A stretch of DNA of 64,000 bases, taken from contig CAVYXJ010000012.1 in the NCBI GenBank assembly GCA_963772455.1, positions 1 to 64,000 on the forward strand, in the 5' to 3' direction. The translations under genes were made by a program, and so were the position numbers. This DNA comes from Candidatus Bathyarchaeota archaeon (GTDB lineage Archaea; Thermoproteota; Bathyarchaeia; Bathyarchaeales; Bathycorpusculaceae). Below, piece after piece: positions 1-64,000 of this stretch (position 1 is its first letter; each line of letters begins with the position of its first letter). The notes under the pieces were generated by a model. That model had not been told where the DNA came from. It ran no database searches and saw nothing but the letters and a program-made list of their open reading frames with translations.

Positions 1-1209
1 AAGATTATAAACCCGAGCAGCGAAACCCACCAAGTAACATCCATGAGTTTTTTGCTGTAAAGCCTTTTTTGGGTAACTTTTGGAATTGCCCAAAACATTA
101 TACCCATAATTGTTATACCAAAGGAGGCATACAGTGCCAAGTGAGAGTGCATTACAGTCCATTGTGAATAGTGCAGGTAGATGTTCATGTCTCTTAATGC
201 TTGGAAGGTTCCTTGTATCGAGACGAATATGTAGCAGATGAAGCCAAAAACAATGAATCTGAGTGGCACGTTGCTCATGATTTCTTTCCATGAACCTCGG
301 AGAGTCATGCCAATGTTTGTGGCAAAGGTTAAAACTGAAAACATCATCAACCCGCTGGTAGCGACTGCAATTGTTTTTAGCCATTCAGGGATTGAGGATT
401 GGAGAAGGTGGTGGCCGCCGACGCCTGTGTAGAAGAAGGCTAAAGCGAAGAAGCTAATTAATGAGAGGGTCACGCTGTAGAGGGATCGTTTTGATAGTTT
501 CGGAATAAAATAGTACCATAGGGCTAAGCCAAACGGTGTAAACCAGAGACCTAAAACGTTGTGCCCATAGAACCAGTTGACTATTGCGTCGGTTAACCCG
601 AAAAGTGCGCCTGATGGTGGATTCCACATTACGTTTCCGATGAAGTAAACGATGGGGAACCAGAGGAAAATACCTGCGAAGAACCAAAGGCTTACGTAGA
701 GTCTTCGTTCTTTGCGTTTAATGATTGTACCCACAATTGTAGTTCCTATTAATATGAGGGTTGCCACGACTAAAACGTCGATTGCCCAAGGCATTTCAGC
801 ATATTCTCTTGCTTGCGTGTCACCGCTTAAAATTAGGAGAACACCTGCCAAAACTGCAACATTCCACAAAACCGCCGACACCTTACCAATCAGGGGTTTA
901 AACAGAGTTCTATGGCTAAGTCTTAGGGGTTACATAATACATTGAACCAATTAAACCTGAAGATAAGAACCCGAAAAGCAAACCGTTGACGTGGGCTGGT
1001 CGTATTCTGCCGAAGGTATCCCAGGCTGAGTCAATCATAAAAGTGGGATAGAAAAATTTTATAGCCATAATCATGCCGAAGGTAGTGAAAAATGGGAACC
1101 ACAAAATTGCGGAGTACCACCAGTATTTTGCTACTGAATCGCCGGGTTTTAAATCAAAAGAATTGTCGCTCTCAGAATCCGCTTTTCTGTTTTCCCGCTC
1201 TGCCGCCAT
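1..1209 (-). CDS. ccoN: cbb3-type (C-family) heme-copper oxidase subunit I, 3' end beyond window, one frameshift near 922-926
   Basis: ORF 916-1209 has FGRIRPAHVNGLLFGF. After a 1-nt shift (cctaagactt) manual translation continues to base 1 through NWFYGHNVLGLWFT, FFYTGVGGHHL and WTVMHSHLAL, giving all six His ligands plus the helix-VII Tyr typical of CcoN. Confidence 0.88.
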
Positions 1210-1332
1210 AAAAACAACCCTTAACTGCCATTTTATAGTCAGCAGAGCGCGTTAATTAATTTTGTGAGCCCAATTTTTAAGAGAAGGTGAAAATTTTTAT
1301 AACCTTTGGTAGATTAAACAATTGAAGAGCGT

Positions 1333-1773
1333 ATGGTTACCTTCGAAATGGTTCACGAGTGGATGGCAGAAGCCAACTTGGTTATATTATTTGTTGCACT
1401 GGGTTTAATCGGTTTAAGCCTGTACTTGGAGAAGAAGCATAAATGGGTTGGGCATGGAAACTCTATGATGGTAGTTATGTTAATCACCGTGCTACTGGTG
1501 GTTGCGCATATGGGGCCATCATTTGTTTCCTCCGTTTCAGAAACTGTAACGGCGTTTAATTTTGTAGCGTTGTCGGGAGTTATACATGGATTAATCGGTG
1601 CAGTCTCGATTGTGTTAGGTGCATGGTTTGTTTGGGTTTGGGCAATAAACGAGTCAAGCAGCACAAAGTTCTGCGCTCCCAGAAAGAAGCTCATGTGGAA
1701 AATTCTGGCACTTTGGCTTCTCTCTCTGAGCTTAGGAGGCTTATATTATATTTTGCACATCAACTTTGGATAA
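1333..1773 (+). CDS. 4-TM membrane protein, DUF420-like
   Basis: Four hydrophobic segments with His residues (GHGNSM, VIHGLIG); resembles the C-terminal part of the 49606-50801 gene. Confidence 0.55.
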   Translation: MVTFEMVHEWMAEANLVILFVALGLIGLSLYLEKKHKWVGHGNSMMVVMLITVLLVVAHMGPSFVSSVSETVTAFNFVALSGVIHGLIGAVSIVLGAWFVWVWAINESSSTKFCAPRKKLMWKILALWLLSLSLGGLYYILHINFG

Positions 1774-3676
1774 TCAACCTTTGCTGACGAATTGTTTTAC
1801 GCAAGTCAACAGCACATTCTAAGATCATTGACAAAACCATCAGTATGACGCCTACCCACACGAGGTAAACCATGGGGATACGTTGGACAGTTAATGTTAC
1901 GGTGGCGGGTATGGTGCTGTTTCCAGTAAGTTGAGCTGATAGGACGTTGTAGAGTTCTTCGTTGATTTCCATGTGCACATAGAGGTCTCCCGACGGGGTG
2001 TTGACTATTAGAGGTGTCAGGGCTAAGCCGTAGTTTGGGTAGAAACTGGCGGATACTTCGCCGCTGTATGTTGTGTCTTTATTGCGGATTGTTACGTCTG
2101 CGGTAACGGCGGAGTATTGGGGGATTGCGTTTTGGGCTTGGGAATTATAAATTTTAGAGGTTGCGTTGATGATTTTAATGTTAGCTACCTGGATTGTTGC
2201 GCCTAGGGTATCTGTGGAAACGTTAGATTTTATGTCTGTTATTGTCGTTGACGTTTTTGCGCCTGAACTAACAAAAACACCCAGCAACATAATTACCACA
2301 GCTAAACCGAACAGACGCTGCCAAAGCAAGGTCTTTCTTCTTGCCGACTTAGCAAGGCGGTAAAGCAGTAAAGCAAACGCTACTACGAACAAGGGCGCAG
2401 TCAGGGTGAGCAGAATATTTACCGAGAAATACCCCGCCGCCGAAAGAACGCCACCTGCGACTAAAGAAATAACAACAATTAAGAATTGGCGGGCGTGGTG
2501 GGTTTTGTCATCTAAACTGAATCCTACAAGCGAAATTATAAACAGCAACACGAAGGGGTAGGTGAAGTAACTGTAAGGGAAATCCTTGAAAGCCAACCCA
2601 GCAAGGCAAACTATAGAGATGATGATTAACGCCCAAAAGCTTACGTAGGATGACCGGGAAATCAGTGAGGAGCGTTCAACTTCAAGTTTTAAGAAAGGCT
2701 TCTTTTTGCCTCGTGCAAAGAAGAAAAACAAACCCATCATGGCTACCGCGAAGGAAAGCATAATTGGACCGATGGCAGAGGTGGCGTACGAGTGGACGGA
2801 TTGAGTTAAGCCACCACGAGTTAAGGCGCTGAGAAAAACGAGGCTGGTGAAAGTCAACATAATCATTGACTCTCGTGTTAGACTGGTTTTGTGCTTTGAT
2901 AGGGTTCGGGTTAAGAAGTAAGCAGTGAGTATCAGCCAGGGAAGAAGTGACGCCGTTTCCACTGGGTCCCATGCCCAGTATCCTCCCCAGCCTAAAACAG
3001 CATACGCCCATACGCCTCCTAATGCTATTCCGATGGTTAGAAGTATCCATGATGCATAGATGGAGATCTTGAAAAGAATGTTTTTTTCTAATTCTTGGTT
3101 AGTGCGTAAGCTAGAAAGTGTTAAGGCAAACGCCAAGACAACAAATGCGTAAGCTGAAAAGACTATTGGAGGGTGGATTGCCATCCAGAAGCTTTGAAGT
3201 TGGGGATTGAGCCCTAATCCTTCAACCATAGCGGTAGGTAAGCGTTCAAACGGGTTTCTTAGCAGGGTAACGGTTAGGAATATCAGAACAACAAAGCCTA
3301 ATATTTGGCTGGAAACAATTTGGAACTTTTCAGGCTTTTTGTAGGTTGCTAATTTTGAACCAAAGTAGAGAAGGCTTAGGATTATGGATAGTAAAAGCAT
3401 TGAGCCTCCTGCCCCGGCCCAGCTGGCATAAACCTTTGATAGTAACGGTAGGTTTGAGGAACTAAAAGAGTAGACGCTCGAGAAAGAAAAATCGTTGCTC
3501 ACGAAGGCGAAGAGTAGTTGAATGTATGACCATAGTATAAGGACAAATGCAAGTGAACATAGAGCAACTGTGTATTTACTCAGCCGCTTGAAAAGCGGCT
3601 TGGATACTAATGGCAAGGTTATGTCTAAGAAGATCAATGCGGAAGCCATTGTCACCAGAATTAATTCAAAGTCCAT
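1760..3676 (-). CDS. ccmF: cytochrome c biogenesis heme lyase CcmF
   Basis: WWD motif WGGYWAWDPVETASLLPW, GLNPQLQSFWMAIHPP, SVHSY; multi-TM, 638 aa. Confidence 0.92.
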   Translation of the reverse strand: MDFELILVTMASALIFLDITLPLVSKPLFKRLSKYTVALCSLAFVLILWSYIQLLFAFVSNDFSFSSVYSFSSSNLPLLSKVYASWAGAGGSMLLLSIILSLLYFGSKLATYKKPEKFQIVSSQILGFVVLIFLTVTLLRNPFERLPTAMVEGLGLNPQLQSFWMAIHPPIVFSAYAFVVLAFALTLSSLRTNQELEKNILFKISIYASWILLTIGIALGGVWAYAVLGWGGYWAWDPVETASLLPWLILTAYFLTRTLSKHKTSLTRESMIMLTFTSLVFLSALTRGGLTQSVHSYATSAIGPIMLSFAVAMMGLFFFFARGKKKPFLKLEVERSSLISRSSYVSFWALIIISIVCLAGLAFKDFPYSYFTYPFVLLFIISLVGFSLDDKTHHARQFLIVVISLVAGGVLSAAGYFSVNILLTLTAPLFVVAFALLLYRLAKSARRKTLLWQRLFGLAVVIMLLGVFVSSGAKTSTTITDIKSNVSTDTLGATIQVANIKIINATSKIYNSQAQNAIPQYSAVTADVTIRNKDTTYSGEVSASFYPNYGLALTPLIVNTPSGDLYVHMEINEELYNVLSAQLTGNSTIPATVTLTVQRIPMVYLVWVGVILMVLSMILECAVDLRKTIRQQRLIIQS

Positions 3677-3714
3677 AGTTAGCGTGCCTGTTATCTTAAA
3701 TTGCCTGTTAAAAT

Positions 3715-3927
3715 CTATTTAAGTATTGTTTGAACTTGCATGTTGCGTTTGATAAAGCGCACCTTATACCCATTTGCCGTTTGTTTGCTTATACTGCATC
3801 TGAACCACACGGCAATCTTCACACCATATCCTGCGAATCTTAGAGACTGGACTTTCATAGGTATCTTGGTGTAGTGACGAGTCTTTTTCTTGCAGTCAGA
3901 ACACATTAACCGTCTTGCAAAGTACAC
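3715..3927 (-). CDS. possible small Cys-containing hypothetical protein
   Basis: CSDC...WFRC in a 70-aa ORF; no family recognised. Confidence 0.25.
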   Translation of the reverse strand: MYFARRLMCSDCKKKTRHYTKIPMKVQSLRFAGYGVKIAVWFRCSISKQTANGYKVRFIKRNMQVQTILK

Positions 3928-4069
3928 CTTACTATTGTTTCATAACAATGGTTTTTTCATAGTGATTTTTTAGCTGGATTACTTATCAACCGACTTTTCC
4001 CTATCCAACTTAAAATAGGCTTGGAAGTTTGGCGCTGTTGCACTATTAATTGGCGCACAAGAAATCGAG

Positions 4070-4282
4070 TTGAAGTTGAAAGCAATAAAGAAGTTGAAAG
4101 CACAACTAGAGCTTACAAAAGTTTTGTTAGCTGAACTTAGCCATGAACCTTGTCGTTTCTCGATTTTGGAAAAACGTGTTTTAGCTAAGGCTGGAACTTA
4201 CGCGACAGTTACTATTCTGCTTTATTTTCTTCGTGATTCAGGGTTCATAGCAAAAGATTCTTTTGAGAATCGGGCGCCTTAA
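4070..4282 (+). CDS. small winged-helix-like hypothetical protein, possibly truncated
   Basis: Pattern ..RFSILEK...LYFLRDSGFIAK resembles a wHTH recognition helix and wing. Confidence 0.4.
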   Translation: MKLKAIKKLKAQLELTKVLLAELSHEPCRFSILEKRVLAKAGTYATVTILLYFLRDSGFIAKDSFENRAP

Positions 4283-4392
4283 AGGTTTCTTAACTAAGTC
4301 GTTTTGTGTTTTTTATGGTAGACTAACAAACCAGCAACCAACTGAATTCGTGCTAGTTTTTGACTAACTCAAAAAACTGGCTAATAGGCTAA

Positions 4393-4722
4393 TTATGTTT
4401 TGAGTCCGCATAGTTTCTCGGTTAGTTTATCGAATATGAGGTGCTTTTTTTCTTTGCTTAAATGAAAGATAACTTTAGAAACCATCTTTTCTGATATGGT
4501 GAAGATATAGTTTAATCTTATGACGCTGTCTTTTATGGCGCCTTCCCTTTTAGTTAGCGGTATTCCTTTCATCTTAAGATTCCTAGTTATGCCTGCTATC
4601 ACAACGTTTCCCAACTCTTCAAAAAGAACAACAGCTGGTCTTGTCTTAACTTCACTAGTATCTGTAAACTGTACACTGGCAACTATAATGTCTCCAGCTT
4701 TAAGCATCTTGCCATGCCTCAT
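4393..4722 (-). CDS. mazF: type II toxin, PemK/MazF family
   Basis: GDIIVASVQFTDTSEVKTRPAVVL...AGIT and DSVIRLNYIFTI motifs. Confidence 0.88.
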   Translation of the reverse strand: MRHGKMLKAGDIIVASVQFTDTSEVKTRPAVVLFEELGNVVIAGITRNLKMKGIPLTKREGAIKDSVIRLNYIFTISEKMVSKVIFHLSKEKKHLIFDKLTEKLCGLKT

Positions 4723-4927
4723 CTTCCTGGTTGTCCCATAGTTCTTTCATTTTTGCCTGCTGAATTTTATGTATAAACTCGTCGTATTGGGTTCTTTTTT
4801 TGGATTCTTTTGCCAGATTTATCAAAGCTGAAATAGTCTCGTTGTAGGTTTCTCTTGGATACTTTCTTATGCTTTTTAGTTCTTTAACAACTGATTTCTT
4901 TAGCTGTATCGTGGTAGCTTCTTTCAT
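4700..4927 (-). CDS. antitoxin with RHH-like N-terminus, cognate to mazF
   Basis: TTIQLKKSVVKELK...ETYNETISALI; C-terminal LWDNQEDEAW; overlaps the toxin start. Confidence 0.8.
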   Translation of the reverse strand: MKEATTIQLKKSVVKELKSIRKYPRETYNETISALINLAKESKKRTQYDEFIHKIQQAKMKELWDNQEDEAWQDA

Positions 4928-5165
4928 TATGTATCATCTATAACTCATTATAATAAATTATATATGCCTTTCTCGTCATACTGAAAAAGTTATCAAAACG
5001 AAATAGAAGCTAATTACTCAATGAAGCGGGTTTCCGATGACTTCTAAAAAACAAAAAAACCTTCTTAGAAATCTGTTAATACCATTTCCATTGCATGTGC
5101 ATTCAGTCTTCATTGTTGAGTGTATTCTTGGGTATTATTTTTAGATTTATTTGTTTTTTACAGTT

Positions 5166-5678
5166 TTATGTATCTTTATTTTCATAATATATCCTTTTAA
5201 AACATTGTTTGAATTTTTCTCCATTCAGCAACTCAGGCTCGATTAGTTTTGCATATGGATTTACTATATTGTTTTCTGTGGGGAATTGTATGCTGCATGG
5301 TGGCTGTCGTTTTAATTCTGCTTTCTGTTCTTTTGTTATTTTTATGCCAAACTTGTGCACTTCATCGTGACAGGGTTGCCTGCAGAGCCATATGAAAGGT
5401 GGCTTATGTTCACCTGCAAGCGAATGCTTAGTCATTTCGTTGCCTACTCTACCGCATTTAGCACACTGTTTTAGTTTCTTTGTGGGTCTTGGTGTCTTGA
5501 TTTTTGACCTGTATTTGGCGCCGCGAAGAGCGTGGCTGTAGTCTTTGAAAACTTCTTCTTTAGTCATTTCTGTGTGATCTTTAGTTTCTTCTTTGATGTC
5601 CATGCTTCTCCCTTTAGATTGGATAATTAAGTTCTTTAAAGAGCTATCTTTTAGCTCCGAATTTTTTTGGTTATACAA
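5166..5678 (-). CDS. hypothetical protein with HNH-like Zn-finger
   Basis: CAKCG...KH...LCRQPCHDEVH resembles a degenerate HNH beta-beta-alpha-Zn module. Confidence 0.5.
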   Translation of the reverse strand: MYNQKNSELKDSSLKNLIIQSKGRSMDIKEETKDHTEMTKEEVFKDYSHALRGAKYRSKIKTPRPTKKLKQCAKCGRVGNEMTKHSLAGEHKPPFIWLCRQPCHDEVHKFGIKITKEQKAELKRQPPCSIQFPTENNIVNPYAKLIEPELLNGEKFKQCFKRIYYENKDT

Positions 5679-5940
5679 TAAGCGTTTTAAACAAAAACTG
5701 ATGTTTGCCGATGCAGAGGCAAAAACATTGGGTAATTATTGTACGCTTGTTTTTCTACAAGTTAGGAGCGGTGATACGAACCGTTTACGGGTTCTCTCAA
5801 AAAAGTAACTTCCGAAAACAGTTCTTTGCAGTTTAATGCGAAGTTAAGAGGAAGAAGTGAGTGTTTAATGTTATTTAATAGATATTGAAGACCTCGTTCG
5901 TCGGGTTGAACTTATTTTAACCAATTCTAAAGGTTGGCTT

Positions 5941-8022
5941 TTAGGATTTAAGTAATTCCAACATTTTGTCAATGCTATTCGTTGGGGGCATACAAGTTTG
6001 GTCACGGCAAACGTAAACTGTGGGCTTGTCATTGATTTTCTCATAAACCATCCCGGAAACTGTTGATTTTTTTTCGGGTGTCCATATTGATATGGTTAAG
6101 TTGGGAATGTACATTTTTCTTAAAGCTGTGAGAATGGAGATTGTGTTTTTATCTAAAGTGTCTCCCACTAAAACAATATTGAAGGTTGGTCCAAGAGCAA
6201 ACTCAAGCCCCGACAGCATAAAAGTATGCCCAAGCAATTGACCATTGACTTCATCAGAAAATGCCTTGAGCAGCTTATTTGCATACACTTCAAAGCTTAC
6301 TTCACCACTTATACGCGCTAAACGTAATAAGTTGTAGAGTGCAACAGAGTTCCCTGAAGGCACTGCTCCATCATATGTCTGTTTTAGCCTAGGCACCGAA
6401 TCATCGGTGTTTTTAGTTGTGAAGAAGAATCCATCGTTTTCTTTATCCCAAAACTCCTCAATCATAGTTTTAGTTAATTCTACGCTTGATTGAAGATATT
6501 TCTCTTGAAAAGAAGATTCATACAGCTCAATTAAACCGTAGACCAAATATGCATAGTCATCCAAAAACCCATTAACAGCCTTCTCACCTTTTACAAATCG
6601 ATGATATAGTTTGCCCTCCGGAGTTTTCATTTCTTTGAGAATGAAATCTGCAGCTTTAGTTGCCGCTTGCAAATAATTCTTGTTACCCAGAACCTGATTT
6701 GCCTTTGCTAAGGCGGCAATCATCAATCCGTTCCAATCTACCAACACCTTGTCATCCTTGGCTGGGCGAATTCTTTTCTCTCGAACTTGGAAAAGTGAGT
6801 TAGATATTTTCCCAAGTTTAGCTATGATCTCGTCGATTGACATATTCGATTCAGCAGCAACTTGTTCCAGTGGCATGGCGATGTGAAGAATGTTATTTCC
6901 AGTTTTACCCTTGGCCGGCTCAAAGTAGTTGCCTTCAGCCTTAACACCAAATATCTTGATTGCTAAATCCGCATCTTCCCCAGTAGCTTGCTTGACTTCA
7001 TCGAGAGTCCAAAGATAAAATTTACCTTCTTCACCTTCACTATCCGCGTCTTCAGCCGAATAGAAACCTCCTTCAGGAGAAGTCAAATCTCTTAGAACAT
7101 ACTCAATGGTTTCTTCTGCAGTTATCTTAAACTTTGGTGAACCAGAAGACTGGTAAGCTTCAAGATAAACTAAAATTAGCAATGCTTGGTCGTAGAGCAT
7201 CTTCTCAAAATGTGGTACCAACCATTCAGAATCTGTTGAGTAACGGTGAAAACCTAATCCCACCTGATCAAATATGCCGCCTAACCTCATAGCACGCAAC
7301 GTCTTCTCAACCATTATCAAAGCGTTTTTCTCTTTTGTTCGATTAGCATATCTAAGAAGAAAGAGCAGGTTGTGGGGTGAGGGGAATTTGGGTGCTCGAC
7401 CGAATCCGCCGTTTTCCTGGTCAAAACGCAAGAACAATTGATCAAAAGCATTACTAAGCGATTTTTTGTCCAGTAGACTTTCAGGTTCTGATGGAAATTT
7501 TACCTTGAATTGTTCCCTGATTTCTTTGCCTATCGATTCCATCTCAATTTTTCTTGTTTTCCATATTTCCCCAATTTGGGGTACAAGACTTAGCATGCCA
7601 ACTGTGCCATAACGGTTTTCTTTTGGGATGTAACTGGCGACGAAAAATGGGTTTTTGTCGGGAGTCATGATTACGTTAAGTGGCCAGCCACAATTTCGTC
7701 CCATGGATTGGCAAACAGCCATGTATGCTGCATCAAGGTCAGGGCGTTCTTCTCGATCCACTTTAATGGAGATGAAGTTTTGATTCATAAGGTCGGCTAC
7801 TTCGTTGTCTTCAAAGCATTCTTTCTCCATTACGTGACACCAATGGCATGTTGAGTATCCTATTGAAACAAAAACTGATTTGTTCTCTGCTTTAGCTTTC
7901 TGGAAAGCTTCCTCGCTCCATGGATACCAATCAACAGGATTGTAGGCATGTTGTAGAAGATAGGGGCTTTTTTCTTTAATTAGCCTGTTTGGTTTTCTTT
8001 CAGTTGATGAAGCTTCTGGCAC
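5941..8022 (-). CDS. yyaL: thioredoxin-domain / six-hairpin glycosidase-like protein (YyaL/SSP411, DUF255)
   Basis: [56 protein letters not shown]. Confidence 0.93.
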
Positions 8023-8090
8023 AGAAAAAACACAATCTCCAATTTACAATTAGCTACTGAAGCTTATTAGAGTTAACAAAGAAGAAGAAT

Positions 8091-8727
8091 TTAGTAGTAA
8101 TGTGTGATTGTTGCAGTAACGTTGTTTGGGTCAGATTGGTTGATGTTGCCCATTCGAATTTCAATTGTTCCAGGTAATAATGGGAATAATGCAGTCCCAG
8201 TTGTTCCTATAGTTTGGTTAAAATCTAAGTCGACCCCGCCAAAAGTGTAGAGTACTTCTGCAAATGTAGTGTTAGCCGACGCAGTGGCTTGAACTACCAC
8301 GTATCCAGCATAGTCAACTTGGGCAGTTCCGAGATTTGTTGTAACATTTGCATCTTGGCTAAACGAGTTATCATACCATACTTCTGAAATTCCTAATTGG
8401 GCAATTTTTTGCAGCGCGGAATAATCAGAAGATAAGTATGTTAGTGTATCGTTCAAATCAGATAGTTGAGAATTTAAATAAGCAATTTGTGAAACATATG
8501 TTGTTGAATTAACAGTTGTTAGTTGATATTCTAAAGCATTGATTTGAGATTGCAACGAGTTAATAGTATTGTCTTTCTCAGTTAATTGCGCTTGTGAATT
8601 ATTTGGTACATATAATGCTATTACAACAACTAAACTAGCTGCTAGAATAACGCAGACTAATGCTAATGCAATGAATTTCAGATTGCTTTTCTTTCTTAGC
8701 TGAATTTTCTTGGGTCATCTGGTTCAT
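8091..8727 (-). CDS. membrane-anchored coiled-coil protein, frameshift near 8690
   Basis: Frame of ORF 8091-8555 extends upstream through the TM segment KFIALALVCVILAASLVVVIALYV; ATG at 8727 is in another frame. Confidence 0.6.
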
Positions 8728-8827
8728 CTGCTTTTTCTCAACTTTAGATATTCTCCTTTAAATGTCTATTTCCAGATTGTACCCAACCTTCTTTCAAAAA
8801 AAGAAAAAAAGGTAACTGCTTTAATGT

Positions 8828-9257
8828 TTAATATTTAACACTCAAGTAAAACATGACTAGCAATGCTGCCATCTCGAAAAGGTCAGGTAGAAATGCGAAA
8901 GGACCTAAACCAAAAGTACCAAACCCAGCAAATCCAATTACAAATGGACTCCACGTTATGTCTTTTATGAGAAAGAATGAAGCGAAAAGCGTTAAACCAA
9001 TAGTAAATTCAGATTTCGTTTTCAAATAGATACTTACGTAATTCGCAATTAGAACTAGGGTAAGAACAATGTTAATAGTTGAAAACACCGTTCGAGCAAT
9101 ATAGTACAATTCAATGTCAGCTGGGTTAGGCCTATATTGCCTAATGATGAATGGAAAATCTAAATTTCTTTTAAGAAGCGCTAGCATAATCTGATGCAAC
9201 AGCAGTTAAAACTATCAAAACAACGAGCAATATCAAGATTTTTTGTTTTCTATTCAT
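8828..9257 (-). CDS. membrane protein co-oriented with the wHTH regulator, frameshift near 9195
   Basis: MNRKQKILILLVVLIVL from ATG 9257 joins the hydrophobic ORF 8828-9199. Confidence 0.6.
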
Positions 9258-9288
9258 CTATTTCTCCCTCTTACATGATCTCCTTTTT

Positions 9289-9591
9289 CTACTTTTTCCC
9301 GATTTTCTTCATAATCTCCTCAAACATAATGTAATTGTCTTCCATTGCTTGAGAAAGAAAATATGTTGCGCCATACCTGTCTCCAACTGCCATAATTATT
9401 TTGTTTTTCTCCAAAACCTCAAGGTGATGGCGCATCGTCTTGTAATCCATCTTTATTAAAGTAGCCAATTGATTAGCGTTCTGCGGCGTATCTTTTAGCG
9501 CTTCAATTATTTTTGCACGAGTGGGTCCGCCTCTTGTACCTGCAATAAGCCATCCTAACAGGTATTTTAGCGAACGTGCATTTGCAGACAT
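9289..9591 (-). CDS. ArsR-like winged-helix transcriptional regulator
   Basis: WLIAGTRGGPTRAKII...PQNANQLA...DYKTMRHHLEVLEKN. Confidence 0.88.
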   Translation of the reverse strand: MSANARSLKYLLGWLIAGTRGGPTRAKIIEALKDTPQNANQLATLIKMDYKTMRHHLEVLEKNKIIMAVGDRYGATYFLSQAMEDNYIMFEEIMKKIGKK

Positions 9592-9702
9592 ATAGACCGC
9601 TTCGTGTTTTGAGATTCTTTGTCACTCTTAATCTTACTAAAGTAATAAATCTGTTCTTTTATCCTCAAATATTTTGAAAATTGGTGTAAAATTGGATTTA
9701 AT

Positions 9703-9733
9703 TTGGGTCTAATCTTGAAAAATCATTTAATAA
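9703..9733 (+). promoter_or_regulatory. operator plus BRE/TATA promoter motif; further copies at 10459-10489 (+) and 8755-8786 (-)
   Basis: ttgggtctaatcttgaaaaatcatttaataa, ttgggtaagattttgaaaaattgtttaataa and ttgggtacaatctggaaatagacatttaaagg each precede a gene start. Confidence 0.6.
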
Positions 9734-9752
9734 TTTATCGTTCACCCGTTTT

Positions 9753-10334
9753 TTGAAATTAGGAGGTGAAAAACAAGATTTGAACACAAAATCTAAAGCC
9801 ATAACTTTGCTTTCAATTGTACTGGTCGCTTTAGTTGCAGGATCAATTATTTTCACCTTGCAATCAGTCAAAGCAGACACGACTAATACAGTTGCAACTG
9901 ATTCAGAAACTACACTCTCAGCCATAGACTCATCTGATGTTAATCGTCTGAATGAATTTAATGGATTTGCACAAGGACAAATGATGATGGGAATGGAACC
10001 CCGATTTGAAATGGGTCACAGAGGAATGAACCGAGGTTTAGCAGAATTTGGCTCTAACGGAATTCAGCTAAGCAGCGACTTCACCGCAAACGTAACTAAT
10101 ATAGCCGAAAATGACAGCGATGTACAAAATCTACTCAACCAAGGCTACAACATAACCTCAATCCGCCCAAACATTAACACAACAATAGACGGCAACGGAA
10201 ACGTAGTAACAAAAGCCTCAACTGCAGATTTAACATTAATAGGCACAAATGGCCGCGCACAAGTAATAGTTGATCTCTCCCAAGCAAAAGTAACAAAAAT
10301 CGTGACATTAACCATTACAGAAATCAACAAGTAA
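9753..10334 (+). CDS. secreted or membrane-anchored hypothetical protein (start probably TTG 9780)
   Basis: N-terminal TM segment, Met/Gly-rich linker, beta-rich C-terminus; ggaggtga RBS upstream of 9780. Confidence 0.75.
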   Translation: MKLGGEKQDLNTKSKAITLLSIVLVALVAGSIIFTLQSVKADTTNTVATDSETTLSAIDSSDVNRLNEFNGFAQGQMMMGMEPRFEMGHRGMNRGLAEFGSNGIQLSSDFTANVTNIAENDSDVQNLLNQGYNITSIRPNINTTIDGNGNVVTKASTADLTLIGTNGRAQVIVDLSQAKVTKIVTLTITEINK

Positions 10335-10512
10335 CCACCAATCACTTTTCTTTTTTTAACTCACTTTTTTTTGAATTTTTTCTGTTTTATTTTATTAGAA
10401 CGGTTTTGACGAGTTGGCTCTCGGTTTTCCGTCACCTGCTTCCCAATTAGGGATAGATTTGGGTAAGATTTTGAAAAATTGTTTAATAACTAAACGAAGT
10501 TAGGCTGGATAA

Positions 10513-10607
10513 GCAACCAAAAAGAGATTTGACAAATGGAAAATAAAGCCATAAGCCCAATAACTGCCCAAATTATTGAGTTCCCCTCCAAGTCTCTTTT
10601 TGGTTGC
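10513..10607 (+). promoter_or_regulatory. long hairpin in the 5' leader of the ABC permease
   Basis: gcaaccaaaaagagatttg (10513-10531) pairs with caagtctctttttggttgc (10589-10607): 19 bp, one G-U. Confidence 0.6.
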
Positions 10608-10639
10608 CAAAATGATTTAGAATAATGGAATGAATAATT

Positions 10640-12061
10640 ATGGGAATAATTAGTAGAGCTATAAGAAACATTTCAAGAAGAAAAATACGTGCATTGCTAG
10701 TAATTATCGCTTTAGGCTTTTCGATGGCTATCATGGTTTCAATTCCAGCCGGTGTTATAGCTAATCAGCAGACATCGAGCGCCATGGCATCAAACCTGAG
10801 CAACGTGATTAGCCAAACTAGTGACACGATTAATAAAACAGCAACTCAAATAGACTGCAGTCTTGCGCCGGATCTTTCAGGTTTTGGTTTTGCACCACCT
10901 GATAACGCAGGCGGCGGAGGAACATTCCCAGGTAGGAGCCCTCCACCTGGGTTTGATCCCAGTCAATTTGGAGGTGGCGGAACCGCTGGTCAGTTTGGTG
11001 GTGGAGCATTTGGAGGTGGACAAGCAAATCCAATGAATGAAAGCCTATACACTGATATCAACAGCTCTATCTCTGGTGTGGCAGCTGTTGAGCCGTATCT
11101 TCAAGCCTCTGAAGGAAGCGATCAAACAGTAACCTTTATGGGTCGAAGCTTTACTCGTCAAACAACCGAGTACACTATTGAAGGCATACCATTAACTTCG
11201 AATCTTGTTGATAACTACAATATTCTGCCAACGAACATAACTGCTGGAAGAAACCTTCAGGCCGGCGAAAGTGGGGTTGTCCTGCTTAGTGAAAATAACT
11301 CGGCGTACTTTGGCGTTGGAGTAGGCGATACCGTCAACATTTTGGACCACACCTTCACAGTAGTTGGTATCCATGGATCTTCTTCAGTTTCAGACAGATT
11401 GACACTTTACATGAACCTTTCAGACGCTCAAACAGCAACAAACAACACAGGGTACATAACTAGCCTTCGAGTTTTTGCTACAAGCAGTGACGTGGTCACA
11501 CAGGTAGCTACCTCCATTAGTTCATTGCATTCAGAACTTACAGTTACTACTGACCAAACCCGCTTAAATCAACTTCAAACCCTACAAACAACCTACAGTG
11601 CTCAATTAGCAACTGCCCAAGCATCTAATAGCCAAACATATGCAACTGCTATTGAAGAAATTGTCGTAGTGGTTGTAGCGACTAGCTTGATAGTGCTATT
11701 TGTCATGCTCTACACTGTCAAGGAAAGAACTAAAGAGATTGGCACGCTTAAAGCGATTGGCTTTAGCAACTCTGTTGTGATGAGCCAATTTATGCTTGAA
11801 GGTGTCTTGTTAAGTATGATTGCAGGTGTAGTTGGCATTGTAATAGGCAGCGTAGCAGCACCCACGATTTCATCACTTTTGCTTCCCAGCACTGGACTTT
11901 CAGGGACCATAAGAATCAGCGGATTATCAGTTGCGACTTTGAATCCTGAACTTATACTGGCGTTATTTGGTGCAGCAGTTCTACTTGGAACGTTAGGAAG
12001 CCTATATCCCGCATGGAGAGCAGCAAAAATTAGACCCGCAGAGGCGATGAAATATGAGTAA
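10640..12061 (+). CDS. ABC transporter permease, MacB/FtsX family
   Basis: N-terminal TM, large extracytoplasmic domain, [35 protein letters not shown]. Confidence 0.92.
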   Translation: MGIISRAIRNISRRKIRALLVIIALGFSMAIMVSIPAGVIANQQTSSAMASNLSNVISQTSDTINKTATQIDCSLAPDLSGFGFAPPDNAGGGGTFPGRSPPPGFDPSQFGGGGTAGQFGGGAFGGGQANPMNESLYTDINSSISGVAAVEPYLQASEGSDQTVTFMGRSFTRQTTEYTIEGIPLTSNLVDNYNILPTNITAGRNLQAGESGVVLLSENNSAYFGVGVGDTVNILDHTFTVVGIHGSSSVSDRLTLYMNLSDAQTATNNTGYITSLRVFATSSDVVTQVATSISSLHSELTVTTDQTRLNQLQTLQTTYSAQLATAQASNSQTYATAIEEIVVVVVATSLIVLFVMLYTVKERTKEIGTLKAIGFSNSVVMSQFMLEGVLLSMIAGVVGIVIGSVAAPTISSLLLPSTGLSGTIRISGLSVATLNPELILALFGAAVLLGTLGSLYPAWRAAKIRPAEAMKYE

Positions 12062-12863
12062 ACCCGTACTTCAAATTGAAAATCTAAACAAAACCTACAT
12101 GTTAGGCAAACGTGAAGTCCCCGCACTAAAGGACCTAAATCTTACAGTGAATGCTGGCGAGTTCGTAGCGATCATGGGTCCCTCAGGTTCGGGCAAAACA
12201 ACGCTACTAAACATCATAGGTGCAATCGACAAACCTACAACTGGCAAAGTGCTCTTAGACGGTATAGATGTGGGAAAAATGCCTGAAAACCAACTCTACA
12301 AGATACGCCGAGATAAGATGGGATTCGTATTTCAAACTTTTAATCTGTTGCCATATCTAAGCGCTCGTGAAAACGTCGAGTTACCTATGGAGGGACGAGG
12401 TAAAACAAAGAGCGAACAAAAGAAACGAGCAAGCGAACTCTTAGCTATGGTTGGGCTCTCAGGACGCGAAAATCATCGTCCCCAACGTCTAAGCGCTGGA
12501 GAACAACAACGTGTCGCAATTGCGCGGTCTTTGGCAAATAATCCCGCGTTTATTCTTGCAGATGAGCCGACTGGAAATTTGGATAGTCAAAATAAACAGG
12601 AAATAATCAAACTGTTAGCCAACCTTAACCTGACCCAGGGAACAACTATCATCATGGTTACGCATGATAATCAAGCCGCAAACCATACTGAACGAATGCT
12701 GCTCCTAAAAGACGGAAAAATAATAAAAGAAAAAGAAGGACTGCATATGGCAATGAAGAACAATAAGTGCCCCAACTGCGGCGGCAGCATCAAAACCGGT
12801 GATGATATTTGCCCAATCTGTAAAAAACCGCTTATTGCACCTGAGGAGCCTTTCTCATCCTAA
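12054..12863 (+). CDS. ABC transporter ATP-binding protein (LolD/MacB type) with C-terminal zinc ribbon
   Basis: [32 protein letters not shown]; CPNC...CPIC tail. Confidence 0.93.
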
Positions 12864-12891
12864 AAGACGAAAATGCTAAATATGGTTTAAT

Positions 12892-14133
12892 TTGAGGTTT
12901 TTTATGGAATCCTCCCCATTGCCCTCATCTTCTCCGTCTTCTATCCCTGCTCTTCCCCCTCCGCCAAAAAAGCGCAAGCGTCTTTCAGCTGTTTTGATCG
13001 TTGCTATTTTGCTCGTAGGTTTATTTGCAGGAGGCTTCATCGGCTTTGAAATAACATATTCAGACTTTAATCAAAAACTCAGCAACCTTCAGAGCCAAAT
13101 AGGGCTCACGCAAGGTTCAGACAACGCTTCACAGCAAACATACCTCTTAAACGATAATGTTTCACTATCAAGCCTATACCAGCAAGTAAAGTCCTCGGTG
13201 GTAGTAGTTCAAGACCTTGTTCCCCAGCGCAATTTCTTTGGAGGACTTTCAGGCTACAGTATTCAGCAAGGTTCAGGATTCATAACAAGAGTAAACAACC
13301 AATTAGTCATCGTTACCAACAACCACGTAGTCCAAGATGCAATCAACGAAACCATAACGTTTGCAAACGGAGACTCTTATCCCGCAACAGTTTTAGGTTC
13401 TGATCCCCAAGCTGACCTAGCCGTACTTACAATAACTCCAATGCCAACTGGTTTAACTGCTCTATTGCTAGTTAGCTCCGATAATTTACTAGTAGGAGAA
13501 CCAGTTGTGGCTGTCGGTTCCCCCTATGGTTTATCCGGAACATTAACTACAGGCGTAATCAGTGCACTTGGAAGAACCATAACCGAAGATTCCTCAAATC
13601 AAAATGGTCAAACCATAGCTGACATTATCCAAACATCAACAGCCATCAACCCAGGCAACTCTGGAGGTCCATTACTCACATACGGCGGTGAAGTCGTCGG
13701 TATCACTACAGCGGGAATTAGCAACTCTCAGAGTTTAGGCTTTGCAATTCCATCTGACACAATAATGCGAGAACTTAATTCATTAGTTACTACAGGCTCG
13801 TATACGCAACATCCATCATTGAATGCAATTGGAACTGACATGAACTACCAAATTGCTCAAGCCATGGGATCCAGCGTCACATACGGATGGCTAGTTGAGA
13901 GCGTTTCAACTCAGAATGGCCTAAAAGGAGGCAACACCCAATCATCCATCCTTGGCTCAAGAGTAATCATTGGAGGAGACATCATAACAGCCATAAACGG
14001 CGCAAGAATAACCAACACAGACGATTTGTTATCTTATCTCGAACAACACACCCTACCCGGACAAACCGTTAACTTTACAGTTGTTCGTGCCGGACAAATC
14101 CAAACAGTTGAGGTAACCATAGGAAAAGCTTAA
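12892..14133 (+). CDS. htrA: HtrA/DegP-like serine protease with PDZ domain
   Basis: VTNNHVV, DLAVL, INPGNSGGPL triad motifs; C-terminal PDZ (GGDIITAING). Confidence 0.92.
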   Translation: MRFFMESSPLPSSSPSSIPALPPPPKKRKRLSAVLIVAILLVGLFAGGFIGFEITYSDFNQKLSNLQSQIGLTQGSDNASQQTYLLNDNVSLSSLYQQVKSSVVVVQDLVPQRNFFGGLSGYSIQQGSGFITRVNNQLVIVTNNHVVQDAINETITFANGDSYPATVLGSDPQADLAVLTITPMPTGLTALLLVSSDNLLVGEPVVAVGSPYGLSGTLTTGVISALGRTITEDSSNQNGQTIADIIQTSTAINPGNSGGPLLTYGGEVVGITTAGISNSQSLGFAIPSDTIMRELNSLVTTGSYTQHPSLNAIGTDMNYQIAQAMGSSVTYGWLVESVSTQNGLKGGNTQSSILGSRVIIGGDIITAINGARITNTDDLLSYLEQHTLPGQTVNFTVVRAGQIQTVEVTIGKA

Positions 14134-14326
14134 CATCCAAAATATCACTAATTAAAACTCGACCCGAATTTTTCAACAACGACCAACTAACCGTCAAACG
14201 CGATTTTACAAATTACACCAACAATAGCAATCAAACAAAATCCGTCTCAAACAAAAGGCTTCATTTTGCCTTTCAATGTTTTGCAGTCGCTATTTTTATA
14301 AGCTCAACGCTTGAATAAGGTTTTTC

Positions 14327-15112
14327 ATGCAAGCTGAATTTGGAGTAATCGGTGGAACAGGTCTCTACGACCCTAAACTTCTCAAAAACATCGAGGAATT
14401 AACGGTTGAAACCCCCTACGGCAAACCCTCAGACACAATAACGGTTGGCGAACTAGGCGGCAAAAACGTAGCGTTTCTGCCAAGACATGGAAAAAAACAT
14501 ACGATACGTCCAACAGACATCAATGTCCGAGCCAACATTTACGCTCTTAAAAAACTCGGAGTTAAACGAATACTGGCGCCCTCAACTGTTGGTTCATTAC
14601 GCGAAGAATATCACCCAGGCGAAATTGCCTTTGTTGATCAATTCATCGACCGAACAACAAGACGCGAACAATCATTCTACACTGAAGGCAAGGTTTGCCA
14701 TATATCAGTTGCAGAACCCATGTGCCCAGAACTTAGAAAAACCATAATTTCCGTTGCCAAAACCATGGGTATCAAATTTCATGAGACAGGTACTTACGTC
14801 TGTATCGAAGGACCCCGATTTTCTAGCAAAGCAGAATCCAAACTTTATCATCAATGGGGAGCTGATGTTGTAGGAATGACATTGGTTCCAGAATGCGTTT
14901 TAGCACGTGAAGCCGAAATTTGCTACGCAAACATATCTACAGTAACCGACTACGACGTTTGGAAAGATCACGTCGTCTGTGTCGACGACATTTTAGCTAC
15001 AATGAAGAAAAACGTTGAAAACCTCAAGCAGATAATCGCCCAAACCATAAGCAAAATGCCCGTCGAATGCGGTTGTTCATGTAATCAAGCTTTGAAAGGA
15101 GCATTCGTTTAG
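14327..15112 (+). CDS. mtnP: S-methyl-5'-thioadenosine phosphorylase
   Basis: GVIGGTG, LPRHGKKH, EGPRFSSKAES, GMT, VTDYD. Confidence 0.93.
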   Translation: MQAEFGVIGGTGLYDPKLLKNIEELTVETPYGKPSDTITVGELGGKNVAFLPRHGKKHTIRPTDINVRANIYALKKLGVKRILAPSTVGSLREEYHPGEIAFVDQFIDRTTRREQSFYTEGKVCHISVAEPMCPELRKTIISVAKTMGIKFHETGTYVCIEGPRFSSKAESKLYHQWGADVVGMTLVPECVLAREAEICYANISTVTDYDVWKDHVVCVDDILATMKKNVENLKQIIAQTISKMPVECGCSCNQALKGAFV

Positions 15113-15125
15113 GAGATAATTAACA

Positions 15126-15671
15126 ATGAATAAAACTGACAAAACCATAGACCCAAAAACTAAGATCCGAAGAATCCCCGAATTCAAAGGTGTAGTCTTC
15201 TGGGATATAACTCCCCTTCTAAAAGACAAGCAATGCTTCAACGAATGCATAAAGAAATTAGCTGCACACTACAAAGGTAAACCAATCGATGTCATAGTTT
15301 CAAATGAGGCAAGAGGCTTCATTATCGGAGCTCCATTAGCCTACGAATTAGGTGTGGGATTTGTTCCAATACGCAAAAAAGGCAAATTACCCTACAAATG
15401 CGTTGATTTAACCTACAATAAAGAATACGAATGCGACACAATACAAATCCACCAAGATGCCATAGAAAAAGGACAAAACGTTTTACTCATTGACGATTTA
15501 TTGGCAACTGGCGGAACTGCTAAAGCAAACATCGAATTAGTGGAAAAGTTAGGTGGCAAAGTTGTTGGCTTAGGGTTCCTCATTGAACTAAGCTATTTAG
15601 ATGGCAGAAAAACAATCGGCACTAAACACGAGGTTTTCTCATTAATCAATTTGAAAACCACAAACACCTAA
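15126..15671 (+). CDS. apt: adenine phosphoribosyltransferase
   Basis: FWDITPLL, EARGF, IRKKGKLP, LLIDDLLATGGT. Confidence 0.93.
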   Translation: MNKTDKTIDPKTKIRRIPEFKGVVFWDITPLLKDKQCFNECIKKLAAHYKGKPIDVIVSNEARGFIIGAPLAYELGVGFVPIRKKGKLPYKCVDLTYNKEYECDTIQIHQDAIEKGQNVLLIDDLLATGGTAKANIELVEKLGGKVVGLGFLIELSYLDGRKTIGTKHEVFSLINLKTTNT

Positions 15672-15839
15672 AAATAAACCATATCATATTAGTTTGACTT
15701 TAGCAAAAAAGTCAACCTCCAACTTTCTATTTGTATAGAATCATTTGTTGTAGTGACATAGCAGCAACGTAAATTTAATAGTTCCAAATCGATTAATTGG
15801 TTAAGAATATTAAGTTAGTTTTTATGAGGATGATCTTTT

Positions 15840-16142
15840 ATGGAAACTGTTTTTGTAGGGATAGGAACAGAAATTAGCAGCAATTTTTCTGAAGAAAAAA
15901 TATCCAACAATCCTAAGAGAAGCGCTTTTGTTTTTATAACTGCCGAATCCGATAATAGCAACGCAGCAATTGAAGACTTGAAAAAGATCGATGAAGTTAA
16001 AGAGGTCTACATTGCTCATGGAGCGTATGATATCATAGCTAAAGTAAGCGGTTCATCTTTTGATAACCTTCGTGAAATAATTCATAAACGGATAGGACAT
16101 CTAAGCAGCATCAAATCAACTTTGACTCTGACTCTTATCTAA
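15840..16142 (+). CDS. Lrp/AsnC ligand-binding (RAM) domain protein
   Basis: AFVFI...EVYIAHGAYDIIAKV...IKSTLTL. Confidence 0.82.
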   Translation: METVFVGIGTEISSNFSEEKISNNPKRSAFVFITAESDNSNAAIEDLKKIDEVKEVYIAHGAYDIIAKVSGSSFDNLREIIHKRIGHLSSIKSTLTLTLI

Positions 16143-16308
16143 TCAAAACATCATCAATTAGTTGGGAAATAAAAAAAAATAGTTTCTAGCACTGTTTAGA
16201 TAATTCCATTGATTGCTCAGCCTATGAGTAGTCTAAATGTCCAAAAGAGAAAAACGCCATAATACTTTATAAAATCCTTTTAACAATTAGTTATTAGGAC
16301 GTGAATTT

Positions 16309-16572
16309 TTGACAACATACATGATTAACTCAGCTATCTTAAAATCTGGAAAAGACCCTAAAGCCTGTGCTCAAGGAGCAGCAAAAATGCTTGCTAAAGG
16401 AAAAATCAAAGGAATTGAATTGAAAGCTTGCTATTGTTGCGAATCAGAAAACCGTGTTTCATTCCTTGTTGATGGCCCAAGCGAAGAAGCAGTATTGCGT
16501 GTGGTACAAGAACAACTAGATATTCCAGTTGCTTCAATAATGGAAGCTGAAGAAGTCTCAGTTATACCTTAA
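16309..16572 (+). CDS. small ferredoxin-like-fold hypothetical protein (DUF3303/DUF4242-like)
   Basis: 87 aa, FLVDGPSEEAVLR pattern. Confidence 0.5.
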   Translation: MTTYMINSAILKSGKDPKACAQGAAKMLAKGKIKGIELKACYCCESENRVSFLVDGPSEEAVLRVVQEQLDIPVASIMEAEEVSVIP

Positions 16573-16649
16573 ACCAAAACATTTTAGAGACGTAAGTCTC
16601 AACATAATTTTTTTCTCTCCTTATTATTTTAGTAAGAATCCAAAAAAAT

Positions 16650-17192
16650 TTAGGTTTTAGCTGCTTTCTGGTAAACTTCAAGATCCCTTTCAGAAAACAA
16701 AATAAAACTGACTTTTTCAAGGTTATCTTCTTTTCTCAAAAAATCTTTAACTGCAGCTAAAGCTATGCGGCTGGCTTCTTCAATTGGGTAACCATAAGCT
16801 CCTGTGCTAATTGATGGAAATGCAACAGTTTTCAAGCCATTGGTAACAGCAAGCTTCAATGAACTTCTGTAAGCCTGCTTTAAAAGCTTAGATTCTTCGT
16901 GAAAGCCTCCTCGCCAAATTGGGCCAACTGTGTGTATAACGTGTTTGGCTTTGAGGTTACCCCCAGAAGTAATTGCTGCACAACCGGTAGGTAAACCATC
17001 AGGCCATTCTGTTGCCCGTAAACGTTTGCATTCCTCAAGGATTCGAGGTCCACCTTTACGATGAATAGCTCCATCAACACCTCCCCCACCAAGAAGAGTC
17101 GAGTTAGCCGCGTTAACTATAGCATCAGCTTCAACTTCTGTAAGGTCGCCCTTAACAAGTTCTAACTTGGCATTTCCAACTTGAAATTCCAT
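16650..17192 (-). CDS. macro domain O-acetyl-ADP-ribose deacetylase (YmdB-like)
   Basis: GDLT, AIVNAANSTLLGGGGVDGAIH, VIHTVGP, FPSISTGAYG. Confidence 0.93.
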   Translation of the reverse strand: MEFQVGNAKLELVKGDLTEVEADAIVNAANSTLLGGGGVDGAIHRKGGPRILEECKRLRATEWPDGLPTGCAAITSGGNLKAKHVIHTVGPIWRGGFHEESKLLKQAYRSSLKLAVTNGLKTVAFPSISTGAYGYPIEEASRIALAAVKDFLRKEDNLEKVSFILFSERDLEVYQKAAKT

Positions 17193-17220
17193 AATTACCT
17201 TACCTCAAAAGCCTATTTAA

Positions 17221-17829
17221 CTATACTAACAACGACCACAAAGCTGAACCCATAAAATAAGCTCCAAAACCAATGAATACTGACACACAAAACAGCGTAA
17301 TTCCCAGTCGAATGCGCTGAGTAAAGAAACGCTGCGACTTAAAAATCAACAAAGCCACCACAGTGTACCATGAGAAGTCAGCCAGCCAATGAACCCCTGC
17401 GAAAATTGAAAACCCTAACAATCCAAAAAGTTTAGCGTTCAAAATAAGTGTTGTACCGATGGTTAGCCACCACAAAATGAAACCTGCGTTTGCTGCCGTA
17501 GTCCAAACTCCTGCAAGCACTGAATCTCTCTTCAAACTTGCGGTTGTCTTTTCTTGATTATTTCTACTTCTAAATGCTTGCACCCCCATGAAAATCATTA
17601 AGAAACCACCGACTAAACCAACCGCAGCCTTCACCGTATTGGGAATAATAAATTGGCTCAAAATAAAGAAAATTAGAAACATTAGAGGAAACTCTACAAT
17701 TCCATGACCGATTGCAATCAATGCTCCAGAAAACTTGCTTTTTGCAGCCTTCTTAAGTGTAATAGCGAACAGTGGTCCAGGCATTAAAACTCCTGAAAGT
17801 GAGATAAGTAAAACTGAAGCCAAGAACAA
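17221..17829 (-). CDS. LysE family translocator
   Basis: SLSGVLMPGPLF, GHGIVE, NAGFILWWLTIG. Confidence 0.88.
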   Translation of the reverse strand: MFLASVLLISLSGVLMPGPLFAITLKKAAKSKFSGALIAIGHGIVEFPLMFLIFFILSQFIIPNTVKAAVGLVGGFLMIFMGVQAFRSRNNQEKTTASLKRDSVLAGVWTTAANAGFILWWLTIGTTLILNAKLFGLLGFSIFAGVHWLADFSWYTVVALLIFKSQRFFTQRIRLGITLFCVSVFIGFGAYFMGSALWSLLV

Positions 17830-17951
17830 ATAGAAATCAGTAATAAACTCCGAGCTTCAATCCCCCAAATATGATGCTTTACATCATTTTTGCATGGTTC
17901 GCTATAAGCATTTCAGGTTTCTGTATACAAAAGCATCTCCCAAACACAGAG

Positions 17952-18521
17952 CTAATCGCATTTTTTGTCTTTTAAAAGCTCATTCTGCATCTTAACAATT
18001 TCAGTACTATCTTTGGCATTCACATAATTATCTAGGAATATCCCGTTTAGTTCAAAAAACGTATGTCCCCAAGTAAAGATGGATAAAAGCTGTTCTGACT
18101 CTTCTTTAAATCCTGCAATATATAATGCAGCGGCTATTGCTTCAGCCGTTGTCAATTTCGTAAGTTTACCAAAATTTACTGGGTTGCCTGCAATCAGAAT
18201 AGGTAAACAGCGGCTAGTTCCTTTCACATGTATTTGCATAACTTTTTGGGCATGTTCCCAACTGCAGTCAAGAGCTGCCAAACCAAAATCTGCAACACGC
18301 TGTCTATCTGAAGGTGAAAACGCTATTTCTGAGAAAGGGTTGAGAACTATTGCACGGTTGGGCAAAAAACGTATACTTGAAACAACTCTTGCAAATCCAC
18401 GCCTCTTTAAGCGAAGTCCAGTACATTTTTTGCGATCACATTGATTAGCATGATAAATGGTGAGTCTTGGAAAAGAGGCAGGAAGAGGCTGTGTTTCTAG
18501 TTCACTGTCCACTTGATTCAT
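17952..18521 (-). CDS. tsr3: 16S rRNA aminocarboxypropyltransferase Tsr3 (DUF367)
   Basis: QCDRKKCTG, LDCSW, LPILIAGNPVNFGKLTKLTTAEA, FTWGHTFFELN. Confidence 0.93.
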   Translation of the reverse strand: MNQVDSELETQPLPASFPRLTIYHANQCDRKKCTGLRLKRRGFARVVSSIRFLPNRAIVLNPFSEIAFSPSDRQRVADFGLAALDCSWEHAQKVMQIHVKGTSRCLPILIAGNPVNFGKLTKLTTAEAIAAALYIAGFKEESEQLLSIFTWGHTFFELNGIFLDNYVNAKDSTEIVKMQNELLKDKKCD

Positions 18522-20043
18522 TCACCTTTAATTTACCCATTGGATCTTCAAAAACACGGGGAATCCAATCTATGATATCAGTTGCAACCATATGAAATCC
18601 AATCTCGTCTGCAACATGGTCGCCTGCAGCACCATTCACATATGTTCCTGCCACAGCTGCTGTGAACGCATCAACTTTCTGTGCCATCAAACCTCCAACA
18701 ATGCCGCTGAGAACATCGCCTGTTCCACCAACAGTCATGCCAGCATTACCCGTGAAATTCAATTTTACCTTATCACCATTGCATATTAGGTCTACTTTTC
18801 CTTTTACCAAAATCACTGCATTCAGTTTCTTGGCGGTCTTCTGTATCGCTAAAATACGTTCCTCCTGATTTTCAGGCAACACTTCACTTGTTAAGATATT
18901 GTATTCACCGGCATGAGGCGTTAATACAAGAGGCACTTTTAGTTGCCGTTTGAATTTTGCAAAGGCTTTTAATGCATCAGCATCTAAAAGTAGCGGTTTC
19001 TTCGCTTTTTCAACTTCATCCACGCATACTTTTACAAATTTTACTGTTTCAGGATTTAAACCCAATCCTGGACCCATAACAACTGCATCAACCATAGCTA
19101 AGTATGGTTTGAGCGTTTCCATATTGGCAGGATTAAGGTTGTTCCCCTCAAGCTTTATAGTTATCAAATCAGGGGACATTGATGAAATTGCCAAAGCCGT
19201 TTTTGCCGGGGCAGCAAGATAAACAATATCTACGCCTGTTCGCATAGCAGCCAACGAAACCAATGTTGGCGCACCCGAGTATACTTCACTTCCACCTATA
19301 ACAAGCACTCTTCCGAAATCCCCCTTATGAGAAGTTGGGTTTCTGGGTTTAGTTGCAAAGTAAACATCGCCAGGACCTGCGAAACGTTCTATTTCTGAGG
19401 GTAAACCAATATCTGCCACGACTAAATCGCCAACATATTTCTTGGCTTTATCCAGACCAGGTTTCTCTTTATGAAAAGTTATGGTAAGATCTGCTTTTAC
19501 AGCAGTTCCCAAGACTTCACCCGAATCTGAATCTATGCCCGTTGGGACATCAACGGCGATTTTGAATCCACTTAGACTGTTAATATAATTAACTGCCTGA
19601 GTTATTGGCGGTTTCAATTTTCCTTTGGTACCCGTTCCAAGCAAAGCATCAACAACTATGCCCACATTAACTTTAGGTATAAGAGAACTGTCAGTAACTT
19701 CATTTACAACAATTTTATTCTGAAGTGATTGCAGAATAAGCCAGTTGCTCATTGCCGCTTCATGATTAATATCGCGTCCTTTGCCCATTAAAACAACAGT
19801 TACTTCAAAATCTGCGGCTAAAAGGTGTCTAGCAACAACAAAGCCGTCACCGCCGTTTCCTCCCAAACCACAGAAAACCACAGCTTTCTTATTCTTTTGA
19901 AAACGTGTAGCGATTTCTTGAGCGACGCTGCGTCCAGCATTCTCCATTAACTGAAGCAAACTAACACCAAAATATTGCGCATTGACTTCTAGGGCACGCA
20001 TTTCAATACTTGTAATGGTTGGGTTTTTGTTTTTGGATTGCAT
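18502..20043 (-). CDS. nnr: bifunctional NAD(P)HX epimerase/dehydratase
   Basis: LMENAG, GLGGNGGDG, HKGDFGRVLVIGGS, TPHAGE, MTVGGTGDVL. Confidence 0.94.
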   Translation of the reverse strand: MQSKNKNPTITSIEMRALEVNAQYFGVSLLQLMENAGRSVAQEIATRFQKNKKAVVFCGLGGNGGDGFVVARHLLAADFEVTVVLMGKGRDINHEAAMSNWLILQSLQNKIVVNEVTDSSLIPKVNVGIVVDALLGTGTKGKLKPPITQAVNYINSLSGFKIAVDVPTGIDSDSGEVLGTAVKADLTITFHKEKPGLDKAKKYVGDLVVADIGLPSEIERFAGPGDVYFATKPRNPTSHKGDFGRVLVIGGSEVYSGAPTLVSLAAMRTGVDIVYLAAPAKTALAISSMSPDLITIKLEGNNLNPANMETLKPYLAMVDAVVMGPGLGLNPETVKFVKVCVDEVEKAKKPLLLDADALKAFAKFKRQLKVPLVLTPHAGEYNILTSEVLPENQEERILAIQKTAKKLNAVILVKGKVDLICNGDKVKLNFTGNAGMTVGGTGDVLSGIVGGLMAQKVDAFTAAVAGTYVNGAAGDHVADEIGFHMVATDIIDWIPRVFEDPMGKLKVNESSGQ

Positions 20044-20842
20044 TTTTGAAGCCTTGATATCTAATTTGTCCGTTAAGAAATAAGGCTATCCTTAAGTCGT
20101 ATACAAAAGCATCGACCAACCAACAAATTTTTTATTTCTTTATTAATTAACCAGCAAAGAAATGCAAAAACACCGAAATATTACGAACCTTAAATATACG
20201 TGAAAACATTAAACAGAAAATAGACCACAGGCCAAGAGAGTAATCGGTTCTTAATCGATAACTTCAGGGTTAAAAGCCAATAAGACACCAATTCACTAGA
20301 AAAAGCTCACTATACTGCGTTTTAGTTCTTAATCTTCCTCCGTATTACCAAAAAATATTCTTTATAATGAATCCCAAATTGAATTTTTAGAATTCTCTGA
20401 CAGATTTTAGCCAAGAATTATGGTTTGAAAGGTAATTTTTAGATAGCAATAATTTTTTTGATTGTAGATTGCAAACTTTATGACTTTTTCAGTTTAAATT
20501 TTTAAGTAAAAAAGGAGATTATTAGTTTTAGGGTTCACAATCGCTCTTAAGTGTTCACGAAAAATAATCGAACGTTCATTTTTTACATTAAATAGTTAAA
20601 AAAACAGATGGATCATCTGTTAAAATGATATAAAATAGTTTAATTATCCATGCTTTGCCATTTGTTTCAGGGTTACGATTTACGAAATGAATAATCTAAA
20701 ATCAAAAATATCTCACTCTAACAAAAATCTTAATTACCTTTTCCGTATGCATTTAAAATTCAGCAAAAAAGTTTATCCACATCGCTACTCTTAATTAAAT
20801 TAGGCTTAGTAGAATACTTAAGCTCAAAAAATTTTTTGAAAA

Positions 20843-21580
20843 ATGGTGACTTATTTGAGCAAAAAATTAATTATACAAAATACAGATACCCTTTTGATAA
20901 CTGATATACAAAACGATTTCTTACCAGGCGGAGCTTTACCCATTGATAACGGCGACGAAATCATACCCGTTATAAATGATTACATTAAAAATTTTAGTGA
21001 CGCTAAAGCTCATATTATTGCCTCCAGAGATTGGCATCCAAATAATCATGTTTCGTTTAACACTCAAGGTGGTTCATGGCCACCTCATTGCATAAAGGAG
21101 ACAAACGGTGCAAAATTTAGTCCTGCCTTAAAGCTGCCTGAACAAACACTAGTTATTTCGAAAGCAACTGAACCTTCAAGTGAGAGTTATTCTGTTTTTG
21201 ATGGCACAATCTTAGCTAACGAGCTGAAACGATTAGGTACAAAACGGTTGTTTATTGGAGGTTTTGCCACAGATTACTGCGTTGTTAACACAGTTCTTGA
21301 TGCACGAAAACTCGGACTTGAAACAATTGTGTTTATGGATGCAACTCTAGGAATAAACGTTAATCCTGGCGACGTAGAAGCCGCTATCCAAACAATGGTA
21401 TCAAACGGTGCTTTGCAAGCAACAATTGAAGATTTTCCAGAAGCAGTGGATGCTTTGCCTTTAGAAGAAACTCAACCTGATGAACTGGCAGAAAAACCTT
21501 CACTGAGGGCTGAAATTAAGAAAAAAGCTCGAATGCGTCCCAAGGGTTCAGCAAAACGAATCAGAACAGAACACGGCTAA
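20843..21580 (+). CDS. pncA: nicotinamidase/pyrazinamidase
   Basis: DIQNDFLPGGAL, DWHP, WPPHC, GGFATDYCV; charged C-terminal extension. Confidence 0.9.
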   Translation: MVTYLSKKLIIQNTDTLLITDIQNDFLPGGALPIDNGDEIIPVINDYIKNFSDAKAHIIASRDWHPNNHVSFNTQGGSWPPHCIKETNGAKFSPALKLPEQTLVISKATEPSSESYSVFDGTILANELKRLGTKRLFIGGFATDYCVVNTVLDARKLGLETIVFMDATLGINVNPGDVEAAIQTMVSNGALQATIEDFPEAVDALPLEETQPDELAEKPSLRAEIKKKARMRPKGSAKRIRTEHG

Positions 21581-22148
21581 ATATCTTCGAATAACTGCGA
21601 ACCTTATATAATCATGCAGATGAGTCTTGAATAACCACTCAAGACCCTGCAAAACAACTTCTCAAAGTTTCTTTTCCTCGACAAAAAAAATTTTTTTGAT
21701 AGAGATCCAAATTTTTGATTCTCAAAAAGTTGAAAATTGATTTTCAGGAATGAAAAAGATCATAAAAACTTGTTGAATGTAAGTTTGATGCCCTTAAGAT
21801 CTCATTTTTAGCAAAATTTTTTCTTCTTTACCTAATCAAAGTTGTTTTTTTCAAGGAAAATAACAAATATTGTTCTCTCAAAGAGTACAATTTTATTTTT
21901 CCAGTTTTTGGATTAAAATTTACCTCTTCAAATTTGTAAATTAATGTTTTTTCATTAACGAAATTTAATCGAATAGTCACTTTTAACAACAAACAGTTAA
22001 AAACATACACAACACAATATTAAATTATTATTCTAAAGTTCAAAAAGCACGTTTAACAATCCTTTTTTGCTTTAAAAAAACGAAAACTGTAAACCGTGAA
22101 AAAATAGATTGAAAAAATTCAGTTACCACTATTTCAAAATCTTTTACA

Positions 22149-22565
22149 TCATAATTCGCCTATGACCTGGATAATAATCGATCTTTCTCTGGGATAAACA
22201 TCAGTTTCCACAAAAAGCAGCGACTGCCAAGTTCCAAACTCAACTTGCCCATCAATCACAGGAAGAGTCTTGTCTGGTGGAAGAACCATAGACCGTAAAT
22301 GTGAATGCGCATTAGATGGGTGTTGGTATTCTGCATTTTTTGGAATCAGTTCTTCTAGAAAAACCTTGATGTCTTCTAGTAGAGCATCGTCGTTTTCTGT
22401 CAAAATCAAAACTCCTGTTGCATGAGGAGCAAAAACGTGGACTATACCATTTTTGATTGCGGACTTGTAGACTTCTTCTCGGATTTTTTCGGATAAGTCT
22501 ATGAAGTCTATTTCTCCTTGCGTGGTGAATTTGTAAGTTTTGTTGTGGACTTTAAAAGTTGTCAG
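22149..22565 (-). CDS. yjbQ: YjbQ/UPF0047 family protein, probable CTG start
   Basis: Frame open from CTG 22565 with aaggagaagg upstream; APHATG, SNAHSHLRS, FGTWQ motifs; 138 aa. Confidence 0.85.
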   Translation of the reverse strand: MTTFKVHNKTYKFTTQGEIDFIDLSEKIREEVYKSAIKNGIVHVFAPHATGVLILTENDDALLEDIKVFLEELIPKNAEYQHPSNAHSHLRSMVLPPDKTLPVIDGQVEFGTWQSLLFVETDVYPRERSIIIQVIGEL

Positions 22566-24594
22566 ATTTACCTTCTCCTTTATTTTATTCTTAGGTTTTT
22601 ATTGAAATAGTTTTCGAGATTCTAAAGGAATTAATGTGTTTGGGGGATGCTTTTGTATACCGAATTTAGAAGGCACAAGTCTGTTTCATATGATGATTAA
22701 AAGAATAACCCACATTTTCAGTGCTTTGTAATGAATCAAAATGTTGCAAACTTTAATGATCTATACAAAGTAAACTGCTATTGAGAATTTGATGTGATAG
22801 ATGAATTCCCCTTACTGGCGGTAGCCAAAAAAAAGCTTAACACTTTCTATAGTTAAATCAACTAGTTCTCCCTATTTTTTTTTGAAATTTTTAGGCACTT
22901 GTTTATTCTCTGTGTGGATATGAAAATGAAGTACCTCTTGCAGCTTTTATTAATTGATTTAAAAGAAGGAGTCAATTCTCAAACTCGAAGACTAAAGTTC
23001 GGTGAATTATGCTACTGTTTTCCAGCTCGTTGCATATAGTGATGTTGCTTTTTGATGTAATACTTAATTCACACAAAGCACTGAACTCGGATTTTTATTC
23101 AATTGTGACCCGAATTATTAGTCATATTAGTCAGGCTTGAAACGATCATATTGTGCTCTTAACTAAATGGATTTAAAAAAAGAACGATTAGATGTCTACT
23201 AAGCCTTCTGCATAGTCCAATTTGCCAAAAGAAAAACTGAAAAATAATAAACCCTGAAATAATCTGAACCCTAAATCCCCTAAATAGCTTATTCAATTTT
23301 TAAGTTTTTTTTAAATAAGTTTTAACCGGTTGTGAAAGTCCAAATAAAGAATAAATTATTAGTAGAGAAAAAGATATGGGTTAAAACAAACAAGGTAAAA
23401 CTAGAATTCAAAACAGTTGTAGTCAATGATTTTTTTGGATTTCCAGTTAAGCCCTTGTAATCTTTAAGCACATCACGAGTTAAAATACGAAATTCTGGAA
23501 CCTGCCAACTCGGGTCTAAGGCTCCTAGATAAAGCAACAAAGACATCCTGATAATAATTGTAGAGTTGCCTCTTGAATCAAATTTTCAAACTCCGCTTAA
23601 AAAAAATTGTTTTAAAAGAGCAATCTTTTAGGTCAGATTTCGAACACTTCCTCAAAGTCAATAGAGCTCAAGTTATAATTTTGGCGAAAATATTCCACAT
23701 TTTTAAGCAATAGAATAACGGTTAATCGTAAAGCCCTATTTGCCTAACAGACCTACAATTAAGTCTATTTTGCTATAAAGTTGAATTGAATGTGTTGTTT
23801 TGCTCCGAAAGGCTCTAAATGTAAAAAGTTACAAGTTTTTTCTATGGAAACCATAATCTAACGACCCAATTTAACCTTTAAAACGCAAAAAAGGGTCAAT
23901 TATACCTTAATCGGTTTTAGGGTAAACAACTGGCATGGACATTACCAGAGCCTCATATAAGTACCCTCGAAAATCTCCATGCGAAGCAAAAGGCAGTTTC
24001 TTCGGCTACCCTTCGAGCATAAACCAGCATTTTTAACCTTTTTTTAGTAATTCTGCGAACTTTGACGTTTTCAACAAAATTTTTTTAAGAGCCAATTTTA
24101 TCGTTAGGGGTTGCGCCGGTTTTATTTTTTGTTTTTTTATCCTGCAGTCTATTCTTTTTTTAGGTGTCTTGAAGTTGTTGATTGAATCTTAAGAAATGTT
24201 TTAAGGCAATACTTTGTAATTGATCAAATAGAAAGTTACCGGATTAGTTTCATTGGCGGTTTTGGATTTTTTTGGTGAGGTTTAGGGTTAATTTTTTGAT
24301 CTCTTAAGGATCATTTTTTTATAGCTTTTGAAGTTGGCGGTGACTTTTAAAGTGATTAGTGTACTCTAAACCGCGGATATTTTTAATGTGTGGATGTAAA
24401 AAAATACCTTATCAGTGAGTCTGGTTGTATTTATAATACAGCAATTTTTCACCGTCACCAGAGCTCTCCAATCACACCTGACATGAATTCAAGTGAATAC
24501 GAAAGCATCTCCAAAACACAGTTTCAGTGTCTCCTGAGGAACAATTTTTATCTCAAGAGCCAGATTAGATACAAGCATTCAAGAGGAGAAATCG

Positions 24595-25029
24595 TTGACT
24601 ACTGAAATTGACCGAATCAAACTTCGGCGTTGGCGTAAAAGAGGGTTCTACAGCGAAACAGTCCTGGTTAAACTCCTGCAGAAAAAAGGCTACTACTCTG
24701 TCCGCGTACCGGTAAGCAACCCCAGCCTTAACCCTTTACCAGATATCATGGCACGAAAAGGCAAACACGTCTATGCATTTGAAGTAAAAAACGCCACCTA
24801 CTACGCCTACTTTCCAAGGATGCAAATCGATAAACTCTTCAGGTTTCTCGATCAATTCATTCCCACAGGTAACGAAAATAAACATGCTGTAGTAGCTGCT
24901 CACCTGGGGAAAAGGTGGTTATTTAAGGAAATTAGCTGGATTGACTGGGAAAAAAACAAGATTCCTGACAAGGTAAGGATTCTAAAAAGAGATCGAGGTA
25001 ATTTAAATCTAGACACAAGTTACCAATAG
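24595..25029 (+). CDS. Hjc-like PD-(D/E)xK nuclease (Holliday junction resolvase family)
   Basis: RGFYSE..LVKLL..KGYYSVRVPVS...PDIMA...AFEVK matches the archaeal Hjc signature. Confidence 0.78.
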   Translation: MTTEIDRIKLRRWRKRGFYSETVLVKLLQKKGYYSVRVPVSNPSLNPLPDIMARKGKHVYAFEVKNATYYAYFPRMQIDKLFRFLDQFIPTGNENKHAVVAAHLGKRWLFKEISWIDWEKNKIPDKVRILKRDRGNLNLDTSYQ

Positions 25030-25319
25030 AGATCGTTATCTTGCGACCAAACTAATTATTCCTCTATAACAACTGGTTGATAAGTATCGTTGTTTGTTGT
25101 CGTATTGTTGTGGCTTTGTTGTGTGTGTTAAGGGTTATGATAGGTAGAGTAGCGGTTAGTTAGAAAATCCGAGAGAAAAGGATTAATTTTTTTATCCACC
25201 ACCAACACTTGGCTCACCTCATCAAGTTCAGGTAATGAACTTCAATAAGAAATCGAATTGATTTTTTAATAGAAAATTTTATGAACAAACTCAAATATAA
25301 AGAAATTAAGCAGATTTGA

Positions 25320-25787
25320 ATGTCAATCAAAAAAGTTAACATTCCAAAGATTCTTAATTGGTTTGTCGCCTCAGGAATTGTTCTAAGTTTGGTCGGTCTC
25401 TTTTTGCCTTGGGGCAGTTACCCTTGGCATACTCTCGGTATTGGTGACCATCCATATTATGTTGGTGTTGAGATTTTAGTCGGAGACTTTGCTTTGATAG
25501 GCTGCCTTTGGAGTTTTGGGTTTTATGTACGAAGTCTTAGACACCCAATCCAACCAACAAGATTGGTGATACCTGGCGAACTTGCTGTAGCATTATTTTC
25601 TTCCTTTTGGATTCTTGCTCCTAACATCATTTCCTTCTTTTGGTATTCTGAACACGGACCTTTACGGCTCCTCAACAGCTTTTACCCCTCGACACCTCTA
25701 TATGGTGCTTACGTAAGTCTAACGGGTGCCTTAATTGCACTAATTGCTCATAGCCTTAAAAGTTATGTTAGATTGATTGAGTCTTAA
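25320..25787 (+). CDS. membrane protein, 4 TM
   Basis: LFLPW in TM1, YGAYVSL in the last TM. Confidence 0.65.
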   Translation: MSIKKVNIPKILNWFVASGIVLSLVGLFLPWGSYPWHTLGIGDHPYYVGVEILVGDFALIGCLWSFGFYVRSLRHPIQPTRLVIPGELAVALFSSFWILAPNIISFFWYSEHGPLRLLNSFYPSTPLYGAYVSLTGALIALIAHSLKSYVRLIES

Positions 25788-25931
25788 TCTTGTATGTGTG
25801 TATTAAATTTTAGTAACAGAGAAGAATAAACGTGAATTTTTTAATCTTCTTTTTCTATTAAATATATTATTTTCACCAAAGACCAAACTAAAAGACAAGG
25901 TCTACATGATTATGTAGCCTTTTTTCTAAAT

Positions 25932-26652
25932 TTATTCTTTTAAATCATGATTTAAATTTCGAATTGCCGTAGAGAAGAATTTCATCGTTTCGGTATAAGC
26001 TGGTAATTGACATATGAAGTCTTGAAGTTGAAGAACCGGTACTACGGGGACTTTTCGATAGAATTTGAATGCGCTTGGAACAAGAGAAAGCACGGCTGGA
26101 ATGAACTTGGCTTTTTCCCATTTTGCACATTCAAGTTTTAATGAAATATTTGGCAGAGAATCCACTAGGGCAAGTGTTCTTTGTGTTTGCAAATCAACTA
26201 TTTTGTGGAGAGCTGAAGGTGAAATTGCTCGTTGCCAATGTTTACAGTCAATGCAGATTACGATTGGTTTCTTACAACCGACCACGTCGATTTCCCATCT
26301 TTTTGCTTCATGCTTGAACCTTACATTTTTTTTGACGACGTAGCCATTGTTCTTTAGGGCCAAGGACAGCGATATCTTCAAACTCTTGCCAACATAGCAA
26401 ATCGCTAATATGCTCAATGTCTGCGCCCATATTGGCAGCTTTGACAGCAAGTTTGAGTCGGCTGCTGCTGTCTACTTCAATAACGTTGGTCTTTAGATAA
26501 ATGAGGTTATCATTTTGCAGTTTACAAAGCAACTCCATCGTAGTGTCCAAGGGTATTCTTGCGTCCTTATTGACACATTCAATTAAAACAGTCCCTTCTT
26601 TAGTCAATTTTAAGAGCGAAATTATCAGATTTCGTTCAACACTCATATTCAT
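25932..26652 (-). CDS. wHTH plus restriction-endonuclease-like (Mrr/NERD) protein, frameshift near 26360
   Basis: ORFs 26308-26652 (WQEFEDI) and 25932-26450 (WEIDVVG...IDCKHW) join into one PD-(D/E)xK protein. Confidence 0.75.
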
Positions 26653-27643
26653 GCCTCAATAAAGTTGACACAAAACAAGCAAGAACATTGAAAGCATTCC
26701 ACAGGTTAACAGAACGTGAAGTTGAACTACTAAAAAGCGTATACAGAAGCATCCCCCAAACACACTTTCGCAAATGAAAAACTTCTCCAGTCTTCTTCAA
26801 ACGGTCAATTACCAATTTTTTCACTTATTTGAATTCAATGTTTTCTAATGAAAGAATGTTTCCCTTAACATTTCAAAAAATGAAAATTGTACCCTTTTCG
26901 CTTCTCGTACATAAAAAATATGGTTAGATGAATGGTCTTTTGCACTAATTCAACGCACTTTCACTCAATAGTTAATATATATTTTAACTTTTAAATGTTA
27001 AAATTGAACATTCGATTTATTTTCGCTAAACTGAAAGTCGTTTAGTTAACTTTTACAAAATAAATTTCTAAGAAAAACCAAGTAACACGGAATTTTGAGC
27101 AAAATCAAGCCAGGTACATTAATTATTTTACTCATATCCTATTCTGAGTTCCCCTTACTTTTTGAGTATGACACGTGCAATCTGGATTTAGCAAAATATT
27201 TTTTAAGATTCTGTTCAAATCTTGCTTGAAAGACTTCAATTACTCTATATTTTATTCCGTGTGAAGGATCTAAAGCTGATAAAACGTTATTTTTTAACAC
27301 AAAGATGCTTAATTTTGCACCAGGGTAGTTTGCGTGAAAATTTTAGATTAAATAAAGATTACTGGTAACATTATTTTTTCCGAATCATTCACTTGTTTTG
27401 GTTTGTTGTTTTAATGAATATTTATAGTTCGCCATATTTCGAAAAATTAATGTCTTTTGGCTAAGATTGCTTACTCGTTAATATGTCTGGGCGATGCTTT
27501 CGTATACAAAATTTGAAATTTATTCAAAAAAAAATAAATTGAATGCTAGAAGAAAAAAACCTTGTTAGTTAATTGTTATTAAAGAGTAAAAGATTAAGCC
27601 TCTTTAATCGCGGGCTACAAATAAATGCCTATAAAAGAATTAA

Positions 27644-27844
27644 TTATTTTTCTTCTTCGACGATTGTGCACCCAAGCCTTTTAATGATTTCGTCAGCTCG
27701 CAATGGCTCAATCTTTAATGTATAGAGTTGGCCGGGTGTTCGAAGCTTCAATTTTACTGTATCCTTGAGCCTTTTTACTTGGCATTGTTTTGCTTTGGCG
27801 CTCATGGCCACGAATTTTTCAACATCGGTAATTTCAGATGGCAT
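27644..27844 (-). CDS. rpl38e: ribosomal protein eL38
   Basis: MPSEITDVEKF...VKLKLRT..LYTLK, 66 aa. Confidence 0.88.
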   Translation of the reverse strand: MPSEITDVEKFVAMSAKAKQCQVKRLKDTVKLKLRTPGQLYTLKIEPLRADEIIKRLGCTIVEEEK

Positions 27845-28016
27845 AGGTTTATCCTCTTGTGTTAGTTCGTTGTGATGGATGCAAAGCCAAGTTTTTATTT
27901 GTTTTGGTGCAACATGGCATTCTAATGGTTAATTGCTGATTATTGCAACTCTTATATTCAATTAAATCGCAATAATACGGTTGTACACTGAGGGGTTTGA
28001 TGGAGAAAATAAGCGA

Positions 28017-29253
28017 ATGAAAAAAGAACATGTCCTTTCGCTTATCCTCGTAATTATACTGCTCATTTCAACAATATCTCTTTGGGTTTCGTACACCCAA
28101 AGCAGTAACATCCCGCAGAAAAAACCATTTTATGTTGGTGTCGCCTTTGGCGGGAACACTACCGAGCAAGCAAAACTTCTCATAGACAGGACAAAAAGTT
28201 ATACAAATCTCTTTATTTTGGATTCAGGAATAAACGTCATAAGCACAAACAGGTCAGCAGTCCAAGAAATCTGCGATTATGCTGTTAATGCCGGCTTGAA
28301 CATTATCGTGAATTTGGGAACTTATACACGGGAAAATTGGCCTTGGCAAATCGAGTTTTTCAATGCTTCCACGGAAATGTACGGTGATAAATTTCTTGGC
28401 GTTTATTATGATGACGAGGTCGGAGGTATCCCTCTTGACTGGGATTGGACGAGCTACTTCACCATGAATAGTTACCTTTTCTCCGGTGCAAATCCACTGG
28501 ATTTAACTCATATTCATTATAAACTTCAAATGTCTGCCATAAGTGGAGATAATCCGGAAAACTATACACTTGAAGCCGAATGGTTCAATCAACTTTTAGA
28601 GCGAAACAGAGGTCACAATAGCCTCAAGCAATACAATATTACAACATTCACATCAGACTATGCACTTTACTGGTTTGATTACCTTGGAGGTTACAATACA
28701 CTCTTAGCGCAATTTGGATGGAACGAAAGCGTTACCCAGCAAATATCGCTTGTGCGTGGTGCAGCAACCCTTCAGAATAAGGATTGGGGCGCGATTATAA
28801 CCTGGAAATACAAGCAGCAACCATATCTTGACACAGGTGAAGAAATTTACGATCAAATGGTAACAGCTTACAATGCTGGAGCAAAATATATTACAGTTTT
28901 CGATTTTCCATATAACTCCACTGATAACCCATATGGCATCTTAACCAATGACCATTTTCAAGCACTTGAGAAATTCTGGACCCAAATTTTAACAAAACAA
29001 ACACCTAATTCTGTACATGCTGAAGTTGCATTGGTTTTGCCAAAGGATTACGGGTGGGGTATGCGAAATATAGATGATAAAATTTGGGGTTTTTGGGGTC
29101 CAGACGAAAAATCGCCTATAATTTGGAATATCTCCCAAACGCTACTCAGACAAATATGGTACACGCATGGATATTGTTTATGATGATGCAGCGTTTCCAC
29201 TACAAGGAAATTATTCAAAAGTTTATTTTTGGAACCAAACAATCATAAAGTAA
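28017..29253 (+). CDS. secreted hypothetical protein with possible TIM-barrel glycoside-hydrolase-like fold, frameshift near 29150
   Basis: Signal/TM at N-terminus; YYDDEVGG, FTSDYALYWFDY, WGAIITW, PKDYGWG; alternative frame ends DIVYDD...VYFWNQTIIK*. Confidence 0.7.
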
Positions 29254-29293
29254 AAATTAAAGAAAAGGGGTTCAGGTTAGACCTGTTGTAGTT

Positions 29294-29500
29294 TTATTTT
29301 TTTGGGCGAATGACAAGTTTTAGGGTGACGTCAACGTTGTATTCTTTGTCCATTTTTCCAACTGCGAAGTTCCAATCTTTAACGTCAACTTCCATGTCTT
29401 TGAATTGGTTAATGATTGCTTCTTTGTATTCTTGGGCGGTTTCGCCTATTTTCTGCAGCTTCTCAGTTATGTTAATTTGTGTTTCTGGCATACAATGCAC
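29294..29500 (-). CDS. small hypothetical protein
   Basis: 68 aa ORF with ggaggtg RBS; likely start MPETQ. Confidence 0.65.
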   Translation of the reverse strand: MHCMPETQINITEKLQKIGETAQEYKEAIINQFKDMEVDVKDWNFAVGKMDKEYNVDVTLKLVIRPKK

Positions 29501-29651
29501 CTCCTAAGATAATGTTTAATTAACTATTATTATCTGTGGATCGAGTACCTTTTATAAATTTGTGATTGTGTGATCACAACAGCAAGAGAAGTTAGGTAGC
29601 TATGCGGTCAAAATTTCAATTACAACCAGTTCAAGTTAAAATGGCGATTAC

Positions 29652-29728
29652 TGGTGGGCCGTACCGGATTTGAACCGGTGATCTTCGCCGCGTGAGGGCG
29701 ACGTCCTAGCCAGCTAGACTAACGGCCC
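29652..29728 (-). tRNA. tRNA-Val(CAC), CCA encoded
   Basis: gggccgt/acggccc acceptor stem, tcgcc-ctCACgc-ggcga anticodon arm, accgg-ttcaaat-ccggt T arm. Confidence 0.97.
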
Positions 29729-29813
29729 TTGCTTAGGGTTTGTGAATACATAGTTTTCCTTCATAAAACCTTTACTTAACAAACACATTATCAATGTTTA
29801 AGTGAATCTAAAA

Positions 29814-29936
29814 ATGCCAGAATACAACGACTTTGAAGAACACAAGCACGACGGCTTTTTGGTTTTTGCATGTTTTCTAGGCAGTGCATTGGCAGGTTAC
29901 CTGCTTATGAACCATTATGCCTTACTGGGAATTTAA
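29814..29936 (+). CDS. possible 40-aa single-TM peptide (not in ORF track)
   Basis: MPEYNDFEEHKHDGFLVFACFLGSALAGYLLMNHYALLGI, between the two tRNAs. Confidence 0.35.
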   Translation: MPEYNDFEEHKHDGFLVFACFLGSALAGYLLMNHYALLGI

Positions 29937-30004
29937 GGTATAAAAATTATCAGAAACCTTTAAAATACCTAGTTTCATGTTTGATGTGGTATCCCAGGAT
30001 ATGT

Positions 30005-30081
30005 GCCGAGGTAGCTCAGCCTGGGAGAGCGCTCGGCTGAAGACCGAGTCGTCGCATGTTCAAACCCTGCCCTCGGCACCA
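30005..30081 (+). tRNA. tRNA-Phe(GAA), CCA encoded
   Basis: gccgagg/cctcggc acceptor stem, ctcgg-ctGAAga-ccgag anticodon arm; T stem has one U-C mismatch. Confidence 0.95.
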
Positions 30082-30239
30082 CCAACTAACCCTAAATTAA
30101 GCCTATTTTGAGGAAGAAGCACATTTTTGGCATAATTTATTTACACTCATAGATTCGTGAAACTTTGGAAATGAATAGAATCAAATCTGTAGAACTCTTT
30201 TTTTCTTTTTGTTACCCATAAGCACATAGGCGACTAAAA

Positions 30240-30455
30240 GTGACCCTGACCGTCAATAGCGATGAACTAAAAACTGTTCTTGATAAACTAGATACTGTCA
30301 AACTTGAAATTATACGATTAAGAGCAACGTTGTTGCCAGAAGAAGAAGCTACAGAACAAGAAAAGAAAGAGATAAAAAAAGCGAAACAAGAATCAAAAGG
30401 GTCAAAGATAGACCTTAAAGAGTATATTGATGAACTGGGTCCTGCTGATATCTAA
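30240..30455 (+). CDS. putative RelB-like antitoxin
   Basis: LLPEEEATEQEKKEIKKAK...IDLKEYIDELG; directly followed by a RelE-like start. Confidence 0.65.
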   Translation: MTLTVNSDELKTVLDKLDTVKLEIIRLRATLLPEEEATEQEKKEIKKAKQESKGSKIDLKEYIDELGPADI

Positions 30456-30596
30456 TTGTTCGACATTACTGTTACTCAACGAGCTCAGAAAGGTTCCAAG
30501 AAGCTGCCTGAACAACTCAAACGTAGACCGATTGGACATGACTTTCCTTCCGACAAATGTGACTCAAGTCGTTTTTTACAAATCAAAACAATTTAA
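30456..30596 (+). pseudogene. truncated RelE/ParE-type toxin
   Basis: TTG right after the antitoxin stop: MFDITVTQRAQKGSKKLPEQLKRR resembles a RelE N-terminus, then similarity is lost; 46 aa. Confidence 0.55.
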
Positions 30597-30856
30597 CCTC
30601 AGAAAAATTGCCAACTATTTGAAATAACTTTTCAGTTTCTTTCGATTTCCGAAGTACTAAAAATCCTCACTCTTTTGCAAGATACCCAATGAATTTTAGC
30701 CAAATCAAAGCTACACTAAACATTGAAAGCAACAGTAACCAGAATAACGAACTATCAATGAGCTGTTGTGGCCGCTGACAGCCAGCCACAAACGCTTAAA
30801 TCCACGAGGTCCTCCTTTGAATTTTAAAGCTTAATTTTAAAAAGAAAAATAAGGAA

Positions 30857-31246
30857 GTGGAGCAATTGGCGAAATATGTAGATGGATTTGTAATTATAGT
30901 TCCTAAAGACAAAATTGGAGATTACCAAAAAATGGCAGAGGGAGGAAAAGAGATGTGGATGAAATACGGCGCACTCGAATACATGGAATGTATGGGGGAA
31001 GATCTTGAACCAAAAGAAACTGGCGGCATGAAACCTCTGGGATTCACAGAGCTCACAAAAGCACAACCAAACGAAACAATATGGTTCTCATTTATTGTCT
31101 TTAAGTCAAAACAGCACCGAGACGAAGTCAACGCTAAAGTAATGGAGGAAATGACAAAGCAAGCAGAAGAATACAAGGATTTTGCGATGCCATTTGATGT
31201 GAAACGAATGGCGTACGGCGGATTCGAAGCCAAAGTAGAAGGATAA
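30857..31246 (+). CDS. DUF1428 (YbaA-like) protein, copy 1
   Basis: YVDGFV..VPK, GALEYMEC, WFSFIV, RDEVNAKVM, MPFDVKRMAYGGF. Confidence 0.9.
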   Translation: MEQLAKYVDGFVIIVPKDKIGDYQKMAEGGKEMWMKYGALEYMECMGEDLEPKETGGMKPLGFTELTKAQPNETIWFSFIVFKSKQHRDEVNAKVMEEMTKQAEEYKDFAMPFDVKRMAYGGFEAKVEG

Positions 31247-31504
31247 AGTTCTTTTTTTCTCCTGTTTCAATTGTATAGGAAACCGATTCCAGACTGTGTG
31301 AAAACTCAAATTTAGTTTTAGAAATTGTGTCTTATTTCTTAAAAGACACCATAAAGCATCTACCAAATCATCATACTTAGCAATTTTCTGAAACTATAAT
31401 TAATTTTTTTAACAGTCTGGTCAAGGGGTAATCCGGGCCTAATACTACTTTGAGAAATTTGTTAAGCAGTTCAAAATCTTTTGCATTACAAATGAGTCAA
31501 ATGC

Positions 31505-32389
31505 CTATGCATATGCAGCTATCTTAGCCATTACTCTTAGATTCGACATCATTCTTAAGGGAGATTGAAAGGACCCTGCAAGACAACCACAGTTTGAACA
31601 GTCCGGGTTATAGCCAAAGCATCGTCTTTTGTTCCACGAAACGTCAAAATGAAGGACTCCATCTCCCCACGTACATGAGTCTCGATGATCTGGAAATTCA
31701 TACCATTTTATCATCGCGTTTCCCATCAGAAAATGCTTGGGAAATAATACCTTGACTCTCTTTATTTCTTTTATTAAGGCGGCTCTTTCTTTTTTATCTA
31801 CAACCATTGAGGACCCGTGCTCGTTTCCGCCCGAACAAATATTGCAAACTACGCCTTCGAACCCGTTTTTTTCTGCAATTCTTGTTACATCTTCAAGCTC
31901 GTTGAAGTTGTTCTTGGTAAGAGTCATATTAATTATAACGCGTTTATCTCCTGAATAATTATCAATTACTTTAGCAAAAACATCTTTCCCTCTGATTGAG
32001 TCGTTTGTTTTTGGTAACCCATCTAATGAGACAAATAATCTGTGATTAAATTTTTCAGGTATCCTGATTGTTCCGTTTGTTATAACGTAGACCAAAGGGA
32101 ATATTTTATCAGCAAGCATTAAAACATCCTGCCTAAGCGCGGGTTCGCCTCCTACCAGCAAAACTGCCCTTATTCCTGATTTGAAAAGATTTTTAAATCT
32201 TTTTTCCCAAATAGAAATTTGCAACTCTTGCTTTTTTAGATCTTCTTTACCGTGAAAATGATAACAGTGTTTGCACCTGAGGTTACAATTGTCGGTGACA
32301 TCAATTTCCGCGAAAAATTTTGTTCTGAACATAATTCTCTTCAGATCAAGCCAAAAGAAGAGCAAAATTGTTTGCAGTTGCTTTTTCAT
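31505..32389 (-). CDS. radical SAM protein with C-terminal Cys cluster
   Basis: CNLRCKHC, GGEP, SLDG; C-terminal C...C...CSNCGC. Confidence 0.88.
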   Translation of the reverse strand: MKKQLQTILLFFWLDLKRIMFRTKFFAEIDVTDNCNLRCKHCYHFHGKEDLKKQELQISIWEKRFKNLFKSGIRAVLLVGGEPALRQDVLMLADKIFPLVYVITNGTIRIPEKFNHRLFVSLDGLPKTNDSIRGKDVFAKVIDNYSGDKRVIINMTLTKNNFNELEDVTRIAEKNGFEGVVCNICSGGNEHGSSMVVDKKERAALIKEIKRVKVLFPKHFLMGNAMIKWYEFPDHRDSCTWGDGVLHFDVSWNKRRCFGYNPDCSNCGCLAGSFQSPLRMMSNLRVMAKIAAYA

Positions 32390-32598
32390 TATAGAATTAC
32401 AAGTGTTAAAACATTTAAAGCCTTATTAATTCTTTAGAAATAATTGATGCAACGTGCCCGACCCACTTTGTTTTTGGATAATGTTAAAACGACGGTTTAA
32501 ACGACAGTGTGTGAAGCTAGCCCTCGGCACCACTAATTTTTACAAAATTCAATAATTTGAAGAATTGTTTATTATATTACAGATATTATTGAAAATGC

Positions 32599-33198
32599 AT
32601 GTTTGAGTTCCTTGTTGTCATTGCAGCGGTTGCATCTTTTATTGGCGCCTCTATTTACATACGTTCGATGTTCGTTGGAGGTACCAAACCTAATCGTGTG
32701 ACTTGGTTAATGTGGGCTATCGCGCCTTTAATTGCAACTGCCGCTGCTATATCAAATGGTGTAGGTTGGGCTGTTTTGCCTGTTTTTATGGCAGGTTTTT
32801 CGCCTTTTCTAATTTTTGCTGCATCTTTTTTCGCAAAGAAGGCTTACTGGAGACTTTCAAGTTTTGATTATATCTGTGGTGTGCTCTCTGGATTTGCGCT
32901 TGTCATGTGGTGGTTAACCAAAGATCCCAATGTGGCAATCGTTTTTGCTATATCGAGTGATGGATTGGCATCGATACCGACTTTTAAAAAGGCTTGGACA
33001 AATCCAGAAACAGAATCGGTTTGGCCCTTCTTAATTGGCACATTCGCTGCAGCTTCAAGTTTGGTTGTTGCTACTCTATGGATTTTTTCGGAATACGCCT
33101 TTCCTATTTATCTAATTATAGTTAACATTATAATTCTTTTAGTGCTCTACAATAAACATCTAATAGTGCTGTTGAAGAAACCAGGTAAAGTTTCCTAA
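32599..33198 (+). CDS. multi-TM membrane protein
   Basis: TKPNRVTWLMW, SIPTFKKAWTNPETES; about 7 TM. Confidence 0.8.
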   Translation: MFEFLVVIAAVASFIGASIYIRSMFVGGTKPNRVTWLMWAIAPLIATAAAISNGVGWAVLPVFMAGFSPFLIFAASFFAKKAYWRLSSFDYICGVLSGFALVMWWLTKDPNVAIVFAISSDGLASIPTFKKAWTNPETESVWPFLIGTFAAASSLVVATLWIFSEYAFPIYLIIVNIIILLVLYNKHLIVLLKKPGKVS

Positions 33199-33241
33199 AA
33201 GTTTTATAATACCAAAAATGTTGCATCGATAGGAATTTCAT

Positions 33242-33796
33242 ATGGAACTTGATGTTTGTATTAAAGGTAGAAGAAGCGTAAGGGCTTACACTAATGAATC
33301 TGTTTTGAAAGAGCAAATTGAAGCTGTTTTGGATGCAGGAACTTGGGCTCCAACTGGGATGCATCGAGAACCTTGGAAATTTATTGTTATTGAAGATAAG
33401 CAATTAATCAAATACATATCCGAAGAAACAAAGTCGTTAGTTCAACAAATGATGCCTCCTTTAGCCAGTCAATTTTCAACAGACGCCGACATAGTCTGCT
33501 ACAATGCACCTGTACTCATTTTGTTATGTACTGAAAAAGATGAACAATGGGATAACGTGAATCTACTCGATTGTGTTCTAGCTACTCAGAACATGTTTCT
33601 AAAAGCATACGAACTGGGTCTTGGAACCTGTTACATGGGATTCATTAATTTCCTAAACAACAAACCAGAGGCACTCAAGAAAGCTGGAGTTCCAGAGAAC
33701 TGCAAAATGATGGTTCCATTTATTTTGGGGCACCCTAAAACAGTTCAGGGCAAAGGAAAAAGAAACAAACCCGTAATTCAAAAATGGATTAAATGA
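33242..33796 (+). CDS. nitroreductase family protein
   Basis: RRSVRAY, APTGMHREPWKFIVI, QNMFLKAYELGLGTCYMG. Confidence 0.93.
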   Translation: MELDVCIKGRRSVRAYTNESVLKEQIEAVLDAGTWAPTGMHREPWKFIVIEDKQLIKYISEETKSLVQQMMPPLASQFSTDADIVCYNAPVLILLCTEKDEQWDNVNLLDCVLATQNMFLKAYELGLGTCYMGFINFLNNKPEALKKAGVPENCKMMVPFILGHPKTVQGKGKRNKPVIQKWIK

Positions 33797-33988
33797 TCTA
33801 TCGATCTTTTCAAACCATAATCATTTATCTGATTCACCCATTATTTTTATTTTTAAATTCTTTATAGTTTATGTTTTGTTTATTTGTTAATTGTGGAAAA
33901 TCCTTAAGAAAGACGATGAAATCTGGCATTGGCTATGACCAGTAAGCGAGTATTAATCTTGTAGGTTCTCTCTGAGGCTTGATGTTAA

Positions 33989-36900
33989 ATGTCAAAATCT
34001 CTTTTCGATTCACTAAACAATTTCATTCGCAAACGGCACAGATTGATAATAATCGCCTGGGTAGTTGTAGTGCTGCTTTCGCTTATTCTTGATCCCCAGC
34101 TTTTTCTCAGCAGTTTCTTATGACTTAACTGGAGGATTTGGTTCCCGTTCAGATACTGAGTCAGATAGAGCTTCAAAAATAATAGATGCACAATTCCATA
34201 CATCTAGTAATGGAACTAGAAATAGTTCTGGTAGTGAAAACAACAGCATAATAGTTGTTCTTCAAGGAGTACCCGTATATTCTGATGCATTAAAACAAAA
34301 AGTGCTCACCTTAAACGATACTCTATCTAAAAATGCTGGCATATCAAATTACACTGGTCAAACAAGCCTTTACACATTGGAAGCTAGCCTTCTTAATTCG
34401 TCTTTATCAGATTTAATTAATCAGACTGCGAGTCTCCAATCCAATATAATCGAGATTAATTCTGGATTATTTACTTTAAGAGACAATTTTTCGGTGTTGA
34501 GCGAAAACTTGTTTGGGTTACAAACCGGTATCAATCAAACTGCTCAACTAGTTTTCGGTGTGCCCACAGCTTTCGTTGGTGTCTGGCAAGGTATAACTGC
34601 GCAGGGTGTATCGGACCCAATTATTGCGAACATACAAGCTAATGCAACATTGTATGTTTTAACCTCTAATTTCGGAGGCGATGCTCAATCAATAGGGTAT
34701 TACACGGCATTCTATAATGCATGGGATATCAGTTTTCAAGCACTTCCAAACGATATATCCATTGCAGACCGCGAAGCTTTTGCAATAGGACAATCTGTTT
34801 TAGGTTTCTTAAATAACCCGCAAATTGATTCACAAACAAAACAAATGATTGGTCTTGTTGCTTCGGGTTTAAATGTCAATACTTGGAATCGACCTGCAGC
34901 AATAACGAATCTAACAGTCACAACTATTGCCTCAAGCATACCTGAAGAATTTTCAACTGCACTAGGTGCCTCTCCCCTCAGTGTTGTCAATAGATTATAT
35001 GGATTTGGAGAGTCTCCTTCAAATGCAATACTTGGTAGTTACGCAATTTCGCTTTTGGAAAATTCTTATTCTAACCTGACATCTTCGGATGTAGGCTTTT
35101 CAATCTCTGATTTGTTAGGTGCCTCTTATCAACTTGGAGTATCTCCAAACAATTCACAAACATGGAAATTAGCAAGCGATTTTATTTCAAATGCCACCCA
35201 AAGCACCCTCTCTGATTCACCACTTTTCACAATAAATGCCACATCACTTAGTAATTTTATTTCAGAAATATCGCCAAATTCTACAACACCTGATTTGAAC
35301 CTTGCAATTGACGATTTAATTGCAACTCAACCTTACGTCAATTATCCTTTCATGCCTTCAAATGCTTTAACGGGCAATTTTGTTAATTCCAAAAATGATT
35401 CTATGTTAATTATTCTGGGATTCTCAAGTGAAACCAACCAAAACACGATTGCCCAAGTTGAGTCAGATGTGCAGAATTCTGGATTAAAAGACTTTGGAGC
35501 GGTTTATGTAACTGGTGGCTCAGTTTTAAGTAGAGATGTTGAGAAAGCCTTTTTGCCTGCTCTTGAAGTAACGGCGGGACCGGGAATAGCGATTTCTCTG
35601 TTAATCGTTGGACTCCTGTTTATGGCTCCGGTTGCTGCTTTGATTCCCGTAATTTTAGGAGGCATTTCAGTTTCGGTATCCCTAGCTGCAATTTACATTT
35701 CAGTTGTAGAAGTTGGTCATTCAACTTTGACTTTTCTAACACCAACATTAACCATTTTACTCATGTTAGGATTAGCAGTAGACTATGCGGTTTTGCAGCT
35801 TAAACGGACACGTGAAGAACGCCAGAAAGGCAAATCCATTGAAGAAAGTGTGGCTATTTCCCTTAAGTGGGCAGGTCAAGCAGTTCTTACTGCTGGGTTG
35901 ACGGTTATTGTTGCATACATCGTTATGGCTGTTGCAAACGTTCCAATATTTAGCGATGTTGGAATCGCTATTGCCTTAGGTGTTTCAATTTTACTTTTTG
36001 CATCACTTACTCTTTTGCCTGCTCTTGAAATTGCTTTAGGAGATAAGATATTCTGGCCTGGACTAAAGAAATTAGCTAAAAAATCTGATCCAAACAAGAA
36101 TGTACTAAAACGATTAGCGCAAGGCACACTTAAACATAAAGTTCCCATTGTAATAATGATCAGTTTACTTTCTTTAGGCGCTTTCTTTGTTGTTGCCAAT
36201 ACTCCTACTAGCGAAGATTTTCTCAGTTTGATTCCAAAATTCGAAAGCAATCAGGGACTTACCGTTATAGCTGACAGTTTTGGCAGCGGAACAATAGAAC
36301 CTACACAAATTGTCATTGTTACTACTTCACAAGTAACCTATGGAAACAACCAGTTTAACCAGACCTTGCTTAATCAGATTGAACAAATAACAGCCACCGC
36401 TGCAGAATCTAAGGGGGTAGCAACTGTTTCAAGTCCTACTAGACCTTTTGGAAATGCTTTTAACTATTCATCTATTGAGACCATGCCTGAACTGTTGCGT
36501 CTGCAATATCAGAGTCAAATGTTTTCGATGATTGGACAAGATAATAAGACAGTTGTTATCAATGTTGGATTTTCAAATTCAGCTTTTAGTCAAGGCGCCT
36601 TAGACTCATTGCAAACAATGGAGAAAAACATTAACGATCTCCCTGACTTGAGCGGTTTAACAATTTACTTTGGAGGCGCAACTCCATCAGCCTATGAAAG
36701 CCATTCGTTTATGACTTCATTAATTCCTCAAGTTGTAATAATTCTGTCAGCAGCAGTTTTCGTAATATTATTCTTCCAATTGCGTTCAGCTTTTACACCG
36801 ATTCGACTGATAATTACAATATTGTGTAGCGTCGTTTTTTCTTTAGCAATCATTTCTGCAATATTCTATTTCGCTCTGAATCTGCCAATTTTAGACTTCG

Positions 36901-37268
36901 CACCTTTGTTTGTTGTAGTAACTATGCTGGGAGTAGGAATTGACTATGACATATTCTTCCTCACACGAATTCGAGAAGAAGTCCTCAATGGGAAAACCGA
37001 CAATGAAGCAATTATAACAGCTATCGATAAGGTCTGGGTAACTATATTTTGTTTAGGGCTAGTTCTTGCAACTGTCTTCGCCTCGCTGATACTGACCAAC
37101 ATTCCAATTCTCCAAGAAATTAGCCTAGCAGTCGCTGCCGCGGTTATGATAGATGTAAGCGTTATCATACTTTTCTTCGTTCCTGCACTCATGGGTTTAG
37201 CACAAAAATACAATTGGTGGCCTTACAAAATTGTACGAAATAAAACAATCGAAAATGATTCGGAATAA
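33989..37268 (+). CDS. MMPL/RND family transporter, frameshift near 34088
   Basis: GLAVDYA and GVGIDYDIF motifs in duplicated TM halves; first TM encoded from ATG 33989 in another frame. Confidence 0.88.
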
Positions 37269-37570
37269 ATTCCAACAATTTTTATTTATTTATTTTTTTA
37301 GAAATAGAATCATCGTTTTACGTTACTAGTCTTGGCTTAGTGCTTCATAGTTTATTTTTTTTCGAAATAAAACAATTTTTTAGGGCTTCGTACGTTGCAA
37401 GCGTTAAGTTGGCTCACCGCAATTAACCATTCAGAAGCCCTTTGTTTCAATAAAAAATAGTAAATTCAACATGATTTTCTATTAAAAAAGCTCGATTTTA
37501 GGCATTTAACAAGCAAATGATAGAAAGTGTTTTAAACACATAGATACGATACGTCATCAGAGGAATAATT

Positions 37571-37735
37571 ATGGCAAAATGCCCAACATGTGGAAAAGAC
37601 GCAAAGACCCCAAAAAAAACTTGGAAGATGGCTGGTAAACCAGACAAGAAAGGTAAACGGACACAACTTACCATAGCGCTCTATGATTGCTGCGGTAAGA
37701 CTTTCCGAGAAGTCTTAGATAAGAAAAAGATCTAA
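37571..37735 (+). CDS. Cren7-like small basic chromatin protein with Cys ligands (not in ORF track)
   Basis: MAKCPTCGKDAKTPKKTWKMAGKPDKKGKRTQLTIALYDCCGKTFREVLDKKKI; P-x-K-x-W-x-(L/M)-A...I-x-L-(F/Y)...GK-x-FR as in Cren7; TATA upstream, T-run downstream. Confidence 0.72.
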   Translation: MAKCPTCGKDAKTPKKTWKMAGKPDKKGKRTQLTIALYDCCGKTFREVLDKKKI

Positions 37736-37815
37736 ACAAGGAAAATCTTCCATTTCCTTTTTCTATTTTTTCTTCATTTAAAATTTAGCCTTATTGGTTA
37801 ACTAATCTTGGGGTA

Positions 37816-38487
37816 TTACCCTTTGATTAGTGTAAAAATTGAATTTTGACCTGCCATTATTGATTTGATCCGTTCTGGAAATAATCCGTTAACAACAAAA
37901 CAATTAATTGGTGTTTTCAAAAGCAGTTTAGGTAAGGCTTGGTCTACACTTGTTCGCTTATCCATGGCTAATAAATCGTTTACTGATATTTGTTTTATTA
38001 ATTTAGCTTCTGAAAATTTTTTGGGGTCGTTATTGAAGATTCCATCGACATCCGTAACCAATATAACTTTAGCAACTTTCAATCTGCCAGCAATGTATAC
38101 GGCGATTGAGTCAGATGTTACAGCCCAAGAATTTTCCAAGGGGTCTTCTTGAAGTAGCAGATTTGAAGGCAAGAAAATGGGTATCTTGTTCAAATCTATA
38201 ATTCGTTTTATTTCTTCAAGTGTATTTGTTGTAATCGAACCAGGAATCAAATCTGACAGTAGCATTCCATATTGATCCATGCCTAAAATTGCCATCTTGT
38301 GAGATGTACTGGCCGACAAATGGAAACTTTTATCTAAACATCGTACAACATCAGCGAATTCGCCTCCACCAGGAATCACAATCAATTTTTGTTCCATTGA
38401 AATTTCACTTAATTTTATGCATAAAGCTCTCACCTTTTTGGGGTATACCGATAAACTGCCGCCAACTTTTACGACCGTAGCATTCAT
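37816..38487 (-). CDS. mfnE: amino-acid-kinase-family protein, MfnE-like
   Basis: VVKVGGSL, PGGGEFADVVR, SWAVTSDSIA, TDVDGI; operon context. Confidence 0.82.
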   Translation of the reverse strand: MNATVVKVGGSLSVYPKKVRALCIKLSEISMEQKLIVIPGGGEFADVVRCLDKSFHLSASTSHKMAILGMDQYGMLLSDLIPGSITTNTLEEIKRIIDLNKIPIFLPSNLLLQEDPLENSWAVTSDSIAVYIAGRLKVAKVILVTDVDGIFNNDPKKFSEAKLIKQISVNDLLAMDKRTSVDQALPKLLLKTPINCFVVNGLFPERIKSIMAGQNSIFTLIKG

Positions 38488-39545
38488 TTGATGTTTTCTC
38501 CTTCAAGTTTACTTGCAGCCATTATAGCAACTCCGAAGGCTGGAGTAGCTAAAACAGCCTGATTAGACAGTATTTTTCCTAAATCAATTATTTCGTCCAC
38601 ACATAATTTTTCAGCGGCTTTTCGTGCGATAAAGTTTTTTCCAAGTCCAGTAATTACGATGGGAACTTTACTTGAAGTTAATGATTTGGTGAAGGAATAG
38701 ACTTTTCTTAAACCCTCTACAACGTCTTGAATTTGTTTATCCGAAATATATTCTGCCATTTTGACAATTTCTTGTTTGGTTAACATTTCGGTATCTGCAC
38801 ATACGACTCGGGCAATTCGCGCTAATGCTTCAGGTATAGTTTTTCCTTTTCCGTCTGCAGTCTCGCTTGAATATTCATCCTTGTGTATATTGCCTAAAAC
38901 CAGATGGATATCGCCTGATAATGCGAAAAGCTCAGATGCAACACCTGCAACGGCATTTCTAATTGGAATTGAATGTACGATTGTTGCAACGTTTGTTCTT
39001 AAGCTTCCAGTATAAACAAGCTCACCACAGATGAGTTTGTCCAAATCAGTCTTACCAAGTGCTACAACCTTACTGTTTACAACGGGGATTATGGTAGTGC
39101 TTGTGCTTCCAACATCGACGATAACGCAGTTCTTGAGTTTTTTAGCTACTAACCAACCGGTTGCCGCCCAATTTGCTGCTGCTATATCGAGCGGTTTGTG
39201 CTTAGCAATATCCAAGGTTACCATTTCAGCACTTGTGTTTAGTACGAGAACTGGTGTTTTAGGAAAAGTCTTTGAAACGCAGTTTAAAATGTCGGTGACA
39301 CCTTCCCGTTTGGTTTGATAAGCATCGGAAAGTTCAGCGGTCATGGTTAAACCAACACCATCTAAATCGCTCGCATCTAACTGCCGTTTAAGGTTGAGAA
39401 GAACTTGTGCGAGTTTTTCGGGTTTTTTCCAGATTGGAAAATACTTAACCGCAACTTTCGCTTCTATAAGCTTACCTCCTTTGACGCATACGAGTGCAGC
39501 TTTGGTGTTTGCTCCGCCGACATCGTAGCCTAACACATGAACCAA
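38484..39545 (-). CDS. mfnF: hydantoinase-A-like protein, MfnF
   Basis: GYDVGGANTK, TMTAELSD, AAANWAAT, DVGSTST, ETADGKGK. Confidence 0.85.
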   Translation of the reverse strand: MVHVLGYDVGGANTKAALVCVKGGKLIEAKVAVKYFPIWKKPEKLAQVLLNLKRQLDASDLDGVGLTMTAELSDAYQTKREGVTDILNCVSKTFPKTPVLVLNTSAEMVTLDIAKHKPLDIAAANWAATGWLVAKKLKNCVIVDVGSTSTTIIPVVNSKVVALGKTDLDKLICGELVYTGSLRTNVATIVHSIPIRNAVAGVASELFALSGDIHLVLGNIHKDEYSSETADGKGKTIPEALARIARVVCADTEMLTKQEIVKMAEYISDKQIQDVVEGLRKVYSFTKSLTSSKVPIVITGLGKNFIARKAAEKLCVDEIIDLGKILSNQAVLATPAFGVAIMAASKLEGENIK

Positions 39546-39554
39546 ATGTCTTCC

Positions 39555-40775
39555 TCAAGTGATAATGTTGTGTATAGTCTTTTTAGCTTCTTCTAAATGG
39601 ATCTTTGCATCAGTTAAGGTGATGCCTTCACCGATGATTAGAGCAATTGACTTTTTGTTTTCGCTTAAAGGAAAAGGTGGTGCAACAACAGAACTCATTT
39701 CCTTTATTTTTTGAAAAGCCGTAGTTGTTGGTTTGGATATTTCTACTTTTGAGAAACAGGCAAATGCTTTATTTTCGAGTTTACTTGGAAGCATATCTTT
39801 CAAAACAGCATCTACCAAAGCTTTGGCAACATTAAACCGCGCAACTTTTCGCAAGCCAATATACGAGGTTGTCAATCTTGGGTTAACGTCAACAACGAAC
39901 GGTTTATGCTCTGTGAAAACGAAATCTACTCCAACATATCCTTTCAAATCAGAGAAGGTTTCGACTACTTTTTCTGCAATCTCGAATGCTTCTTGTTTAA
40001 GCCAATTCTCAAAAGGGACTTCGCCACCTTCGTAACTTGAAGTTGCATCTGAACCAGCAAGGTAAATGTCTTGTTTGTTTAAGCTAATCGCTTTGGCTTT
40101 TTTGCCTGTGGACAGCAGACTGACGCTTGCAGCTTGGCCTTTGATAAATTCTTGGGCAATAAAACATTTACACATAGATACAACGCTTATTTTTTTGATG
40201 GCGTCAGAAAGTTGGGTTTCTCTATTAACCAAACTTAATCCGCTACAGCCTACCCCATCGGCAGGTTTCAAAATTAATGGATAACCTAAGCTTTTCTTAA
40301 TTGTTTCTTTAATTTTGTTTAATCCATCGTCCATTCCAAGTATCACTGTTTTCGGTGAAACTCCAAGTTTTTGCAGTACTTCAGACAAAACTGTCTTATC
40401 AGCTACTTTCTTGATTGTGCGGGATTTACAATTTAACGATTTTTTACCCGTTTGCTCTGCAAGTTCTACAAACGATTGCAGTGTTTGTTCAGTTTCAGGT
40501 GCTATAACATAAATTGCATCGTTAATTTTGGAAATATTGGTAAAAACTTTTTCAAGGTCATTGAGATTAAATATTTTCTCAGTACAATCGGCATCTAAGA
40601 GTGGGTTAAGTTTTGATAGTCGTGAATCAATTAAAACTGTTACTTCATGGCCTGCGACTTTAAAATCTTCAACTATGCAGCGGAGCATGCCAAATCCTTC
40701 TGCTAATACACTTGGAGAAATATCTTGACCTGCATAACCTCCGCCTGAAACATGCTCGTAAACAAAAATCTTCAA
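39555..40775 (-). CDS. mfnD: ATP-grasp tyramine-glutamate ligase, MfnD-like
   Basis: YEHVSGGG, EGFGML, IAPE, KPADGVG, VDVNPRLTTSY. Confidence 0.82.
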   Translation of the reverse strand: MKIFVYEHVSGGGYAGQDISPSVLAEGFGMLRCIVEDFKVAGHEVTVLIDSRLSKLNPLLDADCTEKIFNLNDLEKVFTNISKINDAIYVIAPETEQTLQSFVELAEQTGKKSLNCKSRTIKKVADKTVLSEVLQKLGVSPKTVILGMDDGLNKIKETIKKSLGYPLILKPADGVGCSGLSLVNRETQLSDAIKKISVVSMCKCFIAQEFIKGQAASVSLLSTGKKAKAISLNKQDIYLAGSDATSSYEGGEVPFENWLKQEAFEIAEKVVETFSDLKGYVGVDFVFTEHKPFVVDVNPRLTTSYIGLRKVARFNVAKALVDAVLKDMLPSKLENKAFACFSKVEISKPTTTAFQKIKEMSSVVAPPFPLSENKKSIALIIGEGITLTDAKIHLEEAKKTIHNIIT

Positions 40776-40811
40776 AACTAACTCCTTTCCAGAATCAATT
40801 GAAAAATCATA

Positions 40812-41956
40812 TTACTTTTCAACCTTTTCTATCTCAGCCAAATCTTGCAGAAACTTTTTGATATGTTTACTTTTTACATGTGGCATAACAACAATCCTTA
40901 TGCAGTCATGCCTTGGAACATAAGAAACAAACCAACCTTTCGCCCGCAACCTCTCAGACAAAACCTTTGTATTTTCGCTTCGAAAAGCAACAATATTCAA
41001 AGTGGGTTTCACAACAAGATTAAAACCAGCTTTTTCGACGCCATCAACGAGCAACTTTGTGTTCTTCATGCAAGTGCCCACGATTTTTTGGAAGCCTTCC
41101 GTGCCTAATGTCTTGAAAACTGCCCATGCTGAAGCGACTGCGGCTCCAGATCTTGTTCCTGCAAATGTGTATTGGACCTTGTCGGTTATGTAAGGTGTTT
41201 CAGTTTTGAGATAATTCAGGGTTGTTGCATCTTTGAAGAGGATGCCTCCTGCAGGAATTGCTGCCATTCCCATCTTGTGTGGGTCAACTGTAATGGATTT
41301 AACGCCTTCTAAGCTGAAGTCAAAGATTGGTTTTATGTTGGGTAAAAAAGGAATTATTAATCCGCCAAAGGCTGCATCAACGTGCAAGTATATGTTATGA
41401 CGCAGTGCAATTTCGGAAAGCTTATCGATGGGGTCGACCACTCCTAATTCTGCTGTTCCAGCAGTTCCAACAATTGCTATTGTGTTTTTGTTTATGCATT
41501 TTTTGACTTCTGATGTGTCAACTCTAAGAGAACTATCTAACTCTGCATACACAGGTTTCAAATTCAGAAGATTACAGATTTTGGTAAATGAGAAGTGAAC
41601 TGACTTTGGCAAAACCACTTCAGGTTGACTGATGTTTGCCATATTTTTTGCTGCTAAGTAAAGCCATTAGATTTGCTTCTGTGCCCCCTGAAACAACAAA
41701 TCCACTTGCATTCTCTTTGTGGAGTAACAGTTGAAAGTGCATGGACGACTTCTTTTTCTATTAGCAAGGTTCCAGCAAAAAGTCCTGAATCCCCCAGATT
41801 TGATTCAAAAAACATTTGGTAAGCTTTTTTTGCTATAGGATGAGGAGTTGTACACATTGAACATAGAACTCTTCCATCAACATATTGTTGATCTAAATTA
41901 TGCAACTTTTTTAGTTCAGCCAAAACAGTTTTTCCGCTTAACCCTTTTTGTTGCAA
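40812..41956 (-). CDS. mfnA: tyrosine/aspartate decarboxylase MfnA, frameshift near 41728
   Basis: SMCTTPH and NLGDSGLF in the 5' part; HVDAAFGG and DPHK (PLP Lys) in the 3' part. Confidence 0.9.
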
Positions 41957-41958
41957 GG

Positions 41959-42699
41959 CTAAGCCCTCTTAAAGTTGGCTCTTGTTTCCGCCTGTTTAAC
42001 TTCATCAACGAGTTCACTTACTAGTTTTCTGGTGATTTGACCTGTTTCTCGATTGTTGTTTGTACATGCTGCACCTCGTAATCCAGCGATGTCTGCATTT
42101 AAACCGTAAACTACCGGCAAATCCTGTTTTCTCAGTGAACCAGCCAAGGCGGTTACAAGGCCAAAACTATGTGCTAAGTTAACAAATTTTCTAAGTTGCT
42201 CAATTGTTAAGTAATCAAATAGGTTTTTGCCATCTTTAATCGATGTATCTAGCATTGCAACCTCGACTTGAGCTTTGTTTGCTATTTCAGGAATAAGCAA
42301 AGGATCTATTGTGCCGATTTTTTCGGCATCTGCATAACCGGCTAAAGCAACCTTGATGTTAGGATTGCATTCTTTAGCGGCTCTATTTACTTTTTGCAGT
42401 AGAAAAATTGCTTCTTTTGGCGTTTTAATTCCGAAAAGACCTACTTTAATGTAATCTACTCCAAGTGATGCAGCTCCCACAGCTGCCAGTGAAAATGAAC
42501 CAGGGAGATTTCCAATTTCTCCTAATGTACAGCTGACCTCGAGTTTTTTTGGAGTAATATCTTTTATTTTCTTAATAACCCATGGATAATTTGCGCCAAG
42601 TGCACCTTCTTCAGGGTTCTTTACATCGATTATGTCGGCGCCTCCAGCGATTGCTTCTAAAGCTTCTTTTTCGTTCATGGGGCTTATGAGCAGCTTCAA
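41959..42699 (-). CDS. mfnB: (5-formylfuran-3-yl)methyl phosphate synthase
   Basis: LLISP..EA...GGADIIDVKNPEEGALGA, YIKVGL, MLDTSIKDG, ALAGSL, GLRGAAC. Confidence 0.93.
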   Translation of the reverse strand: MKLLISPMNEKEALEAIAGGADIIDVKNPEEGALGANYPWVIKKIKDITPKKLEVSCTLGEIGNLPGSFSLAAVGAASLGVDYIKVGLFGIKTPKEAIFLLQKVNRAAKECNPNIKVALAGYADAEKIGTIDPLLIPEIANKAQVEVAMLDTSIKDGKNLFDYLTIEQLRKFVNLAHSFGLVTALAGSLRKQDLPVVYGLNADIAGLRGAACTNNNRETGQITRKLVSELVDEVKQAETRANFKRA

Positions 42700-42971
42700 G
42701 TGGTATCACATTGATGCGGCTTATTGGTGCCTTTAAAGTTTTCCTGTGATAGGGGGAAATTTCTTTATTGATAAAATTGTCTCCGGTTTTGTAAGAAATA
42801 GACTTCCTATGTTGAGTTTGCTGTCTTTTAAGTTGTTTTTATCTGGTTTTTTTGTGTAAACTGTTTTTCAAAGGTGCATTGGCTACAATAATTTAGTAGC
42901 AGGAATACAATTATTCAAGAAGAGGTATGTTTTTGTGGGACTGTAAAGTTCAATTCTGGTGAGGCTGTAAC

Positions 42972-43703
42972 TTGAAAGTTATTCCGGTAATTGATATTTT
43001 AAACGGAATAGTTGTGCATGCGGTTAGAGGTGTAAGAAAAGAGTATCAGCCTCTACGAAGCGTGCTTACGTATTCGGTTGATCCCTCAGAAGTGGCAATG
43101 GCATTCAAGAATATCGGGTTTAGCGACTTGTATGTGGCTGATTTGGATGCAATAATCGATTGTTCAACTAGCTTTGATATTTTAAAAAAAATAAATGATG
43201 AAACTAGCTTGAAATTAATGGTTGATGCAGGAGTAACAAGCAATGAAAGAGCACAAAAATTGTTGGACAGCGGAGTTTCCAAACTTATTATTGGAACAGA
43301 AACTCTTCAAAGGAAAAGTTTTGTTTCAGATGCTATAGGTCTTTTTGGGTCAGAACGTGTTGTTGTTAGCTTGGATTTGAAAGGAAATAAAGTTCTTGTG
43401 AAGTTAGGATTTGATGGGTGTAGTGATGTTTTTTGTCTTCTTAAACAGTTTAAGGAGATGGGAGTTTCGCAATTGATTGTTTTGGATCTTTTGCGCGTTG
43501 GCAGCGGTGAAGGCGTAGACATTGATTTTCTTAAGAAGGTGATTGCTGAAGTTGGCATTGACGTTTATGTTGGAGGCGGTGTTCGAGACATCAACGATTT
43601 AATTGAATTAAGAAGCATTGGTATTTCAGGTGCTTTGGTTGCTACTGCGTTACATACAGGTAAGATCTCTATTAACCAGCTAAAACAAGAGCACTTTCTT
43701 TAA
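42972..43703 (+). CDS. HisA/HisF-related TIM-barrel protein of H4MPT/MFR C1 clusters
   Basis: IPVIDILNGIVVHAVRGVRKEYQPL, YVADLDAI, LDLLRVGSGEG, VATALHTG; divergent from mfnB. Confidence 0.82.
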   Translation: MKVIPVIDILNGIVVHAVRGVRKEYQPLRSVLTYSVDPSEVAMAFKNIGFSDLYVADLDAIIDCSTSFDILKKINDETSLKLMVDAGVTSNERAQKLLDSGVSKLIIGTETLQRKSFVSDAIGLFGSERVVVSLDLKGNKVLVKLGFDGCSDVFCLLKQFKEMGVSQLIVLDLLRVGSGEGVDIDFLKKVIAEVGIDVYVGGGVRDINDLIELRSIGISGALVATALHTGKISINQLKQEHFL

Positions 43704-44440
43704 TCGTGTTTTGCCAAACATACAATACCGCCTAATTGCGTAAGGCGTGCACCTGCGTTTGATTCACTACTTATTACTCTTGTTTTAACTCCGTTTTTTG
43801 CAGCAATCATCATTAGACGATTTATTCTGTTTTTTTGGCGACTACTTGCAAGATAATCATCTGTTAACATTAAGTATTCAGGCTGAGGTTTTCCCGGTGC
43901 CTGAGGGTTTAAGATGAGAGTTTCTGCTTCTTGCAAAGAAAAGAGCACCAGATTATCGGTTTTACTTAGTCGTTTTTCGAGAATTTCAAGCAGGTTCTCG
44001 GTTTCTTCAGTTGCATTTTCCTGTATTAGTTGTTTGAAAGCGGATGTCTTAGTTAAGGCTGCTACTTGTGGAGGTGAGCTTGCGGAACCTGTTATTTGTG
44101 AGAATGATGCTTTGTTTGTTCCCTGAGTGAGCCATGCATGATGGGATTTAATGTGGCAAAGGAATTCTTGTGCATAGTTGGTTCTTGGAGGCGAAGCTAC
44201 TACCATGCTTCTTACGCCTTCTTTTAGAACTGGTCTTAATGCGTTTACGATGGTTTCATGGAAGTTGTAGAGTATTTTTTGGTCTTTTCGTTCACCATTT
44301 ATTGAAATAGTCTGTTGGGGTTTGGCAACTTGACTAAAGATCTGCCATAATGCTGCGTGGTCAGCCTCAATTCCAATTAGCATTGCCACAGGGTATCCGC
44401 GTCTATAGTTTTTCGGCTTCATCTTATTTCTGTTATTCAT
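43700..44440 (-). CDS. eRF1/Pelota domain 2-3-like protein lacking the N-terminal domain
   Basis: C-terminal ..VISSESNAGARLTQLGGIVCL parallels pelota ..VVSTEHEAGAKLIALGGIAAL; 246 aa. Confidence 0.7.
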   Translation of the reverse strand: MNNRNKMKPKNYRRGYPVAMLIGIEADHAALWQIFSQVAKPQQTISINGERKDQKILYNFHETIVNALRPVLKEGVRSMVVASPPRTNYAQEFLCHIKSHHAWLTQGTNKASFSQITGSASSPPQVAALTKTSAFKQLIQENATEETENLLEILEKRLSKTDNLVLFSLQEAETLILNPQAPGKPQPEYLMLTDDYLASSRQKNRINRLMMIAAKNGVKTRVISSESNAGARLTQLGGIVCLAKHD

Positions 44441-44526
44441 CTGTTGCCAAGGTTATTTTAGGTGTTGCTCTGAGAATAAAGTAGGAAAATTTAAGAAACA
44501 CTAAACTGTTTTTAACTTGGATAATT

Positions 44527-44853
44527 ATGCTCAAAGTATATACCCAAAAAGATCTTGATTCTGAATTAAAGAACAGTAAGCAAGTTTTGGCGTTATTTTA
44601 TTCTGCTTGGTGTCCTTATTGTGTTAGGTTTGTTCCAGTTTTTGATAAAACTGTCGCCAAAATGGGTTTTGAGCGAGTTATTCATGTGCTTTTAGATGAC
44701 TATGATAATCCAATGTGGGATGAATATGATGTACCGGCTGTACCTACAATTATTCTGTTTGAGGAAGGTAAGGTTAGTAAACGTCTAAATGGACAACTTG
44801 GTAGTGGTCTAAGTTTAGAGAAATTTAGGGTTTGGATTGAAGAATTTAAGTAA
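44527..44853 (+). CDS. thioredoxin family protein
   Basis: FYSAWCPYC, VPT. Confidence 0.9.
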   Translation: MLKVYTQKDLDSELKNSKQVLALFYSAWCPYCVRFVPVFDKTVAKMGFERVIHVLLDDYDNPMWDEYDVPAVPTIILFEEGKVSKRLNGQLGSGLSLEKFRVWIEEFK

Positions 44854-44934
44854 ATCTAAAAATATTTAAGTCGGATATTTTTTTTATAATTTTTTTGTTC
44901 TTAAAAAAGAAAAAAAGAAAAGAATTGTAGATTT

Positions 44935-45423
44935 TTAAGTTGGTGGTGGCGGTGGTGGTGGAGGCGTTGATTGGAATGCTTGTCTGGCTTGGATAACAAT
45001 TGTTCCTGCGTAGCGGTCGGTGAATTTTTGGCGTTTATCTCCAGTTGTAATGACTCCGATGAGCCAATCTAAGAATAGAAATAAACCGTAGATTTTGCTT
45101 ATGTTGCGTATAAATGATTTGCCGTATGGTACTTTTCCTCCGTTTACCATTTGCACTTGTAAGCCCATGAGTCTTTTTCCAATTGTTGCGCCCCAAGCTG
45201 TGTCAAGTATCATAAAGTAGAGAAACTGTAGAATTCCGAATATAAACGGAAGTATTAGCCAGCCTCCATATGCAAAAAAGAAAGGATTAGCAACAAATGC
45301 CGCTAGGATTATGACGAAATATATGATCGCTGCAGGAATGCCGATTATTATGCTGTCGATTATGTATGCGATTAAGCGGTAGAGCCAATGAGTAAAATCA
45401 ATTTGTTCATTACTAGTTGTCAT
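44935..45423 (-). CDS. RDD family membrane protein
   Basis: RLIAYIID, GATIGKRLMGL, SFIRN, QKFTD; poly-Pro tail; start taken at ATG 45423. Confidence 0.88.
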   Translation of the reverse strand: MTTSNEQIDFTHWLYRLIAYIIDSIIIGIPAAIIYFVIILAAFVANPFFFAYGGWLILPFIFGILQFLYFMILDTAWGATIGKRLMGLQVQMVNGGKVPYGKSFIRNISKIYGLFLFLDWLIGVITTGDKRQKFTDRYAGTIVIQARQAFQSTPPPPPPPPT

Positions 45424-45502
45424 TTTCTTATAAAACTCCTTATAACACTTTTGAGATTTTGTTATTAATATCTTTCTATCATTCAATATAGCCCTAAAGA
45501 AA

Positions 45503-46153
45503 TTAGGGTTTGAAACCGACTAAAAGCGCTAATTCCAGCCATTTCCAGTTGCAATCAACATCTACAAAACCGATTTCTCGCAACCATTCAAGTTGCGTAT
45601 GGACGTCTAAGAGTTTATTTGATGGATCTTCACTTTCGGGCGTCCAACCTATGGCTGATAAGAATTTCATATGCAAGTTTTCGGTTGATGAAGACACGTG
45701 TTCGAGGTTACAGAATATGCCTTTTGGGTTTAGAAGGTAAAATATTTCTGTGTAGAGTTGTTTTTTTCTTGGATGTGTCAAATGATGAATCGCTAAACTA
45801 GAGACGACTGCATCAAAACGTCCCAATTGGTCTGTGGGAAGAGGCAAGCTGAAATCATGCTTAATTATTGAAACGTGTTTATCGTGTCCGAATCGTTTTT
45901 TTGCTTGTTCAATCATCGGATCAGAAAAATCAAGAGCAACTCCATCAACAGCTTGATTATTCAATCTAATCAAGGCAAGCAATCTTCCGTCGCCGGTGCC
46001 CAAATCCAGAACCCGCTTGGCGTTAATTGGAATTTGTTCCAATAATGCTTTTTCGCCTTCTGTGCGATGGGGCAGTTTGTCTGCTCTTGCTAAATATGTG
46101 AGTGCATGCTCGATTGTTTGCCATTCGTTTGTTGGTGTAACTTGGTTTGGCAT
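45503..46153 (-). CDS. class I SAM-dependent methyltransferase
   Basis: VLDLGTGDG, FDAVVSSLAIHHL. Confidence 0.9.
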   Translation of the reverse strand: MPNQVTPTNEWQTIEHALTYLARADKLPHRTEGEKALLEQIPINAKRVLDLGTGDGRLLALIRLNNQAVDGVALDFSDPMIEQAKKRFGHDKHVSIIKHDFSLPLPTDQLGRFDAVVSSLAIHHLTHPRKKQLYTEIFYLLNPKGIFCNLEHVSSSTENLHMKFLSAIGWTPESEDPSNKLLDVHTQLEWLREIGFVDVDCNWKWLELALLVGFKP

Positions 46154-46301
46154 GTTTTGACCCTTTTTTGATTAGGTTGTGAAATGAATATTCTAATTAA
46201 AGTTTGTTACCTCTTCCACTCTGATTTTATTTGATTTAAAAAAATAAGCCTTATATCTTATTTGTTTGCTTTATGGAAAGGTAAAGTGAGGATTTTGATT
46301 T

Positions 46302-46652
46302 ATGGAGTTTTGTCCAAAATGCGGTTGCCGTCTTGAACCAAAAAGAACCGTTGGCAACGCTTTTGAATTATGCTGCTCAAAATGTAACTTTACAAAGCAG
46401 CCTGTAGATAAGAAAACTGAGGCGCGAACAGGCGCAGTTATAACGCCTAAACTTAAACCCAAACCTTTCATGACTATTATTTCTGAAGAAGAGTCAAAGA
46501 TGCAAACTATGCAGACAATAAAAATGAAGTGTGATAAATGCGACAACAACATGGTTTATGTATGGCAAGTGCAGACTCGCGGCGGCGATGAAGCGTCAAC
46601 TCAGTTTATGCGATGTACAAAATGCGGTCACACGTTCAGAGAATACACTTAA
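46302..46652 (+). CDS. tfs: transcription factor S (TFS)
   Basis: Two Zn ribbons; QTRGGDEAST acidic hairpin. Confidence 0.93.
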   Translation: MEFCPKCGCRLEPKRTVGNAFELCCSKCNFTKQPVDKKTEARTGAVITPKLKPKPFMTIISEEESKMQTMQTIKMKCDKCDNNMVYVWQVQTRGGDEASTQFMRCTKCGHTFREYT

Positions 46653-46711
46653 TTTTTGGAAAGTTATTAAAGCATGTTATCGCTATAGGAATAATCTCGG
46701 AGTAAAACCCG

Positions 46712-46804
46712 ATGCCGAAAAAAGAAAAACCGTTAACAAAGAAAGAACGCGATGAGAAACGTAAAGCAAAGAAAGACAAGAAGAGCAAAACACAGACTAG
46801 TTAA
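46712..46804 (+). CDS. possible 30-aa Lys-rich peptide (not in ORF track)
   Basis: MPKKEKPLTKKERDEKRKAKKDKKSKTQTS with ggag upstream. Confidence 0.35.
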   Translation: MPKKEKPLTKKERDEKRKAKKDKKSKTQTS

Positions 46805-46923
46805 ATTAGTCTGAACTTGTTTTTACTCTCCCCTTACAGTTTTATTTTTTTTTCTATTTTAATAATTAAATAATTGATATTGTTTTGAATGGTTTATTTT
46901 TATTTGACATTGCACATTAGTGG

Positions 46924-47004
46924 TTGCCTATGATGATTAACACGTCAGTCTGAGATGGATTGGTAGTCCTACAAATGATGTCAGTTATACGAATTCTGAG
47001 GCAA
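46924..47004 (+). ncRNA. C/D-box sRNA 1
   Basis: Terminal stem ttgcc/ggcaa; box C atgatga 46930; D' ctga 46950; C' atgatgt 46975; D ctga 46996. Confidence 0.8.
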
Positions 47005-47046
47005 TACATTTCTTTTTTAAGCATAGATAAGTTAACTTAATCGTTT

Positions 47047-47138
47047 AGCGCCTGTGATGAGAATTGCACGAAAGTATGGAGTTACAGATAATTCTGTTGC
47101 TCTTACATGACTGAAAAAAATAACGGTTCTGAGGCGCT
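47047..47138 (+). ncRNA. C/D-box sRNA 2
   Basis: Terminal stem agcgcc/ggcgct; box C gtgatga 47054; D ctga 47129; internal hairpin; degenerate C'/D'. Confidence 0.7.
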
Positions 47139-47198
47139 CAAATTTATTTTAATGGACAAAGTTAATTACAATCACCTAACGATATAGCTACGATTATT

Positions 47199-47519
47199 AT
47201 GAACAAACCTGCTCCAATTGCTTACTGCTGGTTCATTCGAGATGGAGAAAAATTAATCCAGACAACCAAAGAAGGCTTTGACAAAGCCATAGTTGAAGGT
47301 AAAAGTGTAAAATACCGGGGGTATGCAAATAAAAGAGCTGAGAACATTTCTGAGCAATTGGAAAAATCTCGAATGGAGTTTCTTTCGAATCCTGAGCTTT
47401 CCCCAAAATTCCGAACCGCTATAACTAATCCGAGCAATGTCTGTGAAGTTCAAATCATACAAGCTGATGATCCTCTATTTTGGGTAAAAGAAGCAAAACG
47501 TCCAAAATATCATCAATAA
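47199..47519 (+). CDS. hypothetical protein
   Basis: 106-aa ATG ORF followed by a T-rich tract. Confidence 0.6.
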   Translation: MNKPAPIAYCWFIRDGEKLIQTTKEGFDKAIVEGKSVKYRGYANKRAENISEQLEKSRMEFLSNPELSPKFRTAITNPSNVCEVQIIQADDPLFWVKEAKRPKYHQ

Positions 47520-47567
47520 ATTATTTTAAAGAATTTTTATTTCTCTACCTTTCATATCATCGCATTT

Positions 47568-47771
47568 TTAGAGTGGTCTTCTTCCAACTCTTCTCAGCAA
47601 CAAGTTAGCTACAGCTGCCACAGCCAAATCAGCTACAACCCAAACAAGAAAAGAAATATGTAGAAAAATAGCTAAAACTGTAATTAGCATAAGAAGAGTA
47701 ATTGCAATTATCCCTATCGTTCTTTTTCTGCGGCGAATTTTTTCATAATCAACATCAACCTTAGGAGCCAT
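47568..47771 (-). CDS. small 2-TM membrane protein
   Basis: Two hydrophobic segments flanked by Arg clusters. Confidence 0.65.
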   Translation of the reverse strand: MAPKVDVDYEKIRRRKRTIGIIAITLLMLITVLAIFLHISFLVWVVADLAVAAVANLLLRRVGRRPL

Positions 47772-47921
47772 ATTCAGTCACTCTTATCCTCATAATCAAC
47801 TGTATCTAAAATACATTAAAGAATTATCTTCTTTTTTTTTCCAAAAGTTCGAGTTAATGAATTATTTCTTCTTTTTCACCGCACAACCTAAATAAACCAT
47901 TTTGCCCCATCCACATTTACC

Positions 47922-48455
47922 TTGAAGTTCGAAAATGTCATCTTCCCTGATTCTGTGGGTTTCCAATGCAAAAATTGTGGCATTTGCTGTCGAATGCAGC
48001 CACCCGACATAAGTAAAACTGAACAAAAACGAATTGAGGCCAGAGGTTTCAAAGGTTTTTTGAGTGAACCTGACGAAAATGGAGTCTGTTGGATTCACAG
48101 AAAAGAAGATGGCGCCTGTTTCTTTCTTACAAAAGAAAACAAATGTGCAATCTATCCAGTTAGACCCCAAGTATGCAGGTTAGAACCATTTACCATCGTA
48201 GACTACGATTACAAGAAAAATATTATTGAATTACAATTGAACTTTCCATTTGCACAATGTTGTATAGGAGCATGTGATGAGAAAGCCGATCCACCTATTC
48301 AAGAAATTGGGCGGGCTGCTCAAATTCTTGTGCAAAAAATCTTGGCCTTAACAGCAAATGACCTTGATCTTCCAATAACTGATGAGAGGGTTCTTTCTGA
48401 AACTCGATCGAGGTTACTTCGCAGAACTGTTGAGATGGCAGACCTACAATTGTGA
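47922..48455 (+). CDS. YkgJ family cysteine-cluster protein
   Basis: FQCKNCGICC, CFFL, CAIYPVRPQVCRLEPF. Confidence 0.9.
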   Translation: MKFENVIFPDSVGFQCKNCGICCRMQPPDISKTEQKRIEARGFKGFLSEPDENGVCWIHRKEDGACFFLTKENKCAIYPVRPQVCRLEPFTIVDYDYKKNIIELQLNFPFAQCCIGACDEKADPPIQEIGRAAQILVQKILALTANDLDLPITDERVLSETRSRLLRRTVEMADLQL

Positions 48456-48607
48456 TTAAGATTGAATTCTTTTGAGATATAAAATGTTGAAGAAGTCAAG
48501 TCTGTGAAGAAGGATGACTTAATGATTTAAGTTCTTAAAAAATTTTTAATATTATTAAAAAAGAAAAAGGATTATTGTTAAACGAGTAAGATGTTAAGCT
48601 TATGAGC

Positions 48608-48751
48608 TTAGTATCGGCGTGGTGGTCTTCGTTTTGCGTAGCATTCTCGGCAGTATACTGGCCTGCTTCCGTCTGGCTTGAAAGGAACATCACATTCTTT
48701 TCCGCAGTCTGCGCAGGTTGCCTTGTGCATCTCTTTTGGATATGAGGACAT
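48608..48751 (-). CDS. CxxC-x17-CxxC zinc-ribbon protein (not in ORF track)
   Basis: MSSYPKEMHKATCADCGKECDVPFKPDGSRPVYCRECYAKRRPPRRY, 47 aa. Confidence 0.9.
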   Translation of the reverse strand: MSSYPKEMHKATCADCGKECDVPFKPDGSRPVYCRECYAKRRPPRRY

Positions 48752-49111
48752 TTAATTTTTCACTTCCTGTTTTATTGCTTTTGCAAATTACTTTGCAAGG
48801 TTGTTTAATGCTGACCTTACTATAAAGCTTATCCGTAGACAAAAAACAAAAGAGGTATTTCTTCACTTACAATTTTTAGGGTTACTTTCTTAAATATTTC
48901 TCATTTACAGCCATAAAACGTTTAAATGGATAAAAAAGAATTGAACTATTAATCAAAGAAGTTAATTGTCGAAATAATCTTTGGTATAATTATTTGTCAA
49001 CTATTGAGTGTGCTGTTTTGACTTTTTTTCTAATGTTCTAAATGGTACAATTTTTTCAGATTTTGTAGTGTAGATGTCACAAAATATAAGTTGAACTTGA
49101 TTCTTAGTTGT

Positions 49112-49351
49112 TTATGCAGGTCTGGGAGCAAGCTTTAGATGTAATGCATTGAGGCATAGAGTGCATTAATTAGAACAGCGAAAAATTAGTGCGCGATAAA
49201 GTCTTTGCCTTTATGGGCTGAACATGCATAGCGTTGGAATCATCTAAGCTGTGAAGTGGTAGGTTCAAAACGGCTGCAAGAATCTGCTGCGATTAAGGAA
49301 TTGCTTAGGTGGGTCGTAACCAGCGATAAGGCTCAGACTAGACCTGTGTAA
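49112..49351 (+). ncRNA. unidentified ~240-nt multi-stem structured RNA
   Basis: 14-bp terminal helix 49112-49125/49338-49351, several nested helices, TATA at 49083-49090, inverted repeat plus T-run at 49355-49404; no long ORF. Confidence 0.7.
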
Positions 49352-49605
49352 TTTAAGTGGAAAAAAATAGATATAGAAATATTCTAAAAATTCCACTTTT
49401 TTTTAATATTTAATTGAACGAGTCTTGGTTTTAGTTTAATGCGTCTATTCTTTGAAGAGCTTTATCTTTTTTATATGACATAGTTATTTACAGAATTTTT
49501 GCCAAGTGTTGTATAGTTAGTAAAGAAAGTTTGACTAAGCATTTTTAAAAGTTAGTAAAGAAACCTTTACGAAAAAGCTCTTAAGAACTGGGCATCAACG
49601 ATATT

Positions 49606-50801
49606 TTGATGGAAATGAAAGCTTTCAATACTTTAATTCTGGCAGTAATGATCGTTTCTATTTCTATTGTTTTCTTTCCTGTGAGTGCTAACGATAATTT
49701 TTCGGTAGGTGTCAAAAAAGGTGATTGGATTGAATATACCGTTAACATTACGGGTCCTACTTCGGCTCCAATTCATAATATCAGTTGGTTTAGAATTGAA
49801 ATTTTAGATGTTGAGGGTGTAGCGTTTGATGCAAATGTTACGGTTAGGAATGTTAATGGGTCATTGAGCAGTTCGATTTGGGAGTTTAACTTCTCCGAGG
49901 GGAATGTTGAAGGTTGGGTAATAATTCCTTCGAACTTAGGTGTTGGCGATATTTTTTATGATTCTTCAAAGCCTGCAAACATTACTATTTTGGGTGAAGA
50001 ACAAAAAATTGTGGCTGGTGCAACCCGAACAATAACACATTCTTCTGATTCTACAAGACCGATCAAGGAATGGGATAAAGCTACAGGTGTATACACTTAT
50101 TCGGTAGAATACCCAAAAAACTTCACAGTAATATCCCAAGCTATTTCAACAAATATGTGGAATCCTCAAACTCTGGACTTAAACAAGACGACATTTAACG
50201 CAGTGGTTGCGCTAAGTATTGTTTTAACAGGATTCATTGCATCGTCTTTAGTTATTACACGAAGAGATAAAATAAGAAAGCTCACTTTGATTCATTCATC
50301 GCAAGGAAAAATCGCAGTCCTTACTATTCTTAGCAACAGTTTTAGGAATAATTGGAGCCATAGTGTTCTTCCCTTTTTCTATAGGTAGGGTTGAGTTTTG
50401 CTGAGATTAACCTTATTATGCAAACTATATGGACAAGTTTGATTTTAGTGAGCATGTTTTTTAGATTTAAAGGAAAATATTTTGTTCATGAGATTACAAT
50501 GTTAATTGCAATTTGTGCCTTGTTAGTTAGTTTTTCTGCTGTAATATTTATGGGTCCGCTAACTACCAGTTCCGCTTTCTCTAGTTCACTTTCTCGTTTG
50601 GTTATGAATAGTTTGCATGGTATTTTTTCTATTCCCGCAATAGTTTTTGGAGTATGGCTAGTATTACTTTGGCGTCCAGGGTCAGATTCGTTTGCGTTTA
50701 AGAGTAAAAGAATAGCGCAATTAACAATAATTTTTTGGGTCCCATCGTATGTGGTGGGTGTTTTAGATTTTATTTTACTTCATACCAGTTTCTTTGGATA
50801 A
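49606..50801 (+). CDS. secreted beta-rich domain fused to DUF420-like TM domain, frameshifted near 50330-50390
   Basis: ORF 49606-50388 (VGVKKGDWIEY) and ORF 50391-50801 (SFAEINL...HEITM...SLHG) are bridged by a TM segment in another frame. Confidence 0.6.
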
Positions 50802-50913
50802 AAAAAATCTTTTTTCTTGTTGTGAACATAAAAAAAATTGTGTTTATTAATGTTCAATATTTGACAAGTATTAAAAAGAAAAAAATCGCTTTAAAGGTAA
50901 GGGGAAAGGGAAT

Positions 50914-51051
50914 TTGGAACAAGAGAGAAGCGATATAACTGATTTGATAGAATACCGTGAGTCAGTAAATAATCAACCTGAAACGCAGTTCCAGAAAATA
51001 ACTTTGGAAATTGTAGATAAGGCAATAGAGAACCTATTGAAAAAACGTTAA
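50914..51051 (+). CDS. possible 45-aa helical protein (not in ORF track)
   Basis: TTG start after ggggaaaggg: MEQERSDITDLIEYRESVNNQPETQFQKITLEIVDKAIENLLKKR. Confidence 0.3.
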   Translation: MEQERSDITDLIEYRESVNNQPETQFQKITLEIVDKAIENLLKKR

Positions 51052-51683
51052 TCTCAAGATTATGGTTTATTTTTTTAACTCAAAAGGAAGCCAAAACTCA
51101 GCTAATCACAATATCAGTAACGTGCATGTATAACAGAGAATTTTAACTGTCAAAAAACCTGTTGAAACTGTCTTGGTTTCCGTGCCCGAATAAAATGGCA
51201 TGAAATACTGGCAATCCAATGTGAGCTCTAATTCCGAGTGAGCCAACCTCACTATCACATTTTGTCTCCAAATGAGCCTCATCATTATGGTAAATTTGGA
51301 TGTCATGGTAAATATTTGGCAAAACAAAGTTATGCTTCAAGAAAATATATTTAAGAGAAGAAGAAGAGAAAAAAATTTGCACTTCTTCTACCTTTAACAT
51401 TCTTCTACTTGGATGGAGAATCATTTTACTACGACTTTCACGGAATCCGCAATGCGTTGGCGGTTGGGTGAGATCCAAAAGTGAGGCATGTTTGGAAGCC
51501 TCTTAGGTCTTCAGACGTTTTTGATATGGCTAATGCAGTTGCAGCTCTCTACAGTAACGGTTTAGGAATTTTAGGAGAAGAACCCGAAATCGCTTATGAC
51601 ATGATGGGTTGGCCTAAAACAAAGCTGTTGGAGCGCGAAGAAAATATGTCTTCTGCGCCCCCTCGTCTATACCCGTTGCATCG

Positions 51684-52064
51684 TTATCCTTCGACTTTTA
51701 CTGTAAATCCTCCCACCGAGAAACGTTTCATGTCAAATGGCATTGAGACATCTTTCTTTCCTTCTGCCTGCTTCATCCCTTCTTCCATCACTTTTGCATT
51801 GATTTCATCCCGCTTCTCTTTAGACTCATAAACAATAAAGGAGAACCATACCGTGTCGGTTGGTTGCGCTTTTGTTAACTCCCTAAATGAAAGTGGCTTC
51901 ATGCCGCCCATGTCTTTTGGTTCAAGATCTTCACCAGCACATTCCATGTATTCGAGTGCGCCATATTTCATCCACATATCCCGTCCTTCCCGAGCCATTT
52001 TTTCGTATTCTTCAACCTTGTCTTTAGGAACCACAAACACAAAACCATCAACATATTTCGCCAA
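51684..52064 (-). CDS. DUF1428 (YbaA-like) protein, copy 2
   Basis: About 70% identical by manual alignment to 30857-31246. Confidence 0.9.
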   Translation of the reverse strand: MAKYVDGFVFVVPKDKVEEYEKMAREGRDMWMKYGALEYMECAGEDLEPKDMGGMKPLSFRELTKAQPTDTVWFSFIVYESKEKRDEINAKVMEEGMKQAEGKKDVSMPFDMKRFSVGGFTVKVEG

Positions 52065-52204
52065 AACGCTTCACCTAACTATTGGGATTAATGGACCTGT
52101 GGATTTGAGCTTTTGTGGTTGTTTATCGGTAGTCACAAGTATAGTGTCTAGAAGAACTCTAACAAAAATATAGAACATCGGAGAGCAAAAAATTACTAAG
52201 CCCA

Positions 52205-52227
52205 AAGGCGAGTTACAACCAACACAC
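52205..52227 (+). repeat. 22/23-nt copy of the RNase P RNA 3' segment, inverted relative to rnpB
   Basis: aaggcgagttacaaccaacacac versus the reverse complement of 57163-57185, aaggcgggttacaaccaacacac. Confidence 0.85.
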
Positions 52228-52243
52228 AACACCCACTTGCCTG

Positions 52244-52618
52244 TTAAATTATTTTTATTCTTTCATCGTTTATGTTAGCAAATTTTTTGTCTCTTGTTAA
52301 CAATTCTTCGTCGTTGGCAAGTGAAATTCCAGCGATAAGCAAGTCATTCTCGTTAATCATCTTTCCGTTTTCTTTCAGTCTCTCATAAACTGAGGCTGCT
52401 TTTCTAGCAGATGCACTATCAAAGGGGCAGACAGTTATTTCCGATAAGAAATCCTCCGCAAGGTGCTTTTTCAGAGCATTTTTATGCTTAAGCAATTCAT
52501 ACTCCGTTATCGTGGTTGTTTTGAGGTGCTCTGTCTTAGCGAACTTCTTCACGAAAGCGATAACCTTTTCGTCGCCTGCTAGGAAAGCTATTATAACGCT
52601 TGTATCGAGGAAGGTCAT
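52244..52618 (-). CDS. vapC: VapC PIN-domain toxin
   Basis: FLDTSVII, TEYEL, NDLLIAG, LLTRDKKF. Confidence 0.92.
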   Translation of the reverse strand: MTFLDTSVIIAFLAGDEKVIAFVKKFAKTEHLKTTTITEYELLKHKNALKKHLAEDFLSEITVCPFDSASARKAASVYERLKENGKMINENDLLIAGISLANDEELLTRDKKFANINDERIKII

Positions 52619-52851
52619 TTGCTCTCTTCAAAGTCCCTTCCGTAGTTAACTTCTCTTTCGGCAGCTATTGTTGCGTTCAATTCCTCAAGTTTCTTTCTTT
52701 CGTTTTTCATGGAACCCGCGAAACGCATAATATCCTTTTTTTCTTCTTTTAAACATAGGTTTTCTTTTATGACCTCTGAAAAGCTCTTTTTGCCTTTTCT
52801 TTTTGAGAGAAGTTCGTAGACTTCATTTGAAATTGAAATCTGCCTTGCCAC
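52615..52851 (-). CDS. vapB: VapB-family antitoxin
   Basis: RQISISNEVYELL...SFSEVI...FAGS; 4-nt overlap with vapC. Confidence 0.88.
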   Translation of the reverse strand: MARQISISNEVYELLSKRKGKKSFSEVIKENLCLKEEKKDIMRFAGSMKNERKKLEELNATIAAEREVNYGRDFEESK

Positions 52852-52861
52852 ATTTATCGCC

Positions 52862-52876
52862 TATACATAATGTATA
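52862..52876. promoter_or_regulatory. palindromic operator of vapBC
   Basis: TATACAT-A-ATGTATA, 10 nt upstream of the vapB start. Confidence 0.6.
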
Positions 52877-53348
52877 CATGGCACAGCAATAAACATTTTC
52901 AATACATTTTTGATAAACAACAGATTCCTATCCCGATTCCCTCGAGAGTTTGCCCTTTAAATCTTGAAATAAGAAAAACTGTAAACCTTAATTTGTTTTT
53001 CACACTTTCACTATTTCGTAGTTGTTTTGACCTTGCTTAAAAAATTATGCAGGAACTATGAAGAGGTCTGTTTTACTGTTATTTTTCTAAAATGGAAGTA
53101 AACAGCAATAGCTACCAAGATTATTCTTATAGACTCAATTACTAACTACAACTACCATGAACTTCTTTTCGGGCCTATTTTTGTAATCACTTAAGCCTTG
53201 GGTTTACAGTCGCAGAATTATTTATTCTCTTTTTCAGTTAAGTGCATATGATTTTTTTTGGGTTGTGTTGTACAATTGATCTATTTGTTAAGTAAATCGT
53301 AACATTTAATATAATATTGTTATTAAATTTTTCTTGGGGCAAAGATAA

Positions 53349-53762
53349 TTGGGTGTTTACAAGAAAATATTTTTTGTTGGATTCGTAATTGTCGCTGTGA
53401 GCTTTGTAATAATTAATACTAACGCGTTAAGCCTATTCGAAAAACCTATCAATTTGGGGTTAATAGCTGAACAAGCTGTCATCCAAAAGGCATCATTTGA
53501 TAGTTCCAACAATAACACACTCTTGCTAAATGTTAAATCGTTATTTAGTCAAACTATTGTCTTTAATACTGCCATAATTAAGAATTCACAACAAAATACT
53601 GTCGCAACAATTGTTTCATTCCATCATGAGCTTCCAGCCCAAAATAATGTAATAGTACCAATTGACCTCAATGGCATTGGTTTGAGTTCTGGAAATTACA
53701 CAATAGATCTTTGGACAACAAAAAGTCATCATTTCTCTTCACCGTCGTTTACAATAAAGTAA
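53349..53762 (+). CDS. membrane-anchored Ig-like hypothetical protein
   Basis: N-terminal TM; LSSGNYTIDLWT. Confidence 0.6.
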   Translation: MGVYKKIFFVGFVIVAVSFVIINTNALSLFEKPINLGLIAEQAVIQKASFDSSNNNTLLLNVKSLFSQTIVFNTAIIKNSQQNTVATIVSFHHELPAQNNVIVPIDLNGIGLSSGNYTIDLWTTKSHHFSSPSFTIK

Positions 53763-53870
53763 AATAGCAGAAGGAATTCTTTCGACAAAAATATATTTTC
53801 ATCCTAGCATTTTTGAACGTTTCTAAAGAATTAAATATGTTAGTTAACCTAATTTAGCTGGGTTTAATGG

Positions 53871-54092
53871 ATGGATAGAATCAAAGCTCTCGAAGTAATG
53901 AAAGAACTTATTGAACATCAATTCATACATGCGGCTAATGTTTCTTTGCAATGGGATAAAGGCAATGTTTACAGTCTTATTTTGAAGAGTGGAAACTCGC
54001 TGTTTTTAAGCGCGTTTACTTCTGATAGAAATTTATCAGTACATGAGAATAAAGCTAAAGGCATTGTTAAAATATCTTCTCATGACCCATAG
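53871..54092 (+). CDS. small hypothetical protein
   Basis: 73-aa ATG ORF with a TATA-like element upstream. Confidence 0.55.
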   Translation: MDRIKALEVMKELIEHQFIHAANVSLQWDKGNVYSLILKSGNSLFLSAFTSDRNLSVHENKAKGIVKISSHDP

Positions 54093-54270
54093 TTCTTCAT
54101 TATTGCTTACCTGATTTTCATTGCAGAGCATAATTCATCAAGGGTCACTATTATTTGATCATATGTGAAAATATTAATTAAATAAAGTCTTGTCTAAGGC
54201 AAAATGGTTTTTTCAAATTTTTCTTTTTGAATAGGCAAGTAAGGTTAAAACTAAAAAACATTATAGCCTT

Positions 54271-55422
54271 TTATGCGCCTAATGGAAGCTCAATATTAAA
54301 GCGTGTCCCTTTCCCTATCTCGCTCTCAAATGTGACTGTACCGTTTAATGCTTCAGTGAGTTTTTTAACTACTGCTAATCCAAAACCTTGACCTTTAGGC
54401 TTTGTTGTAACCAAAGGCGTAAAAATTCTGCCTCTTACTTCAACGGGTATCCCTTGACCCGTATCTTCAACACTTAGAAACACTTTGTCTTCTTTGCGTT
54501 TCACCTTTATAGATATTTTTCCGCCATTTGGCAACGCTTGTATTGCGTTAGAGATCAAATTTGTAAGTATTCTCTTCATATAAGTTGGGTCGGTCTTTAA
54601 GGCCAGAGAATTATCGTCAAGTGAAAGAGTTATTCTTACAGTCTCTGGAACATCGGTTGTTGATAATACATCTTGAACGATTTTTTCGATAGCAACTTCT
54701 TCAAACGTTGGCTTTGGTGGCTTAGCATAATCTTGTAAATCATTAACAATCTTGTTTATGTAAGACAGGGATTCTTCTATGTTGCTGAGACCTTCTTTAA
54801 AGCATTCTTTGACTTCTCCTTTAGGTAGAGATTCGATTTCGTTTTTCAACAGGTATGTTTCTCCAAATATTGATTGTAATGGATTTCTTATATCGTGCCC
54901 AATCATGCCTGCGGTTTGTCCTATTGCTGAGAGTCTTTCAGCATTCTTAAGTTGTTCAACCTGTTGTAAAACGAGCTTTTCCAAATCATTCATTTGTAGG
55001 CTGAGTTTTTTTTCAAGTTCTCGCTTTTCTGTGATGTCTTCAAAAATGGTGACAGCGCCTATAATTTCACCTTTTGAATCAGGTAGTGGAGCTGAGGTTG
55101 AGGAAACAATTATTCTTGAACCATCGGGCCTTTCAATTATTGCTTCGTCATTAACTATTTTTTGTCCTCTAAGAGCACCATTTGCTGGAAGTTTTTCGGA
55201 AGGATAAATTTCGCCATTTGGTTTAAGTAGCTTCACCATTTTTTTTGACAGGTTGCAGATTTCCAGTCCTATTGGGTTGATGCCATAAAGCTCGATGGCA
55301 CGGTCGTTAGCGTATGTAATTCTTCCTGTCGGATTTTCAAGAATAATTATGCCTACAGGAACAAGCCTCAAAATTGAGTATATTCCAGTTCCAGCAAATT
55401 CACCATTAAACTTGTTTGGCAC
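54271..55422 (-). CDS. cytoplasmic PAS-domain sensor histidine kinase
   Basis: PAS/PAC, GHDIRNPL H-box, NLISNA, DTGQG, GQGFGL; no response regulator in the window. Confidence 0.92.
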   Translation of the reverse strand: MPNKFNGEFAGTGIYSILRLVPVGIIILENPTGRITYANDRAIELYGINPIGLEICNLSKKMVKLLKPNGEIYPSEKLPANGALRGQKIVNDEAIIERPDGSRIIVSSTSAPLPDSKGEIIGAVTIFEDITEKRELEKKLSLQMNDLEKLVLQQVEQLKNAERLSAIGQTAGMIGHDIRNPLQSIFGETYLLKNEIESLPKGEVKECFKEGLSNIEESLSYINKIVNDLQDYAKPPKPTFEEVAIEKIVQDVLSTTDVPETVRITLSLDDNSLALKTDPTYMKRILTNLISNAIQALPNGGKISIKVKRKEDKVFLSVEDTGQGIPVEVRGRIFTPLVTTKPKGQGFGLAVVKKLTEALNGTVTFESEIGKGTRFNIELPLGA

Positions 55423-55626
55423 AGTATCCCCTAAGTTAAGTACTTTTTAAAAATAAGCTCTTTGTTGCATATAATTATTTTGTAATTTCAATTCCTCGTT
55501 GCTTGCGGGGAGAATACCTCTTAGAAGCAAAATCCATGCTGTAGTATCTAGTTATGAGCATTTAGGAAACTTGAATGAAAAAAGATATAGTTAATAATTT
55601 AACAAATCTTTATTCAAAAGACCCTA

Positions 55627-56530
55627 ATGAAACATGAGCATCAACCAAGAATAGATAAACTATCCGATATCCATGAGTACAAAGGAGCTACAAAAAAGCG
55701 TCTTTTACTTTCTATGATCATCACCGCCTCAGTAATGGTTATCGAAGTCATCGGAAGCACGTTAACAGGCAGCTTGGCATTAGCAAGTGATGCAGCACAT
55801 ATGTTTACGCATTTGTTTGCGTTAGCAATTAGTTTTACAGCCATTATAATTGCATGTAAAAAACCATGCCACCATAGAACATATCGGTTACTTCAGAGCC
55901 GAAATTCTCGCCGCTTTGTTTAATAGTATTTTCCTTTTTGCAGTAACCGCATACATATTATACGAAGGGATAGAACGGTTACTAAATCCGCAACCAGTTT
56001 TGGGCTTTGAAATGTTTTTGGTTGCCTTGGCGGGGTTGGCCGCGAATGGATTTAGCATACTCATTCTTCGCAACAGCATGAGAAACGACCTAAATGTTAG
56101 AGGAGCTTTTCTTCACATGTTTGCAGATGCTGCATCCTCGGTCGCCATCATATTTGGAGCAATAATTGTTGCTTATAGTGGATGGTATTTTATTGACCCG
56201 CTATTAGGAATAGGGATATCCGTATTGATTTTTGTTTGGGCATACGGGCTATTGCGCGACTCCATTAATGTTTTAATGGAAACTGCTCCAAAAGGCATGA
56301 ATATTGACTTGGTAACAGCGCAAATTAAGGAAAATATTCCTGAGGTGGTGGCAATAAATGATATTCATATTTGGGAAATTACTTCTGGAATGTATTCTTT
56401 AACTGCTCATGTAGAGGCAAATATAACTGATGAGAATATAGAGGATATTATCGCTAGAATAAACAAGTTGTTGGCGGATAAATTCGCAATCGAGCACACG
56501 ACATTACAAATTCAGCCCAAGAAGATATAA
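55627..56530 (+). CDS. cation diffusion facilitator (CzcD/ZitB-like), frameshift near 55883
   Basis: SLALASDAAHMFTH, RAEILAALFN, RGAFLHMFAD, DIHIW, HTTLQ. Confidence 0.88.
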
Positions 56531-56676
56531 TAAGTCCCCGTTACCGGTGGCCTTGAAAAGATTCTTTTTCAACATTAATTGTTTGCAAGACAGAGTCCTT
56601 ACTTGCGAGGAGGGCACTGTTGAGGGGGTTACTCGCTAAGCGAGGTGTCTTGCTTAATAAGTAAAATTTCTGATGC

Positions 56677-56967
56677 TCATATTGATTTGCACCCCGAGAT
56701 TTCGGGGTGTCGGGTTAATTCATCAAGACATTTGTTTAGCAATATGTTGTCTCCGACTTTAGATACCAATGAGATAGGCAAGCATGCGGTTGAGCTGCCA
56801 ATTCTTTTCTTAAATCCAAGGTCTTCGGATGCTGATTTTGACAACTTGATATGTAAATGGGTAACTTGCCAAGTATCAACATTAATTTCTACTCCATTAA
56901 TCTTTCCAAGGTCAAAACCGCCTGCACAAATTACGAATTTATCTGAAAGGTCTTTGAAGGTAACCAA
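56677..56967 (-). CDS. PRC-barrel domain protein
   Basis: LSDKFVICAGGFDLGKI...DTWQVTHL...VSKVGDNILL. Confidence 0.75.
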   Translation of the reverse strand: MVTFKDLSDKFVICAGGFDLGKINGVEINVDTWQVTHLHIKLSKSASEDLGFKKRIGSSTACLPISLVSKVGDNILLNKCLDELTRHPEISGCKSI

Positions 56968-57155
56968 ACATAAACACCACTTTTAGTACATTATATCTTT
57001 GAATATAATACTTTTCATAGTGCTCTCGCTTTGGAAGTGTTTTTTAGGTCTTAGGGCACCAAAAAACGGCTTTCTGATTTCTCTCTTGTGCAGACATAGA
57101 GTAATTCTTTGCTTCTTTACAAAAAAGGAACAATCCGTTAATTAGACAGTTGAAT

Positions 57156-57470
57156 TGGGCTGGTGTGTTGGTTGTAACCCGCCTTCTGTTGTCTGTGGCA
57201 TTCGGCTAATCGGGCTACCCGCGCCTTCCGGTAGATTCTTCATCGGCGACTGTTTGCCCTTTCCACATGCAGGACGGCCGTTTCACCGCTTCCAGCCCAG
57301 CACACTCGACATCACAAATGTCTCATAGCCTATCTGGGTGGACGTTTCGTTTCTGCTCCGTTGCCAAGGCTCTCGCCTTGTTCCCTGCGGAACTGCACTT
57401 CTACTTGTGGGCGGAGTTTCCTCAGACCCAAATTTTGGGTCCGAAAGCCACACACCAACTCGCCAGCCCA
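57156..57470 (-). ncRNA. rnpB: RNase P RNA
   Basis: P4 halves GAGGAAACUCCGCCC and AACAGAAGGCGGGUUA; GCAGAAAC and GGUGAAAC T-loops; terminal P1 ugggcugg/ccagccca. Confidence 0.96.
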
Positions 57471-57576
57471 TCACAGAAAGCTAAGTCGTGAGCAATAAAC
57501 ATACTCGTAACACTAAACCCTGAGCATTCAAATAATAACTAATGCGCAACCAATAATTATCACAGCTATCCAACAT

Positions 57577-58164
57577 ATGTTCATGAAACGAGTCATACTT
57601 ATAACAGGAACGCCATGCGTTGGAAAGACAACGACAGCAAAACAACTCGCCGCCAAAATAAGCGGACAATACTTAAACTTAACCGATTATGCTAAAACAT
57701 ACGGCTTAACGTTGGGTGAAGATACAGAACGAAAAACCACAATTATTGATGAAGAAAAAATGCGAATCAAGTTAGCTCAAACAATAGAGGCATCAGAAAA
57801 TAACAATATTATTGTAGATGGGCATTATGCAGCTGCAGTTACCCCAACAAATCTAGTAAACAATGTTTTTGTTTTGCGGCGAAATCCCAAAGAACTTAAA
57901 GAGTTCATGCTAAAATGTGACTTTAATAATGCCAAACTAAATGAAAATTTGTCAGCTGAAATTCTTGATAGTTGCCTTATTGAAGCTATGCAAACACAGC
58001 AAGGAAAGGTTTGCGAACTTGATGTAACAGGAAAAACTGTGGATGAAAATGTGGCAGAAATCCTTAGCGTTTTGAACGGAGACAAGAAATGCTTTGTTGG
58101 AGTAGTGGATTGGCTTGGTCTTCTTGAAAGCGAAGGCACATTAGATGAATATCTTAAGGTTTAG
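57577..58164 (+). CDS. adenylate kinase AK6/Fap7 family
   Basis: ITGTPCVGKT, IVDGH, ENLSAEILD. Confidence 0.9.
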   Translation: MFMKRVILITGTPCVGKTTTAKQLAAKISGQYLNLTDYAKTYGLTLGEDTERKTTIIDEEKMRIKLAQTIEASENNNIIVDGHYAAAVTPTNLVNNVFVLRRNPKELKEFMLKCDFNNAKLNENLSAEILDSCLIEAMQTQQGKVCELDVTGKTVDENVAEILSVLNGDKKCFVGVVDWLGLLESEGTLDEYLKV

Positions 58165-58527
58165 TTATCGGAAGCTGCCGATTTTCTGTTTGGTTAGCAA
58201 TGTTATTTTTCGTCTATTGCTGTAGGATTTGGCGTGGTCGCTGAATTTTTCGCCAATCAGAATAGGACTTGATAAATCAACATCTTCAGATGATGTATCC
58301 AAATGAATAATGACGTTAACTCCGATTGTTCGGTTCCAGTCACGGACCCAAACACCCTGTTCTAAGCGTCCTTTTTGAACAATTAAGTCAAAATGCCGTG
58401 CAACGCCACTTTGTCCTTCCAATTTGATGTTTTCGCTATTAACTTTGTAACCTTCCTTCTTGAAGTATTGAATCGCCAAATCAGTCAAATGAGTTCTAGA
58501 TTTAAACTGGTCTCCATCAACGGTCAT
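58165..58527 (-). CDS. restriction-endonuclease-like (Mrr_cat-type) small protein
   Basis: YFKKEGY, EGQSGVARHFDL, FSDHAKSY; catalytic ExK appears degenerate. Confidence 0.6.
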   Translation of the reverse strand: MTVDGDQFKSRTHLTDLAIQYFKKEGYKVNSENIKLEGQSGVARHFDLIVQKGRLEQGVWVRDWNRTIGVNVIIHLDTSSEDVDLSSPILIGEKFSDHAKSYSNRRKITLLTKQKIGSFR

Positions 58528-58598
58528 AATGCTCGCTCTACCCTACCAAACAATTAATGAACCTGTGTGATGAAAAGCCTTTCGGAAGCAACCCAAAA

Positions 58599-58820
58599 AT
58601 GGGTGTAACACTCATCATAAAATGTACTCAATGCGGCGGTTTGACGTTAAGCCCTAAGGGTCAGAAAACAAAAATATGCCCCTACTGCGGCTCAAAAATA
58701 ATTCTTCTAAAAGCCCAAAAGGTAGTTGCCGCAAGCACAGCCATTGAAGCTTCTGAGATATTGCGCAGATTAAAAAGTGAACAAAAAATTAATCACAAAA
58801 AACCTAGCGGACATGCCTAA
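58599..58820 (+). CDS. zinc-ribbon protein (DUF1922-like)
   Basis: CTQCG...KTKICPYCG. Confidence 0.75.
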   Translation: MGVTLIIKCTQCGGLTLSPKGQKTKICPYCGSKIILLKAQKVVAASTAIEASEILRRLKSEQKINHKKPSGHA

Positions 58821-59742
58821 GTAACTCACATGCTTTACACATATCGAGCGCAGAAGGTTCACCACATTCACTACATGTTTTAAAATCTTCTTTTTTAGCA
58901 GTTTCCTCAAGTGCTGGTCGAAGACGTTCAATGGCTTTTGAAACAGTGAATTTTGTTCCTGCATGTTTTTCTTCCATGCGGTTAATCATTCCTCGAATGT
59001 CATTACGAAGGGCTTCAGAAGCGTATGGACAAGGAGTATCTTGGAACTCGATTTGTTTGGCATATGCATAAAGTGCACTTTCTTTTTCGGGGATTTCGCA
59101 TAAAGGCTTAATCTTTTGAACAAACATTGGGTGCACTTCACTTGTGACTGGTTTCTCTTTGGCTAATCTTGCTATGTCTCCGTGGAAAATATTCATTAAA
59201 ACCGTTTGTACCTCATCATCAAGGGTATGTCCGGTAGCGACTTTGTTGGCTTTAACTTGTCGTGCTCCAGCGTTGATAGCTTTGCGTCGCAGAACACCGC
59301 AGTAAGCGCAAGCAGTCAATTCTGTTTGCCCGTTTTTTCTTGCTTTAGAAATCATTTCGTCGAGTGTAAAACCGTAGAGATCTTTGAATGAAACAATGTG
59401 ATGTGGGATTTCAAGTTTTTTGCAGTTTGCTGCTGCAATTTCTAAAGCTTCATCACGATAGCCCTTGATTCCCTCATCCACTGTGACTGCTGTAAGGTTA
59501 GTCTTTGGCCTGGACCGTTTGAGTTTAGCTATTATATGAAGTATACTTAAGCTATCTTTTCCACCTGAAACTGCCACAGCCAAATGATCATTATAGCTTA
59601 GCATGTGGTAACGGGTAATTGTTGCTCTCACTTTTGCTTCAATGGATTCGGTGAAACACTTTTTGCACAAGCGCTCGCCTGAGTATTGTCTGTAAAAAAA
59701 GGCTTCACGAGTTTTGCATGCGCTACACACAGGTGTATCCAT
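58804..59742 (-). CDS. tRNA 2-thiolation protein, NcsA/TtuA (TIGR00269) family
   Basis: N- and C-terminal Zn fingers, SGGKDS PP-loop, CAYCGVLRR, TGHTLDD, CPY; start taken at ATG 59742. Confidence 0.9.
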   Translation of the reverse strand: MDTPVCSACKTREAFFYRQYSGERLCKKCFTESIEAKVRATITRYHMLSYNDHLAVAVSGGKDSLSILHIIAKLKRSRPKTNLTAVTVDEGIKGYRDEALEIAAANCKKLEIPHHIVSFKDLYGFTLDEMISKARKNGQTELTACAYCGVLRRKAINAGARQVKANKVATGHTLDDEVQTVLMNIFHGDIARLAKEKPVTSEVHPMFVQKIKPLCEIPEKESALYAYAKQIEFQDTPCPYASEALRNDIRGMINRMEEKHAGTKFTVSKAIERLRPALEETAKKEDFKTCSECGEPSALDMCKACELLRHVR

Positions 59743-59963
59743 TGGCTTTCCTTCATTGCTTGATTGGTAAATTAGACTAAATGAAGGTTTAGCTGAAGAT
59801 AACCCAACTTCTTCCACACATCTTTCTTTTTTTCTTTCCGTTGCAAATAAAGTCTTCTTATGCATGAAAATCTAACCAAACAACCATAAACCACGACGAC
59901 CAAAATTGCCTTATGCCAAATTTAAATATACTTGTTTTCTAATAAAATATAAGAGGCTTTTTA

Positions 59964-60275
59964 ATGGGAGATTCTGAACAACAGTATTTAGAAAAAATAT
60001 CCAAAACCAAATTTAATTCAAGTAAAAAAGTTACTGAAATTCTAGACGTTTTTGGCAAGTCACAAAAATTAAAAGCTGAATCATTAAAGAAGACTGAAGA
60101 AATGATGACAAAAGCTGCAAGCGATTTGGAGAAGCTTGAACGCGATAAGGGAAAAAACCAAGATTTGTCCGCTGAGTCTCAGAAAAAAATTAATGACGAG
60201 ATTGCAATTGCTAGGAATGAAGTACGACATAAGTATGACGAACTAAAAGCGCGAATTGTTAATCGGTTAGAATAA
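59964..60275 (+). CDS. coiled-coil hypothetical protein
   Basis: Charged heptad-rich 103 aa. Confidence 0.65.
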   Translation: MGDSEQQYLEKISKTKFNSSKKVTEILDVFGKSQKLKAESLKKTEEMMTKAASDLEKLERDKGKNQDLSAESQKKINDEIAIARNEVRHKYDELKARIVNRLE

Positions 60276-60342
60276 AACTGCCTAAGAATAATCAAGTAAC
60301 GAAAAAAAGAAAAAAATATAAATAAAATAAAAAATTAAAAAA

Positions 60343-60930
60343 GTGATAAAAATGAGTGAGAAACCTTCTAGTAAAAGTTTAGTTGATAAGTTACCAGGCG
60401 GTTTAAAAAAGAATCTTTCTCCTGGCGAAGAAGTTATCAGTTCCCTCAACAGCTTCGTTATAGCTGAACGAACAAATTACATAGTACTTACGAACATTCG
60501 CCTTATCTACTTCGACGAAAAACATTTGGGTAGATACGACTTCAAATCATTGCCTTTGCAGAAGGTACTTCAAATTAGTGCGCATAGAGGCGCAGTTGTA
60601 TGGGGAGAAGTTACGGTTAAAATGGAGGACGGTGCTATTTTTACGGTGGAGAGAGTAAATCGCGGGGATATGGCTAATTTTATTGATGCTTTGGAAATTG
60701 CATATAATGGTATTGCGGTTGAGCCGGTTTCAATGAAACGTAAAGGTGAGCTTCTTGGTATGGCGGATTGGGAGTTTAATAAGCCTAAGGAGATGATTTT
60801 TAGGCAGAATACTTCTGTTCAAGCTCAATCTGTTGAAGACCCGTCAGTTCAGTTGAAATTGAGGTTTATTAAGGGAGAAATATCTGAAGAAGAATATAAA
60901 ACCAAACTTAGGGTGTTACAAGAGAAATAA
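60343..60930 (+). CDS. PH-domain protein with C-terminal SHOCT
   Basis: LSPGEEVI...IVLTNIRLIY; LKLRFIKGEISEEEY. Confidence 0.8.
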   Translation: MIKMSEKPSSKSLVDKLPGGLKKNLSPGEEVISSLNSFVIAERTNYIVLTNIRLIYFDEKHLGRYDFKSLPLQKVLQISAHRGAVVWGEVTVKMEDGAIFTVERVNRGDMANFIDALEIAYNGIAVEPVSMKRKGELLGMADWEFNKPKEMIFRQNTSVQAQSVEDPSVQLKLRFIKGEISEEEYKTKLRVLQEK

Positions 60931-60943
60931 AACGCAGATACAT

Positions 60944-60992
60944 TTGGTTGGATTAAGTAATCCAGCCAATCTTGTTTAATTTATTTTTTTTT
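60944..60992 (+). terminator. hairpin plus T-tract downstream of the PH-domain gene
   Basis: ttggttggatta/taatccagccaa stem, then a 9-T run at 60984-60992. Confidence 0.55.
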
Positions 60993-61197
60993 GAGGATAG
61001 GCTTGAATAACCAGTCTTTGCATTTCTACAGTAGCTTTAGCCCAGTAGTCTGTTTTGGGAAAAGTTGCCTATTAAAATAGACTGGCCTTAACGTTGAAAC
61101 ATTACTACTGTAGTAAACCAACCAGAGGGTAGCTCTAATCTTGAAGGATTGGAGGTAACGCAACAAACCATTGTAATAGCCCAAAAATACATAGAAA

Positions 61198-61917
61198 GTG
61201 CGGCGCTTTAAATTGGCTGTTAAAACAACTAAGCATGACGAATACAAAGAGGTTACTTATTCTAGTTTACGTTGGAAACAACTAACGGCTCTTAGGAGTA
61301 AAGCAGTTTGGGTAATGGAGGCGCTTGAGGATTTTCATTTGAGTTCACTTACGCATGGAAGCATAGCTAGAGGCGATGTAAATCAGGGCAGTGACGTTGA
61401 TGTGTTCATTCCTGAAGTCCAAAGCAGTTTTGTTGTTGAAACAGCTCTGGAAAAAGCAAAAATACCAATAAACTCAAGGTTAATTGTTCAAGCAACGCCA
61501 ACCTATGCAATGAAAGCCCATGTCGAAATTGACGAGAAAACAACCGTTTCATTTCCCCTTATGGAGATGCGCCGAGTGGAGAGAGAATTTTATGGGTTTG
61601 GTGGCGAAGTGAACCTGAAACAACTAAAAATGAATGCGCGTGTCGCTGGTGTAGATAAACGGCTTATGCTCATTGATCCTACAGAGAAAGGTCACGTGGA
61701 AACCAGTGTCATCGGAAAAGAAGAGGTTACCGCTAGAATTTTGGAAATTGCAGCTGAAACAGTTTTTGATAGAGTACACGCTTTAATAAAACGAGATACT
61801 GTTGGGCGAACTGGTGTTTTTGTTAAAAGAGAGTTGATGCAAGAAGAAACTTTTGAGTTAGCTTTAAAAAAACTCGCTGAGTTAAATCCTGCAGTTAGAC
61901 GAAGAATGAAAAAATAG
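61198..61917 (+). CDS. Pol-beta-superfamily nucleotidyltransferase
   Basis: HGSIARGDV...SDVDVF, EFYGFGG, GVDKRL. Confidence 0.88.
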   Translation: MRRFKLAVKTTKHDEYKEVTYSSLRWKQLTALRSKAVWVMEALEDFHLSSLTHGSIARGDVNQGSDVDVFIPEVQSSFVVETALEKAKIPINSRLIVQATPTYAMKAHVEIDEKTTVSFPLMEMRRVEREFYGFGGEVNLKQLKMNARVAGVDKRLMLIDPTEKGHVETSVIGKEEVTARILEIAAETVFDRVHALIKRDTVGRTGVFVKRELMQEETFELALKKLAELNPAVRRRMKK

Positions 61918-61918
61918 G

Positions 61919-62488
61919 TTATGGGGGAGCGGGGTAGTATATGAGTTCTTTTTCTTCGAGTAGCAACTGAATTTTGTCGACTGCTTCGTAGACTTGTTCT
62001 TCTTTTTTAGCGCCTACACAGACGAGTTTGCCTGCTGAGAAAATTAGGAATACTACTTTTGGTTCGTCCATTCGGTAGACTGCGCCCGGGAATTGCTCGG
62101 GTTCATACATGACTTTGCTGAGTTTGTAGACGAGGCTTTCTAAGTCTATTTCGCCGCCTAATTCAGCGGATGCAACGATGTTTTGAATCATTACAACTGG
62201 TTTCTCTGTAATTTGGATGCCTTCGCCACGGAGTTCTTTAACTACCTTTTCCACTGCACTACGTGATTCTTTTTCTGATTTAGCACCTGTGCAGACCATT
62301 TTGCCTGTTCCGAAAATGAGAGTTGCTGTTTTAGGTTTTTTTAGTCTGAAAACAAGTCCTGGGAACACGCTTGGGTTATATTCGGTTTGGGGGAATTTTT
62401 CAACGATTTTTTGTAAGTCGATTTTCTGGTTAAGTGAGACTGAGGCCACAATGTTTTGGATCTTAATGATTGGTTTTCTTTTACTCAT
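61919..62488 (-). CDS. tbp: TATA-binding protein
   Basis: Two repeats QNIVAS...YNPSVFPGLVFR / YEPEQFPGAVYR...GKMVCTGAK. Confidence 0.97.
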   Translation of the reverse strand: MSKRKPIIKIQNIVASVSLNQKIDLQKIVEKFPQTEYNPSVFPGLVFRLKKPKTATLIFGTGKMVCTGAKSEKESRSAVEKVVKELRGEGIQITEKPVVMIQNIVASAELGGEIDLESLVYKLSKVMYEPEQFPGAVYRMDEPKVVFLIFSAGKLVCVGAKKEEQVYEAVDKIQLLLEEKELIYYPAPP

Positions 62489-62693
62489 GTCAAGTCACGG
62501 TTAAATATTTAAAGAGAGGAGGGGTATATAAAGCATCTATTTATAAAGGGTCTATAATTGCTATTTAATTATTAATCTCATTTATTAAAGTACAAACATG
62601 CTTTACAATACATGTTTCTATTGTCTTGTAGTTTCTCAAAAAAAAATCAATTCATAATTTCTGTAGTGTTCAATTCACCATAATCGGAAGAAA

Positions 62694-63783
62694 TTAATTG
62701 GCAGTATCTCGATATATTTGAAATCTTAGCAAGGCAGCTATTCCACCCAGCGCTATGAGTTTTGCTCCAGCTTCATGTTCTGTGCTTACCACTGTTACAG
62801 ATGCATTTCGCTTTTCCACTTGATGCATCAAATCTTCAAGTTTTAGCCGTTTTGCTTCGTCTACATCCCTAAGAGTAGTGTCTGCGACCACAAGCTTCTC
62901 CACTGCACCCATCAATATCGCATTTTCCACTGCATCCAAGCCATAAGTAACAGTTCCTTCACCTTTACCCAACCGCTTCATAACTTCCTCCATAGTCTCC
63001 GTTTCATCCACAATACGAAGTTGATGGGAAGCTTTCAACAATAAACCCGAACGAAGAGCCTCGTAAATACCTGATGTACCTCCGTTGTTGACGCTTTTTA
63101 CATCAACAATGGATTTTGACATTTCCTTGGCTTCTTCGGAAAGATAACTAACAAAATCACCCTTAACAAAACCCACCCCAATAACCACAATTAAACTATG
63201 GCTGTGAACCCACAATTGGCTTAGGCTGTTTAATGCTCTTTTGAAATAAGCTTTGGTTGCTTCCACACGCTTATCCGCTTCTTGTTTACCAGGCAACCTC
63301 ATTCGTTCTTCCACACGAATCTCCACACCATACTGTTTGGTTTCGGCAATGGCAAAGCCTTCGTCGTCGATCGAGATTATTAATAGAGGTTTTTCAGATT
63401 CACTTGCCCTGATAATACGGTCAAGAAGGTGTTTTGGCCATTCCTTTTTAACGATGGTAACAGGTTGATTCAACGCTACACTAATAGTATGATGAGCTCC
63501 TGTAGGAACTATGTCGGGGGCATGGCAAATTGTACCATGAACACGCAGTTTTCCTAAAAACTTGTCCCAGCCAACCGAAATCACATTTACACCCATAAAT
63601 GCTGAAAACCGCTCGCCACTTTTAGGGCGTGATCCTTCAGTGTCGCTTTTTAATGGCTCTTGAACTGTAAGCGTAAACCTCATCACCCGTATAGATGACG
63701 TTGTATAAGTGCCAAAGGTCATCTGGCGAATCTGGAACCACTTTCATGAAGCCTTGGGGTAGATTCTTTTCAATAATCTTCAA
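62694..63783 (-). CDS. pelA: Pelota (Dom34), frameshift at an A-run near 63648
   Basis: TTG 63783 MKIIEK...DDLWHLYNVI..GD joins ORF 62694-63722 (LRVHG, GAHHT, HEAGAKLIALGGIAALLRF). Confidence 0.9.
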
Positions 63784-64000
63784 ACGGGTCCATCTCAATT
63801 AGCAATGTGAATGAGTGTCGAAGTAAAAATATACTGCGGAACAAGCAACAAGTTTAATGTTTACTAATCCAATAAAAAGAAAAATTAAATCCTTTCCCAG
63901 TTGGAATAGAAAAGCAACAAACAAACCTCTAAATTCAAAGTGAAATAAGTCAATTCCAACTAATTCAAACTATAAAATAACCGCTTTATCAATCTTTCAT

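Follow-up and report, generated by a model that had tools for sequence, protein, structure and literature searches.

A conserved asymmetric motif of Bathyarchaeia, clustered opposite the replication origin and oriented by chromosome arm, as a candidate Ter-like site

The replication fork traps Tus/Ter (E. coli) and RTP/Ter (B. subtilis) are formed by sparse asymmetric sites of 20-30 bp that take one orientation on each chromosome arm, letting origin-derived forks pass. The two innermost sites form an inverted pair at the terminus and, in B. subtilis, are close neighbours. Some of these sites overlap promoters, and the terminus region is recombination-prone. The layout of the Bathyarchaeia motif described here resembled these systems on each of these points. 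Unlike them, it belongs to an archaeon, whose replisome is MCM-based and in which no Tus homologue was found (0/5 genomes). In addition, several copies in the cluster face the "wrong" way, many copies lie at a fixed distance from promoters, and its role as a fork barrier is one that we infer. A search for RTP returned only sub-threshold, generic winged-helix matches. The eukaryotic Reb1/TTF-I, Fob1, and Rtf1-RTS1 are general regulatory or roadblock factors, in which one sequence-specific protein serves both upstream of promoters and as a direction-dependent replication barrier; the double role proposed below is similar, in another domain of life and with a putative barrier. In Fim-type switches and the R64 shufflon, a tyrosine recombinase of ~200 aa is combined with asymmetric inverted repeats and an invertible segment between them, and FimB/E act on the 314-bp fimS switch, similar in size to the segment between the paired motif copies.

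The window, a 64-kb stretch (64,000 nucleotides) from a metagenome-assembled genome (MAG) lineage of the Bathyarchaeia, was searched with a 15-mer core. Six places matched GTATACAAAAGCATC with at most two mismatches (17923+, 20099+, 22646-22660-, 24495+, 26739+, and 27493-27507-), against a chance expectation of 0.25, taken from 100 dinucleotide shuffles, of which 0/100 reached six. The full form of the motif was GTATACAAAAGCATC(N)CCCAAACACA, and a profile from 52 copies carried information from -2 to +28, indicating an asymmetric element of ~30 bp. An earlier note on this DNA had described six intergenic copies at these places and none elsewhere in the window; the search bore this out on every count, and the 26-mers given there match the sequence. 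The motif is not confined to 17923..27507, however: the source genome has two more full copies, its only other good ones, at C7:456878+ and C10:132678-. The features of the locus are as follows.

17923..17948, + strand: motif copy m1, flanked by the LysE start and the Tsr3 stop (core search)
18502..20043, - strand: Nnr gene (YjeF_N plus carbohydrate-kinase)
20099..20124, + strand: motif copy m2, GTATAC end 56 nt from the Nnr start (core search)
20172..20202, + strand: block A of the gap unit headed by m2, with CGAAA-N6-CGAAC and a TATA-like box (conserved across 41 aligned gap units)
20558..20606, + strand: block B ("EL") of the m2 gap unit
20843..21580, + strand: isochorismatase-family gene, labelled PncA from its fold family only
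21957..22003, + strand: weaker third block B, in the interval between the 3' ends of PncA and UPF0047
22149..22590, - strand: UPF0047 gene, with a conserved N-terminus and no ATG/GTG/TTG start in the source genome
22635..22660, - strand: motif copy m3, in forward orientation upstream of UPF0047 (core search)
23925..24045, + strand: conserved non-coding element in the 1.8-kb tract, found in 35 related loci
24405..24470, - strand: beside m4, a remnant of the ancestral pair's conserved inner segment (by-eye comparison with aligned segments)
24495..24520, + strand: motif copy m4, with the Hjc start 100 nt downstream (core search)
24595..25029, + strand: Hjc Holliday-junction resolvase (PF01870), the only Hjc match of the genome
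25932..26652, - strand: winged-helix plus NERD (PD-(D/E)xK) nuclease gene, interrupted by a frameshift in the source genome
26739..26764, + strand: motif copy m5, GTATAC end 87 nt from the wHTH-NERD start (core search)
26982..27027, - strand: block B of the m6 gap unit
27413..27446, - strand: block A of the m6 gap unit (gap-unit alignment)
27482..27507, - strand: motif copy m6, at the head of the second gap unit, with the L38e 3' end on its other side (core search)

Four tracts had no ORF match (20125-20842, 21581-22148, 22661-24494, and 26765-27481), within a zone whose GC content is 0.29-0.38, as expected from the long AT-rich non-coding tracts noted previously, and the two PD-(D/E)xK genes were also real, namely Hjc (E 3e-13) and the NERD-domain gene. 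The nearest start codons lay 94 (LysE), 56 (Nnr), ~70 (UPF0047, approximate because of its missing canonical start codon), 100 (Hjc), and 87 nt (orf114/NERD) from the motif, whose orientation was opposite to the gene in three of these five start-proximal copies. The m1 position was also occupied in some relatives (G016, G013, and others), the m2 position in 23/23 Hjc-centred genus loci with a flank long enough, and all 23 Hjc-centred loci carried a copy ~100 nt upstream of Hjc. The m2 gap unit runs toward PncA; its block A was promoter-like in sequence, and the 16-mer CGAAANNTAANCGAAC of its block B occurred once in the genome. Copies m5 and m6 form a convergent pair. The element at 23925..24045 carries a TATA-like CCTCATATAAGTACC, CGAAG...CTTCGAG, and a T-run and is possibly a small RNA gene, with weak structural support (10 predicted pairs, 1 compensatory), while the remnant at 24405..24470 contains the boxes TTGGTGA ... 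GTATTAC ... TCACC.

The motif is conserved across one order of Bathyarchaeia. Its core was present in 56/56 same-genus genomes and in 243/301 genomes of the order; same-genus genomes carried 4-16 copies (24/24 and 56/56 sets), with reversed-pattern controls near 0. Outside the order, matches were at background, with single matches in 4/117 genomes against 7 control matches. The motif was neither absent from relatives nor scattered genome-wide, the outcomes that the earlier note had set against its own proposal. Loci fetched from other genera held single inverted pairs (15/15), and such a pair, with its two members 245-330 bp apart, is the ancestral core.

The distance from the cluster centre to orc1-1 was close to half the chromosome in six single-contig genomes of 2.15-3.05 Mb from three genera and two families (G003 50.9%, G014 51.6%, G040 50.7%, G250 50.5%, G267 49.98%, and G285 49.97%). 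In G003, the strand asymmetry of k-mers (k = 4, 5, 6) peaked at 952-964 kb, which is the cluster, when 99 antipodal split points were scanned without bias, with the genome sampled at 85%. The cumulative AT skew maximum of that genome fell in the cluster block and its cumulative ORF strand bias had a local maximum one block before it, while a free two-boundary scan placed the second compositional boundary at 1.72-1.84 Mb, against orc1-1 at 2.17 Mb; plain GC skew was uninformative. Among single contigs of another family, f7, only G214 fitted the antipode (52.7%), and the pair lay far from it in G136 (23.6%), G170 (31.4%), G222 (17.5%), and G229 (~27%), four assemblies of low completeness (62-88%) that may not be closed.

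The earlier note had proposed a chromosome-maintenance locus, either a terminus organizer, a non-canonical origin, or a centromere-like partition site, and only the first of these agreed with the position at 50.0-51.6% from orc1-1 and the changeover of strand composition at the cluster in G003. A centromere was rejected, since a Pfam scan of window ORFs gave no partition gene and the location of the element is antipodal to the origin. It is very improbable, and was likewise rejected, that the cluster is a second, non-canonical origin in which the motif serves as origin recognition box. The convergent pairs, which bracketed AT-rich tracts of 0.65-0.8 kb in every genus genome examined, would suit an origin, and the sites resemble ORBs in length and asymmetry. 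However, an inverted pair of canonical ORB-like sites was found only beside orc1-1 in G000, G003, and G250 (one copy in G014, none in G285), flanking an AT-rich stretch on a contig other than that of the window; no orc1/cdc6 gene was found in the window, genes and k-mer asymmetry are convergent, not divergent, at the cluster, and the arrows of all distant copies face away from the cluster.

The gene-poor, AT-rich character of the cluster at the terminus would also fit a motif-bound protein that serves SMC-type complexes as a directional roadblock or as the place where they unload, with no direct effect on forks. Thermococcus kodakarensis offers a precedent, an Smc boundary at a 1.9-kb AT-rich intergenic region with dif, between convergent genes (PMC11840125), and oriC-ward polarity on both arms could suit a complex moving from origin to terminus. 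We consider this explanation improbable, as the Thermococcus boundary depends on TrmBL2 and A-tracts with no specific oriented motif (PMC11840125), and the promoter geometry is left unexplained.

Outside the cluster, orientation was uniform. All non-cluster copies in the six closed, single-contig genomes pointed toward oriC (23/23; G003 2, G014 7, G250 6, G267 2, G285 4, and G040 2), ~5 of the 23 being weak matches, as did 17/17 on the orc1-bearing contigs of 11 further genomes. This gave 40/40 copies with a known side of orc1-1, in at least 7 gene contexts, although these amount to roughly 7-10 independent observations because orthologous sites are inherited. Inside the cluster, orientations were mixed. 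The outermost copies faced inward in the source genus and g21 (pattern + - - / + + -), and in genus g16 a third copy faced the pair, contradicting a strict fork trap, since strong barriers in these orientations would leave several kb unreplicated; G194 showed a minimal trap-compatible configuration (- - / +), as did the single inverted pairs of the 15/15 loci from other genera.

In the source genus, many copies preceded a promoter by ~20 bp, the Hjc, UPF0047, GDH, and EndoIII promoters among them. For both Hjc (21 loci) and UPF0047 (22 loci), conserved BRE/TATA-like boxes occupied +44 to +63, starting ~20 bp past the motif end, and starts lay at +63 to +100 from the motif for ORFs of GDH (416-418 aa, 6 genomes), EndoIII (3-4 genomes), and MazG-like proteins (2 genomes). 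An ordinary transcription factor would produce just such a fixed distance to TATA-like boxes in at least five genes, and the regulon that the earlier note offered as its alternative was supported to that extent. A single regulator would then control a small damage-control regulon (Hjc, EndoIII, MazG-like, Nnr, isochorismatase-family, UPF0047, GDH, and an ABC/FtsX pump) through the motif, as its operator or upstream activating site, and the terminus position and polarity would be inherited accidents. The forward motif 63-100 nt upstream of starts, the motif-UPF0047 link kept in several families, and the promoter-like block downstream of the motif in gap units all favored this explanation, which is possible but unlikely. 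It gave no account of antipodal placement in six genomes differing in size or of 40/40 copies toward oriC, by which every forward-regulated gene is head-on to replication. Moreover, some copies lay between convergent genes (G003 2,137,131; G014 526,523) or against gene 3' ends, as for some pairs of family f7, and the site is long and non-palindromic. No regulator gene co-varied with the motif; wHTH-NERD was present in 246/301 genomes, including families mostly without the motif, and missing in genera that keep the pair.

Rearrangements raised a further explanation. A tyrosine recombinase of 170-217 aa lay 30-420 bp from one repeat in 14/15 non-genus loci and L046. It is XerA-like, typically of ~190 aa with the catalytic domain only and conserved R..K..HxxR..W..Y positions, and its closest solved relative was an archaeal XerC-like recombinase (4a8e, E 6e-4). 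The inner segment was inverted between identical flanks in L194 relative to L204 and L198, occurred in both orientations also in g76 relative to g7 and g81, and in G014 the central segment was inverted between m2- and m6-type copies. As in Fim switches and the R64 shufflon, the 3' end of a gene for a ~200-aa recombinase abuts an inverted repeat, and a 250-330-bp segment between asymmetric repeats is found both ways between the same flanking genes. The copies could then be inverted repeats of a small XerA/FimB-like recombinase, the pair being an invertible switch or shufflon or, at the terminus, the accessory arms of a dif-like site for dimer resolution, with one orientation per arm because only across-arm inversions are tolerated.

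Archaeal dif is an 11-6-11 imperfect palindrome at the terminus in a large AT-rich intergenic setting, with inverted repeats around it in Thermococcales and M. stadtmanae (PMC2958812, PMC11840125). The placement of the motif is that expected of a dif-like region (PMC2958812), and the XerA-like gene adjoins the pair in other families of the order; by contrast, the motif is multi-copy with no such palindrome. A by-eye check of the window sequence and the gap-unit alignment revealed no conserved TAA-N6-8-TTA dif-like site. That the copies are recombination sites is unlikely. The recombinase was detected in 40/301 order genomes against 243/301 for the motif, and at E<=0.01 it was absent from G000 and 23/24 sampled genus genomes, with one weak match, yet the source genus has the most numerous and best conserved copies; the repeats persist and multiply without it, unlike Fim and R64 repeats. 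Direct-orientation copies on one arm would invite deletions, and a phase switch needs no exact antipode of oriC, where the pair is fixed while other copies obey arm polarity.

The explanation that we favor, with a probability of about 0.38, is that the copies are sites of an asymmetric, tightly bound protein forming a Ter-like polar fork obstacle that also acts near promoters. Conservation, position, polarity, and promoter geometry are what the data show, and protein binding, polar fork obstruction, and any trap function are inferred. One sequence-specific protein would bind the motif asymmetrically at sites arranged relative to replication. In the best-assembled relatives, the ancestral inverted pair lies opposite oriC, at the meeting point of the two forks, and all copies elsewhere, on both arms, present their CACA end to a fork from oriC. 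As with Tus-Ter or RTP-Ter, the protein-DNA complex may be a polar obstacle that lets the replisome through from one face and hinders it from the other, and the antipodal pair is placed as a minimal fork trap around its 250-330-bp segment would be, a segment that in other families adjoins the XerA-like recombinase gene. To our knowledge, bacterial replication-terminus sites are the only ones for which oriC-facing copies with an antipodal cluster have been described so far. Only where forks meet would mixed orientations be tolerated, which would explain the multi-copy cluster there. In the source genus, the same sites may have been co-opted as promoter-upstream elements, ~20 bp before BRE/TATA-like boxes, by DNA-repair and housekeeping genes (Hjc, UPF0047, GDH, EndoIII, and MazG-like).

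The six motif copies that the earlier note described (m1 to m6, positions 17923-27507) were recovered in place: searched for in the window with at most two mismatches, the 15-base core GTATACAAAAGCATC matched six times. From shuffles of the window, 0.25 core matches were expected, and none of 100 shuffles reached six. Reading the sequence also bore out the 26-mer at each of the six places, as well as the long AT-rich tracts, poor in ORFs, that separate them. A profile of 52 copies from the genome under study (G000) and eight relatives carried information from positions -2 to +28, with the consensus YN-GTATAC-AAAAGCATC-AMC-MAAACACA-NTT; the motif was asymmetric and about 30 bp long, GTATAC being the sole dyad in the profile. 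Beyond the window, the G000 assembly (2.45 Mb, 24 contigs, 92% complete) held just two full copies, on its contigs C7 and C10, at C7:456,878 (+) and C10:132,678 (-).

The core was present in 24 of 24 same-genus genomes and, in a larger set, in 56 of 56, at 4-16 copies per genome against 0-1 for a reversed-pattern control. Across the order it was found in 243 of 301 genomes; outside the window's genus it read GGATACAAAAGCATCAAC, followed by a variable tail. In other orders of the class, a single core match occurred in 4 of 117 genomes, compared with 7 control matches, which is background level. The genes of the window were archaeal (L38e, Hjc, Tsr3, TBP, TFS, aRF1, RNase P RNA). Gene order and motif positions were the same in every fetched locus of the genus (eight with genome numbers and 23 centred on Hjc, which had a single match in G000), and UPF0047, Hjc and a winged-helix plus NERD nuclease gene (wHTH-NERD) remained linked across families to an inverted pair of motif copies.

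Gene order and features of the window
Gene order, first half: Macro, LysE, m1, Tsr3, Nnr, m2, 0.72-kb gap, isochorismatase-family gene, UPF0047, m3
Gene order, second half (after m3): 1.8-kb gap, m4, Hjc, membrane ORF, wHTH-NERD, m5, 0.72-kb gap, m6, L38e
22149-22600, - strand: UPF0047 gene, the conserved N-terminal 30 residues in frame, with no ATG, GTG or TTG ahead
23925-24045, + strand: non-coding element of about 120 nt within the 1.8-kb tract, kept in 35 related loci
25932-26652, - strand: wHTH-NERD gene, in G000 two overlapping frames split near 26,440
37816-42699, - strand: several consecutive genes resembling those of methanofuran biosynthesis (4-HFC-P synthase, PLP decarboxylase, ATP-grasp enzyme, hydantoinase-like protein, amino-acid kinase)
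55627-56530, + strand: two overlapping ORFs, matching positions 1-59 and 61-198 of the Cation_efflux profile, which resemble a single gene broken by a frameshift

Two separate ORFs, "orf114" and a NERD nuclease, had been proposed in this zone. The split stands for G000, where an error of assembly, a frameshift or a pseudogene could account for it, but relatives carry one winged-helix plus NERD gene, which in G003 is a single ORF of 235 aa and in other families has about 228-240 aa. In the UPF0047 gene, G000 reads CTG (context AAATCTGACA) where relatives have ATG. The element at 23925-24045 was present in other genera too (G285, G194). Besides the TATA-like CCTCATATAAGTACC and a T-run, it had CGAAG...CTTCGAG repeats, and it may encode a small RNA; RNAalifold gave 10 pairs with 1 compensatory change, which is weak support for a fold. 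Rfam matches at gathering level in the window comprised RNase P RNA and two tRNAs only, with none in the motif locus. Cytochrome c assembly and COX1 fragments were also seen in the window. In one 46.6-kb record, the whole Hjc-centred cluster occurred twice, in opposite orientation at the two ends of the contig (loci L055 and L056); either a genuine inverted duplication or a palindromic artefact of assembly may lie behind this.

The orc1/cdc6 genes of G000 were found on contigs C10 and C7, with none in the window. Upstream of the better-scoring of them, orc1-1, and of an adjoining ORF that by eye reads as a putative PolD small subunit, two inverted sites flanked an AT-rich stretch of about 160 bp:

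C10:89,282-89,488 of G000 (2800-3010 of the fetched locus L009), outside the window: inverted TCGAGnnGAAACATnGGGGTG pair

This inverted pattern had a single occurrence, by orc1-1, in each of G000, G003 and G250, while orc1-1 was accompanied by one copy of the site in G014 and by none in G285 at the stringency used. We presume that these sites represent the canonical archaeal ORB, which they resemble, and the canonical-looking orc1-1 locus was taken as oriC. The motif differed from this pair, in line with the earlier view that it is unlike ORB, and the cluster in the window sat on another contig than the orc1/cdc6 genes. The same note had suggested a terminus organiser, and the positional part of that suggestion held, as the cluster of motif copies lay 49.97-51.6% of the chromosome length from orc1-1 in six single-contig relatives.

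Distance from cluster centre to orc1-1 in six single-contig relatives, as a share of chromosome length
G003: 2,354,843 bp, 50.9%
G014: 2,683,460 bp, 51.6%
G040 (another family): 2,152,572 bp, 50.7%
G250: 3,040,071 bp, 50.5%
G267: 3,053,889 bp, 49.98%
G285 (another genus): 2,733,133 bp, 49.97%

In G194, assembled in two contigs, the distance was 53.6% of the large contig. Further single-contig assemblies belonged to family f7, with completeness of 62-88% in five that may not be closed; four of these were off the antipode (G136 23.6%, G170 31.4%, G222 17.5% and G229, with a single copy, about 27%), G214 was near it at 52.7%, and the sixth, G089, had no pair. Over the 11 single-contig genomes with the element, 7 were within 3 points of 50% and 4 were outside.

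Strand composition was examined in G003 in 100 stretches of 20 kb, covering 85% of the genome. Cumulative AT skew peaked in the block starting at 962,029, which contains the cluster. Cumulative ORF strand bias had a local maximum at 937,593, one block before it, and fell steadily from there to 1.77 Mb, indicating that genes converge on the cluster. Among 99 antipodal split points, k-mer strand asymmetry was highest at 960 kb for all 4-, 5- and 6-mers, and a fine scan peaked at 952-964 kb. As the antipodal scan is symmetric, it does not distinguish origin from terminus; orc1-1 and its ORB pair settle which is which. A free two-boundary scan placed one boundary at 962-986 kb and the other at 1.72-1.84 Mb instead of at orc1-1. 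This second interval is the strongest second k-mer boundary, and cumulative ORF strand bias is lowest there; its distance is about 350-450 kb to orc1-1 and about 290 kb to the other cdc6 gene (1,484,557), and it counts against a simple two-arm picture. GC skew was flat and noisy in contigs C10 and C12 (the window's contig) of G000 and in G003, and was therefore left out as evidence.

With the arrow of the motif defined as running from GTATAC to CACA, all 40 non-cluster copies whose side of orc1-1 was known pointed toward orc1-1. Closed genomes contributed 23 of 23 (G003 2/2, G014 7/7, G250 6/6, G267 2/2, G285 4/4, G040 2/2), about five of them weak matches, and orc1-bearing contigs of 11 additional genomes contributed 17 of 17. 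In G014, orientation switched within 19 kb around orc1-1 and once more at the cluster. Since many non-cluster sites are orthologous, with at least seven distinct loci among the contexts inspected, a cautious sign test gives about 2^-6 to 2^-7. The earlier observation was confirmed and extended to an order-wide element oriented with respect to replication, with position and polarity demonstrated. A non-canonical origin, another proposal of the earlier note, would make the cluster a second origin; the canonical oriC at orc1-1, the genes converging on the cluster and the direction of the motif arrows all contradicted it.

Ter-type sites (Tus/Ter, RTP/Ter) are asymmetric, about 20-30 bp long, placed opposite the origin and all permissive to origin-derived forks. 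Our motif resembled them in its asymmetric profile, informative from -2 to +28 and free of dyad symmetry besides GTATAC, and in the antipodal cluster of the six genomes, unlike the cluster in four of the five low-completeness f7 contigs. A strict Tus/Ter-like trap, with two opposed groups of sites, agreed with the copies outside the cluster (40/40) and with minimal pairs, but was contradicted by inward-pointing copies within it. In the window's genus and in genus g21, the pattern was + - - / + + -, with both outer copies facing inward, and in genus g16 a third copy was aimed at the pair; inside clusters, only G194 (- - / +) and single pairs conformed to the polarity rule. A Tus homologue (PF05472) was found in none of five genomes, and the RTP family (PF02334) returned generic winged-helix matches, all under the curated cut-off.

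In the window's genus, many copies were also arranged like promoter elements. Ahead of Hjc (21 loci) and UPF0047 (22 loci), a conserved BRE/TATA-like box lay between +44 and +63, counted from the start of the motif, with start codons at about +85 to +100. The two extra G000 copies preceded a glutamate dehydrogenase (GDH) gene by 94 nt and an HhH-GPD (EndoIII-like) gene by 88 nt, each with TATA-like boxes between motif and gene. In other genomes, the motif was followed at +71 to +95 by ORFs of the same sizes, that of the GDH gene in five and that of the EndoIII-like gene in two, and by a MazG-like ORF at +63 and +83 in two. Copies m1, m2 and m5 lay upstream of LysE, Nnr and wHTH-NERD, respectively, in reverse orientation. 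A pure transcription-factor regulon, raised earlier as an alternative, accounts for this geometry, and its fixed promoter distance held for Hjc, UPF0047, GDH, EndoIII and the MazG-like gene. However, it fails on the antipodal placement, on the polarity, which sets every forward-linked gene head-on to replication, and on the copies away from promoters, namely one between convergent genes and the f7 pairs, which are bordered by gene 3' ends.

Past the motif itself, no homology was detected around the six copies, save between the gap units headed by m2 and m6. In an alignment of 41 such units, the motif was followed at +70 to +100 by block A, which is promoter-like, then by AT-rich DNA without conservation (about 330 nt) and by block B, whose 16-mer occurred once in G000. 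Block A was compared with a dif site through TAA-N6-TTA, which is among the dif features given in PMC2958812 and PMC11840125; this candidate was rejected, as it agreed with the 41-unit consensus but with neither window copy.

Outside the genus, the usual state was a single inverted pair in which a "+" copy came 219-330 bp after a "-" copy (528 bp at one locus), as seen in 15 of 15 fetched loci and in G030. The inner segment of the pair had a conserved layout of TTGGTGA, about 20 nt, GTAATAC, 5 nt, TCACCAATATCACCAA, about 35 nt and GTTTTGCCTAC. In the window, a remnant of this segment remained beside m4 and the partner repeat was gone; the pair was still intact in G003, G016, G019, G267 and G194. 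Adjoining one repeat in 14 of the 15 loci and in locus L046 was a tyrosine recombinase of 170-217 aa, whose stop codon lay about 35 bp from the repeat in many loci. This mini-recombinase (loci L191-L205 and L046, from other families) was about 190 aa long, comprised the catalytic domain only and always stood beside the pair. Its R, K, HxxR, W and Y positions were invariant, and it carried the motifs FLAFLYWFGVRKAEALER, PKKGG, YYPHFFRLNRATRFL, WFGWK and DPYIGYSRRH; Pfam Phage_integrase matches were weak, and an NCBIfam search gave no match. The closest solved structure was an archaeal XerC-like recombinase, 4a8e (E 6e-4), which we take to be P. abyssi XerA.

The mini-recombinase was patchy, being present in 40 of 301 genomes of the order (f7 25/60, family f11 7/47, family f1 8/147), with fragments containing stop codons in some genomes; in G030, G057 and G081, such C-terminal fragments adjoined the repeat. 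No match at E<1e-3 was found by tblastn in the whole G000 assembly, the genus loci or 85% of G003. A profile search found none in G000 and none in 23 of 24 sampled genus genomes, with one weak match (3e-4), and a check for Xer-type genes in G000 gave weak Phage_integrase matches alone (best E 3.5e-6). Inversions were seen in several places: the central segment was inverted between m2- and m6-type copies in G014, the inner segment was inverted between identical flanks in locus L194 relative to L204 and L198, and both of its orientations occurred when genera were compared. "Joints" in contigs of four DNA runs, which matched the window as short pieces of relatives, were rejected as rearrangements, since their sides of 22-55 letters stopped at motif copies and were read as repeat cross-matches.

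If the copies were purely recombination sites, the adjacent recombinase and the inversions would be explained; the reading fails on the antipodal position and on repeats that are kept, and even grow in number, in genomes lacking the recombinase. An invertible switch or shufflon, with repeats beside a recombinase, likewise resembles the f7 loci and differs from the window and its genus, where the recombinase is missing and, in the window, one inner-pair repeat has also been lost. According to PMC2958812 and PMC11840125, each chromosome has one dif, a 28-bp imperfect inverted repeat (11-6-11); the asymmetric, multi-copy motif does not fit this, in agreement with the earlier comparison. Repeats flanking dif, shown in PMC2958812, might bear on the comparison. 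The likeness to dif lies in a cluster at the replication terminus, and the difference in the recombinase, which adjoins the pair in other genera and was not found in G000.

Our preferred reading, the one that accounts for all the observations and to which we would assign a probability of roughly 0.4, is that the motif serves both as a polar obstacle of the Ter-like kind and as an element of promoters. A putative asymmetric, tightly binding protein would form a complex on the motif that hinders forks from one face, and selection would keep every distant site turned so that forks can pass. Inverted pairs and clusters of mixed orientation would then be tolerable only where either fork may arrive, that is, at the terminus. 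As a general binder of the motif, wHTH-NERD was rejected, as it occurred in 246 of 301 genomes of the order, including families mostly without the motif, and was absent from three genera that retain the pair (g20, g24 and g32).

A more elaborate proposal, which we consider unlikely, is that the order has its own termination system. A putative terminator protein would bind the oriented 28-bp site, and the inverted pair, located exactly opposite oriC, would act as a fork trap of 250-330 bp. In the original state, the trap would have been coupled with the minimal XerA-like recombinase, Hjc and the NERD nuclease to finish and resolve the chromosome; further sites along both arms would be a safeguard against forks heading to the origin. 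If true, Archaea would have their first fork trap, and Ter-type termination would have been invented independently a third time. In Sulfolobus, the one archaeon in which termination has been studied, it is reported as stochastic fork collision (PMC3020120), and PMC11840125 describes an AT-rich, dif-linked Smc boundary in T. kodakarensis. Full-text literature searches found no paper on an oriented, sequence-defined terminus element in any archaeon, nor one on Bathyarchaeia origins or termini.

With a motif that is sparse and reverses its orientation both at oriC and at the antipode, archaeal termination would become directly testable through a defined DNA site, which would also serve as a handle for fishing out the binding protein. 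The link of termination to dimer resolution and Holliday-junction cutting would become testable as well. The motif would also offer a practical marker for the terminus and the two chromosome arms in uncultured Bathyarchaeia, whose GC skew is uninformative. Even if the protein is mainly a transcription factor, the strict arm polarity of its sites would be an uncommon example of regulatory sites whose placement is shaped by replication.

Follow-up and report, generated by a model that had tools for sequence, protein, structure and literature searches.

Circular RNAs released at bulge-helix-bulge (BHB) motifs are found in archaea as by-products or intermediates, i.e., as tRNA introns and pre-rRNA, along with one repaired, permuted SRP RNA. 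The SRP RNA of Thermoproteus is permuted, circularized and matured via BHB cleavage. Large ornate noncoding RNAs (ncRNAs) such as OLE, GOLLD, ROOL and raiA are, in turn, known from bacteria; they are strongly covarying, pseudoknotted and widespread, possess their own promoter and lack an obvious target. Repetition of a whole RNA module is exemplified by the tandem aptamers of the glycine riboswitch, in which one or two homologous ligand-binding modules are present per RNA. As for the biogenesis of archaeal circles, EndA cleavage at BHB motifs and subsequent circularization by a ligase are established (PMC7714728; PMC12558985), and the BHB motif is described as a 4-bp helix flanked by two 3-nt bulges (PMC7714728). 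Among the excised tRNA introns that are circularized is the tRNA-Trp intron, which is a C/D box RNA (PMC7714728; PMC12558985; PMC12918454).

Here, we analyzed a locus within a 64,000-nt stretch of a Bathyarchaeia genome (the window, by which we mean the whole stretch). We consider it likely that the sole purpose of this locus is to encode a structured, modular ncRNA that is processed into a circle at a BHB motif and for which we propose the role of a binding platform. Its predicted biogenesis is the same as that of archaeal tRNA-intron circles and circular pre-16S/23S rRNAs (PMC7714728; PMC12558985; PMC12918454). Yet, unlike these circles, the cassette is situated outside any tRNA, rRNA or mRNA, and the sequence and fold of the circle match no known RNA family. 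The "exons" are merely a leader of ~20 nt and a short trailer; production of the circle thus seems to be what the gene is for. The likeness to the Thermoproteus SRP RNA lies in the BHB cleavage and circularization of a functional, housekeeping-type ncRNA. However, that RNA is a permuted form of a known one, whereas here an ordinary SRP RNA is encoded elsewhere and there is no sign of a permuted family, as judged with a linear Rfam query. With OLE, GOLLD, ROOL and raiA the RNA shares covariation, pseudoknots, wide spread, its own promoter and no obvious target, but it is archaeal, much smaller per module, composed of one to three repeated modules and apparently circular. As in the glycine riboswitch, homologous, ligand-binding-like modules stand side by side; in contrast to it, this RNA does not reside in a 5' leader, the genes downstream frequently converge on it and it is cut out of its transcript.

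Organization of the Locus

The locus occupies an 850-bp gap between a zinc-ribbon gene (48608-48751, minus strand) and a plus-strand ORF starting at 49606. The first-pass annotation described the region as a GC-richer island in an ORF-poor gap, and this holds: GC content is 0.38-0.48 at 49100-49349 and 0.21-0.29 in both flanks, and the only ORFs that overlap the gap are 31-43 aa long. Assignment of the RNA to the plus strand was likewise borne out by folding statistics. The plus strand of 49105-49355 reaches -81.3 kcal/mol (z = -3.47), a value as good as which was obtained with 0/200 shuffles, whereas the minus strand folds weakly (z = -0.77; 45/200 shuffles as good).

The segment 49112-49404 (+) is an independent transcription unit, in which a structured RNA is preceded by a BRE/TATA promoter and followed by a terminator hairpin and a T-run (Table 1). 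The TATA element pointed out previously is located 33 nt before the outer helix of the RNA, within a conserved promoter block that in homologues reads TGTC[A/G]CAAA or GTGCAAAAG, directly followed by TTTATA/TTATATA. A narrow TATA pattern recovered the element in 22/62 upstream flanks, at a distance of 26-34 nt from the outer helix; the wider block was judged by eye. On the other side, the aagtggaa/ttccactt hairpin and the T8 run are present as proposed, and GUGGAA...UUCCAC with a T-run was found again at sister loci. A run of five or more T residues occurs within 120 nt downstream in 32/62 flanks. Elsewhere in the window, two overlapping plus-strand ORFs of 98 and 226 aa (55627-55923 and 55850-56530) look by eye like two parts of a single cation-efflux-type membrane transporter, which may point to a frameshift or sequencing error.

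Table 1. Positions of the RNA gene elements in the window and of selected genes at other loci
Feature	Position	Strand	Remarks
Promoter block	49075..49090	+	BRE-like TGTCACAAA, then TATA-like AATATAA; read from sequence
Outer helix P1, 5' strand, with 5' leader ("h" of BHB)	49112..49125	+	absent from mature RNA
BHB central helix, 5' strand GAGC	49126..49129	+	pairs with 49331-34
5' bulge AAG	49130..49132	+	inferred cut 49131/49132
Apparent mature circular RNA, 205 nt	49132..49336	+	joint in two contigs of RNA run X14
P2, 5' strand GCUUUA	49132..49137	+	partner 49327-32
Module 1	49147..49224	+	P3 49147-59/49203-15; P4 49161-71/49184-94
Module 1 loops		+	apical loop 49172-83; A-rich bulge 49195-202
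Module 1 pseudoknot	CAGC 49176-79 with GCUG 49217-20	+	covariation
Module 2	49232..49325	+	closing helix 49232-37/49320-25; P3' 49241-49/49303-11
Module 2, distal part		+	P4' 49256-66/49280-90; loop 49267-79; pseudoknot 49270-74 with 49313-17
BHB central helix, 3' strand GCUC	49331..49334	+	53/53 homologues; generic scanner
3' bulge AGA	49335..49337	+	inferred cut 49336/49337
Outer helix P1, 3' strand	49338..49351	+	absent from mature RNA
Trailer with terminator-like hairpin	49355..49404	+	AAGTGGAA 49355-62 / TTCCACTT 49391-98
T8 run	49397-404	+	read from sequence; end of trailer
Unsupported inner helices of the first-pass annotation	49131-41/49241-50; 49142-50/49160-68		also ataaag/ctttat; aatc/gatt; ctta/taag; ggt/acc
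P0 gene, examples	L064:1690-2340; own genome C7:270044-270667 (L208 1459-2133)	+; -	
RNase III-domain genes (PF00636)	L232 764-1291; L237 1666-2334; L239 1672-2373	-; +; +	

Comparison With Known RNA Families

Across the whole window, the only Rfam 15 matches were an archaeal RNase P RNA (57163-57463, minus strand, 198.3 bits) and two tRNA genes (29655-29728, minus strand; 30005-30078, plus strand). The region 48750-49620 gave no match at gathering scores, and a permissive scan (E<=10) returned chance-level matches only, with 11.9-20.2 bits against cut-offs of 39-71; those to sroB, ceN70, mir-6529 and others were dismissed. Neither a ribozyme family (E<=10) nor OLE, GOLLD, ROOL or raiA was matched in the Rfam scans of the locus, and six homologous loci produced no match at E<=0.1. 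All these scans used the linear sequence. Elsewhere in the genome, SRP RNA was detected twice with identical scores of 158.2 bits (C2:8678-8992 and C5:140801-141115), which reflects a genuine second copy or else redundancy in the assembly. Since there is no Rfam match and both SRP RNA and RNase P RNA are located elsewhere, the candidate is none of the usual archaeal RNAs, in agreement with the earlier exclusion of SRP RNA, RNase P RNA and tRNA.

Likenesses to a kink-turn, H/ACA and C/D RNAs, a hammerhead core and a cobalamin core were checked by eye and dropped. For the kink-turn, inspection of the one-module alignment (A4, see below) revealed no asymmetric loop with tandem sheared G-A pairs. 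The single unpaired 5'-strand base of the 1x8 internal loop is an A, and the neighboring G pairs with C in 21/22 sequences (pair 44-89), which makes tandem G-A pairs impossible in the supported register. In the literature searched, including text on archaeal circular RNAs, the family is undescribed. The view that the locus encodes an independently transcribed structured ncRNA, new to Rfam 15 and to that literature, is thereby upheld.

Modular Structure of the RNA

Homologues were collected into alignments of 23 two-module sequences (A2) and 22 one-module precursors (A4). RNAalifold predicted 55 pairs for the 23 sequences, 30 of them with compensatory changes. The refined two-module structure comprises 65 pairs including the pseudoknot; 92.7% of cells are paired in A2, and 39/65 pairs are changed on both sides, a level reached by 0/500 shuffles, with 32-40% in slid controls. 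The one-module alignment behaves similarly, with 97.4% of cells paired, versus 24-45% for slid controls, and 36/54 pairs changed on both sides. Covariation is very strong in both alignments. The closing stem named in the first-pass annotation holds: in P1, 8/10 of the pairs 49116-25/49338-47 are changed on both sides in A2, and the copy of the window forms 10/10. P2 is 100% paired and almost invariant in A2, and its covariation comes from the one-module alignment, in which 6/12 pairs are changed on both sides.

The fate of the internal helices proposed from the single sequence was different. Six of them (Table 1) pair in 65.3% of A2 cells compared with a shuffle mean of 65.5%, and 334/500 shuffles reach the observed value. 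The structure supported by covariation uses other partners, e.g., 49241-49 with 49303-11. The cagc/gctg pairing is real, yet it constitutes a pseudoknot and not a nested helix, and the gtggt/gctgc hairpin is supported in part by covariation in A2. What was described as a T-loop-like loop is actually the pseudoknot-forming apical loop of module 2. Overlooked altogether were the two-module repeat architecture, the BHB processing motif and the circular product.

The RNA consists of two homologous pseudoknotted hairpin modules of ~100 nt, its 3' domain being a second copy of the module. Modules 1 and 2 are alike in stem lengths, in the A-rich bulge GAYNAAGA, in the apical loop AAAC-RGC-NRAARA and in the GGGCYG bulge. 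Both follow the layout P3, 1x8 A-rich internal loop, P4 and an apical loop of 12-13 nt, in which helices of 13 and 11 bp are hinged by the 1x8 loop so that the apical loop is brought to the hairpin base. There, it pairs with a conserved bulge, by which each module becomes a compact pseudoknot. Depending on the lineage, this pairing is CAGC/GCUG or CGGC/GCCG. For the module 1-type helices P3 and P4 and the pseudoknot, 10/13, 10/11 and 1/4 pairs, respectively, are changed on both sides in A4, where 97-100% of their cells pair; one pseudoknot pair is represented there as GC (15 sequences), AU (6) and GU (1). In the clade of the window, 4/5 pairs of the module 2 pseudoknot are changed on both sides (A2). 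About 45 loop, bulge and junction nucleotides are invariant per module, and relatives possess one, two or three modules.

The BHB Motif and the Probable Circular Product

The gagc/gctc helix, noted earlier as an extension of the closing stem, proved to be the center of a BHB motif. All four pairs are kept in 53/53 distinct homologues found with a sequence pattern, of which 17 have one module, 34 have two and 2 have three; the helix reads GAGC/GCUC, GAGC/GCUU, AAGU/GCUU and others, with changes of G-C to A-U and C-G to U-G. In the same pattern-selected set, 7-10 of the 10 outer-helix pairs form, the 5' bulge is NNG in 53/53 and the 3' bulge is AGA in 52/53 and TGA in one. The predicted circles measure 106-109 nt for one-module, 192-207 nt for two-module and about 289 nt for three-module copies. 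By relaxing the pattern we gained five more one-module copies and encountered some copies with an AGG bulge; six spurious combinations that overlapped true copies, recognized from their flanks, were dropped. A generic hBHBh' scanner, which is free of this pattern, reported the motif at three of four Bathyarchaeia loci (L003, L064 and L206) and missed L202, where the inner helix is relaxed. With the same scanner, a canonical BHB was found in 0/9 loci of the Methanomicrobiales relatives; circularity may be dispensable for the family. In the window, the outer helix is 10 bp long and the inner helix CUU/AAG has just 3 bp in the canonical register, since in the precursor 49331-32 can be part of either P2 or the central helix.

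Near-identical sequence is present in public sequencing runs, six of which are recorded as RNA, and we compared assembled contigs of one DNA run and three RNA runs. Contigs of the RNA runs are confined to 49128-49357, whereas those of the DNA run X1 extend to 49414. In RNA runs X6, X14 and X17, several contigs start aligning at 49132 and not at the start of P1, where the 5' end of the RNA had been placed. In X14, one of the three RNA runs, two assembled contigs join 49336 back to 49132, i.e., the alignment goes back by 205. One of them is 235 nt long (205+30), the length expected of a 205-nt circle from a 31-mer assembler; the other has 262 nt, with 7 other letters across its two pieces. Run X6 contains a 229-nt linear contig, 49128-49357, with a depth of 5, that spans the 3' site and may represent the precursor or DNA carried in the library.

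On each strand, the distance from the 3' end of the central helix to the joined position (49132 or 49336) is exactly 2 nt. The splicing endonuclease cuts after the second bulge nucleotide of a canonical BHB. As the X14 joint coincides exactly with the two cuts predicted in this way, maturation appears to yield a circular RNA of 205 nt. A tandem DNA duplication could mimic such a joint, but none was seen among the 53 genomic copies. The genome itself encodes the enzymes expected for this type of processing, with two matches to the splicing-endonuclease family PF01974 (E = 1.9e-28 and 3.3e-21) and one to RtcB (PF01139, E = 2.8e-179). Double duty of the P2/junction stretch, as a part of the BHB precursor and as the UCAG-capped helix, would explain its near-invariance.

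Distribution and Copy Number

We found by blastn that the element is present in 21/41 related genomes, including 19/24 of the same genus, at 69-82% identity, and that one other family carries a 137-nt short form. Searches with covariance models of the 5' half, i.e., module 1 (R1), and of one-module RNAs (R2) extended this range. R1 matched 74/151 genomes sampled from the order of the window, often as two or three abutting copies; by family, the counts were 33/34, 19/35, 4/4, 13/35, 2/25 and 2/3, with none in several families. In the class of the window, R1 matched 25/151 genomes, and in its phylum R2 matched 7/151, all of them within that class. Among the 80 matches listed for a loose DNA pattern applied to contigs, 71 lacked an R1 match and were regarded as chance hits. 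Among the matches listed, the public-record loci confirmed by R1 were eight from Bathyarchaeota/Bathyarchaeia and one from Methanolinea sp. In the order of the latter record (Methanomicrobiales), R1 matched 10/101 genomes, where the matched RNAs have mostly three modules; in its phylum it matched 3/151, all among the genomes of the order search.

The genome of the window encodes a second two-module copy at C5 ~51930-52190 (L206 3458-3690), with a predicted circle of 196 nt and its own TATA-like box, divergent from an Alba gene (PF01918). Three-module versions occur at L020/L044 (genome G013, C12 ~34770-35060) and L086, with predicted circles of 289 nt; their apparent origin is a tandem duplication within module 1 that involved its inner part.

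Gene Context

The gene upstream of the RNA in the window encodes a treble-clef zinc finger (PF23477, E = 5.9e-20). In other families, the RNA is divergent from a gene for a protein of ~217 aa without a Pfam family, here called P0, which holds this position in 19/32 loci from several families. By eye, the invariant residues of P0 (E, D, ExE and K), set in an alpha-beta-beta-beta-alpha arrangement, suggest a PD-(D/E)xK nuclease fold; the AlphaFold model is poor (pLDDT 49). The protein is encoded by 74/151 genomes of the class, namely 23/25 RNA-positive genomes and 51 without an RNA match, and at 12 loci in genomes free of RNA matches it stands with no adjoining RNA. P0 is thus widespread without the RNA, and in the genome of the window it adjoins neither RNA copy; its proximity was taken as synteny, and P0 as a candidate partner at most.

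A gene with an RNase III domain, whose product is another candidate partner, is divergent from the RNA in 3/9 Methanomicrobiales loci (Table 1); the RNAs at these three loci have a long closing duplex without a canonical BHB. A PF03692 (CxxCxxCC-domain) gene, with copies at 47922-48455 (plus strand) in the window, L035 5367-5915 and L040 1301-1855, is found near the RNA in the window and at three sister loci, and is the convergent downstream gene in two other genomes. This proximity is probably plain synteny.

Alternative Interpretations

Among the competing explanations, the one with the most to recommend it, although we consider it unlikely, is that of a stable, linear structured ncRNA whose ends are clamped by P1, the BHB-like geometry being incidental or giving rise to a minor circular by-product. 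The linear X6 contig across the 3' site, the long closing helix without a canonical BHB in the Methanomicrobiales relatives and the appearance of the circular joint in one run only fit such an RNA. It does not account, however, for a joint that two distinct sequence variants place exactly at both symmetric BHB positions, for RNA contigs that begin at 49132, for BHB elements kept with compensatory changes in all pattern-selected copies, or for the near-invariant P2-UCAG-P2 stretch, which is what a double constraint predicts. A related possibility is that the circle is the waste of an intron-like cassette and that the ligated flanks, i.e., the leader and the trailer hairpin, are the functional product. 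BHB processing does also join exons, and the trailer hairpin is conserved within the clade of the window; yet almost every invariant or covarying position belongs to the excised part, the short flanks vary between families, and the RNA contigs cover the excised part and not the flanks, so that we give this reading very little credence. A mobile or selfish element, either a MITE-like repeat or an integrated viroid-like replicon, could be suspected from the presence of several copies in some genomes (up to six module matches in two of them), the varied neighborhoods within the genus of the window and the occurrence of a small circular RNA in metatranscriptomes. Such an origin seems very improbable nonetheless, given that every copy keeps its own host-type promoter, that in other families the gene is fixed between the same two genes (in 19 and 18 of 32 loci), that the compensatory changes are those of a functional RNA and that circularization would proceed through host BHB processing, with no ribozyme family matched.

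Two further readings tie the RNA to adjacent genes. A cis-acting riboswitch or leader, e.g., for cobalt or cobalamin, that controls a downstream gene is called to mind by tandem modules reminiscent of tandem aptamers, by the loose B12 box resemblance mentioned in the first-pass annotation, by cobalamin-synthesis genes nearby in one genome and by a same-strand CbiM gene downstream at three sister loci (+640 in one; +1371, past an intervening opposite-strand gene, in the other two). However, the first downstream ORF converges on the RNA gene in 12/20 extended loci, and at further loci a DNA ligase gene does so in 18/32. Together with the RNA's own promoter and terminator, these orientations effectively rule out a 5' leader; gene orientation contradicts membership in a 5' untranslated region, the product is excised from its flanks and no cobalamin or other riboswitch was matched even at E<=10, all of which renders this explanation highly improbable. 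The least probable of all is the earlier idea that the RNA is the partner of the divergent 47-aa zinc-ribbon protein. The PF23477 gene is indeed divergent and ~360 nt from the RNA start, but this adjacency was found in 4/25 loci only, all from close relatives, and other copies, including the second one in the same genome, have other neighbors.

Proposed Biogenesis, Function and Significance

We therefore return to a dedicated circular-RNA gene as the preferred interpretation. The BRE/TATA promoter would yield a precursor of ~290 nt starting near 49112, whose ends would pair as P1; P1, the GAGC/GCUC helix and the two 3-nt bulges would then constitute a canonical BHB. The tRNA-splicing endonuclease is predicted to cut after 49131 and after 49336, and an RtcB-type ligase would join the resulting ends into the 205-nt covalently closed RNA 49132-49336. 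After ligation, the junction tetraloop UCAG (49333-36) would cap P2, which carries both modules. The circle could then serve as an exonuclease-resistant, multivalent platform in which the invariant loop, bulge and junction nucleotides act as putative binding sites, one per module, for a protein or, with lower probability, for a small ligand. Invariant nucleotides, a compact fold and the presence of one to three modules fit a precise binding surface repeated on a nuclease-resistant scaffold. We offer a function as a multivalent protein- or ligand-binding platform tentatively and with low confidence.

In a broader sense, the locus may represent an unrecognized class of archaeal genes, i.e., "intron-only" cassettes that solely make a covalently closed, pseudoknotted RNA of one to three ancient ~100-nt modules common to Bathyarchaeia and Methanomicrobiales, with a cellular role of its own as an RNA-only or RNP machine, a sponge for ligands or proteins, or a new catalytic fold; we regard the chances of this proposal as evenly balanced. 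Circles made through BHB motifs are already known, and what is new is the dedicated gene family for a modular, pseudoknotted circular RNA. A stand-alone, promoter-driven gene that makes only a circle would, if true, put the splicing machinery to another use. The case also shows that not every small circular RNA in metatranscriptomes has to be a replicon. If the genomes matched in Methanomicrobiales include cultured strains, the function of the module could be tested at the bench. The RNA has a high degree of structure, and its conservation extends to many families of a class of archaea that is uncultivated and abundant worldwide.
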